IMG/VR virus record: IMGVR_UViG_3300015375_000848 | Strand: one strand, 5' to 3' | Length of the DNA stretch: 64,000 nt | DNA from: an uncultured virus (IMG/VR IMGVR_UViG_3300015375_000848) | Taxonomy: Duplodnaviria; Heunggongvirae; Uroviricota; Caudoviricetes | Shown: positions 1 to 64,000 of the stretch, one piece after another | How positions within the stretch are numbered: the stretch's first letter is position 1 | Layout: each line of letters opens with the position of its first letter | Made by a program: the position numbers and the translations under genes | Notes under the pieces: generated by a model | Seen by the model: the letters and a program-made list of their open reading frames with translations, nothing else | Told to the model about the DNA's origin: nothing | Databases searched by the model: none

Positions 1-42
1 AAACTAAAAAAAGTTGAAAAAAAACTAAAAAAAGTTGAAAAA
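1..42. repeat. Tandem 21-bp direct repeat (AAACTAAAAAAAGTTGAAAAA x2), possibly continuing beyond the window edge
   Basis: Exact 21-bp period read directly at 1-21 and 22-42. Confidence 0.9.
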
Positions 43-45
43 AAA

Positions 46-76
46 TTTGATAGTCTGGTTTTGGGGTGTATCTTCA
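46..76 (+). promoter_or_regulatory. Bacteroidota-type promoter (TTTG-N19-TAtcTTCA)
   Basis: TTTG at 46-49, 19-bp spacer, near-consensus -7 box at 69-76, upstream of ORF 116. Confidence 0.55.
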
Positions 77-115
77 CACTGTCAATAACGACAATAACCA
101 CAAAAAACACAAACC

Positions 116-496
116 ATGAAAAAAGCAATCTTAATCAACGTTGAAGCCCAGACTATCACTGAAACCACTATTGGGCACTATTCCGACATTTACACAGCCA
201 TCGGAAACGGCTGCAACACTTTTAAGTGCCCCGTTCAGCTAGAAAACGGGGACACCGTTTATGTTGACGAAAGCGGGCTGTATCATGACCCTAAAGGCTG
301 TTTCATAATGACTAACTGGGGCTACCCAGTTTTAGGAAACGCTATCATTCTGGGGTCTGACGATGAGGGAGAGTCCGTTGACTGCAAAAGCACCGTAGAG
401 GAGCTTAAAGCCAAAGTCAAGTTTTATGATGAGGCTGTAGCCAAAGCATGGGCTGAAAAGGTATTATCTACCCCACCTCAAATAATAGCCTATTAA
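116..496 (+). CDS. Phage early protein, DUF3846-like
   Basis: Pattern KAILI..DTVYVDESGL..P..GNAII.G.D.EGE..D resembles DUF3846-type phage proteins (recalled). Confidence 0.55.
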   Translation: MKKAILINVEAQTITETTIGHYSDIYTAIGNGCNTFKCPVQLENGDTVYVDESGLYHDPKGCFIMTNWGYPVLGNAIILGSDDEGESVDCKSTVEELKAKVKFYDEAVAKAWAEKVLSTPPQIIAY

Positions 497-501
497 TTTA
501 T

Positions 502-532
502 TTTGATTATTAATTAAATTTAATTAACTTAC
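502..532 (+). promoter_or_regulatory. Bacteroidota-type promoter (TTTG-N19-TAacTTAC)
   Basis: TTTG at 502-505, 19-bp spacer, -7-like box at 525-532. Confidence 0.5.
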
Positions 533-563
533 ATCTGAATTCAAAACCATAAAAATTAAAAAC

Positions 564-875
564 ATGAAAACTTTAGTTCACATCCACACACAGTATTTCG
601 AAAATTACAACTTCTATGATGGCGGTACTCCGCATTGGAAACCTAAAGGTGGTCACACCTTTACCATGCGAGTTGATGATGACCTCTTCTTGTATGAGAA
701 AGATGTTTGTATATCAGCCATAAAATCTTTACTTAAAGAGGAATCTAGCGATGCTTGCAGATATGAATATGTAGAGCATGAGTTGATATTCAGCGAGCCT
801 ACAGAGCTTAAAGGGTTTGAGGAGCGTGTAGATACTATGCTTCAAATCAAGTATGCAAGTCAACTTTCTAAATAA
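564..875 (+). CDS. Hypothetical phage protein (TQYxENY...HWKPKGG family)
   Basis: ORF with A-rich leader; TQY.ENY / HWKPKGG is a motif I recall from small phage proteins. Confidence 0.7.
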   Translation: MKTLVHIHTQYFENYNFYDGGTPHWKPKGGHTFTMRVDDDLFLYEKDVCISAIKSLLKEESSDACRYEYVEHELIFSEPTELKGFEERVDTMLQIKYASQLSK

Positions 876-893
876 CCATAAAAATTCAAAACC

Positions 894-998
894 ATGAAAT
901 TAGAAATTTCAACAGCGCAAATTGAAGCAGCCTTTGAAGGTGTAATTATAAAAGAAAAAGGGGTGGCAGTTGCCACCTTTATCTGGTGCTTAAACTAA
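894..998 (+). CDS. Possible 34-aa ORF (MKLEISTAQIEAAF...)
   Basis: Preceded by the same ACCATAAAAAT leader as its neighbours; contains a hairpin. Confidence 0.35.
   Translation: MKLEISTAQIEAAFEGVIIKEKGVAVATFIWCLN
957..982 (+). terminator. Hairpin GGTGGCA-GT-TGCCACC followed by TTTAT
   Basis: Inverted repeat seen directly. Confidence 0.45.
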
Positions 999-1023
999 TT
1001 TTAAACCATAAAAATTAAAACAA

Positions 1024-1278
1024 ATGAAAACCGTTTTTACCGAAGCCGAATTAAGAGAGTTCGTAAGAAAAAAGATTGCCCAACTTGAGGGTAGCAACAT
1101 TCTGTTAGCAGCCCGAAAGGATGATTATCGCCTAGACCTGAACGATGATGAAAAGGGCGATATCATCGCAATAGCTAATAAAGCAGCTGATAAGTTCCTA
1201 GATATGGGTAAGGAGGCTGGATTCATTGAAGGGCAGCTACAGTTTCTAAAAGAGTTTAATAATCTGATTGAAATATAA
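1024..1278 (+). CDS. Hypothetical protein
   Basis: ORF with the conserved A-rich leader. Confidence 0.7.
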   Translation: MKTVFTEAELREFVRKKIAQLEGSNILLAARKDDYRLDLNDDEKGDIIAIANKAADKFLDMGKEAGFIEGQLQFLKEFNNLIEI

Positions 1279-1315
1279 TTAAAATCTATTACTTTTATAT
1301 CCTAAAATAAAACCA

Positions 1316-1423
1316 ATGAAAAAAACAAACCAGTATCAAAAAGAAAGCCTCTCTCCTTTAGTAGCCACTATAGGGTTAATCGCAATCATCATTTTCGGTA
1401 TGCTTGCTGATAATTTAATTTAA
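1316..1423 (+). CDS. 35-aa membrane microprotein (MKKTNQYQKESLSPLVATIGLIAIIIFGMLADNLI)
   Basis: Manual translation; single hydrophobic segment; follows a promoter-like ATTG-N19-TActTTTA at 1267-1297. Confidence 0.5.
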   Translation: MKKTNQYQKESLSPLVATIGLIAIIIFGMLADNLI

Positions 1424-1436
1424 TTAATCTACTACA

Positions 1437-1616
1437 ATGCAAAACAGCGAAAAAAAACAATGCTGTCTATGTGGAGACACTATAGACGGGTATGGGAACA
1501 ATCCTAGTCCTTTATGTCAAAATGAAACGGACAGATGTTGTGACCACTGTAACTACGAAAAAGTTATTCCAGCAAGAATCAATCAAATTTTCCAAAACCA
1601 TAAAAATCAAGATTAA
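1437..1616 (+). CDS. 59-aa zinc-finger protein (CCLCG..GYGNNP.P..CCDHCN..VIPAR)
   Basis: Manual translation; two CxxC pairs; stop lies 1 nt before the DUF932 start; absent from the ORF track because it is under 60 aa. Confidence 0.8.
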   Translation: MQNSEKKQCCLCGDTIDGYGNNPSPLCQNETDRCCDHCNYEKVIPARINQIFQNHKNQD

Positions 1617-1617
1617 A

Positions 1618-2613
1618 ATGGCACATCAATTAAACTTCGACAAACGCACTGGTAAATGGTCTTTTGCTTCTCATGCTGAAAAAGCATGGCACGGGCTAGG
1701 ACAAATTGTTGACAAGGCTATGACGGCTGAAGAGGCTATCAAAAACGCAAACCTAGACTATGAAGTAGACAAGGCTGCAATCACATTCACAAGTTCCAAT
1801 TCTGTAACCAATCAAATAGAGGGTATCTATGCTACCTACAGAAAAGACAATAGCGACTATCTGGGTCTAGTTCGTAGCCGTTATGAAATCGTTCAGAATA
1901 GGGATGCCTTCGGCTTTTTTGATACAATCGTACATGAAGGGGAGGCTATTTTTGAAACGGCTGGAGTTCTGGGTAAGGGCGAGAGAATCTTCTTGCTTGC
2001 CAAGCTTCCTGATGACTTTGAAATAGCTGGCGAAAAGATTGAGAAGTATATCCTTTTAACCAACAGCCACGATGGAAGCAGCTCTGTTGTAGCGGGTCTA
2101 ACCAACGTCCGTGTAGTATGCAATAATACGCTTCAGGCTGCCCTTTCTGGGCTTGAAAACAAGGTTTCCATCAAACATACCAACGGGGTTCAAGATAGGC
2201 TAAAAGAAGCTCATAGGGTCATGGGAATAGCCTCCAAGTACAACAAAGAGGTAGAGCAAATTTTCTCCCAAATGGTAGACGTAAAGATGGACGAAGGACA
2301 GTATCGTGACTACTTCACTAAAGTCCTAGCTCCTGAATATAAAGCCAAGTCAACTGAAGAGCAAGCCGAAATGAGCACCAGACTTAAAAACATGGTTGAA
2401 GCTACTACCCAGTTTGCCTACACCCATCCTACTCAAATTACCAATCCAGCTAATGGTACACTTTGGGGTGCATACAATGCAATCTCTGGTTATTATAACT
2501 ATATCAAACCTTACGATAGCCAAGAGAAGAAGTTTTACAGCCAGTTTTTCGGAGCTGCCAATAACAAGATGATTAAATCATTTGATGAAGCAGTTGCTGT
2601 TCTGAAAGGTTAA
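1618..2613 (+). CDS. DUF932 family phage/plasmid protein (TIGR03299-like)
   Basis: AWHGLG, Y..VQN..AF.F, ETAG.L..G, NSHDGS, RVVCNNTL, H T, GTLWGAYNA motifs; true start is MAHQ at 1618. Confidence 0.9.
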   Translation: MAHQLNFDKRTGKWSFASHAEKAWHGLGQIVDKAMTAEEAIKNANLDYEVDKAAITFTSSNSVTNQIEGIYATYRKDNSDYLGLVRSRYEIVQNRDAFGFFDTIVHEGEAIFETAGVLGKGERIFLLAKLPDDFEIAGEKIEKYILLTNSHDGSSSVVAGLTNVRVVCNNTLQAALSGLENKVSIKHTNGVQDRLKEAHRVMGIASKYNKEVEQIFSQMVDVKMDEGQYRDYFTKVLAPEYKAKSTEEQAEMSTRLKNMVEATTQFAYTHPTQITNPANGTLWGAYNAISGYYNYIKPYDSQEKKFYSQFFGAANNKMIKSFDEAVAVLKG

Positions 2614-2643
2614 GGTAGGGGGCAAGTCCCCCTCCTTTTATTT
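2612..2643 (+). terminator. Rho-independent terminator
   Basis: AGG-T-AGGGGG / CCCCCT-CCT stem followed by TTTTATTT immediately after the stop. Confidence 0.7.
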
Positions 2644-2650
2644 AATTTAT

Positions 2651-2836
2651 ATGAAACTATTAAAGTCTGTTTATACAGATAATCAAGGTAATGTCTGGGA
2701 AATTCAAAAACAATCTTTGCCTAAAAAGAAAGGACAATATAATTATTGGATTGCCGAATGCCATACTAAAAACCTTGCTTATAAGGAAAAACTTAAAAGA
2801 GATATAATCAAAATTCTTAAATCAATTACTATATGA
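2651..2836 (+). CDS. Hypothetical protein
   Basis: ORF track; co-oriented and compactly packed. Confidence 0.6.
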   Translation: MKLLKSVYTDNQGNVWEIQKQSLPKKKGQYNYWIAECHTKNLAYKEKLKRDIIKILKSITI

Positions 2837-2955
2837 ATCTTACTGAAGAGGATATTAGGTCAGCCGTAGATATTGAGGCTAGCTTTTCTGAATTTGAATT
2901 TACCGCAAGGCTTACGGGTCAATGCGACTTATATTTTTGGGGAATTAAAAAATAA
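2833..2955 (+). CDS. Possible 40-aa ORF (MNLTEEDIRSAVD...)
   Basis: ATGA overlap with the upstream stop; fills the gap. Confidence 0.4.
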   Translation: MNLTEEDIRSAVDIEASFSEFEFTARLTGQCDLYFWGIKK

Positions 2956-2972
2956 CAATAAAAATTAAAAAA

Positions 2973-3533
2973 ATGAAACATTTAATTATTGCTTTAGCAA
3001 TCTTATTCAGCACTTTTACTTTTGGGCAAACGTTTGATGGTGTCCCTATTTCTGGAGACTTACCTACAGCAATCTCAAAATTCAAATCCAAAGGTTACAC
3101 TGTATATAAAACCTATGAACAAGGTGTATCATTAAAAGGAAGAGTAGCTAGCCGTAACGTAGAGCTATACATATTTGTAACTCCAAAAACAAGGAAGGTT
3201 TTTAAAATGGTTGTTTATTTAGCAGAAGAGACTAGCTGGTATAGTTTGAGACAGACTTATATTGAAATGGTTACTTCACTTAAAAATAAGTATGGGCAGC
3301 CTGACGAGGAAGAGGCAAAATTTATTACCCCTTACTATTTAGGAGACGGATATGAATTACAAGCTGTTAGCCAAGAAAAAATTGATTATCATGCCTATTG
3401 GTTTCGCAAAGATAATCTGACCATAGGTGTTGAAATATCTAAGTATAAGCAAGTAAAGCTTACTTATGAGAATAATATTATGATGGATTTAAAGGATAAA
3501 GAACAAGCCGAAATAGAGAATAACTCATTTTAA
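2973..3533 (+). CDS. Secreted protein with signal peptide, Bacteroidota-type
   Basis: MKHLIIALAILFSTFTFG-Q signal peptide with Gln at +1, typical of Bacteroidota; F.GVPI.G....F..K motif. Confidence 0.75.
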   Translation: MKHLIIALAILFSTFTFGQTFDGVPISGDLPTAISKFKSKGYTVYKTYEQGVSLKGRVASRNVELYIFVTPKTRKVFKMVVYLAEETSWYSLRQTYIEMVTSLKNKYGQPDEEEAKFITPYYLGDGYELQAVSQEKIDYHAYWFRKDNLTIGVEISKYKQVKLTYENNIMMDLKDKEQAEIENNSF

Positions 3534-3539
3534 TTACAT

Positions 3540-3725
3540 ATGACAAAATCCGAGTTCAATAGCTTCTCAATGCTTGAGATTGAAAATGAGCTATTAAGAA
3601 AAAAAATAGCCGATGCTAATAATCGTATTGAAAGCATGCAAATCACCATAGATTCATTAACTGATTTAATTTCAAAAAAAGATGAAAACAAAAGAGAAGA
3701 CCTACAACCGCAGCAAGTTAGGTAA
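3540..3725 (+). CDS. Small coiled-coil protein
   Basis: Heptad-like composition. Confidence 0.55.
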   Translation: MTKSEFNSFSMLEIENELLRKKIADANNRIESMQITIDSLTDLISKKDENKREDLQPQQVR

Positions 3726-3909
3726 GCTTTTAGATGAAAAAGATTTAACCCTTAAGGAATTTGCAAGTATGGTTTTTGATAAAACTGGGTATTTTATTCA
3801 TATCACGAACCTATCCAACTATTGCACTGGTTTTCGAGAAATTAGAAGGATAGATACCGCTAAATATTTTGCAGAAACCCTTGATGTCCCAGTTACTGAT
3901 ATCATATGA
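3682..3909 (+). CDS. XRE-family helix-turn-helix regulator
   Basis: LTLKEFA...LSNYCTG.R....TA...AETLDVPV pattern. Confidence 0.8.
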   Translation: MKTKEKTYNRSKLGKLLDEKDLTLKEFASMVFDKTGYFIHITNLSNYCTGFREIRRIDTAKYFAETLDVPVTDII

Positions 3910-4238
3910 AAGACACGGTGTATAAAACTATAGAGTACTTAAATTCCGTTACTGGAAGCGACTATTCTAATAATTTTCCAGCAACCGTTAATGCCTTAAA
4001 TAATCTTATTGCTATGGGCTACGGACTTCCTGATTTTAAGAAAGTTATAGATAAAAAGTGGCAGCACTGGAAGGGCACCAAATATCAGAACTATGTTAGA
4101 CCATCCACCCTTTTCGGGAAAAACTTTGAAAACTATTTAAATGAACAACGAAATCCAAAAAACTCCTTCGAACAACTCAAGAGCAGTGTCAGTAAAGCAA
4201 AACAAGCTAATTGGAGACTGGATTCAAAACGAGATTGA
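3906..4238 (+). CDS. Replication initiator-like protein (conserved phage C-terminal domain, Phg_2220_C)
   Basis: YLN..TG..Y, GY...DFKKVIDKK...W, Y.RPSTLF..NFE.YLNE. Confidence 0.85.
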   Translation: MKDTVYKTIEYLNSVTGSDYSNNFPATVNALNNLIAMGYGLPDFKKVIDKKWQHWKGTKYQNYVRPSTLFGKNFENYLNEQRNPKNSFEQLKSSVSKAKQANWRLDSKRD

Positions 4239-4986
4239 ATACGAGGTAGCTAAGACCTTTAATGAAAAAAGGATTGGCGATTACACTAAAGAGGATATGA
4301 CTAAGCTTGTAGAGCTCATGGCTCACTGGCGAGTGCTTTTAGGTGTAACTAGCGATTCAACTGAAATTGAACTGGTTGTAATATGTCAGTTTGTTTACGA
4401 CAACTTTAAAAAGTATAGTTTGGCGGATATTAGACTAGCCATGAATTGGGCTATTGCTGGAAGGGTTGATATCGGTTTTGTAAGCCAAAAAAGTCTATCT
4501 AGCTTTTATGTAAGTAAAGTATTAAACGCATATGACGATAGGAAAAGAGAAATCGTAAACGAATTCATGGAGAGAAGGGATAGACACTTGAGGAGGCTTG
4601 AAATAGATAAAAAAACGGAGCCTACACCTGAAGAAAAGGCAAATACATTCAAAGAGATGATTTTGGGTATCTACAAATCTTATCAAAACAATCAGCCTTT
4701 CTATGACTTTAATGACTTCGTTTACAACTGGTTAAAGAGCACTGGTCAAATTCAAGCAAGCCAAGAGGATATTAACGCAGCCGTATTTTATGGTCAAGAA
4801 AAGTATAGAGAAGAGCGAAGGCAAAAAAACGCTGCTAATATTTTAAAGCAGATTGTTGACATGGATGTTCCAGAAAACAAAGAAGAACGGCAAAAAAAGT
4901 ATGCGAGGGAGTACATTATAAAAAAATACTTCGACAAGTATACTATCGGAGAAATCATTTCTAAAATAAAACCAAGCCAGTTTTAG
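4141..4986 (+). CDS. Putative replication accessory protein (helicase-loader position)
   Basis: Overlaps the initiator gene, as in O/P-type pairs; no motif recognised. Confidence 0.45.
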   Translation: MNNEIQKTPSNNSRAVSVKQNKLIGDWIQNEIEYEVAKTFNEKRIGDYTKEDMTKLVELMAHWRVLLGVTSDSTEIELVVICQFVYDNFKKYSLADIRLAMNWAIAGRVDIGFVSQKSLSSFYVSKVLNAYDDRKREIVNEFMERRDRHLRRLEIDKKTEPTPEEKANTFKEMILGIYKSYQNNQPFYDFNDFVYNWLKSTGQIQASQEDINAAVFYGQEKYREERRQKNAANILKQIVDMDVPENKEERQKKYAREYIIKKYFDKYTIGEIISKIKPSQF

Positions 4987-5040
4987 TAAAAATTTGCGTA
5001 AAGTAGTGAAAAACAATACTTATTGCAAAAATTAACTCTT

Positions 5041-5226
5041 ATGGAAATCCAAACTATCACACCAGACGAAATTAAACAAGCATCGGTAGATTATGCAAAA
5101 ACACATTACCACGAAATTGAAAGCCAGCGGGTCTGTTGCGAAGCAGATTTTAGAGCTGGAGTAGCATGGACACTTGAAATTATAAAACAAAAAACCAATA
5201 AAAATGATAGTACAAACAATCCATGA
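5041..5226 (+). CDS. Hypothetical protein
   Basis: ORF; DF.AG..W motif common in small phage proteins. Confidence 0.6.
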   Translation: MEIQTITPDEIKQASVDYAKTHYHEIESQRVCCEADFRAGVAWTLEIIKQKTNKNDSTNNP

Positions 5227-5425
5227 AATATTAAACCCGTTTGACGTAGAAACTCCTCTAGGTTACGGGGTCGCCCTTTTTATGATATCAGGCTCCATAC
5301 ACTCAAACCCCCAGTTCGTTGTTAGATTATATAACTCTGGAATTGTAAGAACCGTAGACCAGAACGATATTAAGATTTACGGAAACCCAACAACGGGAGA
5401 GAAGTTAACACCAGAAGGTAATTAA
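5204..5425 (+). CDS. Hypothetical phage protein
   Basis: V.TPLG.G.A..M..GNPT pattern. Confidence 0.65.
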   Translation: MIVQTIHEILNPFDVETPLGYGVALFMISGSIHSNPQFVVRLYNSGIVRTVDQNDIKIYGNPTTGEKLTPEGN

Positions 5426-5438
5426 AATAAATTAACAA

Positions 5439-7067
5439 ATGAGCTTAATAGTTGTAAACGGAGATAATCTAGAACTCTTAAAAAAATATCCAGATAACTA
5501 TTTTGATGCCGTAGTTACTGACCCGCCATACGGTTTAGGTAAAGAGCCTGAAGCTGCTGAATTAATGAAAGACTGGATTGAGCACGGGTATCACGAAATA
5601 AGCGGTAGCGGTTTTATGGGAAAGGAGTGGGATGCTTTTGTGCCACAGCCCCTCTTCTGGAAAGAAGTTTTTAGGGTATTAAAGCACGGGGGGCACGTTG
5701 TAGCTTTTTATGGGACAAGGACTTACGATTGGGGGGTTATGGCTATGCGTTTTGCTGGGTTTGAGGTAAGGGATTGTATTCAGTGGCTTTACGGAAGTGG
5801 TTTTCCGAAGTCTCATAATATCAGCAAAGCAATAGATAAAATGTATGCTGCTGAAAGAGAAATTATAGGAGTTTCTAAAAATTGGCGTGAATCAAAGAGG
5901 GGTAGAGAAAAGTATGGAAAGATGGAAGTTAGAGGAGAAAATGCGGGTTTACTAACAAAATCTGCTACCGAAGAAGCAAAACAATGGGATGGTTGGGGTA
6001 GTGCCTTGAAACCCGCCAATGAGCCGATTGTACTTGCCCGTAAGCCGCTTGAAAAAGGTCTGTCAATAGCGGAAAATGTCCTGAAATGGGGAACGGGTGG
6101 GATTAATATAGATGGATGTAGGGTTGTATATTCTAAAGATGACCATGTTATGAAATATGAAGGTTACCAAAATGGAACATATAAAAGTGAGTATCAAGAA
6201 GGAACATCGTATAAACATGGCAATCAAGTTCAAATAAATCCTTCAGGTCGCTTCCCCGCAAACATAATACTTACCCACCACCCTGAATGTGAGTGCAAGG
6301 GGATTAAAAAAATAAAAGCGATAAAAGGGGGAACTGGAGAAGCAACGATGAAAAGCGGAATGGGTAAAAATGGTATATACGGGAAATACTCCCACGATAA
6401 GTTGGGAGACAATGCGGGTGGTCTTGGAGATGAAAACGGAGAGGAAACCGTAGAAGATTGGAATTGCCACCCCGACTGCCCAATTAAAATACTTGACGAG
6501 CAAAGCGGAATTAGTAAAAGTAATGATACAAAGAGAAATAGAAGCACATTAGGGTCTTTCGGTATGCCAAACGATGAAACACCTGAATATAGTGATAAAG
6601 GTGGTGCTTCCCGCTTCTTTTATGTGGCAAAGGCTTCAAAATCAGAAAGAAATAAAGGGTTAGAAGATTTTGATAAAAAACAAACAGTGGGTGGTGGTGG
6701 AGGGATTGGTAATTATTTGGACGATGTGAACTCCGCATCAGGTAAATACGGAAGTGAAAAAGCCCCAAGTCAAAACTTCCACCCCACCGTTAAGCCCGTA
6801 AAGCTGATGCAATACCTAGTTAGGCTTGTAACCCCACCTAGCGGAATAGTCCTTGACCCTTTTTGCGGAAGCGGAACTACTGGAATTGCATGTAAATTAG
6901 AAGGCTTTCAGTTTGTAGGAATGGAGCAAGACCCTGAATACGCTAAAATAGCTGAAGGTAGAATCATAAACTATAAAGAGGAAAAAGAAGAACCACTACA
7001 AGAAATAAAACAAGAGGACGGAAAGGATAAAGTAAAAAAATACATTCAGGCTAACCTTTTTAATTAA
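5439..7067 (+). CDS. DNA N4-cytosine/N6-adenine methyltransferase (beta class) with large insertions
   Basis: VTDPPY, W.YGSGFPKS, LKPA.EPI..ARKP, GRFPAN, HPTVKP, LDPFCGSGTTG. Confidence 0.95.
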   Translation: MSLIVVNGDNLELLKKYPDNYFDAVVTDPPYGLGKEPEAAELMKDWIEHGYHEISGSGFMGKEWDAFVPQPLFWKEVFRVLKHGGHVVAFYGTRTYDWGVMAMRFAGFEVRDCIQWLYGSGFPKSHNISKAIDKMYAAEREIIGVSKNWRESKRGREKYGKMEVRGENAGLLTKSATEEAKQWDGWGSALKPANEPIVLARKPLEKGLSIAENVLKWGTGGINIDGCRVVYSKDDHVMKYEGYQNGTYKSEYQEGTSYKHGNQVQINPSGRFPANIILTHHPECECKGIKKIKAIKGGTGEATMKSGMGKNGIYGKYSHDKLGDNAGGLGDENGEETVEDWNCHPDCPIKILDEQSGISKSNDTKRNRSTLGSFGMPNDETPEYSDKGGASRFFYVAKASKSERNKGLEDFDKKQTVGGGGGIGNYLDDVNSASGKYGSEKAPSQNFHPTVKPVKLMQYLVRLVTPPSGIVLDPFCGSGTTGIACKLEGFQFVGMEQDPEYAKIAEGRIINYKEEKEEPLQEIKQEDGKDKVKKYIQANLFN

Positions 7068-7077
7068 AATAAATTAT

Positions 7078-7359
7078 ATGTTAACAAGGGCACAGCAACT
7101 TGGTATTAAAGATTTCCCTTACAAGGAATATAATAAAAAGGGAAAGGTGACCTACTATGAGAGAGCTGATGGTTACTGGTGGAGGGCAGAATACCACAAA
7201 AACGGGTTTGAAACTTATCTAGAATTTTCAGATGGGTTATTCATGAAAAGAAAGTTTGATAAAAGAGGTAAACAGACCTACTTAGAAACTGCTACTGGAA
7301 TACACATAGATGAGAGAGGCAAAGTCATAAAAAGAGGTAGACCTAAAAAAACTAAATAA
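7078..7359 (+). CDS. Hypothetical beta-hairpin repeat protein
   Basis: Three EYxxxGxxTYxExxDG-like repeats. Confidence 0.65.
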   Translation: MLTRAQQLGIKDFPYKEYNKKGKVTYYERADGYWWRAEYHKNGFETYLEFSDGLFMKRKFDKRGKQTYLETATGIHIDERGKVIKRGRPKKTK

Positions 7360-7360
7360 T

Positions 7361-7609
7361 ATGAGTTCAGCTAAGAAAAAAGCAGAAGTAGAAAATCTTA
7401 AGCACTCAATGAGATGCTTGAAGGTTGTAGAAATCCTACATATCGTATCATTTGTACATAGGTCTTGTAGTCAGGAATTTAAAAATTTGCCAGAAAAGAA
7501 AAAAAATATTGAAATAGAAGCGTTTTTAAAGAATCACAAGTGGGCAGAAAACACCCTTTTAGATTTTGAAGAAAAATTAAAACAATATGCAATCAAAGCA
7601 AGAACTTGA
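7361..7609 (+). CDS. Hypothetical protein
   Basis: ORF track; tight packing. Confidence 0.55.
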   Translation: MSSAKKKAEVENLKHSMRCLKVVEILHIVSFVHRSCSQEFKNLPEKKKNIEIEAFLKNHKWAENTLLDFEEKLKQYAIKART

Positions 7610-8078
7610 AGACTGGTACTCCGAGCCTGATAGGTGGGGGTATTTTCAAAATCATTTTGATGGTATTCGCTTAAAACAAATCCTTAAACTATTAAACTGG
7701 GGTAAAAAAAGATATACCAGAGCCATAGATATTGGGTGCGGAGAAGGGTTCATTACCAAGCACTTGCCCGCTGATGAAATACACGGTTTAGACCTTGCGG
7801 ATAATGCCTTAAAACGCCTACCCCCCGCTGTCAAGGCTGTTAACGCCCCGATTGGAAAATATGACCTAGTGATAAGTACGGGAACGCTTTACAAACAGTA
7901 TGACCACGAAGCCATATACAAATTAATAATGGAATGTGCTTCCGAATTTATTCTGGTTGGGGGTATTGAGGATTGGCTAATAGATTATAATTTCAAGTCA
8001 AAAGTGCAAATGACCACTTTTCCATATCGTGATTATACTCAAAAATTAACCCTATATCATGTGGAGGCTAGCTCATAA
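7587..8078 (+). CDS. Class I SAM-dependent methyltransferase (NodS-like)
   Basis: Y...D.WGY N-terminus and IDIGCGEG motif I. Confidence 0.8.
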   Translation: MQSKQELEDWYSEPDRWGYFQNHFDGIRLKQILKLLNWGKKRYTRAIDIGCGEGFITKHLPADEIHGLDLADNALKRLPPAVKAVNAPIGKYDLVISTGTLYKQYDHEAIYKLIMECASEFILVGGIEDWLIDYNFKSKVQMTTFPYRDYTQKLTLYHVEASS

Positions 8079-8580
8079 CATAGGAACCGAACGGCACCCT
8101 AATTACAACACAATCGAACAGATTGCAGCTTGTACAGAGCCTATTGGCTTTGATGGGATATATAAAAATGTATACGAAAACAAGGAGATATTAAAGGATA
8201 AGGCTGGTATCTTCTTTGTTATGGGAAACTATATGGGTAAGGATAACACCTTTGACCTAGCCCACGTTCCAAAATTAGAAAAGTATTGTAACTGGGAAGA
8301 GATGTATGAAATGATTGATTTTCTGCCCAATTTTAAAATAGGATGGCACACTTGGTCTCACCCAGATTTAACCACCCTCTCAAAAGAGGCTATCATGAGA
8401 GAGATTACCCCACCTTATCCGATGGAGTTTTTTGCATATCCCTACGGTAGATTTAATGAACTTGTTGTTAGTTGCGTTATTGAAGCTGGATTTAAAAGTG
8501 CTTTTAGTGTTACGCAAGGAAGCACAAACATAAATGACCAAAATCATCAATATAAAATTTATAGGGATTACATTCGTTAA
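8059..8580 (+). CDS. Polysaccharide deacetylase (CE4/NodB-like)
   Basis: FDG.Y, HTWSHPDL, FAYPYG, AGF..AF motifs. Confidence 0.85.
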   Translation: MWRLAHNIGTERHPNYNTIEQIAACTEPIGFDGIYKNVYENKEILKDKAGIFFVMGNYMGKDNTFDLAHVPKLEKYCNWEEMYEMIDFLPNFKIGWHTWSHPDLTTLSKEAIMREITPPYPMEFFAYPYGRFNELVVSCVIEAGFKSAFSVTQGSTNINDQNHQYKIYRDYIR

Positions 8581-8595
8581 TTAAAATAAATTAAT

Positions 8596-9273
8596 ATGAC
8601 TTACGGTATTGTCATATCCTCATTCAAATATGGTCACCTAGCAGCTCATGCAGTAGAAAGTGTTTTAGCTCAAAACGTAAAGTTTGATAAAATATGGTTC
8701 GTAGACGATGGCGTTGGCGACTGTGAGCACATCAAGTCAATTTATGGGGAAAGAATAAACTTTGTAAAAAACGAAAGCAATATTGGAATAGTAGACAATT
8801 TCAATAAGATGCTCAATTTGGTTGATACAGACTATGTTATGTTCTTAGGTGCTGATAACTGGCTACGTTCCGATACTCTTTACTTCTTGAAATCAACCTT
8901 TGAAAAAGAGTCATTTATAGTTTCTGGTGGTGTAACCTTCAAACGAGATGAGTCAGACGTGCACATAGTAACTTATGATATTATGGTTACGGGGGAGCTA
9001 AAAGAAGACATACACCAGTTTTATAGCAGTTTTATGGCTGACCTCAACGGAGACTATTACTGGAATAGAGCTGGGGGACATCACGGTTCGATGATGTACA
9101 GCGTTAGTCTAGCCAAAGAAGTTGGGGGTTATGCCCATAACAATACAAGTAATAGAACGGACGAAGACATGAACCTTTGGAACAAAATGATAAATGCTAG
9201 AGCTATAGTAAGACACATTCCCGAAGCCCTTTTATATTACAGAAGACACAAAGAAAACTTTAATAAATACTAA
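8596..9273 (+). CDS. Glycosyltransferase family 2
   Basis: VDDG, N.G....N, FLGADN, DED..LW, YYRRH. Confidence 0.9.
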   Translation: MTYGIVISSFKYGHLAAHAVESVLAQNVKFDKIWFVDDGVGDCEHIKSIYGERINFVKNESNIGIVDNFNKMLNLVDTDYVMFLGADNWLRSDTLYFLKSTFEKESFIVSGGVTFKRDESDVHIVTYDIMVTGELKEDIHQFYSSFMADLNGDYYWNRAGGHHGSMMYSVSLAKEVGGYAHNNTSNRTDEDMNLWNKMINARAIVRHIPEALLYYRRHKENFNKY

Positions 9274-9274
9274 T

Positions 9275-9697
9275 ATGAATAACTTTTTAAAGAAAATGTC
9301 TTTACGATTACAAATACTTAAAAACAATATCAAAATACTATTCATAAAGATAAAGATGGTCTTTAATGTCTTTAAGATGTTACTAATAGCATATAAAATA
9401 AAGTGGAACAATCTTAAAACAAGAGTCAGGAGGTTTGTTTATGTTACTTATTTTTCAGTAATAACTCCCCTGAAGTTTGCCTTTATATTTCCCGCTTTAG
9501 TTCTTTGTGCAATTTTTCTTTTGCCCATAATTATTTCAAACATGTTAGGGTACGGTGACTTTTTAGTTAAAATGGTATCTGAAGAGACCCCAAGAGAGGA
9601 GAAATTAGCCTTCTGGAAGGAATCTTACAATTTTTTGGTGCATCTATCCTTTACCCTTTATATCTGCATAGCAGCCTATTACGTATTATCAAAATAG
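9275..9697 (+). CDS. Membrane protein
   Basis: Two hydrophobic segments. Confidence 0.55.
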   Translation: MNNFLKKMSLRLQILKNNIKILFIKIKMVFNVFKMLLIAYKIKWNNLKTRVRRFVYVTYFSVITPLKFAFIFPALVLCAIFLLPIIISNMLGYGDFLVKMVSEETPREEKLAFWKESYNFLVHLSFTLYICIAAYYVLSK

Positions 9698-9703
9698 CTA
9701 AAA

Positions 9704-10333
9704 ATGACCTTTTGCATACTTATACCCACTATAAACAGAAAAGACCTACTGATTGAGGCTCTAGATTTCTATACAACCCATATGCCCAATACTCAAATTT
9801 TTGTTTGGGACAATGGTAAGCAAGGTATACCCGCCTATCCAAACACAAAAGTTTTTGAGTCTGAATATAACTACGGGGTGGCTGCCTCTTGGAATGCCTT
9901 AATTGAAAGAGCCCATAAAATGGGGTTTGAAAACTACCTAATCCTAAATGATGATGTCATTTTGAGATGTGGAGAAGGGGTTATTAATCAAATACTTGAA
10001 AAGGGAAAGGATGGCTCGGCTTTTCATAGATGCCGTCCGTTTTATAACTGGTCAAGCTTTATTTTAAGAAAAACAACCTTTGACCTAGTGGGAAAATTTG
10101 ATGAAAACTTTAAAAGGTGTTACTTTGAAGATAATGATTATCAGTACAGAATGAAGCTTTTAGGCGTTCCACTTAGATATGAAGATGACCTGAATCCAGA
10201 GATTTATAGAAACTCCCAATCAATTCTAAAAAACCCAATATTGAGCAACTACATAGATAATAGAGATTACTTTATTCGTAAATGGGGTGGAATGCCAGAT
10301 AGCGAGACCTACAAAACTCCCTTCAACAGATGA
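9704..10333 (+). CDS. Glycosyltransferase family 2
   Basis: IPTINR, DNG, N.GVAASWN, LILNDD, VG.FDE.F..YFEDND, KWGG. Confidence 0.9.
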   Translation: MTFCILIPTINRKDLLIEALDFYTTHMPNTQIFVWDNGKQGIPAYPNTKVFESEYNYGVAASWNALIERAHKMGFENYLILNDDVILRCGEGVINQILEKGKDGSAFHRCRPFYNWSSFILRKTTFDLVGKFDENFKRCYFEDNDYQYRMKLLGVPLRYEDDLNPEIYRNSQSILKNPILSNYIDNRDYFIRKWGGMPDSETYKTPFNR

Positions 10334-10533
10334 GAAAAGTTCTTTTGTGGCTAATTTTTATATTTCATACACTTTCTATATCCACATATTTATGTGCGGT
10401 CGTTTTGGGGTATTTAAAGTCCGAAAAGGTGATTTTGATTTTTTTATCAATTAGTGGTATCTTGACAACCCTAACTTTTTCAGAATATGTTTTAAAATAC
10501 AATTTTGAAAAGGAAGGACGTAAAAGATACTGA
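10330..10533 (+). CDS. Small two-TM membrane protein
   Basis: Two hydrophobic helices. Confidence 0.55.
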   Translation: MRKVLLWLIFIFHTLSISTYLCAVVLGYLKSEKVILIFLSISGILTTLTFSEYVLKYNFEKEGRKRY

Positions 10534-10535
10534 AA

Positions 10536-10898
10536 ATGAATATAAAACAACAGCTTGTAACAGTACTCATAGCTTTTGCTTCTGTTATTTTTTCACTTTT
10601 CTTGTTTGGCAGTAATAAAAATCTGCACAGCAAAATTTCTGTTTTAGAAGGTCAAAAGCAGCAGATGGAAGAAAGGATTAAGGAGCTGTCGGAAGAAAGA
10701 CTTGAAGTGCTTGACAGTATATTAAATGTTCAATACCAAGTACAAGAACTAGAAAAAGCTGAAAGTAAGCTCAAGACAAAAAATAATAACCTCGAACTAC
10801 AGCTTAAATCTTTAAAATCAAAGTATGAAAAAGCTAATAATCATAGCGTTAACTACAATACTGACAGCATCAGAAGGTATTTCGCAGAGTTCGACTGA
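10536..10898 (+). CDS. N-anchored coiled-coil protein, spanin-like (inner)
   Basis: N-terminal TM plus long coiled coil; overlaps the next gene. Confidence 0.5.
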   Translation: MNIKQQLVTVLIAFASVIFSLFLFGSNKNLHSKISVLEGQKQQMEERIKELSEERLEVLDSILNVQYQVQELEKAESKLKTKNNNLELQLKSLKSKYEKANNHSVNYNTDSIRRYFAEFD

Positions 10899-11238
10899 TA
10901 CTACTTGTTTGCCTAATAGCCAGCTCAAAAGGGTTATAAATCGAATCGAAGCTTGTAAAATTATTGAGGAAGAGCTAACCCTATCTAAAAGCCAACTACA
11001 GCTTGCAAACCAAAGAATTAATTTAAAAGATTCTGTAATTTCTAAGCTTCACCTTCAGGAAGCCAATTATGAAAGGCTAGTTCAAAACTATAAAAAAACG
11101 GAAAGTACTTTTAGAGCAGTAGTAGATACTCAAGAAAAACAAATAAATTTACAAAAGAAATTAATCCGAAGAAAAGGCTTTAGCAAATGGATTGTTGGGG
11201 CTTTAGGAATTTGTATAGGTTATTTAATAGCAAAATAA
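10825..11238 (+). CDS. Signal peptide + coiled coil + C-terminal hydrophobic tail, spanin-like partner
   Basis: Overlapping pair architecture recalled from Bacteroidota phages; no clear lipobox. Confidence 0.45.
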   Translation: MKKLIIIALTTILTASEGISQSSTDTTCLPNSQLKRVINRIEACKIIEEELTLSKSQLQLANQRINLKDSVISKLHLQEANYERLVQNYKKTESTFRAVVDTQEKQINLQKKLIRRKGFSKWIVGALGICIGYLIAK

Positions 11239-11239
11239 A

Positions 11240-11449
11240 ATGGAAGAAACTAACATATCTAAAACAGATAGCCCACTAGGATTCGATGTTCAATCGGTTC
11301 GGTTATTAGATGTTTTTTTTATTGCTCCTTTTCTTATGTATGTGGGAACTAATAAATCACTATCTACACCAGTTAGAGCAACTCTATGGGGAATAGGACT
11401 TGCCACTCTTTTTTATAATGGGCATCACTACTTAAAAAATAAAAAATGA
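11240..11449 (+). CDS. Small two-TM membrane protein
   Basis: Q.VRLLDVFFIAP hydrophobic hairpin. Confidence 0.65.
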   Translation: MEETNISKTDSPLGFDVQSVRLLDVFFIAPFLMYVGTNKSLSTPVRATLWGIGLATLFYNGHHYLKNKK

Positions 11450-11715
11450 CCAAATACACACTTAACAAAGGGCAGCAAGGAGAAAAGGTTTTAATGATTG
11501 ATGGAATACAAAGTATTTGTCCTTTTGTAGACCCCATACCAATGCAAGGGCAGATGGGTCAAATACAGCTTATGAGATTACCTTGTACAACTGCTTGCCC
11601 CCATGCTGTTGTTACCGAAGAAGAATATTGTATTAGCTGTAGTGGTAAACTAACAGTATTTGAATTAGATGAAGAAATAGGTCTAAAGTCCGATAGTTTA
11701 ACAATAGTAGAATGA
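11446..11715 (+). CDS. Cys-containing hypothetical protein
   Basis: CPF..PC...CPH..C..C. Confidence 0.6.
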   Translation: MTKYTLNKGQQGEKVLMIDGIQSICPFVDPIPMQGQMGQIQLMRLPCTTACPHAVVTEEEYCISCSGKLTVFELDEEIGLKSDSLTIVE

Positions 11716-11930
11716 GAATTGAGATTACTATAAACGGAAGTAAATATCTTGTTGAAAGAGAATCATTCGATGCAGAAACCGCATTTGATGATTTTTTAAA
11801 CTTACTATTTATTTCTGGTGTTGAAGTTGAAGACTTAGAAAAAATAATCAATTTAGCTTCTAAAAAAACGGTAAAAGAAAACCATAAAAAAGATGAGCTC
11901 AAAAACCTACCGAATACTTGCAACCTTTGA
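11712..11930 (+). CDS. Hypothetical protein
   Basis: ORF with ATGA coupling. Confidence 0.55.
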   Translation: MRIEITINGSKYLVERESFDAETAFDDFLNLLFISGVEVEDLEKIINLASKKTVKENHKKDELKNLPNTCNL

Positions 11931-13131
11931 TTACAATGCACCAACTGGGTTTGCAACCGTATCTAAAAACCTTGTAAAAAACTGGAAAAAAATATTTGGC
12001 GAATCTATAAAGCTGGATATTGTGGCAGTTAATTATTTCGGAGAAGATTATACCGAAGGCGAAAACGTTAGGGTTATTTCTGCTAAAAAGAAGGATGTGG
12101 CTAAAGACGATTGGGGTCGCTATGTTTTTATGCGCAGCCTAAAAGATATTGATTACGACCTTATATTTTGCTTGGCCGACTTGGGAACCGTTGTTCCTAT
12201 GATACCCTATTTAAAAGAGATTAAAGAGGAAAAAAAAGCAGCTAATCGAAAGCAGTTCAAAAGCATACTTTACTTTCCAGTAGACTTTGCCCTAACACCT
12301 AATTTGGGCGTAGGACTTGAATTCTTTGACTCTTTGGCGACTTATACAGAATTTGGTAGGTTTCATGCCTTGAGAATAAATCCTGCTTTGAAGGGTAAGA
12401 TAAAGGTTGTTCCACATGGAAATAACATGGAGAACTTCTATCCTTTGGAGCTAGAACATGTACAAACCTTTAGAAAAGAATACTTTGGAGAGAATGCTGA
12501 TAAATTTATAGTTGGATGCGTAAATAGAAACCAGTCTAGAAAAGACATTCCTACAACCATTTTTGGCTTTTTAGAATACTGGGAAAACCATAATAGCAAC
12601 AGCTTTTTGTATTTACATATGAACCCTAAAGACCCTATGGGGTGGCATTTAAGGACTATTCTTGCCCAAACCCCTTTGAGGGAGGGTAGAGACTTTATGT
12701 TTCCTCCACAAGACGATTATAATAAAGGTGCTGACTTAGTGAAACTCAATAAGATATATAACTCTTTTGATTGCTTTTTAAGCACGGCAACGGGAGGTGG
12801 ATGGGAGCTTACTGTTACAGAAGCCATGAGTGCCAAAAAGCCCGTTATAATACCCAAACACACCTCTTTTGAACATTTGGGAGGCAGCAACGGGGAAAGG
12901 GCTTATTTTTTAGAAACCCTTTATCCAATAGTGGCTATGGTAGATAACATAATTCGCTTTCAATGCGACCTTTATGAGATTTCAGATACCCTTGACCAAG
13001 TGTATAAAGACAAGAAAAGCCGAGCCTTAGACCAGACTTTGAAGATAGAAAAGGCCTATAAATTTGTGGAGTCTCTGAATTGGACAGACATATCCAAGTC
13101 TTTTGCTGACGAAATCAAAAGGTTGGGATAA
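11893..13131 (+). CDS. Glycosyltransferase family 4 (GT-B)
   Basis: PTGFA.V, VPHG, VNRNQ.RK, IYN.FD.F..T..GGGWEL...EAM. Confidence 0.9.
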   Translation: MSSKTYRILATFDYNAPTGFATVSKNLVKNWKKIFGESIKLDIVAVNYFGEDYTEGENVRVISAKKKDVAKDDWGRYVFMRSLKDIDYDLIFCLADLGTVVPMIPYLKEIKEEKKAANRKQFKSILYFPVDFALTPNLGVGLEFFDSLATYTEFGRFHALRINPALKGKIKVVPHGNNMENFYPLELEHVQTFRKEYFGENADKFIVGCVNRNQSRKDIPTTIFGFLEYWENHNSNSFLYLHMNPKDPMGWHLRTILAQTPLREGRDFMFPPQDDYNKGADLVKLNKIYNSFDCFLSTATGGGWELTVTEAMSAKKPVIIPKHTSFEHLGGSNGERAYFLETLYPIVAMVDNIIRFQCDLYEISDTLDQVYKDKKSRALDQTLKIEKAYKFVESLNWTDISKSFADEIKRLG

Positions 13132-13138
13132 ATAAAAA

Positions 13139-13205
13139 ACCTATCAATCTCTCGAAAGATAGGTCTTCTAGGTAAAAATAACCCTCCTCCACAGAGAGGA
13201 TATTA
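13139..13205. terminator. Two hairpins between convergent genes (bidirectional terminator region)
   Basis: ACCTATC/GATAGGT stem at 13139-13164 and AATAACCCTC/GAGGATTATT near-stem at about 13177-13204. Confidence 0.55.
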
Positions 13206-13316
13206 CTTTGACCATGCTTTGTACACTAGGTAATAAATACCGACAAGAGCAAGCGTATTGTGTACGTTTACTCCACCCAGCCACTTATCACTCTTAATGT
13301 TGAAGAAATCTCCCAT
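13203..13316 (-). CDS. 37-aa membrane microprotein (MGDFFNIKSDKWLGGVNVHNTLALVGIYYLVYKAWSK)
   Basis: Manual translation; A-rich leader; perfect TATCTTTG box upstream; similar to the peptides at 30078 and 30217. Confidence 0.7.
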   Translation of the reverse strand: MGDFFNIKSDKWLGGVNVHNTLALVGIYYLVYKAWSK

Positions 13317-13357
13317 TTTGAGTAGATTTAGAGGTTAAGAAATATTGTTGACGATTT

Positions 13358-13365
13358 CAAAGATA
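13358..13365 (-). promoter_or_regulatory. Perfect Bacteroidota -7 element TATCTTTG (divergent promoter region)
   Basis: Plus-strand CAAAGATA; a TTTG lies 16 bp upstream on the minus strand, which is a short spacer. Confidence 0.55.
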
Positions 13366-13396
13366 ATGTATATTTTTAATCCAAAATTTTCTTATC

Positions 13397-16393
13397 TTGA
13401 AACGGAAGGGTAGAAAATCGGCTGCTCAAACTCCAGCACCCGCAAAAGAAAGGATTTATGGGTCTAAAAAGAACCCATCAGGTAGTGCTGCAAGCAAGTC
13501 TTCAGCATCTAAAATAAAGCTTTCAAGCTCTATAATTCAAACTCTGAAGGATAAGGCTGCCAAATATAACAAAACTCATAAAAAAGATGTTTCTACTTCT
13601 ACTCTATCAGCTGTTATGCGAAGAGGTATGGGAGCTTACTCTAAATCACATAGACCCACAATTACTGGTGGTGCACCTAACTCAAGACAAGCGTGGGGTT
13701 TTGCAAGAGTAAATAAATTTTTAAAAAAGAAATCTGGAGAGCCAGTGAAAAAAGCATATGTACAAGACGATGACCTTTTAGAAAATGGTGGGGAAATAAA
13801 AGGTATTGTAAAAGCAAAGACAATAACTTATACGATTGAAGATTTTAAACACGATATTGAGCTTTCTGAAAGATGGCTTACCGACTGGCAAAGAGAAAGA
13901 TGGGTGAAGGAGGGTCAATCTGAAGAACAGATTGAGAGAGATATAAGACTCGCAAAAAAAGAAATTAGTTTACTCACAAGCAGAACGCCTTTTACTACTT
14001 GGTTTTTAGAAATACCTAAAGGACAGTATAAATTTGAAATAGCTGGAGCAACTTATGAAATAAAAAAAGATGTCCGTAAAGTTGATGTTGAATTTGGATG
14101 GAAGCGATATAAGCAAAACAAAAACTTTTGGTATGTTGTAAAGACTAATGATGTCCAAACCCCCTTTGATAAGTATATTGTCCCATTTATGGAAATTTAC
14201 CTCTCAAAAACACGGGAGTATGATTCAAAAGAAAGAATGATAGATGGTATAAATAGATATTTTAAAAATCTAATACGAGAAGATATTTCTGAATATCCCT
14301 TACCCAAAAACCATGATATAAGATATAAAGATGGGGGGCAACTTTCTTTAGGTGCTGTTTATAGCGGTTCTAAAGTCAAGACTTATTTAAACAAGGCTGA
14401 ATTTAAAGACCAATCATTTTTTCAATTTATCAATAACGGAGATAAGTACATACTCAAAAGTTTAACTATTAAAGATTTAGTATCAAGAGATTCTACTTTA
14501 CAATCATTTTTAAAAAGCGATGAGGCAAAGTATGAAAAAAATACTGATGAGTTCTCTCGGATTAATAATTATCCGATAGTTGTAGGAGATACCGATTATG
14601 GAAAGAATATAGTATTAGATGGGTACCATAGAATTGCTCAAGCTGTAGCTAACGGAGAATCAAAGATTAATGCTTTTGTAAAAATAGGTTCTGAATATCC
14701 CTTACCCCAAAAATCTGATATAAGATACGATACGGGAGCAGAATTACCAGTAGGCAAATTGGCAAAGGGAATGTCCCTTTCCGAAGTTGCTGCAAAGCAT
14801 AATCTGACCGCTGACGACTTGAAATCAGAATTAGTTTTAGGTATTGAGACAGAAAAAGAGCACACTGACAATCCAGATATTGCCAGAGCTATTGCCCTTG
14901 ACCACCTTTTTGAAGACCCTAAATACTATACCAAGCTGAAACAAATGGAAGGTATGGACTCCCACCTTTCCGAAATTTCTTCTAAATACGCTGGAGGCGG
15001 GTCTATAACCCCTATTTTCCAATTTAACACCCCGACTGGGGAAAAGTCTAGCCTTACCTACTTACAGCAAGTATTGGTCAGGACAAAGGCTTTCAAAGCA
15101 TTTTTTGGGGACTGGGAAGCAGCAGCCAAAGCATTTATAGCCGATAAAAGAGAAAACTTTGCCAAGCACTTTGCTGGCGTTTCTTTGGTATTAGACTATA
15201 AAACTTTTGAGCCTAAAGCCGTTTATCACGGGACTAGAAGCGAAAGCGAATTTTTCCGTTTTGACGTTAACAAGGATAAAGGGGTAGGAAGACCTTATGG
15301 CTACTTTGCTCACAATAAGGAATACTCACAAAACTTTACGACTAGCTCACAGCGGTCTGCAAAAAGCTCAAAACCATATTTATATGAGGTTTTTTTGGAT
15401 GTGAGAAAGCCTTTTTATGCAAATACTGACAGCTTTATCTTAAAAAACAAAGATGCTAACGGCTGGAAGGCAACTATAGCTTCAGCAATAGCTATTCAGA
15501 AATACGCCCCAAACAAGCCCTCTGTAGAGGAAACTATGGAGATTGATATGGCGGTAGAAAGCCAGATTGGTAAATATATTGAAAGCGTATACAAAAACGG
15601 GAGTGCTCCTTTTTGGAGGCTTATGGCTTCCGATGTGGACAAGGACTTCAAATACTTCCTTATGTCATACGGGTTTGACGGTATATTTTATGGGGAGGAG
15701 TTTCAGTCAGGTTTTGACCCAGATGACCCAGCACAATATACCCGTGCTGTAACAATCTTTGACTCAAAGCAAGTAAAGCTGGCTGACGGGCGTAACCTGA
15801 ATTTTGATGCCTTGATTGACGATATTCGGTATCAAGAAGGTGGGGATATTGAGGCAGAGCCAGTAGAAGAAAACTCAATACATATTCCTATGAATAAAAA
15901 AATGAAATTAGGGGCACTCCTTTTCGGGGAGACCTATGCTGAAGGCGGGGAAGTCATTGATGACAAAGGCAATAAGACAAATGACGGTAAAAAGGGCGGA
16001 TATTTTAAGGGTAGAAGCCACGCTGAAGGCGGTATTAAAGCAATTAATGTAGATACGGGTCAGCTTATTGAAGTAGAGGGCAACGAAGTAATTATTACCA
16101 AAGGTGCTGTTGCTGATAACACCAAGCGTGAATTTGAGGGCGAAATGCTTACAAACCGTGAAATCTTATCACGAATTAATCAATCTGGTGGTGGCGTATC
16201 TTTTGAAGAGGGTGGAGAATTGAAAGAGGGTAATCACACTTGCGGTTGCAGCGGTAAAAAATATAATTATGGTGGGGAGCTTTTGGAAGATTTTAATATC
16301 ATAACAAAACTAAATGAGCCTTACGATTCAACTCAAGCAAGAGTTAAAAAAGCTAGGGCTTTTGTTGATGACCTAATTTTTAAAATGCAGTAA
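13397..16393 (+). CDS. Large polyvalent protein: DUF5824-like + ParB/Srx-like + DUF5661 + ADP-ribosyltransferase (ART-PolyVal-like) + tape-measure C-terminal-like domain
   Basis: RRGMGAY..SHRP..QAWGFARVNKFL; VLDGYHR; GIETEKEHT..IALDHL.EDPKYYTKL; VRT.AFK.FFGDWE..VYHGT..GFDGI..QVK..DIRY; GRSHAEGG..EVEGNE. TTG start uncertain. Confidence 0.8.
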   Translation: MKRKGRKSAAQTPAPAKERIYGSKKNPSGSAASKSSASKIKLSSSIIQTLKDKAAKYNKTHKKDVSTSTLSAVMRRGMGAYSKSHRPTITGGAPNSRQAWGFARVNKFLKKKSGEPVKKAYVQDDDLLENGGEIKGIVKAKTITYTIEDFKHDIELSERWLTDWQRERWVKEGQSEEQIERDIRLAKKEISLLTSRTPFTTWFLEIPKGQYKFEIAGATYEIKKDVRKVDVEFGWKRYKQNKNFWYVVKTNDVQTPFDKYIVPFMEIYLSKTREYDSKERMIDGINRYFKNLIREDISEYPLPKNHDIRYKDGGQLSLGAVYSGSKVKTYLNKAEFKDQSFFQFINNGDKYILKSLTIKDLVSRDSTLQSFLKSDEAKYEKNTDEFSRINNYPIVVGDTDYGKNIVLDGYHRIAQAVANGESKINAFVKIGSEYPLPQKSDIRYDTGAELPVGKLAKGMSLSEVAAKHNLTADDLKSELVLGIETEKEHTDNPDIARAIALDHLFEDPKYYTKLKQMEGMDSHLSEISSKYAGGGSITPIFQFNTPTGEKSSLTYLQQVLVRTKAFKAFFGDWEAAAKAFIADKRENFAKHFAGVSLVLDYKTFEPKAVYHGTRSESEFFRFDVNKDKGVGRPYGYFAHNKEYSQNFTTSSQRSAKSSKPYLYEVFLDVRKPFYANTDSFILKNKDANGWKATIASAIAIQKYAPNKPSVEETMEIDMAVESQIGKYIESVYKNGSAPFWRLMASDVDKDFKYFLMSYGFDGIFYGEEFQSGFDPDDPAQYTRAVTIFDSKQVKLADGRNLNFDALIDDIRYQEGGDIEAEPVEENSIHIPMNKKMKLGALLFGETYAEGGEVIDDKGNKTNDGKKGGYFKGRSHAEGGIKAINVDTGQLIEVEGNEVIITKGAVADNTKREFEGEMLTNREILSRINQSGGGVSFEEGGELKEGNHTCGCSGKKYNYGGELLEDFNIITKLNEPYDSTQARVKKARAFVDDLIFKMQ
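14287..14740 (+). repeat. Intragenic direct repeat (19 bp exact, about 50 bp degenerate) at 14287 and 14689
   Basis: TTCTGAATATCCCTTACCC occurs twice, 402 bp apart, encoding SEYPLP..DIRY. Confidence 0.85.
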
Positions 16394-16394
16394 A

Positions 16395-17870
16395 ATGGCA
16401 ACAAAATATTTATCTATAGATACAGTTGTTGGACAGACTCAATGGAGTGATGGTCTTAAAAAGAGTATGATTCAAGATTTTGTAAAATCTGGATATGGTA
16501 ATGTTGCACCCTTGAAAGGTGCAGATTTTTTAGAAACAAGTAAAAATATACAAAGTAAAGTAAGCGGTTTTTCATCAGGGAAAAATACATATTTACAAGC
16601 AAATCAAATAGCGGATATTATTCATTCTATGGGTGTTGGCAGCCCAAGAAGATATTATAAAAGAAAAGTAAAAGCCGATGCTAGTCAGGATGGAGACGTA
16701 TTGAAAGATTGCTCTGGCTGGACGATTACCAAAAAGAATTTGGATGATGGTAGAATTGTTTATAACGCTAATATAAAAGCCGAAACACCAAAAAACAAAG
16801 GAGATTGGGCTGCAATTAAAGGGGACGTTTATGTAGAGACTGGTTTTAAGTGGAATTACAAATTTCAAAAATTTGAAAGGTGGGGTCAGCTTGAAAACGA
16901 AAGTGAAATAATTCAAAAACTTTGTCAGGTTTTAGGTAAGTATTATGAGGGCGGAGAAAAGCCAGCCCCAGCCCCTCAAAGCACAACATTAAAAGAAGGC
17001 GACAAATTCAAAATATATGGTAGGGTTTATGAAATAAATAGAATACTTGAAGGGAGAGTATTTTATAATCCAGTAGACGATGAAATGGCTGAAAGAGATG
17101 TTACTATTTCTGAAGCTGAAAAGGAAATCGCAAATGGAATATGGGTTAAAATTGAAGACGAAGAAGCCCCCCAAGCCCCAACACCTGAAGCTCCAAAATC
17201 AAAAGAAGAAAATTCAATTCCAGCAAACCCAAAACTTGATTACTGTAGAATAAACTGGGCTGAAGGTTTGGCTGAATACGCTGATAAGTTTCCAAAAGAT
17301 TTTAGCTCATTCACAGAGCTTACAAAATATATTGCTAAAAATATAAAAGCGTTGCCGAATAAAGGCTACGACAAGCACGGGGTAGAATGGAAATGGAAAT
17401 TTGAAGAGCAAGAGGTTACGGACAGATGGGATGTAAGTGAAAGCGAAGCAAACCCTTTCAAATATCCTAACCTTTATGCCTCTGAAATGATGCGAACGCT
17501 TTGTTATTACGCTTGGTATATTGAAACTGATGAAGAAACAACTTTTAAAGAAAATGACGATTTTATTGCAGAAATGCTTGGTAAAGAAGGTTTTGAATTA
17601 AACGATGAGCAATTTAATGCCATTCTTAAATTATATCTCACTCTTTACAAACAAGATACCAAAAGATTCAAATATAACACACCTGAAGAGAGGCTTGAAA
17701 GATTTAAAGAGGTATATCCAAAAACCTACAAGCTATTTAACTCTGGTGGTCAAGCAAAGTCAAAAGAGGATATTGAAAAAGCAATAAAAGGTCTACAATT
17801 CTTGGCTGACAAAGGAAACGAAAAAGCTAAAAAAGCAATTATTGGTTTAAAAATCTTATTAAATAAATAA
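16395..17870 (+). CDS. Modular protein with LPD25-like domain
   Basis: I.WAE..FSSF.E..GYDK....W..DRWDV resembles LPD25 (recalled); Pro/Ala linkers; C-terminal tag shared with 20936. Confidence 0.6.
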   Translation: MATKYLSIDTVVGQTQWSDGLKKSMIQDFVKSGYGNVAPLKGADFLETSKNIQSKVSGFSSGKNTYLQANQIADIIHSMGVGSPRRYYKRKVKADASQDGDVLKDCSGWTITKKNLDDGRIVYNANIKAETPKNKGDWAAIKGDVYVETGFKWNYKFQKFERWGQLENESEIIQKLCQVLGKYYEGGEKPAPAPQSTTLKEGDKFKIYGRVYEINRILEGRVFYNPVDDEMAERDVTISEAEKEIANGIWVKIEDEEAPQAPTPEAPKSKEENSIPANPKLDYCRINWAEGLAEYADKFPKDFSSFTELTKYIAKNIKALPNKGYDKHGVEWKWKFEEQEVTDRWDVSESEANPFKYPNLYASEMMRTLCYYAWYIETDEETTFKENDDFIAEMLGKEGFELNDEQFNAILKLYLTLYKQDTKRFKYNTPEERLERFKEVYPKTYKLFNSGGQAKSKEDIEKAIKGLQFLADKGNEKAKKAIIGLKILLNK

Positions 17871-17872
17871 AA

Positions 17873-19333
17873 ATGGCTAGTAAAAAACAACTTGAAAAAA
17901 AGTTAGCTGACTTGAGAGATTCTCTTGATGCAGTCCCCGATGAATTCAAAGCTGATATTCAAAAGGAAATTGACGAAACAGAGAAAGCTCTTGCTTCCGC
18001 CACTGACGATGACGAAGCAAAACCTAAACCCTCAAGAAAAGCTGAAAAAGCCCCTGAAAGCGGGGATGACTTTTTAAAGGCTATGCTTTCAACAATAGCT
18101 GCTCAAATGGCTGCTGGAGAAGGCACGGGAGTAGATAGCCCTACCGTTAGAGCCATAATTAAAGAGTATTTGGGTGCTGACAAAGTGAAGCTAAATGAGC
18201 TTGACAAGTCCGTGCTTGAAGAAATTAAAAAGAATCAGACTTTAATACTTTCAATACCAGCCTTCGGGAAAAAGATTGAAGTAAGTAAGGATATTTCAAT
18301 GATACCTAACTTCTTTGATATTATTGACGATGTATTTGCTGGAAATAACGTATACCTAATTGGAGAAGCGGGTGGTGGTAAGACCTACACCGCTGAAATG
18401 GTCGCTAAAACCCTTGAAAGGGAATATGTGACCTTAAACTGCTCACAGTATACTTCCCCCCTTGAAATTTTGGGTGGACAATCTATTGAGGGTTTTAAGC
18501 AAGGAAAGCTAATTGACTGCTGGAAAAACGGTAAAGTCCTGATTTTGGACGAAATGCCCAAGCTAGACGCAAATACAGCGGGTCTTTTCAACGATGCCCT
18601 AGCCAAGAGTAGTAAGACAAAACCAAAAGCAGAGGCTAAAATTAACTCTGCAAACGCTGAAGAGCCACCTATTGAGAGAAACGACAATTTTGCCGTTATC
18701 GCAACGGGTAATATCTACCCCAATGAGCCACCAGCACCCCAATATCGTGGTAATAACCAGCAAGACCTTTCTCTTTTAGACCGTTTTTCTGGTAGCGTTT
18801 ACTACACCGAATTTGACAATAATACAGACCAAAGGACTTGTAGGTTTCAATTCTTATATGACTTCCTAGTTGGAAATTATTATGAGTATATCAATGCTAA
18901 AAAGAAGGGAAACCCACTTCCAGCTCCTAGAGGTTTGAGGACTGTTATTGAGTCACTTAACCTTAAAAACCTAGCCCTTGTTTCTTATCGTACAAACATA
19001 TCTTTCAGAGTTGGTTTTGAATACCAGCTTGTAAGGGCTATTGCTAAAGCTGAAGGAGAAGAGGTTATGGAAATGGGTAAAACCTTATTGAAAACCTTTA
19101 AAAGCTATATGGTTGCATTTAAGGAAGGGTCTGATGCCTATAATAACATTATTCGCACCACAAAGTATACTGATGACTATGTGACTAATCTTGCGAATAC
19201 AGCTATTAGGGAAATTACTAAAGACAAGGACGGCTTCTTAAATTCTTTGACTGGCGTAGATAAGTCCCGTGCTAGCAACATATATCAGAGATACAGAGAC
19301 TTTTATGTAACTAACCCAACTATTAAAGGATAA
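17873..19333 (+). CDS. AAA+ ATPase (MoxR/CbbQ/CobS-like, AAA_5)
   Basis: Walker A GEAGGGKT, Walker B LILDE, IATGN, LDRF arginine finger. Confidence 0.9.
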   Translation: MASKKQLEKKLADLRDSLDAVPDEFKADIQKEIDETEKALASATDDDEAKPKPSRKAEKAPESGDDFLKAMLSTIAAQMAAGEGTGVDSPTVRAIIKEYLGADKVKLNELDKSVLEEIKKNQTLILSIPAFGKKIEVSKDISMIPNFFDIIDDVFAGNNVYLIGEAGGGKTYTAEMVAKTLEREYVTLNCSQYTSPLEILGGQSIEGFKQGKLIDCWKNGKVLILDEMPKLDANTAGLFNDALAKSSKTKPKAEAKINSANAEEPPIERNDNFAVIATGNIYPNEPPAPQYRGNNQQDLSLLDRFSGSVYYTEFDNNTDQRTCRFQFLYDFLVGNYYEYINAKKKGNPLPAPRGLRTVIESLNLKNLALVSYRTNISFRVGFEYQLVRAIAKAEGEEVMEMGKTLLKTFKSYMVAFKEGSDAYNNIIRTTKYTDDYVTNLANTAIREITKDKDGFLNSLTGVDKSRASNIYQRYRDFYVTNPTIKG

Positions 19334-19335
19334 TA

Positions 19336-20631
19336 GTGAATCCGAATCCGTCATATTATAAAAGAGAAACTTTAAGGGGAAGCAGCACAGCGTTTCTTTT
19401 TGATGGGCTTGACCTATACAATCGTTTTATTGACGATGTAGACCAAGCTGCACAAGGGAATGCAAGAAGGGGTTTGGACAGAATTAATAGCCCTAACTAT
19501 GTAAACGATAATGCCAGCAATCGTTGGTATGGCACAACTGATACTAGCTGGGCAAGTCAGCCTATAAGCACTTTTCTTTTTAATAATGAGCTTGATTCAT
19601 TTTTACAGTCTTTTAGAAATCAGACAGTTAATCTTGACGTAATTGATATTGACCAACAAAAAGCAATAAAATTTACTGAAAAGGAAATTGGTATTTTTTC
19701 TTTTGACCTTGCCAGTCTAGGACTTATCAAGGTGTTTGAGTTTTACAGCCCGTTGCTTGATAAAATAGTCAATCCTGATTTTGTAAGGAGCTATAAAAAT
19801 GATAAGGGAGAGCTTGTTTTTTACCACGTTTATACTCCGTATGTCCCCAAACATATTTGTAAGTATGATATTGACAAGAATGGTTACTACAGCAATATCC
19901 TAAAAAGGAATATCAATAAGTCAGAGCTGGTAGAGGAAATTACTGATAATGAAATTTCGCTTGTGTTTCCTGAAAGGAAAGAAGTGCCCCAGCACGATGT
20001 AATAAGAAGACAGCAAATAGGGGAAAATGGTAAGCCAAAATATGCTACCACTTTTAAAAAGTGCTTTATTGAGATACCAAAAATTGAAAAGCCACTTCCC
20101 AGAATAGATATTATAGTCCCTTCAACTTTTTCATCTGGAGTAAATGCTTCTACTGAAATGCTTTACTCTTCAATGGCAGCGATTACGCTTGCAGAAAAGC
20201 TGTCAAAGTCAGGGGTTAATTACAGAATTATTGCTTGTTATGCCGTGCAAACTACTGGGGCGGGAAGCTCAAAAAAAGTTTATCCTTTTGTAACATTGAA
20301 AAAAGAGGGAGAGCCTTTAGATAAGAATAAAATAGCAGTTTTATTAAGTGACGGAAGACAATTTAGGTATCGTCAATTCAAGGGCTTTTTTGCTGTTCAA
20401 TTTGACGCTGGGTATGATTCAAGTATTGACGTTGGGACTATAGGTAGACCAATAACAGACTCACAAGATATTAAGAGAGCCTATTTAGAAATGCTTTCAA
20501 AGTCTCCCAATCCAGAAGATAGGGCTGCTGCTGAAAAGCCGAATAGCAAAATTGTTTTAGATTTAGCTTTGTCAAGACAAGGAGCTGAAAATTCTTATAA
20601 TAACATAATCAGTCAAATAGCCAATTTATGA
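19336..20631 (+). CDS. Putative vWA-like partner of the AAA+ ATPase
   Basis: Directly downstream; C-terminal A...LAEKL..SG....I..LK...EPLD...A..L....FR pattern resembles phage CobT/vWA-like partners; MIDAS not evident. Confidence 0.5.
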   Translation: MNPNPSYYKRETLRGSSTAFLFDGLDLYNRFIDDVDQAAQGNARRGLDRINSPNYVNDNASNRWYGTTDTSWASQPISTFLFNNELDSFLQSFRNQTVNLDVIDIDQQKAIKFTEKEIGIFSFDLASLGLIKVFEFYSPLLDKIVNPDFVRSYKNDKGELVFYHVYTPYVPKHICKYDIDKNGYYSNILKRNINKSELVEEITDNEISLVFPERKEVPQHDVIRRQQIGENGKPKYATTFKKCFIEIPKIEKPLPRIDIIVPSTFSSGVNASTEMLYSSMAAITLAEKLSKSGVNYRIIACYAVQTTGAGSSKKVYPFVTLKKEGEPLDKNKIAVLLSDGRQFRYRQFKGFFAVQFDAGYDSSIDVGTIGRPITDSQDIKRAYLEMLSKSPNPEDRAAAEKPNSKIVLDLALSRQGAENSYNNIISQIANL

Positions 20632-20936
20632 CACCAGACCAGAAAAAAGCCATAGAAGAGTTAAGGATGCAATTCCACGAAAATTGCAAAATGTATACCG
20701 ATTACGGTAGTGACAAGATATGCAATTTTGAAGTCCTTATGAATGAGAGCAATCCTGAAGACACAAACATTACGGTAGCGGTAACGACTATAAGCGGAAT
20801 AAGCGACAATTTTCAGCCTTATATTAAAATAGTTAATTTAATGGTTGAGCCAGATGGCACACAGTTTAATATGTCGGATGTATTTCCTCAAAGTAAGGTA
20901 GTTGCATATGTACAATCATTGAAAAAAATATCTTAA
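20628..20936 (+). CDS. Hypothetical protein
   Basis: Translationally coupled ORF. Confidence 0.7.
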   Translation: MTPDQKKAIEELRMQFHENCKMYTDYGSDKICNFEVLMNESNPEDTNITVAVTTISGISDNFQPYIKIVNLMVEPDGTQFNMSDVFPQSKVVAYVQSLKKIS

Positions 20937-21526
20937 TGGGAAAATTATTGACCATATTAGGTGCTGACGAAAATATCCAAAAGACCCTCCCAGCTGATTT
21001 ATTTCAGGCTGAAAAGGTCATTGTTGGTCTTCAAGAGATTTATTCAAATGCTCCAGATAGCCCTAAAAAGAATCAGCTTGCAATAGCAATATCTGAAGCG
21101 GTCAGAGTTATGATGGCAAGGCTAAACCCTTATTTAGTTAAGGAAGAGACGGAGGAAAAAACTGAAGAGGAAGATAAAAAACTTCCAGACGAAGAAAAGC
21201 CAGTGCCTAAAGTTAGAAGGGAGCAGCCAACGCCTCCTATGCCCCCTGAAATACCTGAAACGCCAAAGGACAAGCCTGAAGACCAGCCAAAGCCAGAGGA
21301 CGAAGAGCCGAAGCCTAAAAAGGATAAGCCTAAAGGTCAGCCTCCAGCCCCCCCACAGCCCCCACAGCCAAACCCACACAAAAAGGTAGAGGAAGAGCCG
21401 ATGAGCTGTGAGGAAATAAAAGCAGCTATTAACGGTCTTACCCTATTGGCTAAAATGGGCGATTCCGAAGCAAAAGAAATTGTAAAAGTTTTAAAAAATA
21501 AATACAAAACCCAAAATTGTAAATAA
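20936..21526 (+). CDS. Pro/Glu/Lys-rich linker protein with conserved C-terminal tag
   Basis: Long P/E/K linker; C-terminus aligns with that of 16395. Confidence 0.75.
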   Translation: MGKLLTILGADENIQKTLPADLFQAEKVIVGLQEIYSNAPDSPKKNQLAIAISEAVRVMMARLNPYLVKEETEEKTEEEDKKLPDEEKPVPKVRREQPTPPMPPEIPETPKDKPEDQPKPEDEEPKPKKDKPKGQPPAPPQPPQPNPHKKVEEEPMSCEEIKAAINGLTLLAKMGDSEAKEIVKVLKNKYKTQNCK

Positions 21527-21527
21527 A

Positions 21528-23201
21528 ATGGCAACTGCATTAAAATTAAAAAGGGATATAAATAAGCTCAAAGCAGCTATAAGAAGCAAGGCTACCCCTC
21601 AAAGCTATGTCCCCAAGCTCAAGGCACAACTCCAAAAAGCTGAAGCTGATTATGAAAGCGTAAAAGCTGGTAAGAAGTCAGCTCCTAAAGCTAGCAAGCA
21701 AGTAAAATCTACACTGGATAAGCTCAAAGCGATTATCAAAAAGAAAAAGTATGGGGCTTATCGTGCTCAAGGTGTAGACCTTGAAAAAGATGCAGACAGA
21801 CCAGCATTAAGAAGCGGTAAAAGGACTTCAAAAAGTGGCAATACTTACTACGAATACCGTGCAAACCGTATTGACGTTAAGCAGCCTCCGAAGCGTTACC
21901 CTAAACTGGAAGACGGTGGAATGATGGCTGAAGGTGGAGAAATTCCAAAAAATATATTAGAAAATGCAAAAAAAACAGCATTAAGAGATGGATACGACCA
22001 ATACATAGTTTATGATGATAATGGTTTTGGTTTTGGAAGAAAGTATGAAGATTGGTCAGATATTAAAGGATTAGTTGCTAAAGTAACAACACACTATGTA
22101 AATGGTGTTAAAAATGTAAAAGTTGAAAAGATAAAATCAAAATATGCTGGCGGTGGTAGAGTTATGCCTTTTTTAAAATTTGAATATGCTACTGAAGCAA
22201 GAAAAAAATTAGATAAAGGTCAACTTCCCGTATTTGATGGTGGAGCAGGTTTTGATTATTTAGAAAAAGAAAAAAAGCTATATTATCTTCCTTCTGTAAC
22301 TGGGGATTGGCAAGAAGTAGGCGAATTTAAAAGCAAAAAAGAATCTATTGATTGGCTTTCAGACCAACTAAAAATGCAAAGTTTTGCTGAAGGTGGCACT
22401 ATTGACAACAGCGGTATGACCCCAGCAGACTTGCAAAAACAAATCTGGAATCTTACGGCTAGGATAGCCAAGCTAGGGGACATTGAATCACGGGCAGCTA
22501 GTGATGAAATTGAAATGCTGATGAAGCAAAGGAAAAAACTTCAGTCTATGGCACTTAATCACGGGGACGTGGTTATGGCTCAAGGCGGAGAATTACACCG
22601 TAGTCAAGAGGAAAAATTTAAGTATGGTGGCTATATGGCTGAAGGGGGTGTTATTGAGCTTAAAAGCGTAGGGACATATTTTAGACCCTCTGATTTAGCT
22701 ACTTCAACTGATGGCACATTTAGTGAAGACGATATGTTCTATTTAAGTGATATTGATAATTACGAATGGTGGCACGGGCTATCAAAAGAGGACAGAGCAA
22801 GGATTGAAGAGCATTTTGACGTTGACAAACATTTGATGGATAAATTTGAAACTACAGATTTAGACACCTATCATAAAGAGGCAAAGGAGTTTTGGGAAAA
22901 TAAAAAGGAAATGAAGGGTGGTGGTTATATGGCGGGGGGTGGAAAGTCAGACGAAGAAAACCCTTTTGTAAAGAGGTGGGAAAAATTTGCTCAAGATGTA
23001 TTACTTAATAAAAAAATAGTTAAGGTAAGATACTTAACAAATGAGGAGCAAAAAAATTTAGGCTGGTATAGAAAAGCAGTAGTTATTCAATTACAAGATG
23101 GCACACTGTTTTTCCCTTCAGCAGACGATGAGGGTAATGACGCTGGTGCTATATTTTTTCAATCAAAAGACTATCCAGAGGGCATATTGCCAGTTATCTA
23201 A
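21528..23201 (+). CDS. Modular GG-motif protein (basic N-terminus, GKRxSKSGxxYYEYRANR domain)
   Basis: Nine xxxGG motifs (LEDGG, MAEGG, YAGGG, FAEGG, MAQGG, FKYGG, MAEGG, MKGGG, MAGGG) separate short domains. Confidence 0.8.
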   Translation: MATALKLKRDINKLKAAIRSKATPQSYVPKLKAQLQKAEADYESVKAGKKSAPKASKQVKSTLDKLKAIIKKKKYGAYRAQGVDLEKDADRPALRSGKRTSKSGNTYYEYRANRIDVKQPPKRYPKLEDGGMMAEGGEIPKNILENAKKTALRDGYDQYIVYDDNGFGFGRKYEDWSDIKGLVAKVTTHYVNGVKNVKVEKIKSKYAGGGRVMPFLKFEYATEARKKLDKGQLPVFDGGAGFDYLEKEKKLYYLPSVTGDWQEVGEFKSKKESIDWLSDQLKMQSFAEGGTIDNSGMTPADLQKQIWNLTARIAKLGDIESRAASDEIEMLMKQRKKLQSMALNHGDVVMAQGGELHRSQEEKFKYGGYMAEGGVIELKSVGTYFRPSDLATSTDGTFSEDDMFYLSDIDNYEWWHGLSKEDRARIEEHFDVDKHLMDKFETTDLDTYHKEAKEFWENKKEMKGGGYMAGGGKSDEENPFVKRWEKFAQDVLLNKKIVKVRYLTNEEQKNLGWYRKAVVIQLQDGTLFFPSADDEGNDAGAIFFQSKDYPEGILPVI

Positions 23202-23217
23202 AATATAAAAAATTTAT

Positions 23218-25221
23218 ATGAAGCTGTTTACAAAAGATATAGATAAAAAGCTATTTGCCCAGTATGATTTAGGTGCAAACCTTGAGACACAAAAGGTAAT
23301 AGCTAAAATCTTTAACCCTTACGGGCGTGGGACTTGGTATATTATCAATTCCGACCCGTCTGACCCTGACTACTTATGGGCAATCGTTGACCTATTTGAA
23401 GTAGAATCTGGAAGTGTAAGCCGTAGTGAGTTAGAAAGCCTTAAAGTGCCCCCTTTTGGTCTCCACTTGGAAAGAGACTCTGGCTTTACTCCAATAAATG
23501 CTGCTGAATTATACAAAGGGCTTTTAGCTGGAAAACACTATAAAGAGGGCGGGGAGACAGAGCAAAGTGAAAACAAAGAAATGATTTTAAGTCAGGCTGA
23601 AGAGCTTGAGCACCACGTTGAAGAGTTTGAGGAAGCAGCCAAAAAATCTAGCCACGTCCCAGCTTGGATAGTTGCGAAAGTAGAAAGGGCAGCAACGGAT
23701 ATGAGTGATGCAGCACACTATCTTGATGCTCAAAATGAGCTTAAAAGGGAAGAAAAAGAAGGGGAAGAAGAGTATGCTTTAGGCGGAGAGGTAAAATGGC
23801 AAGAAGCAGATTTCGGGGATAGTGCCTTAGTCATTTCCGAAAACAAAATGGGTATTATCATGAAGCCCTACGGTCGGAAATTCCACTTGAAGTTCGTTGA
23901 CGGTACAGAAAAGACCTACGATGCCAATGACCTGAAGTTTTTTAAAGATATGGATGAGTTTGATTTGGGCGGGAAAATGACTGACGGGGGCAAATTAAAA
24001 AATGGTAAGTATAAATATGAGAAAGGGGATGAAGGTATGTATGAGGGAGCTGAAGTTAGAGTAGTAAAATTGCATATTGGACTTAACAGATATGAATACA
24101 ACATTTTAGATGAAGACGGTAATGTTATAACTCACGGTGCAGCACCGAAAGAAAAGTTTGAAAGAAAATTCGCATATTTTCCAAAAATGGCTAAAGGTGG
24201 AATGATGGAAAACGGTGGGAGTACATCTTCTCCGAACAGTGAATTTATGAAATGGTTTGTTGATTGGTCAAAGGGTGTTAATAAATACGTTTATGTATCA
24301 ATAACCAAGCCAAATGAGTTTTCATCTCCAGTAAAAGACGATAGTGGTAAAATTGTTATACTAGACGTGATTGAGAAAAAAGGAGATACCGATGCAAAAA
24401 AATACATAAATGAAATGTTGAAAAAAGCCGATGAATTTGGAGTGTCAATTTATTTGCAGCCTATACCAAGAACACATAATTTGAAATCTCAAGAGCATAA
24501 AGACAAAATCACGAAAGATTATCTGGTAAAATACTATCAGAAATTCGGTTTTGAAAACACGGATGGTGGGTTTATGGTTAGAGCACCTAAAATGGCTTCA
24601 GGTGGCTCATTAAAAAAAAGGTCTGAAAGAGATAGTATTAGGTTATCTAAAGAGTATCAAAAAGTTTTAGATAGTAATTTTGATGACAAAGTTTATGAGA
24701 AGTATCAAAAACTTGTAGAGGAAACTCAAATACCAAAACAAGATTTACAAAAAATTGAGCATTATGTAAGTATCACACCAAAAGGTAATAGGAGAGATAT
24801 AGATATTTATAGGTATTGGGGGGTAAATAAAATGGCTGAAGGTGGAGAGTTGTCAGCAAGTGAAATAAATGCAACAAAAGCTGAAAAATGGTGGGATAGA
24901 TTAAAACAATACGAAAGAGAACAATTATCTAAAGAATATAAGGAGCTTGAACACGAAACATTTGAAGAATGGGTTTCAAAAGTTTATGCAGCAAAGAAAA
25001 AACGAAAATTTGAGGGAGGCGGAGATGTCAAATTCAAGGACAAGGTAGCCTCAATTAAAGCCAGCCTTCTCAAACGCAAGAAAGTGCCAAAAGCCGTCCA
25101 AAAAGACTACGGCAAGACTTTCTCCCCAGCTGAAGCAGAAGACTCCGCAAAACGCATCGTAGGAGCCCAAACAGCACGGGAAAGGCTCATGATGCGGATT
25201 AAATCTAAAAAGAAGAAATAA
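23218..25221 (+). CDS. Modular GG-motif protein: DUF2958 + SH3-like + GNAT-like + basic tail
   Basis: K.FNPYG.GTWY..D..E.G.VS.SEL..ERD (DUF2958); AD..GV.I.L.P..LVKYY.KFGF..M.R.P (GNAT-like); nine xxxGG motifs. Confidence 0.8.
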   Translation: MKLFTKDIDKKLFAQYDLGANLETQKVIAKIFNPYGRGTWYIINSDPSDPDYLWAIVDLFEVESGSVSRSELESLKVPPFGLHLERDSGFTPINAAELYKGLLAGKHYKEGGETEQSENKEMILSQAEELEHHVEEFEEAAKKSSHVPAWIVAKVERAATDMSDAAHYLDAQNELKREEKEGEEEYALGGEVKWQEADFGDSALVISENKMGIIMKPYGRKFHLKFVDGTEKTYDANDLKFFKDMDEFDLGGKMTDGGKLKNGKYKYEKGDEGMYEGAEVRVVKLHIGLNRYEYNILDEDGNVITHGAAPKEKFERKFAYFPKMAKGGMMENGGSTSSPNSEFMKWFVDWSKGVNKYVYVSITKPNEFSSPVKDDSGKIVILDVIEKKGDTDAKKYINEMLKKADEFGVSIYLQPIPRTHNLKSQEHKDKITKDYLVKYYQKFGFENTDGGFMVRAPKMASGGSLKKRSERDSIRLSKEYQKVLDSNFDDKVYEKYQKLVEETQIPKQDLQKIEHYVSITPKGNRRDIDIYRYWGVNKMAEGGELSASEINATKAEKWWDRLKQYEREQLSKEYKELEHETFEEWVSKVYAAKKKRKFEGGGDVKFKDKVASIKASLLKRKKVPKAVQKDYGKTFSPAEAEDSAKRIVGAQTARERLMMRIKSKKKK

Positions 25222-25763
25222 TGGCTAAAAGTAACGACCAGATAATATACGATGTTGCAATTTCAGAGGGCTTTAACCCTACAGCTGCTAAATTAATAGT
25301 GGCTCAAGCCCGTTTTGAAAGTGCTGACTACTCTTCAAACGTTTTTCAGAAGAACTTGAACACAAGCGGTATGAAATACATCGGTCAGCCCCTTGCCAGT
25401 AGAGGTACTCCTGCACCCGCAAATGAGCAGAGGTGCGGAGGAGGTTGTGATAGCGATTATTATGCCAAGTTCAGGTCAGTAGAAGATAGTGCAAGAGACA
25501 AGATTTCTAGGCTGTATAATATAACTATGAGAGGGGTAACGCCACAACAGCTAAAAAATGTTCAAAATGCTGATGAGTTTGCTAAATTATTAAAACAGCG
25601 TGGCTATTATGGTGCTCCCGAAAGTCAATATGCAGCTGGCTTAAGAGCTAAACTGCTAAGAGTACAAATAGTTGAATTTGTAACTAAAAACAAAAATACG
25701 CTGTTAATTGGGTTTGGGCTTTTAGCTATTGCTGGAGCTTATTATTTTTATTCAAAAAAGTAA
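25221..25763 (+). CDS. Membrane-anchored lysozyme-fold muramidase/glucosaminidase (GH73-like)
   Basis: AQARFES, N..GMK, YA.F.S..DS, LK..GYY; C-terminal TM followed by KK. Confidence 0.8.
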   Translation: MAKSNDQIIYDVAISEGFNPTAAKLIVAQARFESADYSSNVFQKNLNTSGMKYIGQPLASRGTPAPANEQRCGGGCDSDYYAKFRSVEDSARDKISRLYNITMRGVTPQQLKNVQNADEFAKLLKQRGYYGAPESQYAAGLRAKLLRVQIVEFVTKNKNTLLIGFGLLAIAGAYYFYSKK

Positions 25764-25767
25764 CTAA

Positions 25768-25923
25768 ATGAAGCTTAAAAATATTGTAATCGTTGTTGTT
25801 TTAGCTGCAGCTGGATTTGCAGTTTATAAAATGATGAGAAAGAAGAAAAAAAGTAAACTTATAAAAGACAGAGGTTTCGAGTTTGAGGTAGAAGATGATG
25901 AAACTGAAGAAAACGATGACTAA
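25768..25923 (+). CDS. 51-aa N-anchored membrane protein (basic then acidic tail)
   Basis: Manual translation MKLKNIVIVVVLAAAGFAVYKMMRKKKK...DD; its TAA overlaps the next ATG. Confidence 0.7.
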   Translation: MKLKNIVIVVVLAAAGFAVYKMMRKKKKSKLIKDRGFEFEVEDDETEENDD

Positions 25924-26651
25924 TGGCTAATTACACTGTTATAAGAGTTAAAATACCAGATTTGCCTAATCCTTTTAGGTCAGGTAGAATAAATTATTCT
26001 AACCCCTCTGAAAAGCAAGCTAACGCTGGGATGATTCGTGATATTAATTCTAAATATCAGTCTCAAATAAATACTTGGGGTCAGCTTTTTCAAATACCCA
26101 ATTCAGTAATTGTTGCTTTTATAGCTACTGAAAGCGGTGGCAGAATGCTAAAACCAAATGTGTTTAAAGCAACTGGTTTGATGCAAGTAACCCCTAGTGC
26201 CGTGTGGGAATCTGTTAGAAAATGGCAGCCAACTGTTTCAAGCCCTCTACCCAATCAGGCTGTTCAGTATTTAAATAGGTTTGTCCCTGAAATATTTACT
26301 TCTAAATCCGCAACAGTACCGTCAGCAACACAAAACAAATTATTAAGCCTACTTGAAAAAGATGCTAATTTCAATATTATGGCTGGCACTCTTCTTCTTC
26401 GTTGGCTTTTAGAAAGATTCAGTACTCAAGCTACTGGCGGGCAACTTAACAAGGCTATGGTAGCCTACAATGCTGGGGCTTATATTAGAGTATTAAATCC
26501 TCAAGGAGCTTCAAATCCAAATAAAGTGCCAATTGACACTACTGCCCTTGCACAAAACAGAAACGTTCCTTCAGAAAGCCGAGCTTACTTATACAAGATG
26601 TTAGGTAAAGACGGGTTTCTTTCATTAATCGTAAAAGATAGAGTCATATAA
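25923..26651 (+). CDS. Soluble lytic transglycosylase (SLT/GH23)
   Basis: ATESGG, GLMQV, NI..GT..L, AYNAG. Confidence 0.9.
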   Translation: MANYTVIRVKIPDLPNPFRSGRINYSNPSEKQANAGMIRDINSKYQSQINTWGQLFQIPNSVIVAFIATESGGRMLKPNVFKATGLMQVTPSAVWESVRKWQPTVSSPLPNQAVQYLNRFVPEIFTSKSATVPSATQNKLLSLLEKDANFNIMAGTLLLRWLLERFSTQATGGQLNKAMVAYNAGAYIRVLNPQGASNPNKVPIDTTALAQNRNVPSESRAYLYKMLGKDGFLSLIVKDRVI

Positions 26652-26685
26652 ATTCAAATTCAATAAAAATTAAAAACCAAAAAAA

Positions 26686-27261
26686 ATGAGCAAACATCAA
26701 CAAAAAATCAATGAGTTCGGAGGTATTGAAAACTTTTCAAAAGGAATCAAAAACCTAGTCAGAGATTACAAAAACGCAGAAAAATATCTTCAAGAGCAAA
26801 AGGAAAAGTTAGAGACTGCTTCCGAAGATGAGAGAGAAGCTATCGAAACTGAAATTGAAGAAACTGTAGCTGCTTTACAAGAGGGTGATGAAGAAATCGT
26901 AAAAAAGGTTGAAAGCTACATTCGAAACAAAGATGGTTATGAAGAAAGAATGAGAGCTATGCGTGCCAAGCGTGATGCTTCGTATGCTGAAAAAGGACTT
27001 CCCCCAGTAGTATACAAGGAAAAAGAAAAAAAGGCTGCTGCTCCAGTTGTGCAAACACCAGCACCTACTGTCGTTGAAACTGCAGCTAGTAATGGAGAGG
27101 CTGTTATCACAAAAGCTGGAGGTGGTGAAACACAAATTTTAGCAGCCCAGCCAATTGTAGAAGAGAAAAAGGAAGAGGGATTGGGCAATTTAATATTTTG
27201 GGGAGCTCTCGGGTTTGCGGGAGTTTTAATTGGAGTAAATTTATTTAAAAACAGAAATTAA
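26686..27261 (+). CDS. Coiled-coil, C-terminally membrane-anchored virion protein
   Basis: Coiled coil, P/A/T linker, C-terminal TM. Confidence 0.7.
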   Translation: MSKHQQKINEFGGIENFSKGIKNLVRDYKNAEKYLQEQKEKLETASEDEREAIETEIEETVAALQEGDEEIVKKVESYIRNKDGYEERMRAMRAKRDASYAEKGLPPVVYKEKEKKAAAPVVQTPAPTVVETAASNGEAVITKAGGGETQILAAQPIVEEKKEEGLGNLIFWGALGFAGVLIGVNLFKNRN

Positions 27262-27542
27262 TGGCATATCGTATTAAGCCATATACTTACAGCCAAGCTA
27301 AAAAGCACGGGGTAGTTGTTAAGCCCAGTAAAACAGAAGGCAAAAAAATTGATGTCTTCAACTCTAAAGGAGAGAAACTTGCCTCAATTGGGGCTATTGG
27401 GTATGGTGACTACCCTACTTTTATGGCTCAAAAAGGTAAGGAATTCGCTGATGAAAAGCGAAGACTATACAAAATGAGACATGCAAAAGATAGGATTGTA
27501 AGAGGTACGGCTGGTTGGTATGCTGATAAACTACTTTGGTAA
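27261..27542 (+). CDS. Tlr6F/DUF5754-like small basic protein
   Basis: PS....KK.DV..GA.GY.DY....RR.LYK.RH..D....G.YA..LLW (recalled family motif). Confidence 0.7.
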   Translation: MAYRIKPYTYSQAKKHGVVVKPSKTEGKKIDVFNSKGEKLASIGAIGYGDYPTFMAQKGKEFADEKRRLYKMRHAKDRIVRGTAGWYADKLLW

Positions 27543-27543
27543 T

Positions 27544-27849
27544 ATGTTTAGTGCTGGCGGATATTTTATGATTTTAGGGATATTGATGGGGCTTGCCTTC
27601 ATCGTGTCCTCTGTTTATTTTGTAAACAAGATATTCGTCAAGCAAACGAAAGATGTTTTAGTCAAGTTTGTCATATTGATTTTTACCGCACTTGTAGGAC
27701 TTTTTATTGTTGATAAAGTAGTAGCTTTTAAGATAAAATTATTACCCGATGACCAAAATGCCCAACTTTTTGACCTGATTAAAACATTGGTGTTAATGAT
27801 TTTTAGCTATTATTTTGGTACAAAAACAGCAGATAAAAAAACTGAATAA
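27544..27849 (+). CDS. Three-TM holin-like protein
   Basis: Three TM segments ending in IFSYYFG; upstream of the endolysin. Start at 27544 preferred over 27520. Confidence 0.55.
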   Translation: MFSAGGYFMILGILMGLAFIVSSVYFVNKIFVKQTKDVLVKFVILIFTALVGLFIVDKVVAFKIKLLPDDQNAQLFDLIKTLVLMIFSYYFGTKTADKKTE

Positions 27850-27851
27850 AT

Positions 27852-28067
27852 ATGGGAAACGGACTTTATAATTTTTTGGGCAGTCTTTTGGTTTTACTAT
27901 TGGCTATATTGATTTTTTTTACTTTGATGTCTTCCGAAATGCCAGATAAAAACAGAGAGCTGCTTATTGCTTTTATTTCTGTACTTTTTGGGGGAATGGC
28001 AGCTTCAATAAAAAATATTATTGGAGACAAGTCGGAAAATAAAGAAGAAACTAAAAACGAAGAATAA
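27852..28067 (+). CDS. Two-TM holin-like protein
   Basis: Two TMs and a charged tail. Confidence 0.5.
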   Translation: MGNGLYNFLGSLLVLLLAILIFFTLMSSEMPDKNRELLIAFISVLFGGMAASIKNIIGDKSENKEETKNEE

Positions 28068-28288
28068 TGAAAGAATTAATTACGGTGGCTGCAGCTTTTA
28101 TGATTGTCGTAGGGTTAGCACTCTTCATGTATATTGGTAATCAAACGCATACTAAAGCTGTACTAGAAAACAAAGACCTAAATGAAATAATTCAAAAAAA
28201 TCATGATGAGTTGAAGGCTGAAATAGAAGCTTTGAAAGCTCATGATTTAGAGGTAGATAGTATTTTTCACAAAAAAAATTACGATTAA
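28067..28288 (+). CDS. N-anchored small coiled-coil protein
   Basis: TM plus coiled coil, within the lysis cluster. Confidence 0.55.
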   Translation: MKELITVAAAFMIVVGLALFMYIGNQTHTKAVLENKDLNEIIQKNHDELKAEIEALKAHDLEVDSIFHKKNYD

Positions 28289-28289
28289 T

Positions 28290-28523
28290 ATGAAACAATT
28301 ATTTAGCTGGATGAAAGGCTTTGTTTCAAATAATGGCGAAGCTTCTAGTAAAAGACTTGTGGGAGTAATTTGTGCTGGTTTTTTATGCGGTGCCATGCTT
28401 CGTGAGTATAACCCAGCCGATTCGTTGGTATATTCCGTTAGTGCGTTAGCTTTCGGATGTTTAGGTTTAACAAGTGCAGAAAAAATATTTAAAAAAGATA
28501 AAAATGAAACTTCAGGCTCTTAA
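28290..28523 (+). CDS. Two-TM holin-like protein (SSKR motif)
   Basis: G..SSKRLVG..; adjacent to the endolysin. Confidence 0.55.
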   Translation: MKQLFSWMKGFVSNNGEASSKRLVGVICAGFLCGAMLREYNPADSLVYSVSALAFGCLGLTSAEKIFKKDKNETSGS

Positions 28524-29103
28524 TAATAAAATGCCAATTAGTGTATTAGCAGAGATAGATACACTAGTAGAAAAGTTCAATATTACCACTGGGCTAAGAT
28601 TATCTCATTTTTTAGCTCAATGTGCTCATGAAAGCGGGAACTTTAAGGTTTTAACAGAGAACTTAAACTATTCAGCTGAAGGTCTTTTAAAAATATTTCC
28701 AAAATATTTCAAAGACAAAGCTACTGCCGATGCATATGCAAGAAAGCCTGAAAAAATAGCTAATAGGGTTTATGCAAGCCGTATGGGTAATGGGGATGAA
28801 GCCTCTGGTGATGGGTTTAAATTTAGAGGTCGTGGCTTTATTCAGCTGACTGGAAAAAGCAACTATCAAAGTTTTTCTGATTTTATAAAAGAGGATTGTG
28901 TAGCTAACCCTGACTTGGTTTCTACTAAATATCCTCTCGCTTCAGCTGCATTCTTTTTTGAAAAAAATAAGCTGTGGGAAATTTGTGATAAAGGCGATAC
29001 TCCAGATATAGTTACAGCTGTTACTAGACGAGTAAATGGCGGAACACATGGTCTTGAAGATAGATTGAGTAAATTCAATACCTTTAATGCAATCTTAGCA
29101 TAA
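28504..29103 (+). CDS. GH19 (chitinase-like) endolysin
   Basis: FLAQCAHES, ENLNYS, YASRMGNG..GDG..FRGRG.IQLTGK.NY, TRRVNGG.HGL.DR. Confidence 0.95.
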   Translation: MKLQALNNKMPISVLAEIDTLVEKFNITTGLRLSHFLAQCAHESGNFKVLTENLNYSAEGLLKIFPKYFKDKATADAYARKPEKIANRVYASRMGNGDEASGDGFKFRGRGFIQLTGKSNYQSFSDFIKEDCVANPDLVSTKYPLASAAFFFEKNKLWEICDKGDTPDIVTAVTRRVNGGTHGLEDRLSKFNTFNAILA

Positions 29104-29113
29104 ACTAATTGAA

Positions 29114-29632
29114 ATGGCATACAAATTCAACATATCACAAGGGGAAGAAGTTCTCTTAAAAGTTGCAAGCATCGGAGCTGCAATTTTAGGTGTAGTGGCT
29201 GTCTATAGTTTTTATAAAAATAATATATGGCAGCCTAAAGTAGAAGTAGTAGATGTAGACTACGATAAAGGAGTTGCCAATTTAATTGTAAACGGTAAGC
29301 CTTTTACATTAAGAGGTGATTCTTCATATCTTATAGGATTTGACTGGGGTATTAAATTTGGTTATACCCCAAGAGGAACTGCTAGAAAAGCTGACCGAAT
29401 AGAGATTCTTAAGCGGGGAATGGTGCACAAAATCTTAAGAAAAGCTGACGAAAAGCACGAAGCTGGCTTTACTGGATTTGACGAAAGGACGTTTTGGAAC
29501 GATGCCTTTGAAGGCGGTAAAGGAGGCCTCACAGCAGTAGCTAGAAGCTTCACTGGAGATGAAAATGCTATTGTAAACGATGTCTGGGGTGTAAAATCTG
29601 GGGAAGGTTTTTCTTTATTCAAGGATAAATAA
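29114..29632 (+). CDS. N-anchored membrane protein with beta domain and FTG motifs
   Basis: TM near the N-terminus; GFTG and SFTG motifs. Confidence 0.7.
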   Translation: MAYKFNISQGEEVLLKVASIGAAILGVVAVYSFYKNNIWQPKVEVVDVDYDKGVANLIVNGKPFTLRGDSSYLIGFDWGIKFGYTPRGTARKADRIEILKRGMVHKILRKADEKHEAGFTGFDERTFWNDAFEGGKGGLTAVARSFTGDENAIVNDVWGVKSGEGFSLFKDK

Positions 29633-30018
29633 TGGTAAATACTATAAAAGATGCGGTTGTAAACAAAGGAGCTGGGGAAGCTGTCCTTTATGCTGGTCTT
29701 TTAGGTCTTCTTGTTTCCGATATAGTTCCTACTCCCGCAGATGCAGTTTATTTCCGCTTAATGGAAAAGAACAAGCAATTGCTAGAAAGCGGTAAAATAA
29801 CCCCTAGACAATACTGGACAAGGGATGCAGCTATGTATTATGGGTTAAACCCTTTATGGTGGCTACTAGTACTTGGAATCGTATTCAAAACCAAAGGGGG
29901 GTTAGATAATAAGATTAAATGGGGTATTGGAGTAGTAAGTGCTGGGGCTGTAATCGGTGTTATTTCAAAGAATATCAAAGAGGAAGAGAGGTTTTTGAAA
30001 GACAAAAAAAATTTTTGA
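29632..30018 (+). CDS. Multi-pass membrane protein
   Basis: Three hydrophobic segments; DIVPTPADA.YF motif. Confidence 0.7.
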   Translation: MVNTIKDAVVNKGAGEAVLYAGLLGLLVSDIVPTPADAVYFRLMEKNKQLLESGKITPRQYWTRDAAMYYGLNPLWWLLVLGIVFKTKGGLDNKIKWGIGVVSAGAVIGVISKNIKEEERFLKDKKNF

Positions 30019-30077
30019 ATACAAAAACGAATTCGTAATTTTATCTACGAAATCAACTTTAACTTAAAACTAAAAAA

Positions 30078-30191
30078 ATGGGAGATAAAAAAAATTTGGT
30101 ACCCGCTTTAGTAGGCTTCGCAGTAAGTCTTGTTGGTATCTACATTATTGTTCGTGTAGCTTCAGGCGCATGGGCAGCTGGTCAAAAATAA
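30078..30191 (+). CDS. 37-aa membrane microprotein (MGDKKNLVPALVGFAVSLVGIYIIVRVASGAWAAGQK)
   Basis: Manual translation; A-rich leader; paralogous to the next ORF. Confidence 0.8.
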   Translation: MGDKKNLVPALVGFAVSLVGIYIIVRVASGAWAAGQK

Positions 30192-30216
30192 TTTTTCAAT
30201 TTTAAAATTTAATACA

Positions 30217-30318
30217 ATGCAAAACGGTGGTAAACTTTTAGGATGGGCTTTAGGTCTTGCAGCTCTTGGTGTAACTGTATATGTTATCTCTAAGACTTGG
30301 AAAGCTGGTCAAAAGTAA
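30217..30318 (+). CDS. 33-aa membrane microprotein (MQNGGKLLGWALGLAALGVTVYVISKTWKAGQK)
   Basis: Manual translation; shares the W.AGQK end with 30078. Confidence 0.8.
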   Translation: MQNGGKLLGWALGLAALGVTVYVISKTWKAGQK

Positions 30319-30330
30319 AAATAAAAATTA

Positions 30331-30450
30331 ATGGCAAAAAGCACAAAGAAGGTGAGCGTTTCTGATATTGCAAAACTTGCAAAAAAAATCAGGAAGCCCA
30401 ATGAAAAGTGGACAGATGCAATTAAACGTGCAGCTGCTCAATTAAAATAA
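30331..30450 (+). CDS. 39-aa basic protein (AKKIRKPNEKWTDAIKRA), possible DNA-binding core protein
   Basis: Manual translation; Lys-rich helical hairpin. Confidence 0.65.
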   Translation: MAKSTKKVSVSDIAKLAKKIRKPNEKWTDAIKRAAAQLK

Positions 30451-30454
30451 GAGT

Positions 30455-31159
30455 ATGGCTAAAGAGAGTGTAATCGTCTTTGCGGGCGAAGATAAATTTA
30501 TTGCCAAAAAACAAAGAGAATTCAACAAATCAACTGGATTTTCTAATTTTGTTGGGGCAAATGGACAAGCTTCCGATACGCAAGAAATTACACCTAATCC
30601 TTTAACACCTCCTGATAAAGTTCCAATTCCAAACTATTCGGATGCTGACTTTTGCGAAAAAGCGCAACGATTTATTAGTACAAATGGAAATGGAACGGCA
30701 ACTCCAGACGAGGTTATGTCAGTGTACAATGCTTTTCAAGCAAACTGTCAAAGACCTACACCTGACGTACTGCCCTCTCTTTTGACCACAGATTGGGAAA
30801 GCCTTTCTTGTGATGATATTGCCTCAAAAGTTAAAGAGCTAGAAGACCTCCTAGTTACTTCAAGAATGCCCCAAGAAGAAAGGGTAAGATATGAAGCTGC
30901 AATTCAAAGGGGTCGAATGGTTCAAGCAGAGAAATGTGGTATCACTCCGCCAGTTTTACCTGATATTCCCCCTACTCCTACGCCAAATCCTCCTCAAACT
31001 GGGGTTGTTTTATCGGGTTTAGGGGTTCCACCAGTTAGAGGTGGGGGTGCTGGAGGTGGTGGAGAGAAAAAGCCAGAGCCCAAAAAAACAACTAATTGGC
31101 TGCTTTGGATTATTCTTGGAGGAACAGCCCTTTACTTATTAACCCGAAAAAGAAATTAA
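30455..31159 (+). CDS. C-terminally membrane-anchored virion protein
   Basis: Two Cys-paired helical units, Pro-rich linker, C-terminal TM followed by RKRN. Confidence 0.75.
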   Translation: MAKESVIVFAGEDKFIAKKQREFNKSTGFSNFVGANGQASDTQEITPNPLTPPDKVPIPNYSDADFCEKAQRFISTNGNGTATPDEVMSVYNAFQANCQRPTPDVLPSLLTTDWESLSCDDIASKVKELEDLLVTSRMPQEERVRYEAAIQRGRMVQAEKCGITPPVLPDIPPTPTPNPPQTGVVLSGLGVPPVRGGGAGGGGEKKPEPKKTTNWLLWIILGGTALYLLTRKRN

Positions 31160-31160
31160 A

Positions 31161-31601
31161 ATGGCAGCAGCAGCACAAGCTACGGCAGCAGTGCCAGAAG
31201 CAGCAGCAGCGGGAGCACAAGTAGCACCAGCAGCAGCTGCAGCACCAGCACCAGCAGCACCAAGCCCTCAATATACACCGCCACCTAGCACAATGCCTAG
31301 TATGGCTGAAGGAGGAGACGTTGGCGGAGCTGCACCTAGAAAAAACCCTTTCAAGGACTTTTTTTCTGATATCAACGTTGTTGACGTTGCTATTTCTGCA
31401 TTTATTGTTGGGGCAGTCATTTATTCTATTCAATATCATAAGTTTATGATAATGATGGAGAAAACTGGCTATGCTGATTTGTCTACCCGTATTAATAGAG
31501 TAGAAAACGATATTGCGGTAGCAAAAAGAAAAGCAGCAACTGAAGCAAACGCATCTGGGAACATGAGAATGCGAAGGAAGCGAGCTTTAGTTACGTTATA
31601 A
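31161..31601 (+). CDS. Ala/Pro-rich single-TM protein with MAEGG motif
   Basis: A/P-rich N-terminus, MAEGG, TM, coiled coil. Confidence 0.7.
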   Translation: MAAAAQATAAVPEAAAAGAQVAPAAAAAPAPAAPSPQYTPPPSTMPSMAEGGDVGGAAPRKNPFKDFFSDINVVDVAISAFIVGAVIYSIQYHKFMIMMEKTGYADLSTRINRVENDIAVAKRKAATEANASGNMRMRRKRALVTL

Positions 31602-31615
31602 AAAAACCATAAAAT

Positions 31616-32260
31616 ATGTTAGACACAATCACTTGGGGTAATCCAACCCAAAAGCATTTGCCGTTTTTAGAGCCAGACAAATCACCCTTAGAAAAATTAA
31701 TTCCGCAGCTAGTTAAGTTTACCTTCCCTAAAAATTCTTCTAAAGCATGTCGGGAAGAGCTAAATGAGCTTGTAGATTGCGTAGATGCTCTTAAGAAGGA
31801 TGAGCAAGCCTTAAAACGTTACATGGCTTATGATAGGAGTCTAACACAAGTGATGGCTCAAGTCATAATTGAACAGAATCTAGGGGATAAAGGGGCTGAA
31901 ATAGTTGATAAAATAATTGATGAAACGGTTCCTTTAATAATGAAGCTAAAATTTTACTTCCAAAGACCTAGACCATATCAAATGGCGGAGTATTATAAGC
32001 TTAAACTTTTCCCTTTTTATTCTAGGTCAGCAGCATCTCCCTCTTATCCATCTGGTCATGCTCTTCAAGCGAAAGTGATTTGCCACGTTTTAGGCAATCA
32101 TTTCCCCGACAGATTTGAATATTTTGAAAGTTTAGCCACTGATGTTCAGCATAGTAGAATATATCTAGGGGTGCATTATCCTTCAGATATTGACTATTCT
32201 CTTTTCGTTGCTGAAACAATAATCCGTGACAAGGAATTCAAGGCTAAATTCTCTTTATAG
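31616..32260 (+). CDS. PAP2/haloperoxidase-family phosphatase
   Basis: KxxxxRPRP, PSYPSGH, SRxxxGVHYPSD. Confidence 0.9.
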   Translation: MLDTITWGNPTQKHLPFLEPDKSPLEKLIPQLVKFTFPKNSSKACREELNELVDCVDALKKDEQALKRYMAYDRSLTQVMAQVIIEQNLGDKGAEIVDKIIDETVPLIMKLKFYFQRPRPYQMAEYYKLKLFPFYSRSAASPSYPSGHALQAKVICHVLGNHFPDRFEYFESLATDVQHSRIYLGVHYPSDIDYSLFVAETIIRDKEFKAKFSL

Positions 32261-32661
32261 TGCAGATTTTTTTAAGAAATGGCAAAGCCACTTGGAAACA
32301 AGATTGGGCTGAAATTGGCGGTAAGCGTAATTTTTACAGAAGCCGTTGGGAGTATAGGTATGCTTTATATCTTGAATTCATGAAAAAGTATGGTCATATT
32401 CAAGATTGGGAACATGAGCCCGTTACATTTTGGTTTGAAGGAATTAAACGGGGTACTAACAACTACAAGCCTGATTTTATGGTCACTTTCCCATCAAGTA
32501 AAATTGAGTTTTTTGAGGTTAAAGGGTATATGGATGCAAAAAGCAAGACTAAGATTAAACGTATGGCAAAGTATCATCCACAAATAGTTTTAAGAATTAT
32601 TGATAAAACATGGTTTAAGGATAACGCTGCAAAACTTAAAAAAATAATACCAAATTGGTGA
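32260..32661 (+). CDS. PD-(D/E)XK nuclease (DUF1064-like)
   Basis: RSRWE, YKPDF, EVKG. Confidence 0.85.
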   Translation: MQIFLRNGKATWKQDWAEIGGKRNFYRSRWEYRYALYLEFMKKYGHIQDWEHEPVTFWFEGIKRGTNNYKPDFMVTFPSSKIEFFEVKGYMDAKSKTKIKRMAKYHPQIVLRIIDKTWFKDNAAKLKKIIPNW

Positions 32662-32686
32662 ATTTCAACAGATTTCAATATATTTG
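32654..32686 (+). promoter_or_regulatory. Bacteroidota promoter ATTG-N21-TATATTTG
   Basis: Perfect TAnnTTTG at 32679-32686. Confidence 0.55.
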
Positions 32687-32705
32687 GTATGTTAAACTTT
32701 AGTAA

Positions 32706-33146
32706 ATGCAGAACGAATCTTCAGCAATTATTCAAATACTTGAAGACTTAAATAAAAGTATAGAAGTCAGAGGTTTGAAAGCTACCTCCATGTTATTAAG
32801 ATTATATGACCCTAAAGATTTAGATACTAGTTTGGGTGAATATGAAAAATTCGTGATTAGTGAAGTGGCAAAAGCTTTTAATGTCGAATTTGAAGATTTA
32901 TTTTTTGGTCGCTATAAAAGAGCTAGTTATAAATATGCAATAGGTTTATGTGTTTATTACTTATATAATGTTAGAACGCTCGGTGACATACAAAAAAAGA
33001 TTTTTAAATATAAAAACAAGTCGTTGTTAAGTAAATATAGAAGAGAAATCATGAATTTTACCCCTATAGACGAAGAGGACAAAAAATTTATGAAAATTAA
33101 AAAAGACTTAGATAAAAAGATTAAAACGTATAAAATTGAAATTTAA
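32706..33146 (+). CDS. Putative DNA-binding protein (DnaA C-terminal-like HTH)
   Basis: VA..FNV...DL...R......A.....YL.....L..I pattern; weak match. Confidence 0.45.
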   Translation: MQNESSAIIQILEDLNKSIEVRGLKATSMLLRLYDPKDLDTSLGEYEKFVISEVAKAFNVEFEDLFFGRYKRASYKYAIGLCVYYLYNVRTLGDIQKKIFKYKNKSLLSKYRREIMNFTPIDEEDKKFMKIKKDLDKKIKTYKIEI

Positions 33147-34282
33147 TGAGCACTCAAGAAAATAACCAACAAGAGCAGCAACAGCAATCGCCCGCTAATC
33201 AACAACGTACTTATAATCCGTTTATTGATGTAGTAAATGAAAAGCCGTATACAACTATGTCTGTATCGGCAAATGCTGCTCAAGTAGCTTCTCCAATTCC
33301 AGAACCGAGCTATCAGCCAAATGCAATTAGGGCAAATGAAAACCCTTATAGCATGTTAAACGAAGGCATGGGTGGTGGTATGGGAGCAAGTTCTTCGGGA
33401 GCACCCCCTCCACTAAATCCCGCTCTTAACAACGTGCCAGAATCAGAGCTTAAGATGGGTGCAGAAAATGTAGCTAAACTGTTAGTTGATGGCTATGAAC
33501 AGATGCACGTTTTTGGAAACAAATGGCTACAGATTTCTCAAAGAAAATTGAGAAAAATGGTTGCTGAAGGTGAAATAGACTTATCCGTTCAAATTCCATA
33601 TGATTACGGTAAAACTATTTCGGCTGGTGAATTTATTGAGGAATTCAATGAGCAAAATAAAGATACCTTAACAGTATCAAAAGAGTTTAAAAAAGAGGTT
33701 ACTCCAGTATTAACTAGAGTATTGCAGAAGCGAGGTGCTGCTATGACTGATGAGCAGTATTTAGGATTTTTGATTATTAAAGATGTAGGACTCAAAGCTA
33801 TCATTGTAACACAAGTAAAGAACTCTATGAATGAAATGCTTAATGTAATTAAAGATTACACCTTAGCATTGAGAGAAAGCGGAGCCTCCGCACCACCTAC
33901 ACCCCCAACATCAGCCCCTAAAGCTCCCAAGCCAACGATGCCTTCAGAACCAAAATTTACCGAACCTGACCATAGTTCAGAAAGGTTCAATTTTGAAGAT
34001 AATGAAGCAGTTATGGCTGCAACTGTTCAAGCACATAAAGTTCCAGATTCAGGAAGAGCTAAAGCAATAGCTGCCAGAAAAAAAGATGAGCAAATGAAAT
34101 CTGCTTTTGAAAAAACACAAGGTGGTAATTCATACGAGCAAGCCATGAAGAGTAAAAAGACGGGTAAGCGTGGAAGAAAGCCAAAAGATTACCTACAAAT
34201 GGATGAGGAGCAAATTGCAGAGGCAATAGTATTAAGAGAAACAAAAGAGGTTGATAAGGATAAAATTCAAGGACTAGATTAA
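33146..34282 (+). CDS. Hypothetical protein upstream of the packaging ATPase
   Basis: Long ORF; low-complexity ends and an AT-hook-like KRGRKPK. Confidence 0.75.
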   Translation: MSTQENNQQEQQQQSPANQQRTYNPFIDVVNEKPYTTMSVSANAAQVASPIPEPSYQPNAIRANENPYSMLNEGMGGGMGASSSGAPPPLNPALNNVPESELKMGAENVAKLLVDGYEQMHVFGNKWLQISQRKLRKMVAEGEIDLSVQIPYDYGKTISAGEFIEEFNEQNKDTLTVSKEFKKEVTPVLTRVLQKRGAAMTDEQYLGFLIIKDVGLKAIIVTQVKNSMNEMLNVIKDYTLALRESGASAPPTPPTSAPKAPKPTMPSEPKFTEPDHSSERFNFEDNEAVMAATVQAHKVPDSGRAKAIAARKKDEQMKSAFEKTQGGNSYEQAMKSKKTGKRGRKPKDYLQMDEEQIAEAIVLRETKEVDKDKIQGLD

Positions 34283-34291
34283 ATTTATTTT

Positions 34292-34702
34292 ATGTTAAAA
34301 CAATTAGAAGAAATACATGAGTATTTGAAGACTAATTACAGATTTGGTGATGAATTATGTGAAATTTCAGAGCCTAACGAGTGGGAAGACAAACCCTATG
34401 TAGCTTGCGATGAAAAAATAATTAATTACCAAGATGGATTTTATCATGTATCGGATTTGTATAACATCCATAAAACTCTTCGTTTTAAAACAAAAGAAGA
34501 AGTTTTGCAGTTTTTTGATGGGCATAGTGAAGGATATCAATTTTATTTTGATAATCCGCAAGATGCAGCTTTTGCAATTGGAAAGCTAACTACAATAATT
34601 GATTTAATGGCTCATAAAGAGACGCAAGACGCTTTTAATAATGCTATTTCTCCACTTCAGAAAACTTACAAGTTAAGTAATGCCCATGAAGATAAAGAAT
34701 AA
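34292..34702 (+). CDS. Hypothetical protein
   Basis: ORF track. Confidence 0.65.
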   Translation: MLKQLEEIHEYLKTNYRFGDELCEISEPNEWEDKPYVACDEKIINYQDGFYHVSDLYNIHKTLRFKTKEEVLQFFDGHSEGYQFYFDNPQDAAFAIGKLTTIIDLMAHKETQDAFNNAISPLQKTYKLSNAHEDKE

Positions 34703-35012
34703 GGAGTGGATTGCTTTTAAAGAGCAGTTCTTAAATATGCTTTCTGTTTTAGGAGACGAAACGGATAATTTTATGTTTCCTGAAGAACCTGAAAACTTTG
34801 AAATATTTGTACACGAATGTGAAGTGCATCCAACTTTCATGAAAAAACAAGATTCTTTTAAAGTTGATTACGATTTTACATTATGTGAAACAAAAATTAG
34901 AACTTTATCCTTTTCTATATTTCGTGACTCTGCAAGAATTGAAATGACTTTAAAAACTGGAGAATTAAAAATTGACGAAGGAAAAGTAACATGGCAAGAG
35001 AACCCTTATTGA
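34680..35012 (+). CDS. Hypothetical protein
   Basis: ORF track. Confidence 0.6.
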   Translation: MPMKIKNKEWIAFKEQFLNMLSVLGDETDNFMFPEEPENFEIFVHECEVHPTFMKKQDSFKVDYDFTLCETKIRTLSFSIFRDSARIEMTLKTGELKIDEGKVTWQENPY

Positions 35013-35809
35013 TGGCTGCCTGCGGTAAGAAAGGTGTAGGAAAAAGCTATCAACATATGATTTTAATGAATGGATACGTAATGGGTGACCCCTATAAAGG
35101 TGTGAAGGGTAGAAAGTCTCTTATCATGGATGTAAATGATGAGTATGGGGTATATGGAGTACCCGCTTTATCATTGAATGACGTTCCTCTTTACACTGTT
35201 CACCCCCAAGTAGAAATTAGAAGAATTAGACCTTTTCACCCCGATGGTAGAAGAATGACTCTTGATGAGTGGGCTAATGCTCTTTTTTACGTTCTAAATC
35301 GGTTCCAGAACGGTCTTTTGCTAATTGAGGATATAAATAAGTTTATTGGTGACCACTTGCCACATGATTTAGTTGGTGCGATTGCTACAAATCGTCATGC
35401 TGGCTTAGATATTGTCCTTTCCTATCAATCTTTAGGTAGGATTAACACTAAGATTTGGGGTAATATGAATCTTATGAGATTTCACAAGAACGTGGAAAGT
35501 GTTGAACGTCATAAAAATAAGTTTCCTGACAAATATGAGATGATGCGCATAGCAGAAATAATAGTTAACAATGAATATCACAAAGGAAATAATCGTTTCT
35601 TCTTATATGTAGATATGGACGAAGAGAAAATAAGAGGCGAAATAAACCAAGACCAAATATTATCTGGTATTGAACAATACGTCAATGAAAAACACAATGA
35701 ACTACTTAAATCATATCTAGTTCAGCGTGAGAATGGTAAAAAGAAGCATAACTCCGAAACTGCTAAAGCAGAGGTAATTAGCCGTTTACAAGTACAATAC
35801 TTCCAATAA
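34991..35809 (+). CDS. FtsK/HerA-superfamily genome packaging ATPase (A32/P9-like)
   Basis: N-terminal Walker A GKKGVGKS, Walker B LLLIED, RH-xxxx-hhhh-xQ (RHAGLDIVLSYQ); small standalone size; next to the candidate capsid gene. Confidence 0.8.
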   Translation: MAREPLLMAACGKKGVGKSYQHMILMNGYVMGDPYKGVKGRKSLIMDVNDEYGVYGVPALSLNDVPLYTVHPQVEIRRIRPFHPDGRRMTLDEWANALFYVLNRFQNGLLLIEDINKFIGDHLPHDLVGAIATNRHAGLDIVLSYQSLGRINTKIWGNMNLMRFHKNVESVERHKNKFPDKYEMMRIAEIIVNNEYHKGNNRFFLYVDMDEEKIRGEINQDQILSGIEQYVNEKHNELLKSYLVQRENGKKKHNSETAKAEVISRLQVQYFQ

Positions 35810-35830
35810 TTTTTCTGACCTATACCCTAA

Positions 35831-35865
35831 AACGCCCCTTTCATTCTTGTTAGGGGCTTTTTTAT
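35831..35865 (+). terminator. Rho-independent terminator
   Basis: GCCCCT...AGGGGC stem followed by TTTTTT. Confidence 0.7.
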
Positions 35866-36024
35866 TGAAAATTATACACAAATTCAACATATAAGTAGGT
35901 GTAGAACAAAGTCAAAAGATTTTCTTGAAAAAGTATGCATCGTATTGAAAACGAATACTAAATTTACAATGCCTTGATTCTGTAATCGGGCAAAACAAAA
36001 TTTTTAACTCAAAATTCGTTCAAA

Positions 36025-36132
36025 ATGAACTTTAAGAAAATTGTTGGAGATGTTTTAGTAGTTACTGCTGGAGTTGCTCTTTACATGTTGGCTGTAAAGC
36101 CTATGCTTGACAGAGCTAAAGTTGGTAGCTAA
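36025..36132 (+). CDS. 35-aa membrane microprotein co-transcribed with the candidate capsid gene (MNFKKIVGDVLVVTAGVALYMLAVKPMLDRAKVGS)
   Basis: Manual translation; single TM; lies inside the terminator-bounded unit. Confidence 0.75.
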   Translation: MNFKKIVGDVLVVTAGVALYMLAVKPMLDRAKVGS

Positions 36133-36192
36133 TTAGAAGACAATCGAATTGGTTTTGTAATCAAATTCAATTAAAATTAAAAATTCAGTAAA

Positions 36193-36897
36193 ATGAGTTC
36201 AATCCAACGCTATCTTCAAATGGCGAATCGTTCTGTGAACGAACAGTTTGTCGGTGTTGACGGCTTTATTGACGATGATATGTATTTTGCTGGTGATATG
36301 AATAACTGGTTTGCTGCTGAAGGCGAAGGTGCTGCTGCACCCGTTGCTGCTCCATCAGTTATGCGTTCACAGCCTTACATTATTACCGTTTCTAACGCTT
36401 CTAACGCTGCGGTTACTATTGATGTTTTCGGTGCTTACATTTATTTGAACAATGCTGGTTTCACAGCTGGTTCTTTGACTGTTAGTAACGTAACAATCAC
36501 TTCTAACCTCTCTAACGTTACCTATTACAATCTTTTGAACCAGTCAAGCATCAGCCCTTTCACAATCGGAAGCACGCTGATTAGCTCTGTAAATGGTACA
36601 ACAAGCCAAGTGCTTCAGCCAATTACATTGACTACTCAAGATGCAAACGGTAACCAAGCGGTTAAAATCTTAACACCAGTTGTTGACCCATATCAGAACC
36701 AGTCTGGTATCGTTGACCTGAAGCAACCATTCAGAATTGACGGCTTCACAAAGCTGACATTCTCTATTTTTGCTTCTACCAGCGTTCAGTTCCAGTTCTA
36801 TCCTTCTGATACAATCAACGTTGCTCGTGGATTGGGTGGTAACCCAGTTAGCAAGCAATATGGTAGTCCAAAGATTATCAGACCAGCTGCACGCTAA
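36193..36897 (+). CDS. Candidate major capsid protein (jelly-roll, beta-rich) with acidic N-terminal leader
   Basis: About 175-aa alternating beta-strand domain, Cys-free; GCT/TCT/AAC-rich codons suggest high expression; flanked by terminators; adjacent to the A32-like ATPase. The fold is inferred. Confidence 0.6.
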   Translation: MSSIQRYLQMANRSVNEQFVGVDGFIDDDMYFAGDMNNWFAAEGEGAAAPVAAPSVMRSQPYIITVSNASNAAVTIDVFGAYIYLNNAGFTAGSLTVSNVTITSNLSNVTYYNLLNQSSISPFTIGSTLISSVNGTTSQVLQPITLTTQDANGNQAVKILTPVVDPYQNQSGIVDLKQPFRIDGFTKLTFSIFASTSVQFQFYPSDTINVARGLGGNPVSKQYGSPKIIRPAAR

Positions 36898-36915
36898 TAT
36901 CAGCGGTAAAATAAT

Positions 36916-36958
36916 AAAAGGGGCTGAAGCGGGAATTTCTCTTGCTTCGCCCTTTTTT
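36916..36958 (+). terminator. Strong Rho-independent terminator
   Basis: AAAAGGGGC-T-GAAGCGGGA / TCTTGCTTC-GCCCTTTT stem followed by a T tract. Confidence 0.8.
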
Positions 36959-36983
36959 ACATTGAAATAGTTAAATTTGTTGT

Positions 36984-37391
36984 ATGTCAAATTCAAGAGT
37001 AAACTTATATAGCTATACAGCAGCTTCAAACCCTTACTTTGTCAAGTCTCTAGCACATAAATATGGCTACGAGTATGATAAAGAACAAAGTTTGGCTTCT
37101 GTGTTACAACAACTAGTAAGCTATGAAGGTGAGCCCGTTTTGATGGAAATTATTGAGAATAATCCTGATAAAGACCTTTTCATGGAATACTATGATAAAA
37201 AGTATGCCAAAAAAGAGGAAGAGAAAAAATCAACACAGCCTAGTGAGATTGCTTCTTATATGAACTTTACTGGTCAGCTTGCTGCTGTTCAGCAACTTCA
37301 GGAAAATAAAAAAATTACTACAGAAACTAGCTTAATGGTTTTAGCTGGTGCTGTTTTGATTGCGTTTGCAATCGTAACTACTAAAAAGTAA
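36984..37391 (+). CDS. C-terminally anchored virion membrane protein
   Basis: C-terminal TM followed by KK; MNFTG motif. Confidence 0.75.
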   Translation: MSNSRVNLYSYTAASNPYFVKSLAHKYGYEYDKEQSLASVLQQLVSYEGEPVLMEIIENNPDKDLFMEYYDKKYAKKEEEKKSTQPSEIASYMNFTGQLAAVQQLQENKKITTETSLMVLAGAVLIAFAIVTTKK

Positions 37392-37394
37392 ATT

Positions 37395-38084
37395 ATGGCT
37401 TTAGATGCTTTACAAGTAACAAGAAGCTTACTTGCATATCAAGTGGTAAACGACAGAGGGTCACTTGAAAGATTATTGAAAAGAAACGGTGTTTCAGTAC
37501 CAGAAAACGCAAGTGATGCTGAAGTCATTTCTGCTTCGCTTTTCACGGCTGGTAAAAGTGCTAATTTCAAAAAAGAGCTAGCCTCTCTTCTATCGGGTAA
37601 GGCAAAAACAGCTGGAGAGAAATTTTCTTCTTTTGTAGGTCAAGAAATGGGTTTTACTGGTCTTGACGATTTTTCCTTTACTGGTATGGAAGGTTTTGAA
37701 AGTTGGAACGGTGGAACACAACAGTTAAGTCTTGCCGTAAAACAAGGAATTGATAGTGGTAAAATAAAAACGAAGAAAGATAAGACTGGTGCTGGTAAAG
37801 CATTATCCTCAATCGGTACTTTTTTCAAGGAGAATGTTCTTACAAGAGAAAATATTGATACAGCTGTAAATATTGGTCTGACAAAGATTAACACGCAGAC
37901 TCAAAATAAAGCTAATAAAATAGCTCAAGAGGGTCTTGTAATACAGCAATATCAAGATGATATCAGAAACCAGCAAGCTTCAAAAGCCAAAGGTGGTTTA
38001 AGCACTGGCGCATGGGTAGCTATCGGTTTAGGGGTGGCTGCTATCGTTGGAATTGGAATATATCTTTCAACCAGAAAAAAATAA
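37395..38084 (+). CDS. C-terminally anchored virion membrane protein
   Basis: C-terminal TM followed by RKK; three F[VT]G motifs. Confidence 0.75.
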   Translation: MALDALQVTRSLLAYQVVNDRGSLERLLKRNGVSVPENASDAEVISASLFTAGKSANFKKELASLLSGKAKTAGEKFSSFVGQEMGFTGLDDFSFTGMEGFESWNGGTQQLSLAVKQGIDSGKIKTKKDKTGAGKALSSIGTFFKENVLTRENIDTAVNIGLTKINTQTQNKANKIAQEGLVIQQYQDDIRNQQASKAKGGLSTGAWVAIGLGVAAIVGIGIYLSTRKK

Positions 38085-38087
38085 AAG

Positions 38088-38549
38088 ATGAAAACAAGAG
38101 ATATTGTAATACTTGCTGTAATCGGTTTAGCTGCTTATTATCTTTTAATGGGTAAGAAAAAACCCTTAAAAAAAGAGGATATGCCAGCTGGTAAGGGCGG
38201 GTCTGCTACTCCCGTTTTCAAGGGTAATGGTGCCCCACAACCGCAACCTAGACCAACTGCAACTGTAGTTACTGTTGACGATTTGAGCAAAAAGGTAAAG
38301 CCAATGTTGGTGCAGACAGATTATGTAATGCCTGATATTGAGAAGCCAGCACTTAAGCAGCCAATAGAAGTGCCAGCACTAAATTTAATTCCGAATGTTT
38401 ATGATAGGGGTGTAAATCAACCTCTACCTAATAAAGATGCTTACTATGCAAGCTTTGCTGGTCAGTGTAGCGAAGACATACAGACCGCATGTGCATGTGC
38501 TAGCTCTAAAAAAGAAAAATTTAATATAGATATTCCAAAATTACCATAA
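38088..38549 (+). CDS. N-anchored Pro-rich membrane protein
   Basis: N-terminal TM followed by KKK; SFAG motif. Confidence 0.7.
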   Translation: MKTRDIVILAVIGLAAYYLLMGKKKPLKKEDMPAGKGGSATPVFKGNGAPQPQPRPTATVVTVDDLSKKVKPMLVQTDYVMPDIEKPALKQPIEVPALNLIPNVYDRGVNQPLPNKDAYYASFAGQCSEDIQTACACASSKKEKFNIDIPKLP

Positions 38550-38776
38550 TGGCAGAGGCTAAAGAAATACTAGATAAGCTCAAAAATTTAAAGTCAACTT
38601 CTACTTCAATGGATATGAAAAGAAGAAAAGGGCTAATAAACGGGGGGTTAATTGGTATGGCTGGCGGTGTGCTTATTGGGCTTACCAGAAATTACAATTT
38701 GATTTCTTCCGCAATTGTTGGAGCTTTGATAGGGGGTCTTGTAACATCTGTAATTCTTCCTAAATCTGATGACTAA
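38549..38776 (+). CDS. Glycine-zipper two-TM protein
   Basis: GxxxG-rich hydrophobic hairpin. Confidence 0.7.
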   Translation: MAEAKEILDKLKNLKSTSTSMDMKRRKGLINGGLIGMAGGVLIGLTRNYNLISSAIVGALIGGLVTSVILPKSDD

Positions 38777-39204
38777 TGGCAAAAAATGTTACTAAAATAG
38801 TTGCTGGGGCACTTGCAGTTGTAGGTGCATATTTTATTTTTAAATATTTTCAAAAACCAAAGTCAACACAGCCCGTTCAAGGTGAGCCAGACGTTATTGC
38901 GCCTCCATCATCAAAACCAGATAGTGGATATCCTCTGAAAAGAGGAAGCACTGGAAGGTTAGTATCATCTGTTCAGCAGTGGGTTTTAAAAATTGACCCT
39001 ACTCTGTTACCAAAGTATGGTGCAGATGGGAAATTTGGAGCAGAAACGGAGACGGCATTGCAAAACCTTATTGGTAAGAAAACTATTGATTCTAATTCCG
39101 ATATAGATAAACTTATTTTAAAATATAATCAGAAAAAATTTCCTTTGGTGGCTACACCAAAAGGGGGTACTTCACCAGTTTATAAACCATTTGGAACATT
39201 CTAA
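38776..39204 (+). CDS. N-anchored protein with peptidoglycan-binding domain (PG_binding_1)
   Basis: LKRGSTG..V..VQ....ADGKFG.ETE.AL. Confidence 0.8.
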   Translation: MAKNVTKIVAGALAVVGAYFIFKYFQKPKSTQPVQGEPDVIAPPSSKPDSGYPLKRGSTGRLVSSVQQWVLKIDPTLLPKYGADGKFGAETETALQNLIGKKTIDSNSDIDKLILKYNQKKFPLVATPKGGTSPVYKPFGTF

Positions 39205-39222
39205 ACAAAAAAAAACCATAAA

Positions 39223-39513
39223 ATGGAAAACACGGTTAAAGACAAAGATTTAACTGCCAATCAATTGTATAAAATTTATAGAGATGAAGGAGGTACATTA
39301 AAGTTTTCAGACTGGCTTACAAGGGAAAAAACAAAAGGAATTTTTCCATTGAATGGCGATTTGAATACTGGAGTACAAGAAACTCTAAAAAAAGTAAAAG
39401 AAGAAGAAATGAAAAAAACTTATTTAGGATTCCCCGTTTCCACTTTGCTTATTGCGGGTGGTGTAATTATATTAGCTGTAGTAGCAGCAAAAATGTTAAA
39501 AAAGAAAAACTGA
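39223..39513 (+). CDS. C-terminally anchored membrane protein
   Basis: C-terminal TM followed by KKKN. Confidence 0.7.
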   Translation: MENTVKDKDLTANQLYKIYRDEGGTLKFSDWLTREKTKGIFPLNGDLNTGVQETLKKVKEEEMKKTYLGFPVSTLLIAGGVIILAVVAAKMLKKKN

Positions 39514-39518
39514 TTATT

Positions 39519-39803
39519 ATGAAATATGGTCAATTTTTTGTAGGTCTTTTGGTTGGGGCAGTGGCTATGCATGTTTTGCATAAAATGGGATATATGTCAA
39601 ATAATCCTAAAAATGCACCTGACGTTGTAAAAGATGTAAACCAAGAAGAACTAACTAATTATTCAGACCCACTGCGTAAAAAGTATGATATAGTTTTAAA
39701 GCCTAATAAATACTCTAAAAAGGTAGTTGAAAAGGCCAAAGACCTTACTCGTGGTAGGTACGAAGTTGACTTAAATAAAGTAAAACAGCCAGTATCACTA
39801 TAG
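39519..39803 (+). CDS. N-anchored membrane protein
   Basis: N-terminal TM. Confidence 0.65.
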   Translation: MKYGQFFVGLLVGAVAMHVLHKMGYMSNNPKNAPDVVKDVNQEELTNYSDPLRKKYDIVLKPNKYSKKVVEKAKDLTRGRYEVDLNKVKQPVSL

Positions 39804-39835
39804 TTTGATTATTAAAGGAAAAGTATCATTTTACT

Positions 39836-40633
39836 ATGACCTATACACTTTGGACAAGATATGAGCCTATAATGATTAAGCTTGTGTTACAGACTACATC
39901 CCCTCAAGATATAGTCTTGAAAGTGTATGACCCAAATCAAGCTAATACTTTTTTCACTAATAGAGAGAAGAGCGTAAACGGAGTTGAAGAGCTTTTTGTA
40001 AGGATGCCTTTATCGCCAAGCGTTGTAAAGCTTGAGGTGTACAATAAAAAAACGGGTAATGTACCCAAAGGTCAAGACCCCTCTTTTTCAGTTTTGGCAA
40101 TTAAAAAAGAAGACCTTGATATAACTCTGCCCAAAACCAAAATGGACACTTTTGCTGTTCGTAATTTTGTTGCGTTTGCTCAAAAGTTTTCATACAATGC
40201 TGGGTGGTTGTCTGCTCCTAAAGATTATTTAAGTTCGGTGGGAGCTTTTAAAATTGAATACTTGCCTTTCATCATTAATTCAAAAGGCGAGAAAATGTCT
40301 ACGCCAGCAAGAATTAGTACAAAAAACGGTAGGATTCAAGTTTCACAGCAAGCTTTTCGTGAATATACTATACCTATGCGTATGGCTATTTTGCTTCATG
40401 AATTCAGCCATTTTTATTTGAATTCTGACATATCCGATGAAACGGAAGCTGATTTAAACGGATTGACAATTTACTTAGGATTGGGGTATCCTATAAGAGA
40501 AGCTTATCAAGCTTTTACCAGCACTTTTGTTGGGCATCCAACAGACCAAAACAAACAGCGTTACGATATTATTGATAAATTTATAAGAGATTATATTCAA
40601 GAATATAAACTGAAAGATGTTTATGCTAAATAA
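39836..40633 (+). CDS. Zincin (HExxH) metalloprotease
   Basis: TPARI..I.V....F......R.AILLHEFSH...E.EAD; N-terminal beta domain. Confidence 0.85.
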   Translation: MTYTLWTRYEPIMIKLVLQTTSPQDIVLKVYDPNQANTFFTNREKSVNGVEELFVRMPLSPSVVKLEVYNKKTGNVPKGQDPSFSVLAIKKEDLDITLPKTKMDTFAVRNFVAFAQKFSYNAGWLSAPKDYLSSVGAFKIEYLPFIINSKGEKMSTPARISTKNGRIQVSQQAFREYTIPMRMAILLHEFSHFYLNSDISDETEADLNGLTIYLGLGYPIREAYQAFTSTFVGHPTDQNKQRYDIIDKFIRDYIQEYKLKDVYAK

Positions 40634-40639
40634 TTAAAA

Positions 40640-41194
40640 ATGGCACAGAAATACAGCTTTTATAGAGATTTACCGTCATGGGCAAAAGGCGTTTTTGTTA
40701 TTGGAGTAGGTGTAGTTGGATATATTATCCTTAATAAAGTATATAAAGGGATTAAAGGTGCAGCAGATAAGAGTAAAGAAAGTAAAACCACTAAAGATAT
40801 TCAGCAAGAGCTAAAAGATTTACAAAATCAAGGAGTTAGAAAAAGTTTTGCAGATTCTCAATACAAGGCTTGGGCAGACATAATTCAGCAACAATTTGAC
40901 GGCTGCGACTCAAAACAGAATGTCTTTGATATGAGTGACCCCCTTTTAGGATGGGCTGGGTCGTTTAGCGGTAGTGGGAAGCTAGTTGCTGGAATATTTA
41001 ATCAGTTAAAAAATAATACTGATTTTGCTGCTTTAGTAGCTGCTTACGGAGTCCGCACTTATGACCAGTGTGGTTTATGGACTGGAGATGTAACTGGAAA
41101 TATTTACAAAGCCATAGCTGATGAGTTAGACGAGGGAGAGAGAAGAGAATTGAACAAAAAATTAGCAACAAAAGGAATAACATACAAAGTTTAA
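40640..41194 (+). CDS. N-anchored virion membrane protein
   Basis: TM near the N-terminus plus a helical domain. Confidence 0.7.
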   Translation: MAQKYSFYRDLPSWAKGVFVIGVGVVGYIILNKVYKGIKGAADKSKESKTTKDIQQELKDLQNQGVRKSFADSQYKAWADIIQQQFDGCDSKQNVFDMSDPLLGWAGSFSGSGKLVAGIFNQLKNNTDFAALVAAYGVRTYDQCGLWTGDVTGNIYKAIADELDEGERRELNKKLATKGITYKV

Positions 41195-41204
41195 AATAAA
41201 AATT

Positions 41205-41741
41205 ATGCCAGCACCAGTAGCAGTATTTTTAGCACCAACAGCGGGGGGTATAGCTCTAATAAGTAAACGAAAACAAGCAAGAAGAGCTCAAGCAGCCTCT
41301 AATAAATGGTCTACACAATTTCCTTTAGTAGATGACTTCGCCTCCCAGCAAGCTATGATTAATCAAGCTCAATTGCAACTGAAAACTCTTCAGGCTCAAG
41401 GGGGAAAGTCCAAGCAAGTAAAAGCTGAAATAGCCCAATTATCTAAGTGGATTGGTGTCATGAAAGCTCAACTTAAGGATTTGAAAACGGGCTTAGATAT
41501 GGCAAGTACCAATATTCAAAAAGCTCCTTCTCCTAAAGCAATTTCAGAATCATCTCTTCCCGTTGCTCAAATAACTACTGGAACAGACAATATTCCTACT
41601 GGAGTATCTTCAACTGACGTAGCGCAAAATGTAGCAAATGGCGGTAATTTAGCTACAGCAACAAAAAAGCCTACAAACTGGCTTTTGATTGGTGGAGTGG
41701 TAGTAGGTGTTGTTCTTTTATTTAGAATGTTTAAAAAGTAA
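41205..41741 (+). CDS. C-terminally anchored coiled-coil protein
   Basis: TNWLL + TM + KK end, similar to 30455. Confidence 0.7.
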   Translation: MPAPVAVFLAPTAGGIALISKRKQARRAQAASNKWSTQFPLVDDFASQQAMINQAQLQLKTLQAQGGKSKQVKAEIAQLSKWIGVMKAQLKDLKTGLDMASTNIQKAPSPKAISESSLPVAQITTGTDNIPTGVSSTDVAQNVANGGNLATATKKPTNWLLIGGVVVGVVLLFRMFKK

Positions 41742-41744
41742 TTT

Positions 41745-42329
41745 ATGGCAATAGATATGATTGAAAATAATGAGCTTGGTGCTTTAGCCCCAAGTCGTTT
41801 AGGTTTAAGAGAATTCGCTGATGATAAATGGGCGTATAAAAACTATACGGGGGGGGACGATTTTTTCAATCTTTTGGGAAGCCGTAAGAAGAAAATGGAA
41901 AAATATAGCAGTTGGGCTAGGACAAAGTTTGAAAATCTATCTACCGATTGTGATAAAATTCAAGGTAGTATTGAAATCATCAATAATGAGATTCAGCTTC
42001 TTTTGAAGCAAAAGCAAACTTTAAACATAAAAACTCAACTCAAAGAAACAAATCAAATTCTGGCTGATTTCAAGAGAACGCAAATTGAGCAAGATTGTGA
42101 GAGAATTCTAACTCAAGCAAAATCTGAAAAAGAAAGAGAACAAACACTTGCTACCCTTACACAGCTAAGTGATGTTTCAGTTGGAAAAGCGCAACAAGAA
42201 TTAGCTGGTTTACAAGCTGGTCTTTCTCCACAAGAGGCTGCCTCTCAAGCTAACATGAAAAAGTATTTATTATATGGTGGTATAGGTTTGGGTGCTATAC
42301 TTTTAATTGCCCTAATTACAAAAAAATGA
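41745..42329 (+). CDS. C-terminally anchored coiled-coil protein
   Basis: Cys-paired helical hairpin like 30455; C-terminal TM followed by KK. Confidence 0.7.
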   Translation: MAIDMIENNELGALAPSRLGLREFADDKWAYKNYTGGDDFFNLLGSRKKKMEKYSSWARTKFENLSTDCDKIQGSIEIINNEIQLLLKQKQTLNIKTQLKETNQILADFKRTQIEQDCERILTQAKSEKEREQTLATLTQLSDVSVGKAQQELAGLQAGLSPQEAASQANMKKYLLYGGIGLGAILLIALITKK

Positions 42330-42817
42330 AAGGCTTAAAAACTATATCGTTAATCGCTGGTCTAGGTATTATTGGATATGCTGTATATAGATATTATCTA
42401 AAACAAATAGATTTTATCAAGGATATTACATATCAGGTAACTGGATTACGTGTTAAGGAGTTCAAGAAGAACAACGTATCAATTGATATCACAGCTCTTA
42501 TCTTCAATGCTTCAAATGTGGAAGCAACAGTTACTCAAATGTATCTGGATGTTTTTATAAACGGTGTCAAGGTTGGTAACGTAAACGAAATCAAAGATAT
42601 CCCTATTTTGCCCAAGCAGTCTAGTAGTATTCAATTCAACTTTTCTTTTGACCCTCAATTAATTGCTAAAAATATCGTAGATTTGGTGACGTTAAGTGTG
42701 GCTGCAAAAGATATCGTAATTGATATCAAGGGCTATATTAGGGTAAAAAGTGGGTTTTTGAGCACACCTTTACCTTTTGAATATAGAAATAATTTAAAAA
42801 GCTACTTAAAAAAATAA
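42326..42817 (+). CDS. LEA_2/WHy-domain membrane protein
   Basis: N-terminal TM; I.N.SN....V......V..NG..VG.....I.P...S.....F pattern. Confidence 0.8.
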   Translation: MKGLKTISLIAGLGIIGYAVYRYYLKQIDFIKDITYQVTGLRVKEFKKNNVSIDITALIFNASNVEATVTQMYLDVFINGVKVGNVNEIKDIPILPKQSSSIQFNFSFDPQLIAKNIVDLVTLSVAAKDIVIDIKGYIRVKSGFLSTPLPFEYRNNLKSYLKK

Positions 42818-42823
42818 CCCCAA

Positions 42824-43096
42824 ATGGGAGCAACTAACGTACATACAGAAACATTACTGACTGGGACTTTGACAATAAGTTCAGCTGATAATGTTTTACG
42901 AGTAAGTGTAATTTGTAGGAGCGGTACAGTCACGGCTATTGGCGGTGCTTCTTTTCAAGGAAATCCATCTTCTGCAGTGCAATTTGCAACGGGTGAGGGA
43001 ATTACTTTGACTGCTCCAAATGCTAGTCAGCCAATTGATGGATTTACGGTTGATGCTAGCAGCGGAGTTGCTGAATTAGTTATTTCATATCAATAA
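42824..43096 (+). CDS. Small all-beta structural protein (possible vertex/penton or fibre adaptor)
   Basis: All-beta composition; lies just before the fibre genes. Confidence 0.45.
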   Translation: MGATNVHTETLLTGTLTISSADNVLRVSVICRSGTVTAIGGASFQGNPSSAVQFATGEGITLTAPNASQPIDGFTVDASSGVAELVISYQ

Positions 43097-43107
43097 AATA
43101 TAAAACT

Positions 43108-43254
43108 ATGGCAAACTACATCGTATCAGAGCCTCAACGCAAAGAAGACGGAACGTTTTTGATTAGTTTACTTTCAGAAGAAGGAACAGTTCTTGCTGAA
43201 GGCGAAGGAGCTACCCAAGAGGAAGCAGAAGAGGATGCAAAATCCAAATTATAA
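43108..43254 (+). CDS. 48-aa acidic protein
   Basis: Manual translation MANYIVSEPQRKEDGTF...GEGATQEEAEEDAKSKL. Confidence 0.6.
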   Translation: MANYIVSEPQRKEDGTFLISLLSEEGTVLAEGEGATQEEAEEDAKSKL

Positions 43255-43276
43255 TTAAAACAAAAAAACCATAAAA

Positions 43277-43714
43277 ATGCAAGACTTCATCACAAACGAA
43301 ACAAACAAAATTTTCAGTAAAGCCATCAAAAGATTTGCAAAAAAAGACAGTATTGAAGAGGATAAAGTTTCTCTTCTTTTACATCTTTTTGACGAAGGAG
43401 AAATTAATGAGAGTGGAGAGCTAGAAAGAAAAGTCGGGTACAAAATTTGTCATAATTATGCGCCAGTTAAAAGCGTAGGAATTTTGGAAGTTTTGGGAGT
43501 AAAGGTTGATTTAAAAATGTATTCTTTCATAGTCCCTCCGCAAATAAAAAATATTATAGAAAATTTTGAATCTGAATTAGGTTCAAGAGATGTAGAAATA
43601 GGGGTTTATTTAAACAGAGATGATTCTGATGAGGTAAACTACTTTTTATTTAGTAATGGTCAATTAGTAAAAAAATTTGAGTTAGAACAAGTCTTAAAAT
43701 TAGAAGTAACATGA
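43277..43714 (+). CDS. Hypothetical protein
   Basis: ORF with the AAACCATAAAA leader. Confidence 0.7.
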   Translation: MQDFITNETNKIFSKAIKRFAKKDSIEEDKVSLLLHLFDEGEINESGELERKVGYKICHNYAPVKSVGILEVLGVKVDLKMYSFIVPPQIKNIIENFESELGSRDVEIGVYLNRDDSDEVNYFLFSNGQLVKKFELEQVLKLEVT

Positions 43715-43818
43715 TAGAATGCTGTGCTTTTGGATTTAATAGTTATAACACCAAACAAATTATTAACAGTAATAGGTTTGGTTTTTGCGTTTTAAGACTA
43801 TCATAAAATTTAAAATCC

Positions 43819-46800
43819 ATGAGTACAACATTTCTAGGAGGAGACGGGTTCGGTTTTATAGGCGGTGGTGCTGGAAGCGGTACTGGGTCTGCGGGAACTA
43901 GTGGTACAAGCTTTGGTAGCTCGGGAACCAGTGGTAATTCTGGCTCTAGCGGTACTAGCGGGAATAGCGGTAGCTCTGGTACAAGTGCTTTATCTGGTAC
44001 TTCTGGAACCGCTGGCACTTCAGGAACACATGGTTCTTCAGGTTCCTCTGGAACTTCAGGATTAACTGGTTCGTCTGGAACGAGTGGTGATTCTGGCTCT
44101 AGCGGTACTAGCGGTGATGCTGGGAGTTCTGGAACATCAGGTCAATCAGGAACTTCTGGAGAAACTGGCACTTCTGGCGCAGACGGTTCTAGTGGAACCT
44201 CTGGTGAAAGTGGCACTTCAGGTGCAGACGGCTCTAGCGGAACATCTGGTGAAACTGGTACTTCAGGTGCAGACGGCTCTAGCGGAACTTCTGGAACATC
44301 AGCACAAGACGGAACAAGTGGAATAGATGGTACTTCTGGAACTAGTGGTGAATCAGGTACATCAGGTACCGATGGCTCTTCTGGAACTTCTGGTTCTAGC
44401 GGAACTTCTGGCTCTAGCGGTACATCAGCGACAGACGGTTCTTCAGGTACAAGTGGATTTGAAGGAACTTCAGGTACAAGCGGTGAAAACGGAACTTCAG
44501 GCATAAACGGTACTTCTGGTCAAGACGGCTCTTCTGGAACAAGTGGAACAGCTGGTTCAAGTGGAGAATCTGGTACATCAGGAACCGATGGGTCTTCAGG
44601 GACTTCTGGGGAATCAGGTACAACTGGTACATCAGGAACCGATGGCTCTTCAGGAACCTCTGGCTCTAGTGGGGAATCTGGTACTTCTGGAACATCTGGA
44701 GAAAGCGGAACATCTGGAGAATCAGGTAGTTCTGGCTCTAGTGGCACATCAGGAACTGATGGCTCAAGCGGTACGAGTGCAGAAACGGGAACTTCAGGTA
44801 CAGATGGTTCTTCTGGAACCTCTGGCGAAAATGGAACTTCGGGCACAAGTGGAGAAAACGGTACTTCAGGAACAGATGGAAGCAATGGAACATCTGGCAT
44901 AGATGGAACCTCTGGAACCTCTGCTACAAGCGGGTCTGCTGGTACATCTGGTACTTCAGCAACCGATGGCTCTAGCGGTACAAGTGGCGATAACGGAACT
45001 TCAGGTACAGACGGAAGCTCTGGAACTTCTGGAGCGGATGGCTCCTCTGGGACTAGCGGTACATCAGGTTCAAGTGGTACAGACGGAAGCTCTGGAACTA
45101 CTGGAACGGACGGTTCTTCTGGAACAAGTGGAGATTCAGGTACTTCAGGTACGGATGGCTCATCAGGTACTTCTGGTGAAAATGGCACTTCAGGCACTAG
45201 TGGCGAAAATGGAACTGCTGGTACATCGGGAACAGATGGCTCTTCGGGCACAGACGGCTCAAGCGGTACATCTGGAACGAGTGGCTCTTCAGGAACCGCT
45301 GGTACATCGGGTGCTACTGGCACATCTGGTACAGACGGCTCCTCTGGAACAAGTGGAGAAACGGGTACTTCAGGAACCGATGGCTCTTCTGGAACTTCAG
45401 GCGAAAACGGAACTTCAGGAACAGATGGTTCTTCTGGTACATCAGCCTCATCGGGCAGCTCTGGAACTTCAGGAACAGATGGTTCTTCTGGCACTTCAGG
45501 TACAGACGGGTCTTCAGGTACGGATGGTTCTAGTGGTACGTCAGGAACAGATGGTTCTTCAGGTACTTCGGGTACAGACGGCTCTTCAGGTACGGATGGC
45601 TCCTCTGGAACTTCTGGAGAAAATGGTTCTAGCGGTACCTCTGGCACCTCTGGTACAGCAGGAAGCTCTGGAACATCTGCAACCGATGGTTCTTCAGGTA
45701 GTTCGGGAACCTCTGGTGAAAACGGAACATCGGGAACAGACGGCTCTAGTGGTACTTCTGGCACATCTGCCAGTTCGGGTTCTTCTGGAACCTCTGGTAC
45801 AGATGGCTCTTCAGGCACAGACGGCTCAAGCGGTACTTCTGGAACCTCTGGAAGCTCGGGAACCGATGGCTCAAGTGGAACATCAGGTACAGACGGGTCT
45901 AGTGGTACTTCTGGCACATCAGCCAGTTCTGGTTCTTCTGGAACCTCTGGTACAGATGGCTCTTCAGGCACAGACGGCTCTAGCGGTACTTCTGGAACAG
46001 ATGGTTCTTCAGGAACCTCTGGTACTTCAGGAACCGATGGCTCAAACGGCACTTCTGGAACATCAGGTACAGACGGCTCAAATGGCACTTCTGGAACAGC
46101 TGGAACCTCCGCTAGCGATGGTAGTTCAGGTACATCAGGAACTGATGGCTCTTCTGGGACTAGTGGAACTTCGGGTTCTTCAGGAACATCAGGCACGTCT
46201 GGCACCTCTGGAACAAGTGGTACTGATGGAACAACGTGTGAGAGTTATACAATTATAGCTCCTTGTGGAACTACAACAACGTCCACAACCACATCTACAA
46301 CAACTACTGGTGCAGTTTGTGAGTGTTATTCATTAACTAATGATGGAGACCCCACAAATACAAATACAACAAATTATACCGATTGCGATGGCAACCCGCA
46401 GACAATAACTAATAAGGTCTTTAATTCGGCTGCTACTTATTTCTGTGCGTTATCTGGAACAATCACGTTCTCTTCTGGACTAACTGTTATTCAGGTAGCA
46501 GATACTCCTTCTACATGTAACGGGTGTGGAGCTTCTTCTACAACATCTACAACCACTTCGACCACCACGTCAGTATCTTTAGAATCTGGTAGTTACTCAT
46601 ATTCTTACACCGATTGTAATGGTACTCCAGTTTCAGGAACACTTAGCGATTGCCAGCAATTAACATTCTGTGCGATAAGAGGCTCTGTAACTTGGGCTCA
46701 TACGCTGGTGGATAATGGAGTATGTGCTGGAACAAGCGGAACATCTGGTACTTCAGGCACTTCTGGTACATCTGGTACTTCAGGCTCCTCTGGAACAAGC

Positions 46801-48840
46801 GGTTCTTCAGGAACTTCTGGTACTTCAGGCTCCAGTGGCTCTTCAGGAACTAGCGGAACCTCTGGTTCATCTGGAACTAGCGCAACAGACGGCTCTAGCG
46901 GTACTTCTGGAACAGATGGAAGCTCGGGAACTAGTGGAACAGATGGCTCTTCAGGAACATCTGGTTCTAGCGGAACGAGTGCATCTTCAGGAAGCTCTGG
47001 TACCGATGGCTCTTCTGGTACATCGGGAACATCAGGTTCTTCAGGAACCAGCGGTACTTCTGGCTCTTCTGGTACTTCTGGAACAGATGGAAGCTCTGGA
47101 ACAAGTGGTGAAAGTGGAACAGCTGGAACTTCTGGCTCAAGTGGCTCTAGCGGTACTAGTGCATCTAGCGGTACAGCTGGAACATCAGGAAACACTGGTT
47201 CCTCTGGAACATCAGGACAAAATGGAGTAGCGGGTGGATTAGTATTGTATCTAAATGAATCTGTCAATACTAGTAGTGCAATAGGAACACCTACATATAA
47301 ACAGTGGAGCGCAACTGCAACTGGAGCAGCTGAACAAACTATTACTACATCAATTGCTGGTAATACGAGAACACTTTTTGCAACTTTTGCGACTGATTCT
47401 AATGTTCCTAATGTAACCAGCATACCCTCTGGTCTTTGGGCTTGGGTAACTCATTTCTCCATAGATAGTAATGATACTCTTCAAGTAGATGTAGAGCTCT
47501 ATAAATGTGATTCAACGGGTGGTAACATAACATTATTGGGAACCACCAACCTTGATACCGAGTCCATGACCACTAACGTTATCAAGGAATTTTTTACTGA
47601 TTTATTCTTAGGTCAAACTGGTGCGAATGCTACAGATAGGCTTTACTGCCAAATCTATGTAGAACATAATGGCGGTTCAAATAAGAATATAACATTTTAT
47701 TCAGAAGGAACAAGTAATTATTCATACGCACAAACTACGTTTACTCCCCCTAGCGGAACGAGTGGAACAAGTGGTGTAAATGGAACTAGTGGTACTGCTG
47801 GCTCTTCAGGTACTTCAGCGACTTCGGGCTCTTCAGGCACAACGGGCACTTCTGGAACAGATGGCTCTAGCGGAAGCTCTGGTACCTCTGGTACATCAGG
47901 CTCTTCTGGGACAAGCGCAACAGATGGTTCTTCTGGTACATCAGCCAGCTCTGGTTCCTCTGGAACTAGCGGAACAGACGGCTCTTCGGGTACTTCAGGT
48001 TCTAGCGGTTCTTCAGGTACCTCTGGAACAGATGGCTCAAGCGGAACCTCTGGCACCTCTGGGACAAGCGGTTCTTCAGGGACAAGTGCAACAGACGGCT
48101 CTTCTGGTACATCAGCCAGCTCGGGCTCTTCTGGAACAAGCGGAACAGATGGTTCTTCGGGTACTTCAGGTTCAGATGGAAGCTCTGGAACGAGTGGAAC
48201 AGATGGCTCAAGCGGTACATCAGCCAGCTCGGGCTCTTCAGGAACAAGTGGAGTAAACGGAACTTCGGGTACAGATGGCTCTTCTGGTACTAGCGCATCT
48301 TCAGGAAGCTCTGGCACATCAGGTACTTCGGGTACAGATGGCTCTTCTGGTACATCAGCTAGCTCGGGGTCAAGTGGAACGGATGGCTCTTCAGGTACTT
48401 CTGGCTCTTCTGGAACATCAGGAACTGCTGGCTCTTCTGGAACTAGCGGAACCGATGGTTCAAGTGGTACTTCGGCATCAAGCGGTAGCTCTGGAACGTC
48501 AGGAACATCGGGTACGGCTGGCTCATCAGGTACGGCTGCTACGGATGGCTCCAGTGGCACATCTGGTGAAAACGGAACTTCGGGAACCTCTGGCTCTTCG
48601 GGAACGTCAGCTAGCTCGGGCTCAAGCGGAACGTCAGGAACCTCTGGTTCTAGTGGAACGTCAGGTTCTTCTGGAACATCAGGAACTGCTGGCTCCAGCG
48701 GAACAGACGGCTCTTCGGGAACCTCTGGAAGCTCTGGTTCTTCAGGAACTGCAGCTACGAGCGGTAGCGCAGGAACCTCTGGAAATACAGCGGAGTTTTC
48801 TGGAACAAGTAGCACTTCAATAACACTCCCATTAACTTAA
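43819..48840 (+). CDS. Giant collagen-like (Gly-Thr/Ser-Ser) fibre protein with internal Cys/Thr-rich and beta-sandwich domains
   Basis: About 1290 aa of Gly-X-Y in three blocks; globular inserts at about 46235-46730 and 47230-47750. Confidence 0.85.
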   Translation: MSTTFLGGDGFGFIGGGAGSGTGSAGTSGTSFGSSGTSGNSGSSGTSGNSGSSGTSALSGTSGTAGTSGTHGSSGSSGTSGLTGSSGTSGDSGSSGTSGDAGSSGTSGQSGTSGETGTSGADGSSGTSGESGTSGADGSSGTSGETGTSGADGSSGTSGTSAQDGTSGIDGTSGTSGESGTSGTDGSSGTSGSSGTSGSSGTSATDGSSGTSGFEGTSGTSGENGTSGINGTSGQDGSSGTSGTAGSSGESGTSGTDGSSGTSGESGTTGTSGTDGSSGTSGSSGESGTSGTSGESGTSGESGSSGSSGTSGTDGSSGTSAETGTSGTDGSSGTSGENGTSGTSGENGTSGTDGSNGTSGIDGTSGTSATSGSAGTSGTSATDGSSGTSGDNGTSGTDGSSGTSGADGSSGTSGTSGSSGTDGSSGTTGTDGSSGTSGDSGTSGTDGSSGTSGENGTSGTSGENGTAGTSGTDGSSGTDGSSGTSGTSGSSGTAGTSGATGTSGTDGSSGTSGETGTSGTDGSSGTSGENGTSGTDGSSGTSASSGSSGTSGTDGSSGTSGTDGSSGTDGSSGTSGTDGSSGTSGTDGSSGTDGSSGTSGENGSSGTSGTSGTAGSSGTSATDGSSGSSGTSGENGTSGTDGSSGTSGTSASSGSSGTSGTDGSSGTDGSSGTSGTSGSSGTDGSSGTSGTDGSSGTSGTSASSGSSGTSGTDGSSGTDGSSGTSGTDGSSGTSGTSGTDGSNGTSGTSGTDGSNGTSGTAGTSASDGSSGTSGTDGSSGTSGTSGSSGTSGTSGTSGTSGTDGTTCESYTIIAPCGTTTTSTTTSTTTTGAVCECYSLTNDGDPTNTNTTNYTDCDGNPQTITNKVFNSAATYFCALSGTITFSSGLTVIQVADTPSTCNGCGASSTTSTTTSTTTSVSLESGSYSYSYTDCNGTPVSGTLSDCQQLTFCAIRGSVTWAHTLVDNGVCAGTSGTSGTSGTSGTSGTSGSSGTSGSSGTSGTSGSSGSSGTSGTSGSSGTSATDGSSGTSGTDGSSGTSGTDGSSGTSGSSGTSASSGSSGTDGSSGTSGTSGSSGTSGTSGSSGTSGTDGSSGTSGESGTAGTSGSSGSSGTSASSGTAGTSGNTGSSGTSGQNGVAGGLVLYLNESVNTSSAIGTPTYKQWSATATGAAEQTITTSIAGNTRTLFATFATDSNVPNVTSIPSGLWAWVTHFSIDSNDTLQVDVELYKCDSTGGNITLLGTTNLDTESMTTNVIKEFFTDLFLGQTGANATDRLYCQIYVEHNGGSNKNITFYSEGTSNYSYAQTTFTPPSGTSGTSGVNGTSGTAGSSGTSATSGSSGTTGTSGTDGSSGSSGTSGTSGSSGTSATDGSSGTSASSGSSGTSGTDGSSGTSGSSGSSGTSGTDGSSGTSGTSGTSGSSGTSATDGSSGTSASSGSSGTSGTDGSSGTSGSDGSSGTSGTDGSSGTSASSGSSGTSGVNGTSGTDGSSGTSASSGSSGTSGTSGTDGSSGTSASSGSSGTDGSSGTSGSSGTSGTAGSSGTSGTDGSSGTSASSGSSGTSGTSGTAGSSGTAATDGSSGTSGENGTSGTSGSSGTSASSGSSGTSGTSGSSGTSGSSGTSGTAGSSGTDGSSGTSGSSGSSGTAATSGSAGTSGNTAEFSGTSSTSITLPLT

Positions 48841-48867
48841 AATGTGCACTAATTTCAGAAGATATAA

Positions 48868-51600
48868 ATGCCTAGTTACTCTAACATAACTATAACCACT
48901 AACACTGGACTAGCCTATAAAGCAAATGATTTTGTCCAGCTAAGTAATAGCTCAACTGATTACATAATTGGTAGGGTTGTATCATACAATCCCGCTAATG
49001 GTCAGATGGTTGTTACACCTTATTTCTTTGAGGGTAGTGGAACGTTTACTAGCTGGGAAGTAAATCTTACGGGTGCTTTTGGTACTTCTGGAACTAGCGG
49101 AACAACGGGCACTTCGGCTTCATCAGGCTCTTCGGGAACCTCCGCAACTTCAGGTAGCTCTGGTAACTCTGGCTCCTCTGCAACTAGCGGAACAACGGGC
49201 ACTTCAGGAACTTCAGGCACTGCGGGAGCTAGCGGTCAAAGTGCAAGCTCTGGTACAGCGGGTTCTAAGGGCTCTTCTGGTACGAGTGGTACAAACGGTT
49301 CCTCTGGTACTAATGGCGAGTCTGGCTCTACGGGAACATCGGGAACAACTGGAGAGAGTGGCGGAACAAACGGAGTTTCAGGCTCTTCAGGTCTCTCTGC
49401 CTCTTCTGGAACGTCAGGGGCTAGTGGGTCTACGGGCACCTCTGGACTATCTGGTGGAACATCAGGAACCAGCGGAAGCTCGGGAACCAGTGGCTCTTCA
49501 GGCGAAGCCAGCTCTTCTGGTACTAGTGGTACTAGCAATGGTACATCAGGAGTATCGGGAACCAGTGGCTCAAGCGGTACAAGTGCAACAAATGGCTCTA
49601 ATGGAACATCTGGAACCTCTGGAGAGAGTACTAATGCTACGGCTGGTACTGCTGGAACATCAGGGGTGTCAAATACAAGCGGTTCAAGCGGTACATCTGC
49701 TACAGCTGGCTCCTCTGGCACGTCAGGCTCTACGGGTGCTGCTGGTGTATCTGGTAATAGCGGTACATCAGGTTCTAGCGGAACGGCTGGAACAAACGGT
49801 GCTGCCGTTACCACACCTTCTAGCGGTTCTAGCGGTACAGCGGGCTCTTCGGGAACATCAGGTTCAAGTGGTGCAACGCCAACACAAGGCGTAAGTGGGC
49901 AAAGTGGTAGCTCGGGAACCAGCGGGACATCAGGCTCCAGTGGTGCTGCACAAAGTCAAGGCTCAAATGGGACTAGTGGTAGCTCGGGAGTATCAGCAAC
50001 AAGTGGGTCTAATGGAACTTCTGGCTCTTCAGGCGTTAGTGGTTTAAGTGGCACTAATGGCTCGGCTGGCACTAGTGGTTCAAACGGCTCTTCTGGTGTT
50101 TCTGGGGCTAGTACTGTTTCTAGCATTTCTGGTACTTCTGGTACATCAGGTTCAAGTGGTGCGGGTCAATCGAATGGTTCTTCTGGAACCTCTGGCTCAA
50201 ATGGAACGAACGGTACATCGGGTTCGAGCGGTGCTGTTGCATCCAACGGTGTTTCGGGAACTTCTGGCTCTAGCGGTACCAGCGGTGTGAGCGGAGGCAG
50301 TGGCTCTAACGGAGCTAATGGAGGCTCTGGCGTAAGCGGGGGTAGTGGCGTTTCTGGAGGCAGTGGAACGAGCGGGTCAAGTGGAGCAGCTGGAATGAGT
50401 GGAGGAAGTGGCTCTAGCGGTACCAGCGGTGTGAGCGGGGAAAACGGTGTATCTAGAAGCAATGGTGTAGCGGGAATTAATGGTTCTAGTGGTACAAGCG
50501 GTACAACGGGAAATAATGGACTTTTTGGTTTATCTGGGAAAAGTGGTATTTCTGGCAGCTCTGGAACTTCGGGAGTAGCTGGAGCTAGCGGAGCTGGCAC
50601 AACTTCTGGTCTTTCTAGTAGTAGTGGTACCTCTGGTAGTTCAGGCAGCAACGGCCCCAGTGGAGCTAATGGAACAAGTGGTGTTAATGGAGGTGCGGGC
50701 GCAAATGGAACGAGTGGGTCATCTGGTACTAATGGAAAAAATAATAGCTCAATTTTTGGTGTTGATTGGGCAACAACATGTGGTAGCTGCAACGTTGTAC
50801 CTTGTGGCTCAGTAGCTTCAGTTAATGGAGAATATAATTTAACTAATACTGTAACTGTCAAACAAAGTTGTACTACGGGGGTATTTGGTAGATATACTAG
50901 TAATGCGTGCTGCGCAAGGTGTAGCTTTATGTTAGGCGGGGGAGATAATGCAATTGGTGAAGCTGGTGGCACGTGCCCTATAGCATATGCAGCAATATTG
51001 GGAGGAAATACCAATAAAATTTCTCCTGCTGCTTGTGCTTTTAATATGTGTTATAACGCAATTTTAGGTGGCTATGGCAATCGTATTACTGAAAGTGTTT
51101 GTTATGGTGCAATAGCAGGAGCTATAAACGGATGTATAAAAGGAGCTAGCTGTTTTAGTTTAGTACTTGGTGGTAATTATCTTACAATTACTGGCCAGAC
51201 ATTTAAAACATGTGTTCCAAACTTGCAAAAAACTAGTGGTAAATTTTCAATTCCTCATCCAAATCCAGCAAAAAAGTGTGTAATGCTAAACCACTCCTTT
51301 GTTGAAACGCCAACAGCTGGAGATAATATATATAAATATAGAGTTCAGACTGAAAATTGCAAAGCAACGATAGAGCTCCCAGATTACTACAAATATTTAA
51401 ATTGTAATGACCAAGTTCACGTAAGCCCAATAGATAGCTTCGGTAACGCATATGGAATGATAGATAGTTGTCAGGCTTCGATATCTATTTGCACTACAGA
51501 AGAAGGAAAATATGACGTAATTTTGATAGGAACAAGAAAAGATGAAGATGCATTAAAAACAAGGATAGCAAATGTAGGAGCAGAACAAATATGTTTATAG
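48868..51600 (+). CDS. Collagen-like fibre protein paralog A
   Basis: Shared N-terminal TGL.Y...VVSYN..G....W.V.L.G domain; about 550 aa Gly-X-Y; Cys-rich ILGG repeats; C-terminal HP.P..H..VETP..GDN..LPDYYK..GTRKD domain. Confidence 0.85.
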   Translation: MPSYSNITITTNTGLAYKANDFVQLSNSSTDYIIGRVVSYNPANGQMVVTPYFFEGSGTFTSWEVNLTGAFGTSGTSGTTGTSASSGSSGTSATSGSSGNSGSSATSGTTGTSGTSGTAGASGQSASSGTAGSKGSSGTSGTNGSSGTNGESGSTGTSGTTGESGGTNGVSGSSGLSASSGTSGASGSTGTSGLSGGTSGTSGSSGTSGSSGEASSSGTSGTSNGTSGVSGTSGSSGTSATNGSNGTSGTSGESTNATAGTAGTSGVSNTSGSSGTSATAGSSGTSGSTGAAGVSGNSGTSGSSGTAGTNGAAVTTPSSGSSGTAGSSGTSGSSGATPTQGVSGQSGSSGTSGTSGSSGAAQSQGSNGTSGSSGVSATSGSNGTSGSSGVSGLSGTNGSAGTSGSNGSSGVSGASTVSSISGTSGTSGSSGAGQSNGSSGTSGSNGTNGTSGSSGAVASNGVSGTSGSSGTSGVSGGSGSNGANGGSGVSGGSGVSGGSGTSGSSGAAGMSGGSGSSGTSGVSGENGVSRSNGVAGINGSSGTSGTTGNNGLFGLSGKSGISGSSGTSGVAGASGAGTTSGLSSSSGTSGSSGSNGPSGANGTSGVNGGAGANGTSGSSGTNGKNNSSIFGVDWATTCGSCNVVPCGSVASVNGEYNLTNTVTVKQSCTTGVFGRYTSNACCARCSFMLGGGDNAIGEAGGTCPIAYAAILGGNTNKISPAACAFNMCYNAILGGYGNRITESVCYGAIAGAINGCIKGASCFSLVLGGNYLTITGQTFKTCVPNLQKTSGKFSIPHPNPAKKCVMLNHSFVETPTAGDNIYKYRVQTENCKATIELPDYYKYLNCNDQVHVSPIDSFGNAYGMIDSCQASISICTTEEGKYDVILIGTRKDEDALKTRIANVGAEQICL

Positions 51601-51621
51601 TAATTAATTAACCCAAAATAT

Positions 51622-51978
51622 ATGTTAGTAGCATTAATTAACCCGCCAGCAAAAAAAGTTCTTCAAACAACACCGTTTGCAACTGAAGAAATTTTAGCAC
51701 CTCAAATGACCGCAAAGTGTACAAGACTTGTAATTGGTGATTCATCTGAAACAATAGAATTTGATATTCGTTTTGGTGAAGTCTACAATACGACTAATCC
51801 AGATGGTTCAATCCGACCAATGTTTAAGCTTATGGTGCACCACCATTTACGATTTACCCAAAGTGAACTATCAGATTGGGGCACAGACGATAGTTATGTA
51901 TATTATAAAATAGCGGAAAGGCTTGGATTTCAAATAACTTCATTAACAGAGGTACAAGGATTAAATTTCGGCAACTAA
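51622..51978 (+). CDS. Hypothetical protein (possible fibre assembly factor)
   Basis: Sits between fibre genes; WGTDDSY....IA..LG motif. Confidence 0.55.
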   Translation: MLVALINPPAKKVLQTTPFATEEILAPQMTAKCTRLVIGDSSETIEFDIRFGEVYNTTNPDGSIRPMFKLMVHHHLRFTQSELSDWGTDDSYVYYKIAERLGFQITSLTEVQGLNFGN

Positions 51979-51981
51979 TAC

Positions 51982-54804
51982 ATGCCTCTATCTAACATAA
52001 ATATTACTGTTAGCACGGGGCTGTCCTACGTGGCGGGTGACTTCGTGCAAGTAAGTTATGATGCAAATAATTACATCGTTGGAGAGGTTGTTTCTTACAA
52101 TTCCAACAGTGGGGCTATGGTTATTGCCCCTACTACTTTTGTAGGGAGTGGAACGTATTCAAACTGGTCGGTTAATCTTACTGGCTCTAATGGTACTGCT
52201 GGTACTTCGGGAACATCTGGAACGGATGGAAGTAGTGGTTTAAGTAGAACGAGTGGCTCCGCTGGAACAAGTGGTACGACAGCTACTGCTGGAACATCAG
52301 CAAATTCTGGCTCTAGCGGTACCTCTGGTACATCAGGAACAAGTGGTACAACGGCTCAATCTTCAACAGCGGGCTCTAGTGGTACATCTGGCTCTTCGGC
52401 TACAAGTGGCACTAGTGCAACATCTGGAAGCTCTGCGACATCTGGTACGTCTGCTTCGTCTGGGACAAGTGGTTTAGTTGATGGAACCTCTGGAACGTCA
52501 GGGACTTCTGGTTCTGCTGGATTAAGTGGCTCTTCTGGCACGTCTGGGAGCTCTGGAACGCACGGTTTACAAGACGGTACCTCTGGAGCAACTGGCACCT
52601 CTGGCTCTTCAGGAACGTCAGGTTCAAACGGCACTAGCGGTGCTAGTATAAATATAGTAGGCTCTTCAGGAAGTAGTGGGGTCAGTGGTAGTTCAGGTAC
52701 GGCAGGCTCTTCTGGTGTTTCAAATATTTCAGGTACTAGTGGTGTGGCGGGCAGCTCGGGACTTTCCAATTCAAACGGCTCTGCGGGCACTAGTGGGCTA
52801 AGCAATACGGCTGGTTCTAACGGTACTGCTGGGTCTTCAGGCACTGGAGGTACAAATGGAACTGCTGGCTCAAACGGGGTAAGTGGCTTATCTGGTACTT
52901 CTGCAACTTCTGGTTCTTCTGGAACGAATGGTGTTTCAGGAACATCGGGGGCAAATGGAACCTCTGGAAGCTCTGCTACTACGGGTACCAACGGTACTAA
53001 CGGCTCAACGGGTACTAATGGTGTGAGCGGTACATCGGGTTCTTCAGCTTCGTCTGGAACCAGTGGCACAAACGGTACATCTGGCTCCTCTGGAATAAAC
53101 GGACAGATAGGCTCATCTGGCACAACTGGTACTAGCGGGACATCAGGCTCTTCAGGTGGAGCGGGAGCGAGCGGAACCTCTGGCTCAAACGGAACAAATG
53201 GAACATCGGGTAGCTCTGGTGCAGCAAGTTCCAGTGGCGCAAATGGGGTATCTGGCACGTCTGGAACCTCTGGAAGCTCTGGTACATCAGGCTCTAGTGG
53301 TACTTCTGGGCTTAGTGGAACATCAGGTTCTTCAGGAACATCGGGAAGCAATGGAACCTCTGGCTCATCGGGCACGTCTGGACTAAGTAATACCTCTGGC
53401 TCTTCTGGCACGTCTGGAACGAGTGGCTCAAACGGAACGTCTGGCTCCTCTGGAACCAACGGTTCTTCAGGTAGTTCTGGCACCTCTGGAACAAGTGGAA
53501 CATATGGTGTTTTTGGACTTAACGGTTCTTCGGGTACTTCAGGAAGCACTGGAACAAGTGGAACGTTCGCTTCAAATGGTACATCAGGCTCAAACGGGAC
53601 TACTGGCTCTAACGGAACTACTGGCACGGCTGGAACGAGTGGAACAAACGGAGTAAACGGAGTTAATGGAACTAGTGGAACAAACGGCACTAATGCTACA
53701 TCGGGTAGTAGTGGAAAAAGCTATGGTGGAAATACAGACCCAGCAACATCGGGAACCAGTGGAACATCGGGAGCTACTGGGGCAGCTGGAGTTAGCGGTG
53801 TTAACGGAGCAGCGGGCGCAAATGGAGCTAATGGAGTTAGTGGTACAAGCGGTTGCTTGTTTGATACCCCATTTATTGATTATTCCAGTCAAAACATGTA
53901 TCCATGTGCTGGATTTGGCGGAAATACAGTTAATAAAGCTGAAAATACTCTTTTGTCTGGTACAGCCAATTCTATTTGCATGCTATGCTGTAATGTTGAT
54001 TCATTATATCATAATTTTATAGGGGGTGGCTATAATAATTCAATTGTACTAAATAAATTTGACAATTACGATATTGAAGCAATTTCAAATGGCAATGCAA
54101 TCGGAGGGGGAGTAAGCAACGAAATTTGGGTATATCTCGACCAACAGGGTGGATTCAATGAATTGAACGCAATAGGAGGAGGTAGTGGAAATTCCATAAA
54201 AAACTGCATAGGTGGAAAGGGTTGGGGTTTTGGTAATCATTCTTCAAATGCTATAGCAGGCGGTAGACTCAATGGAATGTGTGCTGGGGCTTATAATAGT
54301 GCAATTCTGGGAGGATGTTCTAGTATTATTTGTTCTAATACAACATGTAGTGTTGTCGGAGGTTCTGGTCTTACTTTAGATGGCATATTTGGTGAAGCAA
54401 CCTTTGATGCAATAGCTAAAATATCAACAAACTTTGCTATTAAACATCCCAATCCAGATAAATGCTCCACTTGGCAACTTCGTCATGCAAACGTAGAGTC
54501 ACCTACAGCGGGTGATAATATATATAGATATAAAGTAAAAACAAATAACTGCCAAGCTTATGTAGAGCTTCCATCATATTACAAGTTTTTAAATGAATTT
54601 GACCAAGTGTGGGTTAGCCCTACAGACCATCTTGGAAAAGCATGGGCGTGCGTTAATGCTGACCAAACATGTGTTGAAGTAAACTCAAATTGTGATGGCG
54701 ATTACTACCTTTTAGTTGTTGGAACAAGAAAAGATGAATGTGGTAAAAAATTCTGGCAAGGAACCGAACACTATTCTGTACCAACTCATATTGTTGATTA
54801 TTAA
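51982..54804 (+). CDS. Collagen-like fibre protein paralog B
   Basis: Same architecture as 48868. Confidence 0.85.
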   Translation: MPLSNINITVSTGLSYVAGDFVQVSYDANNYIVGEVVSYNSNSGAMVIAPTTFVGSGTYSNWSVNLTGSNGTAGTSGTSGTDGSSGLSRTSGSAGTSGTTATAGTSANSGSSGTSGTSGTSGTTAQSSTAGSSGTSGSSATSGTSATSGSSATSGTSASSGTSGLVDGTSGTSGTSGSAGLSGSSGTSGSSGTHGLQDGTSGATGTSGSSGTSGSNGTSGASINIVGSSGSSGVSGSSGTAGSSGVSNISGTSGVAGSSGLSNSNGSAGTSGLSNTAGSNGTAGSSGTGGTNGTAGSNGVSGLSGTSATSGSSGTNGVSGTSGANGTSGSSATTGTNGTNGSTGTNGVSGTSGSSASSGTSGTNGTSGSSGINGQIGSSGTTGTSGTSGSSGGAGASGTSGSNGTNGTSGSSGAASSSGANGVSGTSGTSGSSGTSGSSGTSGLSGTSGSSGTSGSNGTSGSSGTSGLSNTSGSSGTSGTSGSNGTSGSSGTNGSSGSSGTSGTSGTYGVFGLNGSSGTSGSTGTSGTFASNGTSGSNGTTGSNGTTGTAGTSGTNGVNGVNGTSGTNGTNATSGSSGKSYGGNTDPATSGTSGTSGATGAAGVSGVNGAAGANGANGVSGTSGCLFDTPFIDYSSQNMYPCAGFGGNTVNKAENTLLSGTANSICMLCCNVDSLYHNFIGGGYNNSIVLNKFDNYDIEAISNGNAIGGGVSNEIWVYLDQQGGFNELNAIGGGSGNSIKNCIGGKGWGFGNHSSNAIAGGRLNGMCAGAYNSAILGGCSSIICSNTTCSVVGGSGLTLDGIFGEATFDAIAKISTNFAIKHPNPDKCSTWQLRHANVESPTAGDNIYRYKVKTNNCQAYVELPSYYKFLNEFDQVWVSPTDHLGKAWACVNADQTCVEVNSNCDGDYYLLVVGTRKDECGKKFWQGTEHYSVPTHIVDY

Positions 54805-54806
54805 AC

Positions 54807-57482
54807 ATGCCGTTTAGCAATATAAATATTACCACTAGTACGGGTCTTGATTACAAAATCAATGACTTCATAAATTTGCAGTATGATGCAAACACTATCA
54901 TTTATGGTCGTGTGGTTTCATACAATTCGAATACGGGAGCTATGACCCTTACTCCTCTTTCTTTTTCAGGCGCAAACGGAGCATATAATTCATGGGAAGT
55001 ACAACTTAGTGGTCAACACGGCTCTGCTGGAACAAACGGAACAGCTGGTTCATCAGGTACTTCTGGCTCTGCTGCTAGCTCTGGTACGTCTGCATCTTCA
55101 GGTAGTTCTGCTTTAAGTGGAACTAATGGTGAAAATGGCTCTTCTGCTTTAGATGCCTTAAGTGGGTCTACTGGAACAGCTGGGACAGCTGGGGAATCAG
55201 GTACATCTGGAGCGAGTGGTTCTTCAGCAATCAATGGAACAGATGGCTCAAATGGAACAAGTGCAGCTAGCGGTCAATCTGCAACTAGTGGCACATCTGG
55301 TTCTAGAGGCTCTTCTGCCTCATCTGGAACAAGTGGTACATCTGGTTCAAATGCAACCAGCGGTCTAGCAGCTAGCTCTGGAACGTCAGGAACAAGTGGT
55401 ACAAACGCTTCTAATGGCACTTCAGGCTCTTCAACCCAATCTGGGTCTTCTGGTACCTCTGGCACTACGGCTACCTCTGGAAGCTCTGGAACCTCTGGTT
55501 CTGCTGGAACAACGGGTGCCAATGGGTCAAGTGGAACGCAAGGTTCAAGAGGAACTACGGGAACTAGTGGAACATCTGGTTCTGTAGGTACTAGCGGTAC
55601 ATCAGGTTCAACTGGTACTACTGGTGCTAACGGCTCAAGTGGTAACAGCGGTCAATCAGCTACCTCTGGCTCAAATGGCACAAACGGCACATCAGGTTCA
55701 ACGGGTGCTAATGGTGCTTCTACAATTTCTTCTACATCGGGTTCAAACGGCACATCAGGAACAAATGGTTCAAGTGGCGTTTCAGGCTCTGCAACAGCTA
55801 ATGCAACAAGTGGCTCATCAGGTACTTCTGCCTCAAATGGTTCAAGCGGTGTATCAGGAGCATCAACACTAAGTCAGTTAAGCGGTACTTCTGGTACTAG
55901 TGGTTCTACTGGAACTAATGGTACGTCAGGAGTCTCTGGTGCATCTGGAACCTCTGGGTCTTCTGGAACTGGTGGTGCAAATAGCTCAAGTGGAACTTCT
56001 GGTGTGTCTGGAACCAGTGGCAGCTCTGCTAGCTCTGGAACCTCTGGAACAAGCGGTTCAAGCGGTGCAAATGGTGTTTCTACGGGCTCTGGAACATCAG
56101 GCTCTTCAGGATTAAGCGGATTAACGGGTAATTCTGGCGGTTCTGGAGTTTCAACGGCTTCGGGAACATCAGGGTCTTCTGGAGTAAGTGGCACTTCAGG
56201 CTCGGCTGGCGCAAGTGGAGTTAGTGGCGCAAGTGGAACCTCTGGCTCATCTGGTGTTTCAGGAACGAGTGGTAGCAGTGGAACTAGTGGGCTTTCGGGT
56301 CTAAGCACTAGCTCTGGGACTAATGGAACAAGCGGTGTTTCAGGTTCTTCAGGTACAAGCGGGGTTAGTGGTGTAAGTGGTAGCTCTACTACAAGCGGGG
56401 TTAGCGGTACTTCAGGCTCTTCTGGGAATAGTGGTGTTTCTGGTCAAAGTTCAACATCTGGCTCAAACGGAACAAATGGAAGCAGTGGTTTAAGTGCTCT
56501 TTCTGGGCTGTCAACAAGCTCTGGAACTTCTGGTACTTTTGGTTCTAATGGTCTTAGTGGTGCTTCAGGGGTAGCGGGGGGAGCAGGAAGCAATGGAACA
56601 AGTGGTGCTGCTGGAGCAGCTGGTTCTAGTGGAACAAATGGTGATAGCGGGACAACTACGTGCTATGCAATTATTTATACAAATAGTTGTTCTAGCTTAG
56701 TAACTCCTTGTGTTGGTCATACAATGGCCAATACTTATAACTCCGCAGCAATTGGTGGTTGTGCACACACTCTTTGTGATACAAGTTATACCGTTGCTCT
56801 TGCGGGTGCAAGGAATTGTTTTTGCGTTGCAGACTCACAATATAGTGTAATACTTGGAGGAAGTGATAATAATCATAACTGTGATTGTGGTTATAATGTC
56901 GATATAGTCAGTTGCTGTTCACTAATGTCAGGTCGCTATAATGTTATTGTTGCTTCAGCTGCAAGCTGTACGGGAACAACAGCTAATACTTATCAATACT
57001 CATATATTTATGCTAGCTGTCTTGCATGTCTAGCAGATTATACTAATTCAGGAATTCTTGGTAGGTGTACCTTTGCTGCAACTGCTGCAAATACAACTTA
57101 TTTTAATAACATTGATAAAGCAAGTGGTGGTTTTACCATTCCCCATCCAGACCCACAAAAAACTAATACACATAGATTAGTACATCATTTTGTTGAAACA
57201 CCATCAGAGGGGGATAACCTATATAGATTTAAAATTTTAGTAGAAAACGGCTTCAAAAGATTTGAATTACCAGACTATTATAAGTTCTTGAATAAAAATA
57301 CAATAACAACAGTTTCTCCAGTTGGCCATTTTGGAAATGCATATGTTACCGTATTTGAAAATGAAAACTATATAGAAATTACAGCTGATACAGACGGAGA
57401 ATATAATATTTTACTGCTCGGAACAAGGAAAGACAGAGATATTAACGAAGTCTATCAAGGTATTGAAGTGCTATCAAAATGA
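54807..57482 (+). CDS. Collagen-like fibre protein paralog C
   Basis: Same architecture as 48868. Confidence 0.85.
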   Translation: MPFSNINITTSTGLDYKINDFINLQYDANTIIYGRVVSYNSNTGAMTLTPLSFSGANGAYNSWEVQLSGQHGSAGTNGTAGSSGTSGSAASSGTSASSGSSALSGTNGENGSSALDALSGSTGTAGTAGESGTSGASGSSAINGTDGSNGTSAASGQSATSGTSGSRGSSASSGTSGTSGSNATSGLAASSGTSGTSGTNASNGTSGSSTQSGSSGTSGTTATSGSSGTSGSAGTTGANGSSGTQGSRGTTGTSGTSGSVGTSGTSGSTGTTGANGSSGNSGQSATSGSNGTNGTSGSTGANGASTISSTSGSNGTSGTNGSSGVSGSATANATSGSSGTSASNGSSGVSGASTLSQLSGTSGTSGSTGTNGTSGVSGASGTSGSSGTGGANSSSGTSGVSGTSGSSASSGTSGTSGSSGANGVSTGSGTSGSSGLSGLTGNSGGSGVSTASGTSGSSGVSGTSGSAGASGVSGASGTSGSSGVSGTSGSSGTSGLSGLSTSSGTNGTSGVSGSSGTSGVSGVSGSSTTSGVSGTSGSSGNSGVSGQSSTSGSNGTNGSSGLSALSGLSTSSGTSGTFGSNGLSGASGVAGGAGSNGTSGAAGAAGSSGTNGDSGTTTCYAIIYTNSCSSLVTPCVGHTMANTYNSAAIGGCAHTLCDTSYTVALAGARNCFCVADSQYSVILGGSDNNHNCDCGYNVDIVSCCSLMSGRYNVIVASAASCTGTTANTYQYSYIYASCLACLADYTNSGILGRCTFAATAANTTYFNNIDKASGGFTIPHPDPQKTNTHRLVHHFVETPSEGDNLYRFKILVENGFKRFELPDYYKFLNKNTITTVSPVGHFGNAYVTVFENENYIEITADTDGEYNILLLGTRKDRDINEVYQGIEVLSK

Positions 57483-58349
57483 TTTCAATGATTTTATTAC
57501 GTTATCAATATTGAATATTTCTGTTTCTGTATTATAAGGAAACTCGTGTAGGGCTCCTACAATATTATATTTAGACAGAAATGCATTTCTTAAGTCAGGC
57601 TTTTTTGTTTCTGGATTTGATAAAATATTATCATGTAAATCATATCCAAACATTTTAGGAGTATTTGCAATCCATAAAACAGTTGATTTTAATTGAAGAG
57701 CAGCTGCCAAATGCTGGGCAAAACTATCTATAAGTAATCTTTTTTTACTAATAGCTAAAACTGTAGCTAACCCTTTGTAAGAATCATGAATCGGTATGGT
57801 ATTTGAATATGATATTTGGTCTTCCCTTCGTATGTGAAATATGTTATAAACATGGCTAAACTCTTCAATGATAGCATTTACAACACAAGATGGCATATCC
57901 CTTGCCCAAGAGTATTTTAAGTCTTGTTGGCCACCCCCATTAGTTTGTATTGCCATAATCGGCTTATCTGAAGCATACTTATTAGAGTAAAATTTGAATT
58001 CTCTCTCTGTAAGGAAAGCCTCTGGCATTTCTCCATTGTAAATGATATTATTCATTCTACACCAAGTAGCAATCGTATGTTCTTTCTTTAAAATGTGTTC
58101 AGTGTGAACATATGGTTCGTTAGCAAATACTAGTACATCATCTTGACCTTCCACATACTTTTGATAAAAATAGGACTCTTGGTGATGCGCAAAAGACATG
58201 TCCACATAAGGAACATTCAAAAAGACATCAGGATGTCCAGTAACGACAATCAAAAAGCTATCTGGGTATTGTTTTTTTATGGCTTTACAAACAGCGGTAG
58301 CCATTATTGATTTGCCCATTCCGCCACTTATACTGAAAATTATATTCAT
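57474..58349 (-). CDS. GT9-like (heptosyltransferase-fold) glycosyltransferase
   Basis: GGMGK.IM.TAV..AIKK.YP, LLIDSF.QH.AAAL...STVLW, FGY. Confidence 0.75.
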   Translation of the reverse strand: MNIIFSISGGMGKSIMATAVCKAIKKQYPDSFLIVVTGHPDVFLNVPYVDMSFAHHQESYFYQKYVEGQDDVLVFANEPYVHTEHILKKEHTIATWCRMNNIIYNGEMPEAFLTEREFKFYSNKYASDKPIMAIQTNGGGQQDLKYSWARDMPSCVVNAIIEEFSHVYNIFHIRREDQISYSNTIPIHDSYKGLATVLAISKKRLLIDSFAQHLAAALQLKSTVLWIANTPKMFGYDLHDNILSNPETKKPDLRNAFLSKYNIVGALHEFPYNTETEIFNIDNVIKSLKSF

Positions 58350-58350
58350 A

Positions 58351-59973
58351 TTATTTTGTATATATTCCGTAAGGTGATACTAGCACATCTATGATTCCAC
58401 TATTCAAATGGTTAAAAGCATTTTCAGGTGTTTCAACTATTGGCTCATTGTGTATGTTAAACGATGTATTGACTAATATTCCTACACCAAGTACATTATT
58501 TTTATAGGATTTCAATATTTTATAAAATAAATTATTACTTTTTTCGGTTACAATTTGAATCCTTGCTGTTTTGTCTACTGGGTGCACAACAGTTGGTATT
58601 TTTTCTTTCCAATCATCTTTAGTGTCAACAAGCATAGTCATAAATTCGGCAGTATATTTTGATTTCTGTATGTTAAATACTGTATCAACATCTTCGTCTA
58701 AAATAGCTGGAGCAAAAGGCATGTAGTCATTTCTTTCTAGCTTTTTATTAAGTATCTCATAAGTTTCTGGGTGAGTACAGTCACAAATTATGCTCCTATT
58801 ACCAAGTGCTCTTGCTCCGTGCTCGCTTCTACCTTGATAAAGACCTATAATTTTTTTATTTTTTAATAAATCGCATACAGATTCAATGTTTAGGTCTTCT
58901 CTCTTATACCCTATTGCAGCGTTATCAAATTCCTCTTTACTATATTCATTACCTAAAAAAACATCGTTTAACCTAAATGGCTTTAACTCTGGGTGTACTT
59001 TTTTAAGAGCTGCTATACAACAGCCATATGCTAGACCCTCATCTCCCATAGGGGGCAAAACAAAAACCTCATTGAATAGGGGTAATTCATTAATCTTTTT
59101 ATTCAGTTTTACATTAGCAAATATTCCCCCACTCAAAGCTAACTTCTTTGTATGTGGAACTCGCTGATGTAGATTTTTAATAAGTTCAATAATCTTTTCT
59201 TCAAATAAAATTTGAGCAGTACATGCTATATCCTGAATAGCTGATTTTGTTTTCCAATATTTAGAACCAATCGCTTCATAAAATTTAGTATAAAGGTCTA
59301 AATATATTTGACCAGCTTCAATATGGTGATTATCAGCATCTGTTTGAGAGCCCTCTATCTTTATCACGTCTTTCCAAGCATGATATAAATGGTGCCACAT
59401 GTTTCCATGTCCAGATAAACCGACTATTTTACCCTCGTCCTTAAGCCTTTTGAACCCTAACAATTCTGTGATGGCTGCGTAGAAATGACCAAGAGACTTT
59501 CTCTGGATTGTAATGCCATCAAGATACTCTAGTCTCCCTCTGGTGCCTAGATATGTCCTAGAGCTGTGACCATTTACGCCACCACTTGCATCTGCACAGA
59601 AAACAAGTGTATCTTCTTGAAAATCAGATAAATAGTAAGATAGGTTAGCGTGGGCTTCATGGTGGTCAACAAATATGTATTTTTCTTCAGCTATCTCATA
59701 TCTAAAAGCTGCAAAGAAAATTTCTTTAGCTGTTTGGTATGGAAAAAATGAAGTGAAGTAATCCATTTCTTCAAATGTTACACCATACCGTTGTTTTAAG
59801 CAATTTATTGATTGTACTGGATATCTTTCAAAGCTATTATCAAAATCCACATATGGTTTGATTCTTGTAAGTCTTTCTTCTTCTATTACAGCGACAACTT
59901 CTCCATCTCTAAAATAGCAAGCCCCGCATGAGTGTGCACCTGCTATGAATCCTAGAATTTTACAGCTTTTCAT
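58351..59973 (-). CDS. Carbamoyltransferase (NodU/CmcH family)
   Basis: EEERLTRIK, HH.AHA, SLG.FY..T..LGF....EGK..GL, GGIFANVKLN, P.MGD.G, RALGNRSI, PFAP, TARIQ, NTSFN.H.EPIV. Confidence 0.95.
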   Translation of the reverse strand: MKSCKILGFIAGAHSCGACYFRDGEVVAVIEEERLTRIKPYVDFDNSFERYPVQSINCLKQRYGVTFEEMDYFTSFFPYQTAKEIFFAAFRYEIAEEKYIFVDHHEAHANLSYYLSDFQEDTLVFCADASGGVNGHSSRTYLGTRGRLEYLDGITIQRKSLGHFYAAITELLGFKRLKDEGKIVGLSGHGNMWHHLYHAWKDVIKIEGSQTDADNHHIEAGQIYLDLYTKFYEAIGSKYWKTKSAIQDIACTAQILFEEKIIELIKNLHQRVPHTKKLALSGGIFANVKLNKKINELPLFNEVFVLPPMGDEGLAYGCCIAALKKVHPELKPFRLNDVFLGNEYSKEEFDNAAIGYKREDLNIESVCDLLKNKKIIGLYQGRSEHGARALGNRSIICDCTHPETYEILNKKLERNDYMPFAPAILDEDVDTVFNIQKSKYTAEFMTMLVDTKDDWKEKIPTVVHPVDKTARIQIVTEKSNNLFYKILKSYKNNVLGVGILVNTSFNIHNEPIVETPENAFNHLNSGIIDVLVSPYGIYTK

Positions 59974-61060
59974 TTTCTTCTATTTTTTTTATGACTTTTT
60001 CGCTTGTTATTAATTTGTGACATTCAAAATGTCGTGGAGTATCTTCATGGCGTGGGCACCACATCCAATTTCCCTTGTCGAATCTAAATTTTTCATCATG
60101 CCAACAAGAATGGCAAATGCTTTCATCGTAGATTCTTATTGTATTTGTAGTAAACTCATGGTCTTTATCGGTGAAGTTTGATATCATGTATACCCTCTTT
60201 CTTAAAGACCAAGCAAGCCAAGATAAACCACTGGAAAGACCCATGTAGAACTCACTATGATATATATAATTCATCGTGTTTTCGTAAGATATATCATTAA
60301 TTCTCAATAGGTTATTAAATTTTGACGTGACTTGACCTTGCATGTCATCTTCTTTAGATATTTCTACAACTTTATACCCTTTTTCAGTTAGGTAATCTAT
60401 AACATCTTGCCAGTAATACCACAATTTACATTGCGATGTAGAGTATATTGATATACAAACGTATTTATCATTAATTGGCTTTTCTTTTGGAGTAAAATCT
60501 ATTTCTGGAAGAATCTCCCTAAACGGCAAGTTTAGAATGTTTGTTGCGCTCTGTTGTAGTGGTATTAGAATAGGGTTAACTGGTTCTTTATCCTTTTCCC
60601 AGAACCATCCCACTTCAATCATTGCAATCAAATCTTTTACAACTTCTCCCCTCTCTGCAAACTCTAACTCTGGGTATTTGTTCTTGAAAAGATAATTTTT
60701 AAATGTAGATACAATTACTTTGCAATCATAGTGTTTTGCAAATTCCAAACAATATGGAATCCATGCCAAAGTATCGCCTAAAGCTTTACTTTCAAAAGAA
60801 ATAAAAACACGTTTTCCTTTTAATAGTTCTAAAAAATTTACTTGAGTAATGGTTCTTCCATCATATCTAACTATTACAGCGATATCCGAAAGGTATTTTC
60901 TAGATAATTGTGCCCAATGTCCTACCTTGAGTTTTACTTTGTATATTTCACTATTTGATTTTCTATCTACGAAAGAAACATCATACTCTCTATCCTTACC
61001 TTCGTCATCGGTTATTTGAAAGTACAAACCCTTAATATGATTAATATTATATTTTATCAT
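59960..61060 (-). CDS. Autotransporter O-heptosyltransferase-like (Aah/TibC family) glycosyltransferase
   Basis: GKRV.I.F....LGDTLAW.PY...F...Y.C, YVCI...ST..CK.W, GLSSGLSWLAW, ISNFT....EF, C..CW...W.WCP.H...FEC...I. Confidence 0.85.
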   Translation of the reverse strand: MIKYNINHIKGLYFQITDDEGKDREYDVSFVDRKSNSEIYKVKLKVGHWAQLSRKYLSDIAVIVRYDGRTITQVNFLELLKGKRVFISFESKALGDTLAWIPYCLEFAKHYDCKVIVSTFKNYLFKNKYPELEFAERGEVVKDLIAMIEVGWFWEKDKEPVNPILIPLQQSATNILNLPFREILPEIDFTPKEKPINDKYVCISIYSTSQCKLWYYWQDVIDYLTEKGYKVVEISKEDDMQGQVTSKFNNLLRINDISYENTMNYIYHSEFYMGLSSGLSWLAWSLRKRVYMISNFTDKDHEFTTNTIRIYDESICHSCWHDEKFRFDKGNWMWCPRHEDTPRHFECHKLITSEKVIKKIEENEKL

Positions 61061-61064
61061 TTAT

Positions 61065-62093
61065 TTAGATGTTAGAATATACATCAATGTATTTCTGTTG
61101 AATAGCCTCTGAACTTAAATGATGAAACTGGCTTACAGCATAATACATGTTTGAAAGAGTTTTTGCTGTATGATTCCAATCATATTGAAGTCTAAGCGAC
61201 TCCATTGTGTTTCGTATTTCAGAATAATTATTTATAATTTCATTGATTCTTGATACGACAGCATCTGTTGTGATTTCGGTGAGCTTAAACAAACCATATA
61301 TTTCTTTAGAACCTTTATATGTAGCTACAGTGGGTAGGCAGCAGCTCGCAGCTTCAAGTAGAGTTAAATTAGGATGTCCAGCCTCAAGCATAGATGGATG
61401 TAAAAAAATTGAATGGCTTTGATATATAGATAATAATTCTTCTTCAGTTGGATTTCTAGCAATAATATTTAATTTATCATATTCTTTTAAATCTTTGTGA
61501 ATTTCAAAAAATCTTTCGTTTGCATCAGTTCCAACAATAGTGATAGGAAGGTCAAGCTCTCTTGCTGCTTCTACTCCATAACGAAATCCTTTTCTGTCAA
61601 ATCCGTAGTCTCCAGCTAATCCATTATTAGCTACCATGAGTAATCTTATTGGTTCTGATAGGATTTCTGAAGGTCTAAAAAATTCAGTATTTACTGCATG
61701 CGATAGATAAAATAGTTTGTCTGTAGCATCGAAATAATCAATTAAATATTCAGCATGAGTTATAGAAAATATTGATTTTTTCATAGCTTCAAGATTGTGC
61801 TTGAAACAGTAGCTGTCCTTTCCGTAGTGTTCAGTATGGTGGTCATGTAGAGAAAATATGTATGGAATAGAATGTTTGTCTAGCTCTAAAGCAAGATTGC
61901 CCATGTGACAATGTATAAAGTCATATTCTCTCCATGTGTCAATTAATTCGTTTAAGTGCTTAATATGTACTTCATGCCCTAAATTCTCTAATGAAGATTT
62001 ATACTCTCTTACTATTTTTTCTACTGCACCCCAGCCCATTTGACCAACGGGCTTAATTGGTATCATACCAGTTGTAATTTGACAGATTTTCAT
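61065..62093 (-). CDS. Glycosyltransferase family 4 (GT-B)
   Basis: G.IPI...GWGAVEK, HCH, DRKG, FLHPS.LEAGHP.LTLLEA. Confidence 0.85.
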   Translation of the reverse strand: MKICQITTGMIPIKPVGQMGWGAVEKIVREYKSSLENLGHEVHIKHLNELIDTWREYDFIHCHMGNLALELDKHSIPYIFSLHDHHTEHYGKDSYCFKHNLEAMKKSIFSITHAEYLIDYFDATDKLFYLSHAVNTEFFRPSEILSEPIRLLMVANNGLAGDYGFDRKGFRYGVEAARELDLPITIVGTDANERFFEIHKDLKEYDKLNIIARNPTEEELLSIYQSHSIFLHPSMLEAGHPNLTLLEAASCCLPTVATYKGSKEIYGLFKLTEITTDAVVSRINEIINNYSEIRNTMESLRLQYDWNHTAKTLSNMYYAVSQFHHLSSEAIQQKYIDVYSNI

Positions 62094-62096
62094 ATT

Positions 62097-62465
62097 TTAT
62101 AGTTTAGTCCATCCATTATTCCAATATCCTTGACCATAACTTATACATATTTCTTCATCTTTTTTTATATCTCTAAGTGTATAAACACCGATTCCGATAT
62201 CACAAGTAAACCAAAATGCATTATTAAAGTCGTCATGATTGTAAACTGAAATATATCCTAATGCAATTACATAATTATCACTATTCTGTGGAAAGGAAAA
62301 TGCAAGTTTTTTTATTTGATAGGGGGTGTTAGCCCAATTAGTGGAATAGCAGCTACTAATCGGAGATAGCTCCAACATCGTGTTAGCTGGTATATCATTT
62401 TTTGCGTAAACCCCTAACCCTTTAACGCCTTTAGCTAAATACATTTCTGGACTTATAAAGTACAT
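62097..62465 (-). CDS. SET-domain methyltransferase
   Basis: KGLGVYA..DI, YNH....NA, LRDIKK.EEI.ISYG..YW. Confidence 0.85.
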   Translation of the reverse strand: MYFISPEMYLAKGVKGLGVYAKNDIPANTMLELSPISSCYSTNWANTPYQIKKLAFSFPQNSDNYVIALGYISVYNHDDFNNAFWFTCDIGIGVYTLRDIKKDEEICISYGQGYWNNGWTKL

Positions 62466-64000
62466 TATCGGAAAGATTTGTTTTGTTTGTCTATTAAAGA
62501 GAAACCATCAAATTGACTTGTTATTCTATTGTTTAAAATACCCATTTTATATTCAGATGTTTTGAATATGTAATTAAAAAACATGTCACTGGCATCCCAC
62601 TTCTCGGTTCTTAGCTTATTTTTTAGCCACTTCTTGGTAAATTTTGCAAACATTATGCACTGAAGACCAATAATATGATTTGTAATAAACAATAAATTTT
62701 GGTTATCTATGTTTTGAATTTTGGGAGATTGAAGCCAACCATGTTCTAATGTTTTAGTATCTCCAAAACTAAAGTACCCAATATTGTTTTCCTCACAAAT
62801 TTTAGCTGATTCATAAACCTTTGCACAAAATTCCTCTATTGGAACCTCTATTTTACAGTCTCCTTCGCAAACTATAAGGAAATCACAATCTTCAAATTCG
62901 CTTAAAATTGCATTTTTAAATGCTTCATAACATCCGTAATGTGCTGGTGTTAAAGCTGTACTAAACTTCTGAACCTCCTCTTCAGTAAATAATCTATCTG
63001 AAACAGCGTTGGGTCTCTGACAATTTGTTTTTGGGGGTATATCCTTATAAGGCTCATTTACATGTAAAATGTATTCAATTCCATGAGCAGCTACTTGCTT
63101 GAGCTGATTTCTACTTTGCTCTTCTCTTTCATCATTATACGTTGTTTGTATATGTACCAGTTTAACTTTAGGTTTTTTATTAACCCACTTGAAAAGCCCA
63201 GTTTTTGAATACTTATCTAAATTACTTGAGTTGATTTCGTATACTTCTTCTTTATATTTATTATCTCCATCAAAAAATTGTATAACAACTTCAATGTTCT
63301 TGTTATTGTATACAAATTCTTTTTTAAATTCTCTGCTTTTACTGATTTGAAAGCTTCCGTTGTAGAACTCCCCACCGTCTTCCTTCATGATTACCCTAAC
63401 TATTCTATCGTCAATGTTATATGTAAAAAAGTAAAACATGAAACGATTTTCTTCCTTCGCAATAGGCAAAATAGAATAATATTCAGAATTGGATGCAACA
63501 CCTAAACCGCTATTTTTCAAAATCGTCTCTTCATCATTCACTACTAGATTAATATTTTCATGTCCAGATACTTTTTTCATCATGTAATCTTCTAAAAAAT
63601 TGTGAGCTCCCGTTCTCTCGCATGCCGAATTATATTCATTAGCAGTTCTAACATCGTCAAAAACACTTAAGAAAAAGTCAACATCAAAGGTCATCCCATT
63701 AGTTTGAATGCCTAAACCGAAGGGTGTTTTGTTAGTACCTAAATATGCAGTATTTGATTTCGATACGGATTCAAAAGACTCCTCTACGGTAGGTATGTCA
63801 TTAGGGTTTAATATGACATCATAAGTGGTGTAAAAGAACCTTTTGTACCCTAAGTTTTTCGCAAATTTGGTGGCTGTGAATAAGTTTACAAGAACGGTTA
63901 GCGACTGATTACTGTGTTTCAGTCCGTTTATATTCATATCAGTATGAAATTCATTTGTATGTCTATAAAACTTAGTATAATATGAGTGATGACATAGGGG
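62465..64000 (-). CDS. Multi-domain glycosyltransferase-like protein (5'-partial; C-terminal GT25-like domain)
   Basis: Frame stays open to the window edge; HYGCY.A....I, CEGD, W...D, Q..G.S.ID motifs. Confidence 0.65.
   Translation of the reverse strand, partial: PLCHHSYYTKFYRHTNEFHTDMNINGLKHSNQSLTVLVNLFTATKFAKNLGYKRFFYTTYDVILNPNDIPTVEESFESVSKSNTAYLGTNKTPFGLGIQTNGMTFDVDFFLSVFDDVRTANEYNSACERTGAHNFLEDYMMKKVSGHENINLVVNDEETILKNSGLGVASNSEYYSILPIAKEENRFMFYFFTYNIDDRIVRVIMKEDGGEFYNGSFQISKSREFKKEFVYNNKNIEVVIQFFDGDNKYKEEVYEINSSNLDKYSKTGLFKWVNKKPKVKLVHIQTTYNDEREEQSRNQLKQVAAHGIEYILHVNEPYKDIPPKTNCQRPNAVSDRLFTEEEVQKFSTALTPAHYGCYEAFKNAILSEFEDCDFLIVCEGDCKIEVPIEEFCAKVYESAKICEENNIGYFSFGDTKTLEHGWLQSPKIQNIDNQNLLFITNHIIGLQCIMFAKFTKKWLKNKLRTEKWDASDMFFNYIFKTSEYKMGILNNRITSQFDGFSLIDKQNKSFR

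Follow-up and report, generated by a model that had tools for sequence, protein, structure and literature searches.

Why should several long proteins of one virus repeat the same short di-glycine peptide between domains that have nothing else in common? The question is raised by a 64,000-nucleotide stretch of DNA (here, the window) from an uncultured virus in IMG/VR (IMGVR_UViG_3300015375_000848), in which open reading frames (ORFs, named by their start positions) between 13,397 and 25,221 carry such peptides. An earlier note on this DNA had read them as polyproteins whose effector cassettes are freed by GG-specific proteolysis, or else as proteins with a capsid-docking tag, and had suggested, among other checks, motif statistics, structure prediction, and alignments with relatives. 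Phages and plasmids are believed to inject polyvalent proteins as their first weapons. Judging from their sequences, ORFs 13397, 21528, and 23218 belong to this class, which Iyer, Burroughs, Anand, de Souza, and Aravind (2017; PMC5512222) described in phages and conjugative elements; as in that account, several unrelated effector-type domains share one virus-encoded chain, and ART-PolyVal, DUF5661, and DUF2958 are among them. The features of the locus are collected in Table 1.

Table 1. Positions in the window of the polyvalent genes, their di-glycine motifs, and the associated genes.
Feature	Position	Strand	Description
Polyvalent protein 1, 998 aa	13397..16393	+	Basic N terminus, weak DUF5824, DGYHR-containing cassette, DUF5661, ART-PolyVal, conserved C-terminal domain
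Motifs of ORF 13397, 7 loose/6 strict	13778-13792, 14324-14338, 14987-15001, 15830-15844, 15935-15949, 16202-16216, 16262-16276
491-aa protein, no family match	16395..17870	+	Loose motifs YYEGG 16941-16955, FNSGG 17736-17750
MoxR-like AAA+ ATPase (AAA_5)	17873..19333	+	Between polyvalent genes; syntenic in L001, L002
DUF7192 protein	19336..20631	+	Conserved partner gene of AAA+ ATPase
Polyvalent protein 2, 557 aa	21528..23201	+	Very basic N-terminal module, then cassettes without family match
Motifs of ORF 21528, 10 loose/7 strict	Including tandems at 21906-21938 (LEDGG-M-MAEGG), 22617-22649, 22911-22943
Polyvalent protein 3, 667 aa	23218..25221	+	N-terminal DUF2958, six to seven cassettes, conserved basic C-terminal module
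Motifs of ORF 23218, 9	23539-23553, 23773-23787, 23959-23991 (tandem), 24187-24219 (tandem), 24592-24606, 24832-24846, 25009-25023
Small single-pass membrane protein	31161..31601	+	Strict motif MAEGGDV, core 31302-31316
Candidate zinc metallopeptidase, 265 aa, stand-alone	39836..40633	+	N-terminal beta-sandwich 1-95, zincin-like domain ~105-260

The source is an uncultured, apparently tailless bacterial virus, probably membrane-containing and probably with hosts in the Bacteroidota. Its genome is linear and measures about 68 to 87 kb. The lineage is abundant; relatives were found on IMG/VR virus contigs, and one such relative (G001) is 100% complete, with inverted terminal repeats. Megablast of 13397-25221 against phage records gave no match, and searches for cultured relatives returned a single 87-residue DUF2958 match for ORF 23218 (tblastn) and only distant AAA+ ATPases for ORF 17873. 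No confirmed locus was obtained for ORF 21528 in IMG/VR, and a PDB sequence search with the packaging-type ATPase found nothing. One 132-kb contig, binned with a Sediminibacterium MAG, has a low GC content (31%), and long ORFs are scarce at both of its ends; host assignment from it is weak because the contig may be wholly viral.

The domains themselves are recognizable only in part. In ORF 13397, DUF5661 was matched at an E value of 1e-13 and ART-PolyVal (PF18760) at 3e-10, with 41.3 bits against a cut-off of 31.2. The Pfam matches and the AlphaFold model divide ORF 23218 into DUF2958 and at least six separately folding segments, and a Foldseek search with the whole model returned nothing at E ≤ 0.001. 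Cassettes are mostly 41 to 140 aa, and further domains in relatives include ddrB-ParB, SNF2 with a methylase, Zeta toxin, and RelA/SpoT. These proteins do look like packaged effector chains, as the earlier note supposed. Its “GNAT-like” and “ParB-like” labels found no significant Pfam or PDB sequence match, and the 15991-16215 domain of ORF 13397, which it had offered as a candidate protease, is strongly conserved (alignment A6) and shows no detectable peptidase features (no Pfam match at E ≤ 1; best PDB profile E value, 0.95).

With the junction defined strictly as [MYF]-x-x-G-G-x-[VITLM], ORFs 13397, 16395, 21528, and 23218 (2713 aa) hold 22 copies versus 1 in the other 57 ORFs (16,220 aa; Fisher p = 5e-18). 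All 22 are in the three polyvalent proteins, ORF 16395 being without the strict form, and the lone copy elsewhere is MAEGGDV in ORF 31161. The looser pattern [MYFL]xxGG occurs 7 times in ORF 13397, 10 times in ORF 21528 (counting the overlapping YMAGG/MAGGG), and 9 times in ORF 23218, against shuffle means of 1.0, 0.77, and 0.68, respectively; for none of the three did any of 5000 shuffles score as high. ORF 16395 has 2 loose copies (shuffle mean, 0.38; 288 of 5000 shuffles as high), which is not significant alone, and ORF 31161 has 1. Every copy that had been listed was found in its ORF, the proposed enrichment was borne out, and the total, previously put at about 25, is corrected to 28 to 29 loose or 23 strict copies.

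The consensus drawn from 240 metagenomic homologues reads K-[MYF]-A-x-G-G-x-[VITL], at a density of ~1.5 sites per 100 aa and frequently doubled with a 6-residue period (479 of 1866 spacings between motifs are exactly 6 aa). At 952 of 1106 GG sites in 120 homologues, position −3 is M, Y, F, L, or W; alanine occupies position −2 in 55% of the GG sites (55 to 66% across site sets), and the second residue past GG is V, I, T, L, or M in ~91% of single sites. In the ORF 23218 motif at residues 108-112, both glycines, G111 and G112, are kept in all of 108 sequences. The codons of the motif glycines are mixed (GGT 20, GGG 13, GGC 12, GGA 10) and as varied as elsewhere, so selection acts at the protein level, and a DNA-level recombination signal was rejected on the same ground. 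The idea that translation might begin internally, at the Met of MAxGG, was also rejected, since Y or F replaces M at about half of the sites. The relative G010 has a variant, [FY][DN]DGGx[VIL], in three proteins, together with a 2216-aa polyvalent protein without the strict motif; junction motifs are therefore not obligatory.

In ORF 13397, the motif follows the ends of three Pfam matches by 9 to 14 residues: DUF5824 (residues 55-114, a match under the Pfam cut-off; motif at 128-132), DUF5661 (463-518; 531-535), and ART-PolyVal (605-803; 812-816). In ORF 23218, DUF2958 (4-93) precedes the motif at 108-112, and the AlphaFold model of this protein places eight of the nine motifs in segments with pLDDT of <50 and the ninth in a coil between helices. 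The placement at domain boundaries, and in linkers, that had been claimed thus holds for these domains and this model, with the DUF5824 case being weak.

Within the 240 homologues, 48% of internal BLAST alignment ends (n = 53,119) fall at most 6 aa from a motif, versus 17% for random positions, and the presence or absence of a cassette begins and ends at motifs. Loci L001 and L002, which have closely similar flanking genes, encode polyvalent versions of 265/289 aa and 1014/1119 aa, respectively. Domain gain and loss at GG sites, which the earlier note had expected from such alignments, is thus seen. For the cassette at residues 335-458 of ORF 23218 (86 of 106 matches counted, 20 partial matches dropped), a motif within 22 aa accompanies 55 of the 71 internal junctions upstream and 60 of the 70 downstream. 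Among 10 stand-alone copies of this cassette (≤170 aa), none has the strict motif and 2 end in Y-x-I-G-G-L; the small free-standing genes 20628 and 20936 within the module also have no motif. The di-glycine motif is a genuine, protein-level, junction-specific element; it belongs to the junctions, not to the cassettes themselves, and it marks points of cassette exchange.

Exchange could account for the motif without any dedicated reader, as an inherited joint of cassette shuffling (e.g., RecT-mediated) kept by common descent of linkers and a mild need for a flexible, well-behaved joint. The clustering of homology breakpoints at motifs fits this explanation, as do the extreme variation in copy number between close relatives and the presence of RecT, a PD-(D/E)XK nuclease, and SSB genes in G001. 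Polymorphic toxins, too, have conserved demarcation motifs at exchange points of variable modules: VENN in CdiA and DPxGL in Rhs, the latter also a cleavage site. Each toxin, however, has its motif only once, ahead of one variable tip, whereas here the motif is repeated at the junctions of many cassettes. We consider a passive joint improbable: the synonymous codons vary, which means that conservation is not at the DNA level; a lineage with a zincin only 36% identical still has the core Phi-x-x-G-G-x-Psi; the motif is kept in a non-modular membrane protein; and two hydrophobic positions plus an alanine conserved at more than 50 to 90% would be unusual for passive linkers.

If the peptide is read, it might be read without being cut, as a short linear motif or hinge recognized by an assembly, chaperone, or translocation factor, with the chains remaining intact like beads on a string. 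Candidate readers are the MoxR-like AAA+ ATPase with its DUF7192 partner, or a membrane protein, and the ATPase/DUF7192 pair is syntenic with polyvalent genes in the window, L001, and L002. The ends of the chains suit a binding element: 33 of 240 homologues of ORF 21528 stop 6 to 10 residues past the last motif (typical tail, MAMGGEIHRTQE), and in L001 one motif lies three residues short of the C terminus. A cut at such terminal motifs would free only a tiny peptide, a point against cleavage that a binding element fits at least as well. Tandem copies would raise avidity, and according to PMC5512222 the polyvalent proteins N4 vRNAP, ArdC, and TraC1 are transferred at full length. Yet a packaging tag need not occupy almost every cassette junction, nothing ties the AAA+ ATPase to the motif, and the motif is missing from the free-standing module genes and from 8 of the 10 stand-alone cassette copies. 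The last count also disfavors the capsid-docking tag, and we rate an uncut motif as rather unlikely overall.

The best reading of the sequences, although it falls somewhat short of probable, is that the junctions are cleavage sites at which the chains are cut into separate effectors. A conserved module (a basic N- or C-terminal region, or DUF2958) anchors each polyvalent protein, and between anchors runs a variable train of small unrelated cassettes joined by the junction peptide, which would serve as a protease recognition site. The chains would be packaged as polyproteins and cut into effectors, either while the particle matures or following delivery, presumably by the stand-alone zincin conserved in the lineage, ORF 39836. 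Cutting at the same site may trim the N terminus of the membrane protein ORF 31161, whose motif separates an Ala/Pro-rich N-terminal stretch from the membrane helix; the L001 and L002 homologues have it as GMAEGG or GLAEGG, and in L004 it is degenerate. Retention of the motif in this unrelated protein is what would be expected if a maturation protease cut there.

ORF 39836 had been named earlier as one candidate protease; a peptidase assignment is supported, and the probable type is a zincin, from the HExxH motif and an M48-like fold match. H188-E189-x-x-H192, E202, and D206 show no variation among 38 sequences, one of them about 35 to 36% identical, and the predicted structure is confident (pLDDT, 91.6). 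Residues 109-262 align to the M48 peptidase BepA (6sar_A; Z, 7.2; 122 residues; rmsd, 4.3) and the C-terminal domain aligns to the putative zinc peptidase 3c37_B (Z, 6.2; 119 aa), where Z scores of ~6 to 7 are middling, within the range that the tool calls common. Matches in BFVD are weak (enhancins, with an E value of 1e-4 and poor TM scores; an M48 protein, ranked 37th), no Pfam family (E ≤ 0.05) or PHROG was assigned, and a PDB sequence search found nothing. There are 1343 homologues, of which the 120 matches listed are 66 to 92% identical; one homologue is named “Zn-dependent protease with chaperone function” by one source. Atlas look-ups for the zincin and for the capsid candidate gave sub-threshold leads only.

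The zincin is present in four of five motif-bearing virus records, the fifth being a 50% fragment. In G006, it is on the same contig as motif-bearing proteins, and in G010, whose zincin is only 36% identical, motif-variant proteins are still present; because all of these belong to one viral lineage, the co-occurrence is not phylogenetically independent. By Pfam, no other peptidase family was found in the window or in G001 outside L001, and no HExxH domain was found in ORFs 13397, 21528, and 23218, either by Pfam or on reading the translations. The gene lies ~14.6 kb downstream of the polyvalent genes, among genes for small structural membrane proteins, and five small ORFs near it share a different motif, [FYW]x[NS][AFY]xG; the zincin may have other substrates. 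A complex prediction of the zincin (alignment A5) with residues 305-345 of ORF 23218 scored 0.19 (mark, 0.32), which says nothing either way.

Di-glycine sites inevitably recall other viruses. Adenovirus protease cuts (M/I/L)xGG-X, African swine fever virus (ASFV) pS273R cuts GG-X, and poxvirus I7L cuts AG-X, and there as here, short glycine-ended sites recur in several virion (here, presumed virion) proteins, among them basic DNA-associated proteins, polyproteins, and a membrane protein. The earlier note implied homology, by which a CE-clan cysteine protease of the adenain, Ulp1, or pS273R type would cut after GG; the likeness of x-x-G-G to these sites and a probably tailless, membrane-containing virus would agree with it. 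However, Peptidase_C5 (PF00770) and C48 (PF02902) were matched at E ≤ 1 in none of five related virus records, one of them 100% complete, and Pfam sequence models matched neither among the 61 window ORFs, with ~10 kb of the genome lying outside the window. The register differs as well: if the cut follows GG, the hydrophobic residue that the adenain consensus has at P4 corresponds here to M/Y/F one residue farther out, at P5, and P4 is mostly alanine. A CE-clan protease is thus very improbable. The system proposed here differs from those of adenovirus and ASFV in its candidate enzyme, a zinc metallopeptidase, and in its far denser sites, as well as in the shifted hydrophobic position. If cleavage does occur, it would be a convergent bacterial-virus analogue of the glycine-site polyprotein maturation of eukaryotic large DNA viruses.

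Among tailed phages, the serine proteases T4 gp21 (L/I-x-E) and phiKZ gp175 (S/A/G-x-E) trim many packaged internal proteins, and a short consensus in many packaged or ejected proteins is what the proposed protease sites would share with this head processing. T4 and phiKZ proteases mostly remove targeting propeptides, however, and do not separate trains of unrelated cassettes. In its fullest form, our proposal is that a widespread lineage of large, tailless, membrane-containing bacterial viruses uses a cassette code to package its host-takeover arsenal in polyprotein form, and that a dedicated virion zinc protease frees the cassettes while also trimming the membrane protein; we put this forward tentatively, as a possibility with less than even prospects. 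Were it true, it would be a counterpart in bacterial viruses, via an unrelated enzyme, of adenovirus and ASFV polyprotein maturation, and any small effector domain could be inserted between copies of a 7- to 8-residue di-glycine junction peptide.

The earlier description of the locus as an undescribed system needs dividing. The class was known, and its processing by zincin metallopeptidases was predicted by Iyer et al. (2017; PMC5512222). A defined junction peptide is absent from that paper, in which “glycine” and “linker” have no occurrences and “cleavage site” appears in one reference title only, and full-text literature searches (motif strings; polyvalent protein with cleavage site and virion) returned no description of one. 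Unlike the proteins in PMC5512222, those described here have unusually small cassettes with one explicit conserved junction peptide, and their candidate zincin is encoded apart from the chain instead of forming one of its domains. The assembly, diversification, and activation of polyvalent chains have so far been prediction only; this lineage offers a defined junction peptide for cassette swapping that may well also be a cut site, accompanied by a single candidate protease, which makes polyvalent-protein processing testable at the bench. The junction rule also offers a means of splitting hundreds of unannotated metagenomic proteins into candidate anti-defense or takeover domains of ~40 to 140 aa. 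The polyvalent genes adjoin genes for virion-type lytic enzymes: SLT, GH19, and a glucosaminidase whose C-terminal segment is hydrophobic by eye.

The di-glycine junction peptide recurs between cassettes, the small unrelated domains strung along the polyvalent proteins encoded by ORFs 13397, 21528, and 23218 (ORFs are named by start coordinate), and it is a real feature of these proteins; every copy listed in the earlier note was found in the sequence. The loose form, [MYFL]xxGG, occurs 7, 10, and 9 times in these ORFs, respectively, against shuffle means of 1.0, 0.8, and 0.7, and the observed count was reached in 0 of 5000 shuffles in each case. For ORF 16395, with 2 loose copies, 288 of 5000 shuffles did as well, so enrichment there is not significant. 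Enrichment over other ORFs, which the earlier note had raised as a check, was confirmed with a strict form derived from homologs, [MYF]xxGGx[VITLM]: there are 22 copies in ORFs 13397, 16395, 21528, and 23218 (2713 aa) versus 1 copy in the remaining 57 ORFs (16,220 aa; Fisher p = 5e-18).

At E ≤ 0.001, we recovered 497 database homologs of ORF 23218 (8000 candidates scored) and 211 of ORF 21528. Among the 120 listed homologs of ORF 23218, 952 of 1106 GG sites (86%) have M, Y, F, L, or W three residues before the first Gly, and 55% have Ala at −2. Across 240 homologs, the loose motif reaches a density of 1.5 per 100 aa (2106 in 138,472 residues), with the single-site consensus K-[MYF]-A-[KED]-G-G-[E]-[VITL]. 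Successive motifs in this set are spaced by exactly 6 residues in 479 of 1866 cases; the doubled junction has the consensus K-[YMLF]-[AE]-[KD]-G-G-[YM]-M-A-x-G-G-x-[TIVL]. G111 and G112 of ORF 23218 are invariant in a 108-sequence alignment. The conserved entity is the peptide, and a DNA recombination site is ruled out, because the motif Gly codons in the window (GGT 20, GGG 13, GGC 12, GGA 10) are as mixed as those outside motifs (GGT 69, GGG 30, GGC 23, GGA 32).

The AlphaFold2 model of the ORF 23218 product, built from 108 sequences (mean pLDDT, 67.9), is a chain of small folded units with segments of pLDDT <50 between them, including residues 110-116, 181-190, 245-280, 319-338, 454-473, and 595-604. 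The motifs had been said to fall at domain boundaries, and in this model 8 of the 9 lie inside such segments, with the ninth (539-543) in a coil between helices. In ORF 13397, three Pfam matches, one of them below the cut-off, each have a motif 9 to 14 residues past their end. Domain gain and loss at GG sites, as the earlier note envisaged, is seen in a nine-sequence alignment in which whole cassettes come and go precisely between motifs while the two ends, DUF2958 at the N terminus and a basic module at the C terminus, remain constant. Proteins of 265 and 289 aa in the related IMG/VR locus L001 correspond to proteins of 1014 and 1119 aa in L002, where the flanking genes are closely similar; the L002 versions have the same termini and many extra cassettes, each bounded by the motif. 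Among the 240 homologs, 48% of 53,119 internal BLAST alignment ends lie ≤6 residues from a motif, versus 17% for random positions (median distance, 7 versus 21 residues). The junction peptide is linker located, junction specific, deeply conserved at the protein level, and the point at which cassettes are exchanged.

We searched one cassette (ORF 23218 residues 335-458) against 1.84 billion representative proteins and obtained 106 matches in proteins of 78 to 2161 aa, at every position within the chain; the 86 that cover most of the cassette were kept, and 20 partial matches were left out. Where the cassette is internal, the core motif lies ≤22 residues away at 55 of 71 upstream and 60 of 70 downstream junctions. 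The strict motif is found in 0 of 10 stand-alone cassette proteins (≤170 aa), 2 of which end in Y-x-I-G-G-L. Stand-alone bacterial DUF2958 proteins of ~100 to 135 aa (12 loci) contain a loose match in 2 cases, neither forming a junction, and the small free-standing genes 20628 and 20936 of the window are without the motif. The motif-free stand-alone copies and free-standing genes argue against a per-cargo packaging tag, and the comparison favors the motif as a property of junctions, not of cassettes. It also favors an element with a junction-related job. A passive legacy of cassette shuffling, which would fit the RecT, PD-(D/E)XK nuclease, and SSB encoded by the related virus genome G001 (Pfam matches), seems to us improbable. 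Of the 240 homologs, 33 end 6 to 10 residues after the last motif; their conserved tail reads, for example, MAMGGEIHRTQE. Many ORF 21528 homologs (P0150-P0240) have the conserved tail M-A-x-G-G-E-[IML]-H-R-[TL]-x-[ED] right behind the last motif; the same tail (MAQGGELHRSQEE, window 22575-22616) is internal in ORF 21528, with more cassettes after it.

The genes at 13.4 to 25.2 kb are all co-directional and form one block, followed by cell-wall enzymes (a glucosaminidase whose hydrophobic C-terminal segment resembles, by eye, a membrane anchor; an SLT transglycosylase; and a GH19 enzyme) and then by numerous small ORFs of membrane-protein-like appearance. ORF 13397 matches ART-PolyVal (E 3e-10), DUF5661 (E 1e-13), and, weakly and below the cut-off, DUF5824; the N terminus of ORF 23218 is a DUF2958 domain (Pfam, E 2e-10). 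By this domain content, the proteins are classed as the multi-domain "polyvalent proteins" defined by Iyer et al. 2017 (PMC5512222). Residues 844-998 of ORF 13397 (window 15926-16393) form a strongly conserved C-terminal domain, GGYFxGRSHAEGGIKA...IEVEGxEVIITK...CxCSGK, that recurs in L001 and L002 and has no match in Pfam or PDB.

Features of the polyvalent gene block and putative virion genes in the window
Feature	Coordinates or start	Length	Remark
Polyvalent ORF	13397-16393	998 aa	First gene of block
ORF	16395-17870	491 aa	Second in block
MoxR-like AAA+ ATPase	17873-19333		AAA_5, E 2e-13
DUF7192 protein	19336-20631		After AAA+ ATPase
Two small ORFs	20628, 20936		Between DUF7192 gene and ORF 21528
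Polyvalent ORF	21528-23201	557 aa	
Polyvalent ORF	23218-25221	667 aa	Last of block
PAP2 phosphatase	31616		
P-loop ATPase	34991	272 aa	
Capsid candidate	36193	234 aa	

We infer that the junction peptide is read by some protein. A protease cutting the chains at junctions would be the most economical reader because the peptide is required only at boundaries between cassettes, and the likeliest enzyme would be the candidate zincin of ORF 39836. Cleavage at the junctions is our leading but tentative prediction, held with a little less than even confidence. Consensus cleavage sites exist for adenain, pS273R, I7L, T4 gp21, and phiKZ gp175, and VENN and DPxGL are demarcation motifs of toxins. The sole strict copy outside the polyvalent block, MAEGGDV, is in ORF 31161, a small membrane protein, where it stands between an Ala/Pro-rich N-terminal region and a membrane helix. 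In the L001 and L002 homologs, GMAEGG and GLAEGG persist within poorly conserved N-terminal regions; the L004 homolog has a glycine-rich degenerate form. Sharing of one site by polyproteins and a membrane protein is what one would expect if a maturation protease were at work; a precedent is vaccinia membrane protein A17, which is trimmed at AG-X sites.

ORF 39836-40633 encodes HEFSH, and an alignment of 38 sequences, one of them only 35% identical, shows no variation at H188, E189, H192, E202, or D206. We counted 1343 family members at E ≤ 0.001, of which the 120 listed share 66 to 92% identity and lie on contigs of up to about 87 kb. The AlphaFold model is confident (pLDDT 91.6, pTM 0.90) and comprises an N-terminal beta-sandwich (1-95), with CBM- and GOLD-type matches at Z up to 7.9, and an alpha/beta domain. 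In a structural search of representatives, residues 109-262 matched BepA, an M48 peptidase (Z 7.2, rmsd 4.3 over 122 residues), and 3c37, a putative zinc peptidase (Z 6.2, 119 residues), both at middling Z. Foldseek against PDB returned nothing at E ≤ 0.001, and BFVD returned baculovirus enhancins, whose TM scores were poor (E 1e-4), and, at rank 37, an M48 protein. As structural matches are middling and no Pfam or PHROG model matches, we name the predicted product a candidate zincin without a subfamily.

Of 5 virus records bearing the motif, 4 match the zincin profile and the fifth is a 50%-complete fragment; the enzyme was not found in two genomes with only stand-alone DUF2958. A 132-kb contig in a Sediminibacterium MAG bin (G006 C9; L019, L035, L039, and L040) encodes both the zincin and a 1178-aa, 12-motif DUF2958 protein; this contig, both ends of which are ~31% GC with few long ORFs, may be entirely a larger virus of the same lineage and not a prophage. 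In record G010, where the zincin is 35 to 36% identical, strict motifs take the variant form [FY]-[DN]-D-G-G-x-[VIL] and number 3, 7, and 4 in three neighboring proteins of 272, 766, and 1009 aa, respectively; the last two contain RelA/SpoT and N6-methylase domains. All cases fall within one lineage, so this co-occurrence is weak evidence. Adjoining the three motif-rich G010 proteins is a 2216-aa polyvalent protein (L037:6939-13589; DUF5661, ddrB-ParB, SNF2 helicase, and Zeta-toxin kinase) with 0 strict motifs.

Such motif-free polyvalent proteins count against cleavage, as do the 33 short tails after the last motif, the location of the zincin gene among small structural membrane-protein genes, and a second motif, [FYW]x[NS][AFY]xG, which is present in five small structural/membrane ORFs (starts 30455, 36984, 37395, 38088, and 41745) and not in the polyvalent proteins. 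Alternatively, the junction peptide might stay uncut and serve as a hinge or as a motif for binding, with the AAA+/DUF7192 pair, syntenic with the polyvalent genes, as a possible reader; we regard this as possible, though rather unlikely. Returning to junction cleavage, the earlier note had proposed GG-specific proteolysis by analogy with adenovirus and ASFV. Its junction-specific conserved linker peptide stands and the mechanism is plausible as a proposal; the implied homology is unsupported, since those viruses use another enzyme class, the hydrophobic position here is shifted by one residue, and Pfam detected no Peptidase_C48 or Peptidase_C5 in 5 related records. The likeness to their GG-X maturation is functional at most, and a true adenain-type system is highly improbable. 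Pfam likewise detected no other peptidase families in the window or, outside L001, in the 100%-complete G001.

Processing of polyvalent chains by zincins has already been proposed (PMC5512222); unlike that paper's cases, the zincin here is a stand-alone gene. That paper nowhere uses "glycine" or "linker" (0 occurrences each) and has "cleavage site" only in the title of a reference, and full-text literature searches returned no description of such a junction peptide. Relative to that paper and those searches, what is new is the defined junction peptide, its doubling, and its role as a cassette exchange point.

Phage-record searches with 13397-25221, ORF 23218, and ORF 17873 found no related cultured phages. 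G001 is linear, 67,810 bp long, and rated 100% complete (L015, L016, L017, and L001), with inverted terminal repeats whose outermost 123 bases match exactly. Pfam detected no DNA polymerase, terminase, portal, or tail genes in G001, and the window and G001 together have no terminase, portal, HK97-type capsid, or tail family; PHROG "tail fibre" matches were rejected as tail genes, being matches to collagen-like repeats only. The P-loop ATPase, capsid candidate, PAP2 phosphatase, and small hydrophobic ORFs suggest, from gene content, a tailless, membrane-containing virion, and membership in Varidnaviria is plausible. Four glycine-rich ORFs of 1673, 910, 940, and 891 aa at window 43819-57482 (20 to 26% Gly, collagen-like repeats, GC of ~42 to 52% versus ~36% for the rest of the window) are probably virion fibers.

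Intein-like inserts occur in two relatives of window genes. The MoxR-like ATPase of L002 (2485-4968, compared with L001:5763-7217) has one of ~343 aa directly past the Walker A lysine, terminating in HN followed by Thr, and the glycosyltransferase of L001 (9-1568, compared with window 11893-13131) has one ending in CHN followed by Thr; both window genes are without an insert. Sugar-modification genes at window 57474-63937 (minus strand) and 7587-13131 encode a carbamoyltransferase, three glycosyltransferases, a polysaccharide deacetylase, and methyltransferases, with a SET-domain protein among them at 62097-62465, an unusual cargo for a virus of such size. A DNA methyltransferase at window 5439-7067 matches N6_N4_Mtase over 221 Pfam positions spread across residues 23-506, which implies a large insertion inside the methylase domain.

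Follow-up and report, generated by a model that had tools for sequence, protein, structure and literature searches.

The disordered leader of the probable major capsid protein and the membrane proteins encoded around it share a motif, acidic-x-[FYW]-x-[NGS]-[A/F]-[DSTN]-G (core [FYW]-x-[NGS]-[A/F]-[DSTN]-G), in an uncultured virus of which 64,000 nucleotides (the window) were analysed, and in its relatives. We observed the motif, its distribution, its conservation and intact catalytic residues in the predicted zinc protease 39836; that the copies are recognition and maturation sites of this enzyme is, judged from the sequences, an evenly balanced proposition. Genes and motif copies given with window coordinates lie on the plus strand.

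The sequence-only reading had proposed a motif x-F-[T/V/A]-G, shared by the capsid leader and neighbouring membrane proteins, and all 12 copies that it listed were found at the genes named. A shared short motif does exist, but x-F-[TVA]-G fails as its definition, being enriched in this clade only: F[TVA]G occurs 28 times vs 5.8 expected in close relatives and 22 times vs 19 expected, i.e., without enrichment, in distant ones. By raw count, the region stands out: the 23 proteins encoded at 29114-42329 contain 13 matches where 2.29 are expected, and the remaining 73 of the genome contain 7 where 11.4 are expected. Since the pattern had been picked after seeing the sequence, every pattern of the type a-[3 residues]-c (456,000 in total) was scored, with 200 shuffles for comparison; F[ATV]G ranked first, and an equally strong best pattern arose in 12 of the shuffles (6%), so the enrichment in the window on its own is borderline after this look-elsewhere correction. 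On comparison with relatives, F-[TVA]-G is merely the local dialect of the longer, older motif. Unseeded EM on the leaders converged on acidic composition, so the motif definitions come from relaxing patterns and from a matrix that was seeded.

The membrane proteins of distant relatives (321 after dereplication, loci L020-L056) contain the long motif 54 times against 5.1 expected, in 22 families, which bears out the proposal of one motif common to the capsid leader and the membrane proteins of the structural module; in 220 soluble proteins, it was found 9 times against 4.4. A matrix trained on capsid leaders only gave, at 10 bits, 51 matches vs 4.6 expected in the held-out membrane proteins and 8 vs 2.6 in the soluble ones. 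Capsid leaders (5,815 residues) contain 82 strict copies, and capsid cores (19,111 residues) contain 12. The predicted FtsK/HerA-type packaging ATPase (34991..35809; Walker A in the sequence; weak PHROG match, E 0.0008), whose gene keeps a fixed position upstream of the capsid gene, was used as a control and lacks the motif in all 56 family members. The residue before Gly is mostly D, S, T or N, Pro is nearly absent at positions -5 to -1, and the acidic residues downstream of a copy are often the beginning of the next tandem copy.

The probable major capsid protein is encoded by 36193 (36193..36897), with a terminator-like hairpin downstream (36925-36949). It comprises an N-terminal helix (residues 3-16), a disordered acidic leader (17-45) and a single jelly-roll core (~54-217). 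In the AlphaFold2 model (112 sequences), pLDDT is below 50 over residues 17-45; structure comparison returned jelly-roll matches, the best of them weak (Z 5.9) and none at family level. A leaderless capsid paralog is located at 72936-73451 of G000 and is also present in most relatives. The leaders are disordered and vary in length from 40 to 89 aa, and [AF]-x-G occurs at least once in 93 and at least twice in 73 of 104 leaders. Three copies are present in the leader of 36193. The first, F-V-G-V-D-G (36247..36264), aligns with F/Y-x-N-A-D-G, NADG being present in 27 of 36 distant homologs; the QFVG listed at residue 19 is its front half, out of register. The second, the F-type D-M-Y-F-A-G (36277..36294, residue 32), is kept as [AF]-x-G in 10/10 close and 19/36 distant homologs. 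The third, W-F-A-A-E-G (36307..36324), was absent from the earlier list; its alanine, A42, is conserved in 90% or more of the 112 capsid sequences, and the copy is found in 22 of the 36 distant homologs.

Counted over unique homologs, most of the listed copies are kept as [AF]-x-G, while two are weakly kept and two were read out of register. The C-terminal tail of 29114 (29459..29557) carries two F-type copies, at residue 119 (kept in 5/5 homologs) and residue 146 (0/5 at that column, hence weak); two homologs (L008, L011) do have a second copy, with two motif-led blocks in swapped order. At the N-terminus of 30455 (30470..30565), the F-A-G at residue 9 is kept in all five homologs as F-D/E-G, and the NFVG at residue 32 is the front half, out of register, of F-V-G-A-N-G, to which the leader-trained matrix assigns 11.5 bits. 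The copy Y-M-N-F-T-G of 36984 (37257..37274, residue 95), directly ahead of a C-terminal membrane anchor, is kept as [AF]-x-G in 10/10 close and 28/32 distant homologs, mostly as N-A-S/T-G or G-A-D-G. Three tandem copies are found in 37395 (37623..37685): residue 80 is weakly kept (3/10 close homologs), residue 87 is kept in 10/10 close and 5/24 distant homologs, and residue 95 in 5/10 and 8/24. In the N-anchored 38088, Y-A-S-F-A-G (38445..38462, residue 123) is kept in 8/10 homologs, every time as N-A-x-G. The N-terminal leader of 41745 (41835..41879) contains N-Y-T-G at residue 34, kept in 11/11 close and 1/2 distant homologs, followed by a probable second copy, F-F-N-L-L-G, read off the homolog alignment.

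About 28 membrane proteins are predicted, which suggests an internal virion membrane. In all 47 single-pass proteins assessed, the motif falls within the longer of the two soluble parts, and the sequences viewed showed no evident signal peptide; the sites therefore probably face the same side of the membrane as the capsid and the protease. The distance from motif to anchor spans 12 to 257 residues (20-fold), some copies are situated only 6-10 residues from a terminus, and copies have been gained and lost within families, with the motif present in some members only of the 39223 family.

The predicted gluzincin protease 39836 (39836..40633) has a beta-rich N-terminal part, H-E-F-S-H at 40397-40411 and E-T-E-A-D at 40439-40453. 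Residues H188, E189, H192, E202, A205 and D206 are invariant in 48/48 sequences, and HExxH with a downstream Glu, the third zinc ligand that marks a gluzincin, was found in all 57 sequences (duplicates included), in 54 by regular expression and in three by reading. The match to Pfam M48 is below the cut-off (E 0.18, 12.1 bits against 20.3), and 6 of 48 members match at E up to 1. A single-sequence model (pLDDT 43.5) was too poor for use and gave no fold match, an HMM search of PDB sequences gave no match, and the ESM Atlas returned unnamed clusters, among which a DUF4344 metallopeptidase (0.87) offers a lead. The gene lies among these structural genes in 52 of 57 loci; of the five others, four end ~2 kb or less from the capsid gene and the fifth is in a record having the gene. 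It is present in 14 of 15 whole records, the remaining one being a 20-kb fragment, and among the loci reached, which exclude clade A5 and metagenome contigs, no relative was found that retains only the motif or only the protease.

Under the maturation reading, the capsid precursor and the membrane proteins would come together at the cytoplasmic side of the membrane; 39836 would then cut the 45-residue capsid leader at two or three sites and free leaders or ectodomains from the membrane proteins, so that the shell and the membrane would be held together less tightly. Docking through the tag may precede its cleavage, as in vaccinia A17. The scissile bond could be [NGS]-[A/F], with a small P1, a hydrophobic P1' and Gly at P3', exposing A-D-G, F-T-G or V-D-G as new N-termini; we slightly favour it over a cut after Gly, because about a fifth of the leader copies have no Gly (34 vs 17 by chance). 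A small P1 with Leu/Ile at P1' is described for zincins such as MMPs (PMC3985423). Consistent with a hydrophobic P1', the A/F position accepts V, M, I and L (16 vs 1.1 expected) much more readily than it does polar residues (13 vs 5.3). The avoidance of Pro after Gly was also considered as a mark of cutting there and is uninformative, G-P being rare everywhere (1/233 vs 21/3,851).

Several further observations argue for maturation: one motif spans unrelated families, also under the leader-trained matrix; a disordered, length-variable leader holds several copies; the protease gene sits among the genes concerned; a Pfam scan of 79 window proteins revealed no other trans-acting protease; the sites are likely on the capsid and protease side of the membrane; the anchor distance varies; and copies come and go within families. 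Other observations point the opposite way. N-A-D-G is a classic turn-forming sequence and would thus suit recognition in a turn conformation, whereas proteases require an extended strand; the likeness of the leader to 41745 and 37395 runs over ~15 residues, more than one active site would read; and [AF]-x-G is missing from 11 of the 104 leaders, with only degenerate copies in L135 despite a retained protease. In addition, zincins have been proposed to process polyvalent proteins (PMC5512222), so the protease could instead serve the cargo proteins.

The strongest alternative, which we rate as possible and somewhat less probable than maturation, is an uncut docking tag. It would sit, probably as a turn, in a pocket of a scaffold protein or of the capsid protein's inner face. 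The leader would use the tag between subunits, the membrane proteins would mimic the leader and so tie the shell to the membrane, and the zincin would act elsewhere, for example on the GG motif of the cargo. Aromatic and A/F anchors with acidic flanks, the longer leader mimicry in 41745 and 37395, the copies close to a terminus and the near absence of Pro upstream all suit docking. So does the rarer upstream aromatic residue where Phe stands two before Gly (11/39 vs 47/71, p=0.00015), as if one pocket could be filled from either position. However, the leader is undocked in the 36193 monomer model, in which binding between subunits would be invisible; the 20-fold spread of anchor distances and the partial occurrence in the 39223 family fit docking poorly; and an invariant protease amid membrane-protein genes would be left needing another substrate.

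A further question is whether the structural motif and the GG motif of the cargo module are one code. The cargo module (13616..25221) encodes large soluble proteins with [YFM]-A-[KDN]-G-G-x-hydrophobic; 13616 (with ART-PolyVal and DUF5661 domains), 21528 and 23218 carry 6, 8 and 5 GG copies and no structural motif. A single reader of an A-[DN]-G core would account for the Ala two before Gly in both (73% of cargo and 76-85% of strict structural copies), often with Asp or Asn between, and for Y-A-D/N-G in some leaders (14 vs 2.0 expected). We consider it improbable, since the classes segregate by protein type (2 strict structural copies vs 263 GG copies in 38,807 cargo residues) and differ in residue preferences: a second Gly directly follows in 179 of 184 cargo [FYM]-A-[DEKN]-G copies vs 11-15% of structural ones, Lys/Arg directly precedes Gly in 46% vs 0-2%, and a hydrophobic residue at +3 is seen in 84% of cargo copies, with no preference in structural ones. 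These figures agree with the earlier proposal of two separate codes. Each of the 15 genomes counted contains both motifs as well as the protease, so co-occurrence cannot distinguish the substrates. The single-pass protein 31161 (31161..31601; homolog alignment) carries the cargo-type M-A-E-G-G-D-V (31302-31322) ahead of its helix; the N-A-S-G that follows the helix (31542-31559) is confined to this clade.

The least probable explanation, that the copies are a by-product of acidic, Gly-rich linkers (composition or turns) or relics of copied leader fragments with no reader, fits the borderline enrichment in the window and the chance-level F[TVA]G in distant relatives but is largely refuted by the excess of the long motif in membrane proteins, by the matches of the leader-trained matrix there and by the leaders (76 copies vs 1.9 in composition-preserving shuffles). 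Also against it are positions kept while the letters alternate between F-T-G and A-D-G, and codons that are not alike among copies, which are therefore not a plain DNA repeat.

The comparison with poxvirus AG-X made in the sequence-only reading proved a poor fit. I7 and adenain are cysteine proteases that need Ala-Gly or Gly-Gly before the cut; here, the candidate enzyme is a gluzincin, Ala stands two before Gly with D/S/T/N mostly between, and Gly may be missing. The likeness to vaccinia I7 lies in one short motif across several virion precursors (A17, A10, A3, L4), one of them a membrane protein that has its N-terminus cleaved after this has bound the jelly-roll scaffold (PMC4213562). Polintons, virophages and adenoviruses have in common a module in which a jelly-roll capsid is combined with an FtsK-type ATPase and a protease, there adenain-type and Ulp1-like, and the protease is regarded as a key gain of polintoviruses over tectiviruses (PMC4405056). 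The present system differs from these in its inferred bacterial host, single jelly roll, gluzincin and motif of six to eight residues with optional Gly. No Ulp1-like cysteine protease was matched by Pfam among the 79 window proteins, a set that leaves out ORFs beyond 62465 and 43819 and a scan that remote homologs can escape.

Prohead protease codes, such as that of T4 gp21, belong to HK97-fold tailed phages and to another protease class, and their substrates are not mainly single-pass membrane proteins. SPN3US gp245 (A-X-E) resembles our case in its N-terminal propeptides on capsid and internal proteins, with several cleavage sites within propeptides (PMC10052503). Neither Pfam (79 proteins) nor PHROGs (15 proteins) revealed an HK97 capsid, portal or terminase; the capsid candidate is a jelly roll, and the virus appears tailless. 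It resembles Helvetiavirae/Sphaerolipoviridae, PRD1, PM2 and Jorvik in having a probable single jelly-roll capsid-type protein beside a predicted FtsK/HerA ATPase and many small predicted membrane proteins, and differs from internal-membrane phages in its genome of at least 74 kb. Helvetiavirae have two single jelly-roll MCPs (PMC8328091), and here there is the leaderless paralog. No mention of a maturation protease was found for the internal-membrane groups and Jorvik in the accessible text of PMC5894146 and PMC10589892. The zincin MPTase found in polyvalent proteins by Iyer et al. (2017; PMC5512222) likewise has HExxH plus Glu and is proposed to process multidomain proteins packaged by phages, to which 13616 is similar in its ART-PolyVal domain; that MPTase is a domain of a polyvalent protein, whereas 39836 stands alone among structural genes, and the accessible text gives no cleavage motif for it. 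A search of 50,697 phage records for isolated relatives gave nothing for the capsid protein or the ATPase and two weak, unrelated matches for the protease.

Nothing on this virus family or motif was found in the literature outside subscription papers and supplements, and the accessible text of PMC4158269, PMC11161782 and PMC4777984 held nothing to the point. Proteolytic maturation in jelly-roll/FtsK-ATPase viruses is framed as a gain of eukaryotic lineages (PMC4405056), and in the accessible literature it is so far tied to eukaryotic hosts only. We tentatively propose, as something short of an even chance, a large, tailless, membrane-containing bacterial lineage with its own zinc-protease maturation, convergent with adenain/I7, and with two peptide codes per particle: a tag that directs cutting in membrane proteins and the capsid leader, and a GG address borne by the large cargo proteins that are ejected and also displayed by the conserved 31161, possibly across the membrane. 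If true, an unrelated protease class in a bacterial lineage would be a clear case of convergence, and the motif would define a new protease specificity; if the tag is uncut, it would still be a general code linking capsid to membrane. The motif also serves to flag virion proteins in a family that Pfam and PHROGs leave almost entirely unannotated, and it can be tested directly with a pair of small soluble proteins, without culturing the virus.

Two other motif classes, Ca-binding DxDxDG and the O-glycosylation motif of Bacteroidota, were considered and do not match the consensus. Finally, three unlisted matches in the region (two of the 13 F[TVA]G matches and one further [FY][TVA]G match) look incidental: those in 39519 and 29632 fall in hydrophobic stretches, and that in 39836 lies in the folded protease.

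All twelve copies of x-F-[TVA]-G that the sequence-only reading had listed in the capsid leader and neighbouring membrane proteins are present at the genes indicated. In the 23 proteins of the 29-42 kb region, F[TVA]G occurs 13 times vs. 2.29 expected, and elsewhere in the genome 7 times vs. 11.4 expected. To correct for a pattern picked after looking, 456,000 patterns were compared with shuffles; F[TVA]G ranked first, but 6% of 200 shuffles equaled that level, so the window enrichment taken alone is suggestive and not decisive.

In homolog alignments the sites are kept while the letters change: N-F-T-G of gene 36984 is N-F-S-G, N-A-S-G, N-A-T-G or G-A-D-G in relatives, and S-F-A-G of 38088 is N-A-T-G; 37395/80 and 29114/146 are weakly conserved. 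A-D-G is the top tripeptide (75 vs. 6.2) in the leaders, i.e., the disordered N-terminal parts, of 104 distant capsid proteins 27-51% identical to that of the window (36193). The proteins of relatives' loci L020-L056 were dereplicated at 60% (561 of 1,156 proteins), excluding capsid proteins and those of at least 400 residues. Their membrane proteins show no excess of exact F[TVA]G (22 vs. 19.0), the form originally proposed being enriched only in the window's clade; [FYLMW]-x-[NSG]-[AF]-[DNSTEAV]-G, composed after viewing leaders and close relatives, occurs 54 times vs. 5.1 (49 of 321 proteins, 22 families), and its excess among soluble proteins is weak (9 vs. 4.4). For a cleaner test, leader sites were the sole training set of a matrix, which was compared with shuffles at a threshold of 10 bits and gave 51 sites vs. 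4.6 in membrane proteins and 8 vs. 2.6 in 208 soluble proteins, counts that are not independent events, as the viruses are kin, although the protein families are mutually unrelated. F-type and A-type copies number 22 vs. 9 in the window's clade and 28 vs. 54 in distant viruses (p=0.0006). Judged by sequence comparison, F-T-G is a dialect of a wider structural motif, [FYW]-x-[NGS]-[A/F]-[DSTN]-G. Among the most distant genomes, the motif is kept in G012, where most of the membrane proteins encoded from the capsid gene to the protease gene carry strict copies, and is degenerate in L135, a 61-kb contig in a Saprospiraceae bin whose capsid leader (L135:4758-5540) is made of near-perfect D-M-S-Y-F-D repeats, most without Gly. 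Between 29114-29632 and its relative L008:135-731, two C-terminal F-T-G-led blocks are swapped in order.

The register of two copies was corrected: QFVG of 36193 and NFVG of 30455 are each the leading half of a complete copy whose register lies three residues further on, and a third leader copy in 36193, W-F-A-A-E-G, was absent from the earlier list. Leaders are 40-89 residues long; [AF]-x-G occurs at least once in 93 of the 104 and at least twice in 73, often spaced by 6-10 residues, and the last copy lies a median of 11 residues ahead of the capsid core. Motif information spans from ~7 residues before Gly through Gly, beyond which nothing is conserved in membrane proteins. The A/F position also accepts V, M, I and L. 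Roughly one-fifth of genuine copies in leaders have no Gly; counts against chance are 76 vs. 1.9 for Gly-containing copies and 34 vs. 17 for those lacking it. Single-pass proteins with a 10-bit site number 47 (36 C-anchored, 11 N-anchored), and every one has it in the longer of its soluble parts; in the C-anchored group, the distance to the helix ranges from 12 to 257 residues. The motif is missing from the ATPase family (0 of 56), as well as from several further soluble core families.

The large soluble cargo proteins carry a different motif, [YFM]-A-[KDN]-G-G-x-[IVLTM], in 263 copies (33 proteins, 11 genomes), vs. two structural-type copies in their 38,807 residues, which bears out the proposed separation of the two. 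A-x-G is common to both; the residues before Ala, before Gly, after Gly and at +3 differ, Lys/Arg preceding Gly in 46% of cargo copies vs. 0-2% of structural ones. The two motifs most likely have separate readers. Gene 31161 (window:31161-31601) encodes a conserved single-pass membrane protein in which, in most homologs shown, one GG copy ends a Pro/Ala-rich N-terminal linker. Basic residues follow its membrane helix; by the positive-inside rule for membrane-protein topology, the GG copy may therefore face away from the capsid. This protein is a candidate membrane anchor for cargo proteins.

The parent record has 73,942 bases, and the window covers its first 64 kb. The probable major capsid protein 36193 (234 residues) follows 34991, a predicted packaging ATPase. 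Its AlphaFold2 model (112 sequences) comprises an N-terminal helix, disordered residues 17-45 (pLDDT under 50) and a beta-sandwich resembling viral jelly rolls at fold level only (best Foldseek E 8.6e-4, best Z 5.9). A conserved D-A-N-G hairpin in the folded core (residues 150-153; window 36193-36897) is like the motif core, and may be either a chance turn sequence or what the motif mimics. The virus also encodes ~28 small predicted membrane proteins and the HExxH protein 39836, a predicted zinc protease; among the 79 window proteins, Pfam found neither tailed-phage head genes nor another trans-acting protease. The capsid protein and ATPase matched no isolated phages, and a literature search, with subscription papers and supplements outside its reach, found no published description of the virus family or motif. 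A Shine-Dalgarno-like word precedes 3 of 91 genes, and an A-rich stretch lies at -13 to -10, features associated with Bacteroidota; three of six protease matches in the genome collection lie in Bacteroidota bins and three in bins of other phyla. From these patterns we infer a Bacteroidota host. Beyond the window, a leaderless capsid paralog without the motif (G000:C1:72936-73451) is found, as also in G001, G003, G005 and G010-G014; an N-anchored membrane protein (G000:C1:72554-72934) has S-F-S-G-D-E-D, probably a further motif copy in a second small virion-gene cluster. In G011 and G012, larger proteins with weak capsid similarity adjoin the protease gene.

Residues H188, E189, H192, E202, A205 and D206 of 39836 are unchanged in 48 of 48 close sequences. 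HExxH plus Glu, the gluzincin pattern according to PMC3985423, is present in all 57 family members examined; the family match is weak (M48, E 0.18), and a single-sequence model (pLDDT 43.5) matched no known fold. Of 57 loci, 52 carry the gene, and so do 14 of the 15 whole records; truncation of sequences explains the absences. Both motifs accompany the protease in 15 of 15 genomes counted, so co-occurrence cannot identify which one it reads. G012:C1:74645-75190 (L113) is a second copy of the protease C-terminal part, without HExxH.

The structural motif may be either cut or bound. We favor maturation cleavage, giving it an even chance. The motif consists of a small residue, then a near-obligate hydrophobic one, with Gly two further on; a cut between the first two would place Gly at P3', where zincins also have a preference. 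The small-hydrophobic bond would match the zincin P1 and P1' preferences (PMC3985423) better than a cut after Gly, and is the favored scissile bond. Cleavage is also suggested by the repeated copies within the disordered leader, which are like the propeptides of SPN3US, known to be cut several times (PMC10052503), and by vaccinia A17, a precedent in which a membrane protein first holds the jelly-roll scaffold and is then cut by I7 (PMC4213562). A serious rival, which we consider possible but less probable, is an uncut docking tag; the turn-like motif sequence and the long leader mimicry in 41745 and 37395 count for it, as does the proposal that zincins process polyvalent cargo instead (PMC5512222). 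The original interpretation, maturation cleavage or capsid binding, is partly supported, as a shared maturation or docking code, of a kind already known, in a virus group for which no cultured member was found. The new elements are the test on held-out proteins that makes F-T-G a dialect, the corrected registers, a numerical distinction between the structural motif and the GG code, and a predicted scissile bond for the cleavage reading.

Elsewhere in the window, four long Gly/Ser/Thr repeat proteins (window:43819-57482) have Pfam matches to collagen-like repeats alone. Three of them end in a common C-terminal domain, presumably reminiscent of self-cleaving fibre chaperones. Beside the AAA ATPase 17873, the gene at 19327-20631, with a DUF7192 match, probably starts with a codon other than ATG, since its 434-codon open frame has no ATG before 20158.

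Follow-up and report, generated by a model that had tools for sequence, protein, structure and literature searches.

The window, a 64,000-nucleotide stretch from an uncultured virus, encodes three length-matched collagen-like chains (A, B and C) that very probably assemble 1:1:1 and in register. They probably do so as a collagen-like heterotrimer with a true triple helix. All three share an N-terminal domain of 67-68 amino acids, a Gly-X-Y stalk, a Cys/Gly/Asn-rich head and a 125 amino acid C-terminal domain (Table 1). The N-terminal domains of B and C are 55-58% identical to that of A, the C-terminal domains 45-46%, and the heads are divergent. The stalks contain 557, 559 and 549 residues in A, B and C, corresponding to 184, 185 and 183 triplets when inserted residues are left out. 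The observation of three length-matched paralogs, made in a preliminary description of this DNA, is confirmed: three plus-strand open reading frames with shared domains are present, the tracts once estimated at about 554, 557 and 547 residues are 2-3 residues longer, and repeats and tips are as divergent as described. The source record contains 73,942 bases, is 64% complete and carries endolysins, indicating a bacterial host. An independent assembly (L123) with near-equal stalks of 557, 565 and 549 residues excludes a misassembly of the window.

Table 1. Features of the fibre locus and neighbouring genes (positions in the window).
Feature	Positions	Strand	Remarks
P-loop ATPase	34991-35809		
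P0, single-copy base fibre	43819-48840	+	1673 aa; directly 5' of the trio
P0 C-terminal strand	48796-48828	+	matches barrel positions 7-17; putatively donated to A, B and C
Chain A ORF	48868-51600	+	910 aa
Chain A N-terminal barrel	48868-49071	+	lacks first strand; type A
Chain A Gly-X-Y stalk	49072-50742	+	557 residues, 184 triplets
Chain A kink cassette	49360-49635	+	inserts at stalk positions 97, 128, 156 (+1 each) and 187 (+2)
Chain A head and C-terminal beta domain	50743-51600	+	head predicted as YadA/UspA1-like beta-roll
Small gene between A and B	51622-51978	+	118 aa; accompanies the trio in relatives
Chain B ORF	51982-54804	+	940 aa; N barrel 51982-52182, stalk 52183-53859, then head and C domain
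Chain B kink cassette	52480-52650	+	+1 inserts at stalk positions 100, 131 and 156, same level as in A
Chain C ORF	54807-57482	+	891 aa; N barrel 54807-55010, stalk 55011-56657, then head and C domain
291-aa protein	57474-58349	-	possible sugar transferase; weak RfaC match, E 0.08
Carbamoyltransferase, NodU/CmcH type	58351-59973	-	
Aah/TibC-type protein O-heptosyltransferase	59960-61060	-	TIGR04414 and TibC 4rap matches
GT4-like glycosyltransferase	61065-62093	-	

Bounded relatives of the window contain exactly three distal genes. We collected 197 loci in four scans of viral sequences and one of metagenome sequences, the latter represented by the best 80 of its 187 matches. Of these loci, 102, including the window, contain at least one distal gene among the matches listed. 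The loci were located through A/C-type motifs and are mutually related and partly redundant, so that locus counts are not independent. A locus was considered bounded when it contained the P0 tail upstream and at least 1.2 kb downstream, a definition that leaves out single-gene forms. Among the matches listed, chains A, B and C are each encoded once in all 28 bounded loci, with copy numbers of two or four not seen in any of them, and no four-gene locus occurs among the 102 listed loci. Three genes are also found in 22 further loci; the remaining ones are mostly cut by contig ends. Single-gene forms exist as well, represented by L079 and, in the same genomic slot, by L012, L028, L038 and L042. 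In a tree of N-terminal domains, types A (95/92) and C (100/96) form clades and type B is the remainder outside both. Chain typing with labels taken from this tree is consistent in 60/60 cases and is less clean for short trios.

Stalk lengths are locked to each other within a trio. Among 24 complete trios, chosen by hand from 50 three-gene loci, 21 have stalks matching within 2.5% across a range of 131 to 800 residues. When collapsed to 13 length classes, 11 match within 2.5%, a result reached in none of 100,000 permutations; for long forms alone the figure is 8 of 10 classes. Triplet counts in relatives, inserted residues left out, include 264/264/264, 230/230/229, 182/181/181 and 43/44/44. 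The question raised in the preliminary description, whether relatives always keep three length-matched copies or vary independently in copy number and length, is thus answered by 28/28 bounded loci, 21/24 trios and lengths locked over a six-fold range, and the co-assembly hypothesis survives. Mismatches are found in L123 (2.9%), L139 (439/462/462), L138 (463/459+/438), L167 (530/594) and L179 (513/530/680), with the L138 and L167 trios being incomplete. Apart from a loss of 8 triplets in each, located in different chains at an exact 97-104 nt repeat, L138 and L139 are identical in sequence, and chain A of L167 lacks 66 residues that L166 has. The differences in these three loci coincide with exact 73-104 nt repeats and may represent repeat collapse or real slippage. 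Chain C of L179 carries a 176 amino acid inserted domain.

Matching lengths might also simply follow from recent duplication or from conversion among paralogous genes, with no structural coupling, given that one trio (L055) has chains with near-identical repeats and that chimeric chains show recombination among paralogs. However, the window stalks have 13-17% of their triplets in common at the best offset (up to 3 triplets), compared to a background of 9-11%, and paralog stalks overall share 7-30% at the best offset, near background. The length match in the window consequently does not stem from recent copying. In addition, N-terminal domains resemble those of their own type from other loci (70% identity) more than those of different types within one locus (56%), and orthologous stalk windows align at 70-95%. 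A duplication by-product is therefore largely refuted for the window's lineage and highly improbable.

Length changes are concerted across the three chains. The stalks of L133 correspond to the window chains extended by 80, 81 and 80 triplets with their C-terminal halves swapped cyclically (A-B, B-C, C-A). This also applies to the other 800-residue forms (L129, L132 and L144), chimeras in which A continues as window B, B as C and C as A. L135 in turn equals L133 minus 86, 85 and 85 triplets. The cyclic swap is echoed by the C-domain tree and by the gene order A-C-B, and would preserve the handed order of a three-chain helix. P0 tracts drift in length (345/270/285) in relatives with 95-98% identical A chains. 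By hand arithmetic, the +80/+81/+80 pattern fits a one-residue stagger, as would 6 of 7 near-equal patterns, giving this fit low weight.

Frame-disrupting inserts are found level with each other in two of the three chains. Stalk parsing reveals that two chains carry a cassette of +1, +1, +1 and sometimes +2 inserts; the third lacks it, and in the window this is chain C with a stalk free of frameshifts. Cassette heights in the two chains are 97/100 (window and L143), 219/220 (L141 and L157), 443/443 (L146) and 82/84 (L135), and a further level kink pair is located at 337/345. The cassette position shifts with lineage yet remains level between chains. L129, L132, L133 and L144 carry the cassette twice, with the second copy in C and A; L152 has no cassette, and its stalk did not map onto L172/L167. 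Of 50 insert spacings, 29 measure 30 residues and 16 measure 27. Imino-poor collagen regions form a 10/3 helix according to the accessible part of PMC7824840, and incommensurate interruptions have been proposed to kink triple helices (PMC11923368, accessible part). A spacing of about 30 residues represents about one 10/3 turn, which would place the inserts on one face and bend the rod. Inserts on one side at this spacing would together impose a permanent bend, which is out of reach for a homotrimer with three-fold symmetry. Since many relatives preserve the agreement of both length and kink position, A, B and C likely wind together.

The C-terminal end of P0 likely provides the strand that is absent from the N-terminal barrel of each chain. 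P0 contains three Gly-Thr/Ser-Ser tracts separated by two globular inserts and represents a candidate gene for the trimeric base fibre assumed in the preliminary description, with P0 itself presumably forming a homotrimer. The N-terminal domain of the trio is also found intact, with an extra first strand, within P0-like proteins. This intact domain is predicted to fold into a small beta-barrel (pLDDT 87), and a structure search in BFVD returned 23 matches at E<=0.001, all uncharacterised viral collagen proteins. Of the 86 positions of the intact barrel, 7-17 align to the P0 C-terminus, which is conserved, and 21-86 to the trio N-terminal domain. The P0-strand match covers 11 columns (E 0.029) and is weak alone. 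Two single-gene relatives (L038 and L042) contain an intact barrel, an unbroken stalk, a head and a C-terminal domain in order, and a further split, dividing the barrel of a single chain over two genes, is seen in L066, L067, L087 and L095. This arrangement suggests that a gene with an intact barrel was split after strand 1 and that its outer half was then triplicated. In the assembled fibre, the three C-terminal strands of the P0 homotrimer would each complete one barrel of A, B and C.

The Gly replacements in the trio differ in kind from those in single-copy fibres. Counting by one rule over 19 related loci, several with partial P0s, gives 332 in-frame replacements in 5116 triplets for P0, 331 of them Ala, with 26/26 being Ala in the window P0. 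In 21 single-gene relatives, 84 Ala and 5 Ser make up the 89 replacements in 5065 triplets. Trio chains contain 656 replacements in 6632 triplets, including 299 non-Ala residues (Thr, Ser, Asn, Arg, Gln, Pro and others). Locus by locus, replacements other than Ala or Ser are found in 1/20 cases for P0 and 20/20 for the trio. A Gly replacement strikes every strand of a homotrimer but a single strand of a heterotrimer, and the non-Ala spectrum of the trio is what one-strand defects would predict. The accessible part of PMC10765305 describes damage that depends on residue size and is larger in homotrimers. It also reports that, in model heterotrimers, stability drops most with the first chain carrying a Gly-to-Ser change. 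Defects in one strand are therefore costly, which counts against the heterotrimer argument. Avoidance of Gly replacements across chains is not seen, their coincidence being above chance in 3/17 loci and at chance elsewhere, and non-Ala replacements near a partner-chain defect exceed chance in 3/10 loci only.

These results bear on whether the chains instead form separate homotrimers A3, B3 and C3, as equal-reach alternative tips on different base fibres or as rods bundled side by side. Donor-strand docking on a P0 trimer would suit A3 and ABC equally, a side-by-side bundle would likewise lock length and register, and heads are exchanged among chain types. Single-gene homotrimer forms occur in the virus family of the window, and PMC8968730 describes the collagen-like proteins of prokaryotes as homotrimers. 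In A3, B3 and C3, however, Arg, Gln, Pro, Asn and Thr would sit at the axis of all three strands, unlike in the single-copy fibres. Equal reach does not need 264/264/264 triplets given the free drift of P0 tracts, and two or four copies are never seen in bounded loci. We consider separate homotrimers unlikely. Kinks, concerted lengths and the Gly-replacement spectrum favour the 1:1:1 co-assembly first put forward in the preliminary description over alternative homotrimeric tips.

The composition of the stalks, an addition to the preliminary description, is near Pro-free (0.5, 0.2 and 0% Pro in A, B and C), near uncharged (1-2% charged residues) and Ser/Thr-rich (47-49%), with Ser at 65% of Y positions. 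Window chains match Pfam PF01391 with 166-186 bits (cut-off 27.2), and their Gly-X-Y runs reach 23 triplets, at least 6 being the collagen-like criterion. The stabilising X/Y content of collagens, Pro/Hyp or Lys-Asp/Glu bridges, is absent from the window stalks; short relatives contain 6-14% Pro. Ser/Thr triplets without Pro have a low triple-helix propensity. Judged from sequence and structure prediction, the trio would work like an ABC collagen; it is not proven to adopt the collagen fold itself, since it lacks the residues that normally stabilise this fold. A charge-pair code for chain selection was considered and is not general: inter-chain charge complementarity is clear only in L077 and L095 among 24 trios.

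A stalk that is not supercoiled would be compatible with this composition. In this alternative, A, B and C still co-assemble 1:1:1 in register, with the stalk forming an untwisted polyglycine/polyproline-II trimer, a bundle or a glycan-stiffened rod. Window stalks A, B and C carry 22, 22 and 31 in-frame Gly replacements, about 1 per 8 triplets and bulky residues included, and untwisted PPII trimers and PGII bundles are known from S16 gp38 and snow-flea antifreeze protein (accessible part of PMC11869133). In contrast, the same frame runs on into Gly-Pro-Thr/Gln collagen in short trios, while single-gene homologs hold hundreds of triplets without any Gly replacement. The regular turns needed for a hairpin bundle are absent, and the insert spacing near 30 residues suits a 10/3 helix (PMC7824840, accessible part). 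A non-supercoiled stalk thus appears improbable compared to a triple helix of A, B and C.

The region downstream of the trio encodes a putative glycosylation system. The TibC-type gene matches TIGR04414 with 256.9 bits (cut-off 200) and TibC (4rap) with an E-value of 1.5e-44. The same region also contains further glycosyltransferase genes, a carbamoyltransferase gene and, with matches below cut-off, HldE/HldD-like genes. Members of the Aah/TibC family heptosylate many serines (PMC7142665, accessible part). The TibC homolog likely modifies the Ser/Thr stalk, and Ser/Thr glycans would then substitute for proline as stabiliser of the helix. A 2OG-Fe(II) oxygenase is located near Pro-containing trios in 11/11 cases and near none of the Pro-free trios within the sequence examined; the two groups represent two lineages, not 22 trials. 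The 291 amino acid gene, whose product belongs to no assigned family, adjoins Pro-free trios in 11/11 cases with downstream DNA (one lineage).

Other genes of the virus hint at a tailless membrane-containing virion. The P-loop ATPase is presumably A32/FtsK-like, as judged by its motifs. A conserved 234 amino acid protein has 785 homologs and a 171 amino acid paralog, and many short membrane-anchored proteins are encoded. Terminase PF03237 is found in 0/4 records, all 47-75% complete, and the only head or tail PHROG match among the ORFs scanned is a weak lytic-tail match to an SLT gene. As the structure may not belong to a tail, we use the term fibre rather than tail fibre.

The heads of the trio are predicted to be compatible with unequal chains. 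The chain A head resembles UspA1 in its predicted fold (Z 12.3, rmsd 2.4, 118 aligned). In YadA/UspA1-like heads, the three rolls pack separately from one another, an arrangement that would permit unequal chains at the tip. The C-terminal domain has a weak fold likeness to the Pam1 tailspike (Z 7.9) and the R2 pyocin tip (Z 7.0). Head and C-terminal domain together vary between 274 and 314 residues, and heads are swapped among chain types in relatives. PF13884 (Peptidase_S74) is present at the C-terminus in L066, L077 and L079; it has no match in the window chain A C-terminal domain or in whole window chains, and the window chains' C-terminal domain has no Pfam match. A PDB sequence search with C-domain, barrel and capsid-candidate profiles gave no match, and Foldseek against PDB returned nothing at E<=0.001 for either predicted model. 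None of 88 candidates from a protein search with chain A residues 1-72 and none of 13 from a search of genome contigs held up. Cultured phage records contain no match to the C-terminal domain and two to the N-terminal domain, both unannotated metagenomic records; an ESM Atlas search returned viral clusters only, without names.

In the reading we prefer, A, B and C, one chain each, would form a staggered collagen-type triple helix of about 160 nm as the outer segment of a virion fibre, with three different beta-roll heads creating one asymmetric tip of three specificities. Animal ABC collagens and complement C1q likewise combine three different chains of matched length, a chain-specific non-collagenous domain and interruptions level in some chains only, leading to a kink. 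In contrast, the trio is viral, no homology to them is claimed, Pro/Hyp and Lys-Asp bridges are almost absent, type identity resides in the N-terminal barrel and docking would occur on a separate base fibre. A tripeptide requirement is described for C1q in the accessible part of PMC11869133. Prokaryotic and phage collagen-like proteins (PF01391; Scl2, BclA, Pasteuria Pcl, 80alpha FibU) share the Gly-X-Y stalk flanked by terminal domains, and their Thr-rich triplets are rationalised by glycosylation in the accessible part of PMC11923368. Their description as homotrimers contrasts with the fixed three-gene set, Ser at Y and near absence of Pro in the window; for Pasteuria collagens, heterotrimers are a matter of speculation only (PMC7743900). 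Short trios and single-gene L079 end in the domain of Peptidase_S74 chaperone fibres, whereas window chains carry an unrelated beta domain. The trimeric autotransporters YadA and UspA1 have in common with the trio the predicted beta-roll head and a nearby TibC-family gene (Aah/TibC-type modifiers), but the trio is viral and lacks an autotransporter barrel, and the target of the TibC homolog is a candidate only.

The accessible literature searched reports no natural viral or prokaryotic collagen heterotrimer, and the accessible parts of PMC7048315, PMC11869133, PMC10811340 and PMC11456595 contain no fibre heterotrimer of this kind. The three-chain mixed design is otherwise known from animal collagens. 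If correct, our reading would provide a natural three-chain system folding in the bacterial cytoplasm and, for the recombinant production of heterotrimeric collagen, a short module that selects chains. Also provided would be natural series to test the effect of incommensurate interruptions on triple helices, for which there are no structures according to the accessible part of PMC11923368, and whether glycosylation alone can substitute for proline. A possible reason for fibre-gene triplication is also suggested, namely a rod with an inherent bend and a single tip bearing three different receptor-binding heads. We tentatively envisage, with less than even confidence, a proline-free ABC collagen outside animals that combines type-specific split barrels on three base-fibre donor strands, virus-encoded O-heptosylation replacing hydroxyproline and inserts programming the bend, possibly on a tailless membrane virion with two paralogous jelly-roll capsid proteins.

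The small gene located between A and B has no match in the single-gene forms L079, L012, L028, L038 and L042. Its relatives in short trios belong to DUF7936, and its product may represent a tip cap or an assembly factor.

Two related loci (L077 and L095) offer charge-paired trios that are good candidates for bench work: of their three paralogous Gly-X-Y stalk chains, A and C are acidic while B is basic with 10-11 Lys/Arg. The N-terminal beta-barrel of one chain is shared out over two genes in the trios of L067, L095 and L066, with an accessory domain fused to its first half, representing a second use of strand complementation. One trio chain each in L175 and L179 carries a looped-out, mid-stalk globular insert, the identities being PA14 and Lcl_C-like (Lcl_C below the cut-off). 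The L055 trio, which lacks the N barrel, has the same C-terminal beta domain, homogenised repeats and an accompanying 123-aa small gene; one stalk is cut and the others have lengths of 540 and 549. It is possibly an independent triplication. In L079, 5-residue interruptions occur regularly along the single-gene fibre, which also bears a canonical S74 chaperone site and serves as homotrimer control.

The TibC-type heptosyltransferase is accompanied by HldE/HldD-like genes, a second GT9, a sulfotransferase and an APS kinase, together a putative self-contained kit for virion glycosylation. Many short proteins with a C-terminal anchor surround the ATPase, the 234-aa protein and its 171-aa paralog, a group for which no family match was found. 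A large family of tailless, membrane-containing viruses is possible, with these paralogs as candidates for two jelly-roll capsid proteins. An AAA and DUF7192 pair is in the same stretch as the large polyvalent-type proteins (window 13397-25221).

Coordinates of features in the window and in related loci (L numbers)
Feature	Location	Remark
Trio chain with globular insert	L175 1172-4378; L179 6423-9548	
Split N barrel of one trio chain	L067 7169-8577; L095 12968-14828; L066 6509-8568	
Charge-paired trios	L077 10001-14273; L095 10001-14828	
Trio without N barrel	L055 3-8994	
Single-gene fibre	L079 9992-13540	
Large polyvalent-type proteins	window 13397-25221	ART-PolyVal, DUF5661, DUF2958
Cell-wall hydrolases	window 25221-29103	three different, closely spaced: glucosaminidase, SLT, GH19
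P-loop ATPase	window 34991-35809	
234-aa protein	window 36193-36897	beta-rich, very conserved; 785 homologs
171-aa paralog of 234-aa protein	L198 10936-11451	
TibC-type heptosyltransferase	window 59960-61060	virus-encoded
Putative glycosylation gene set	window 59960-61060; L198 3164-9046
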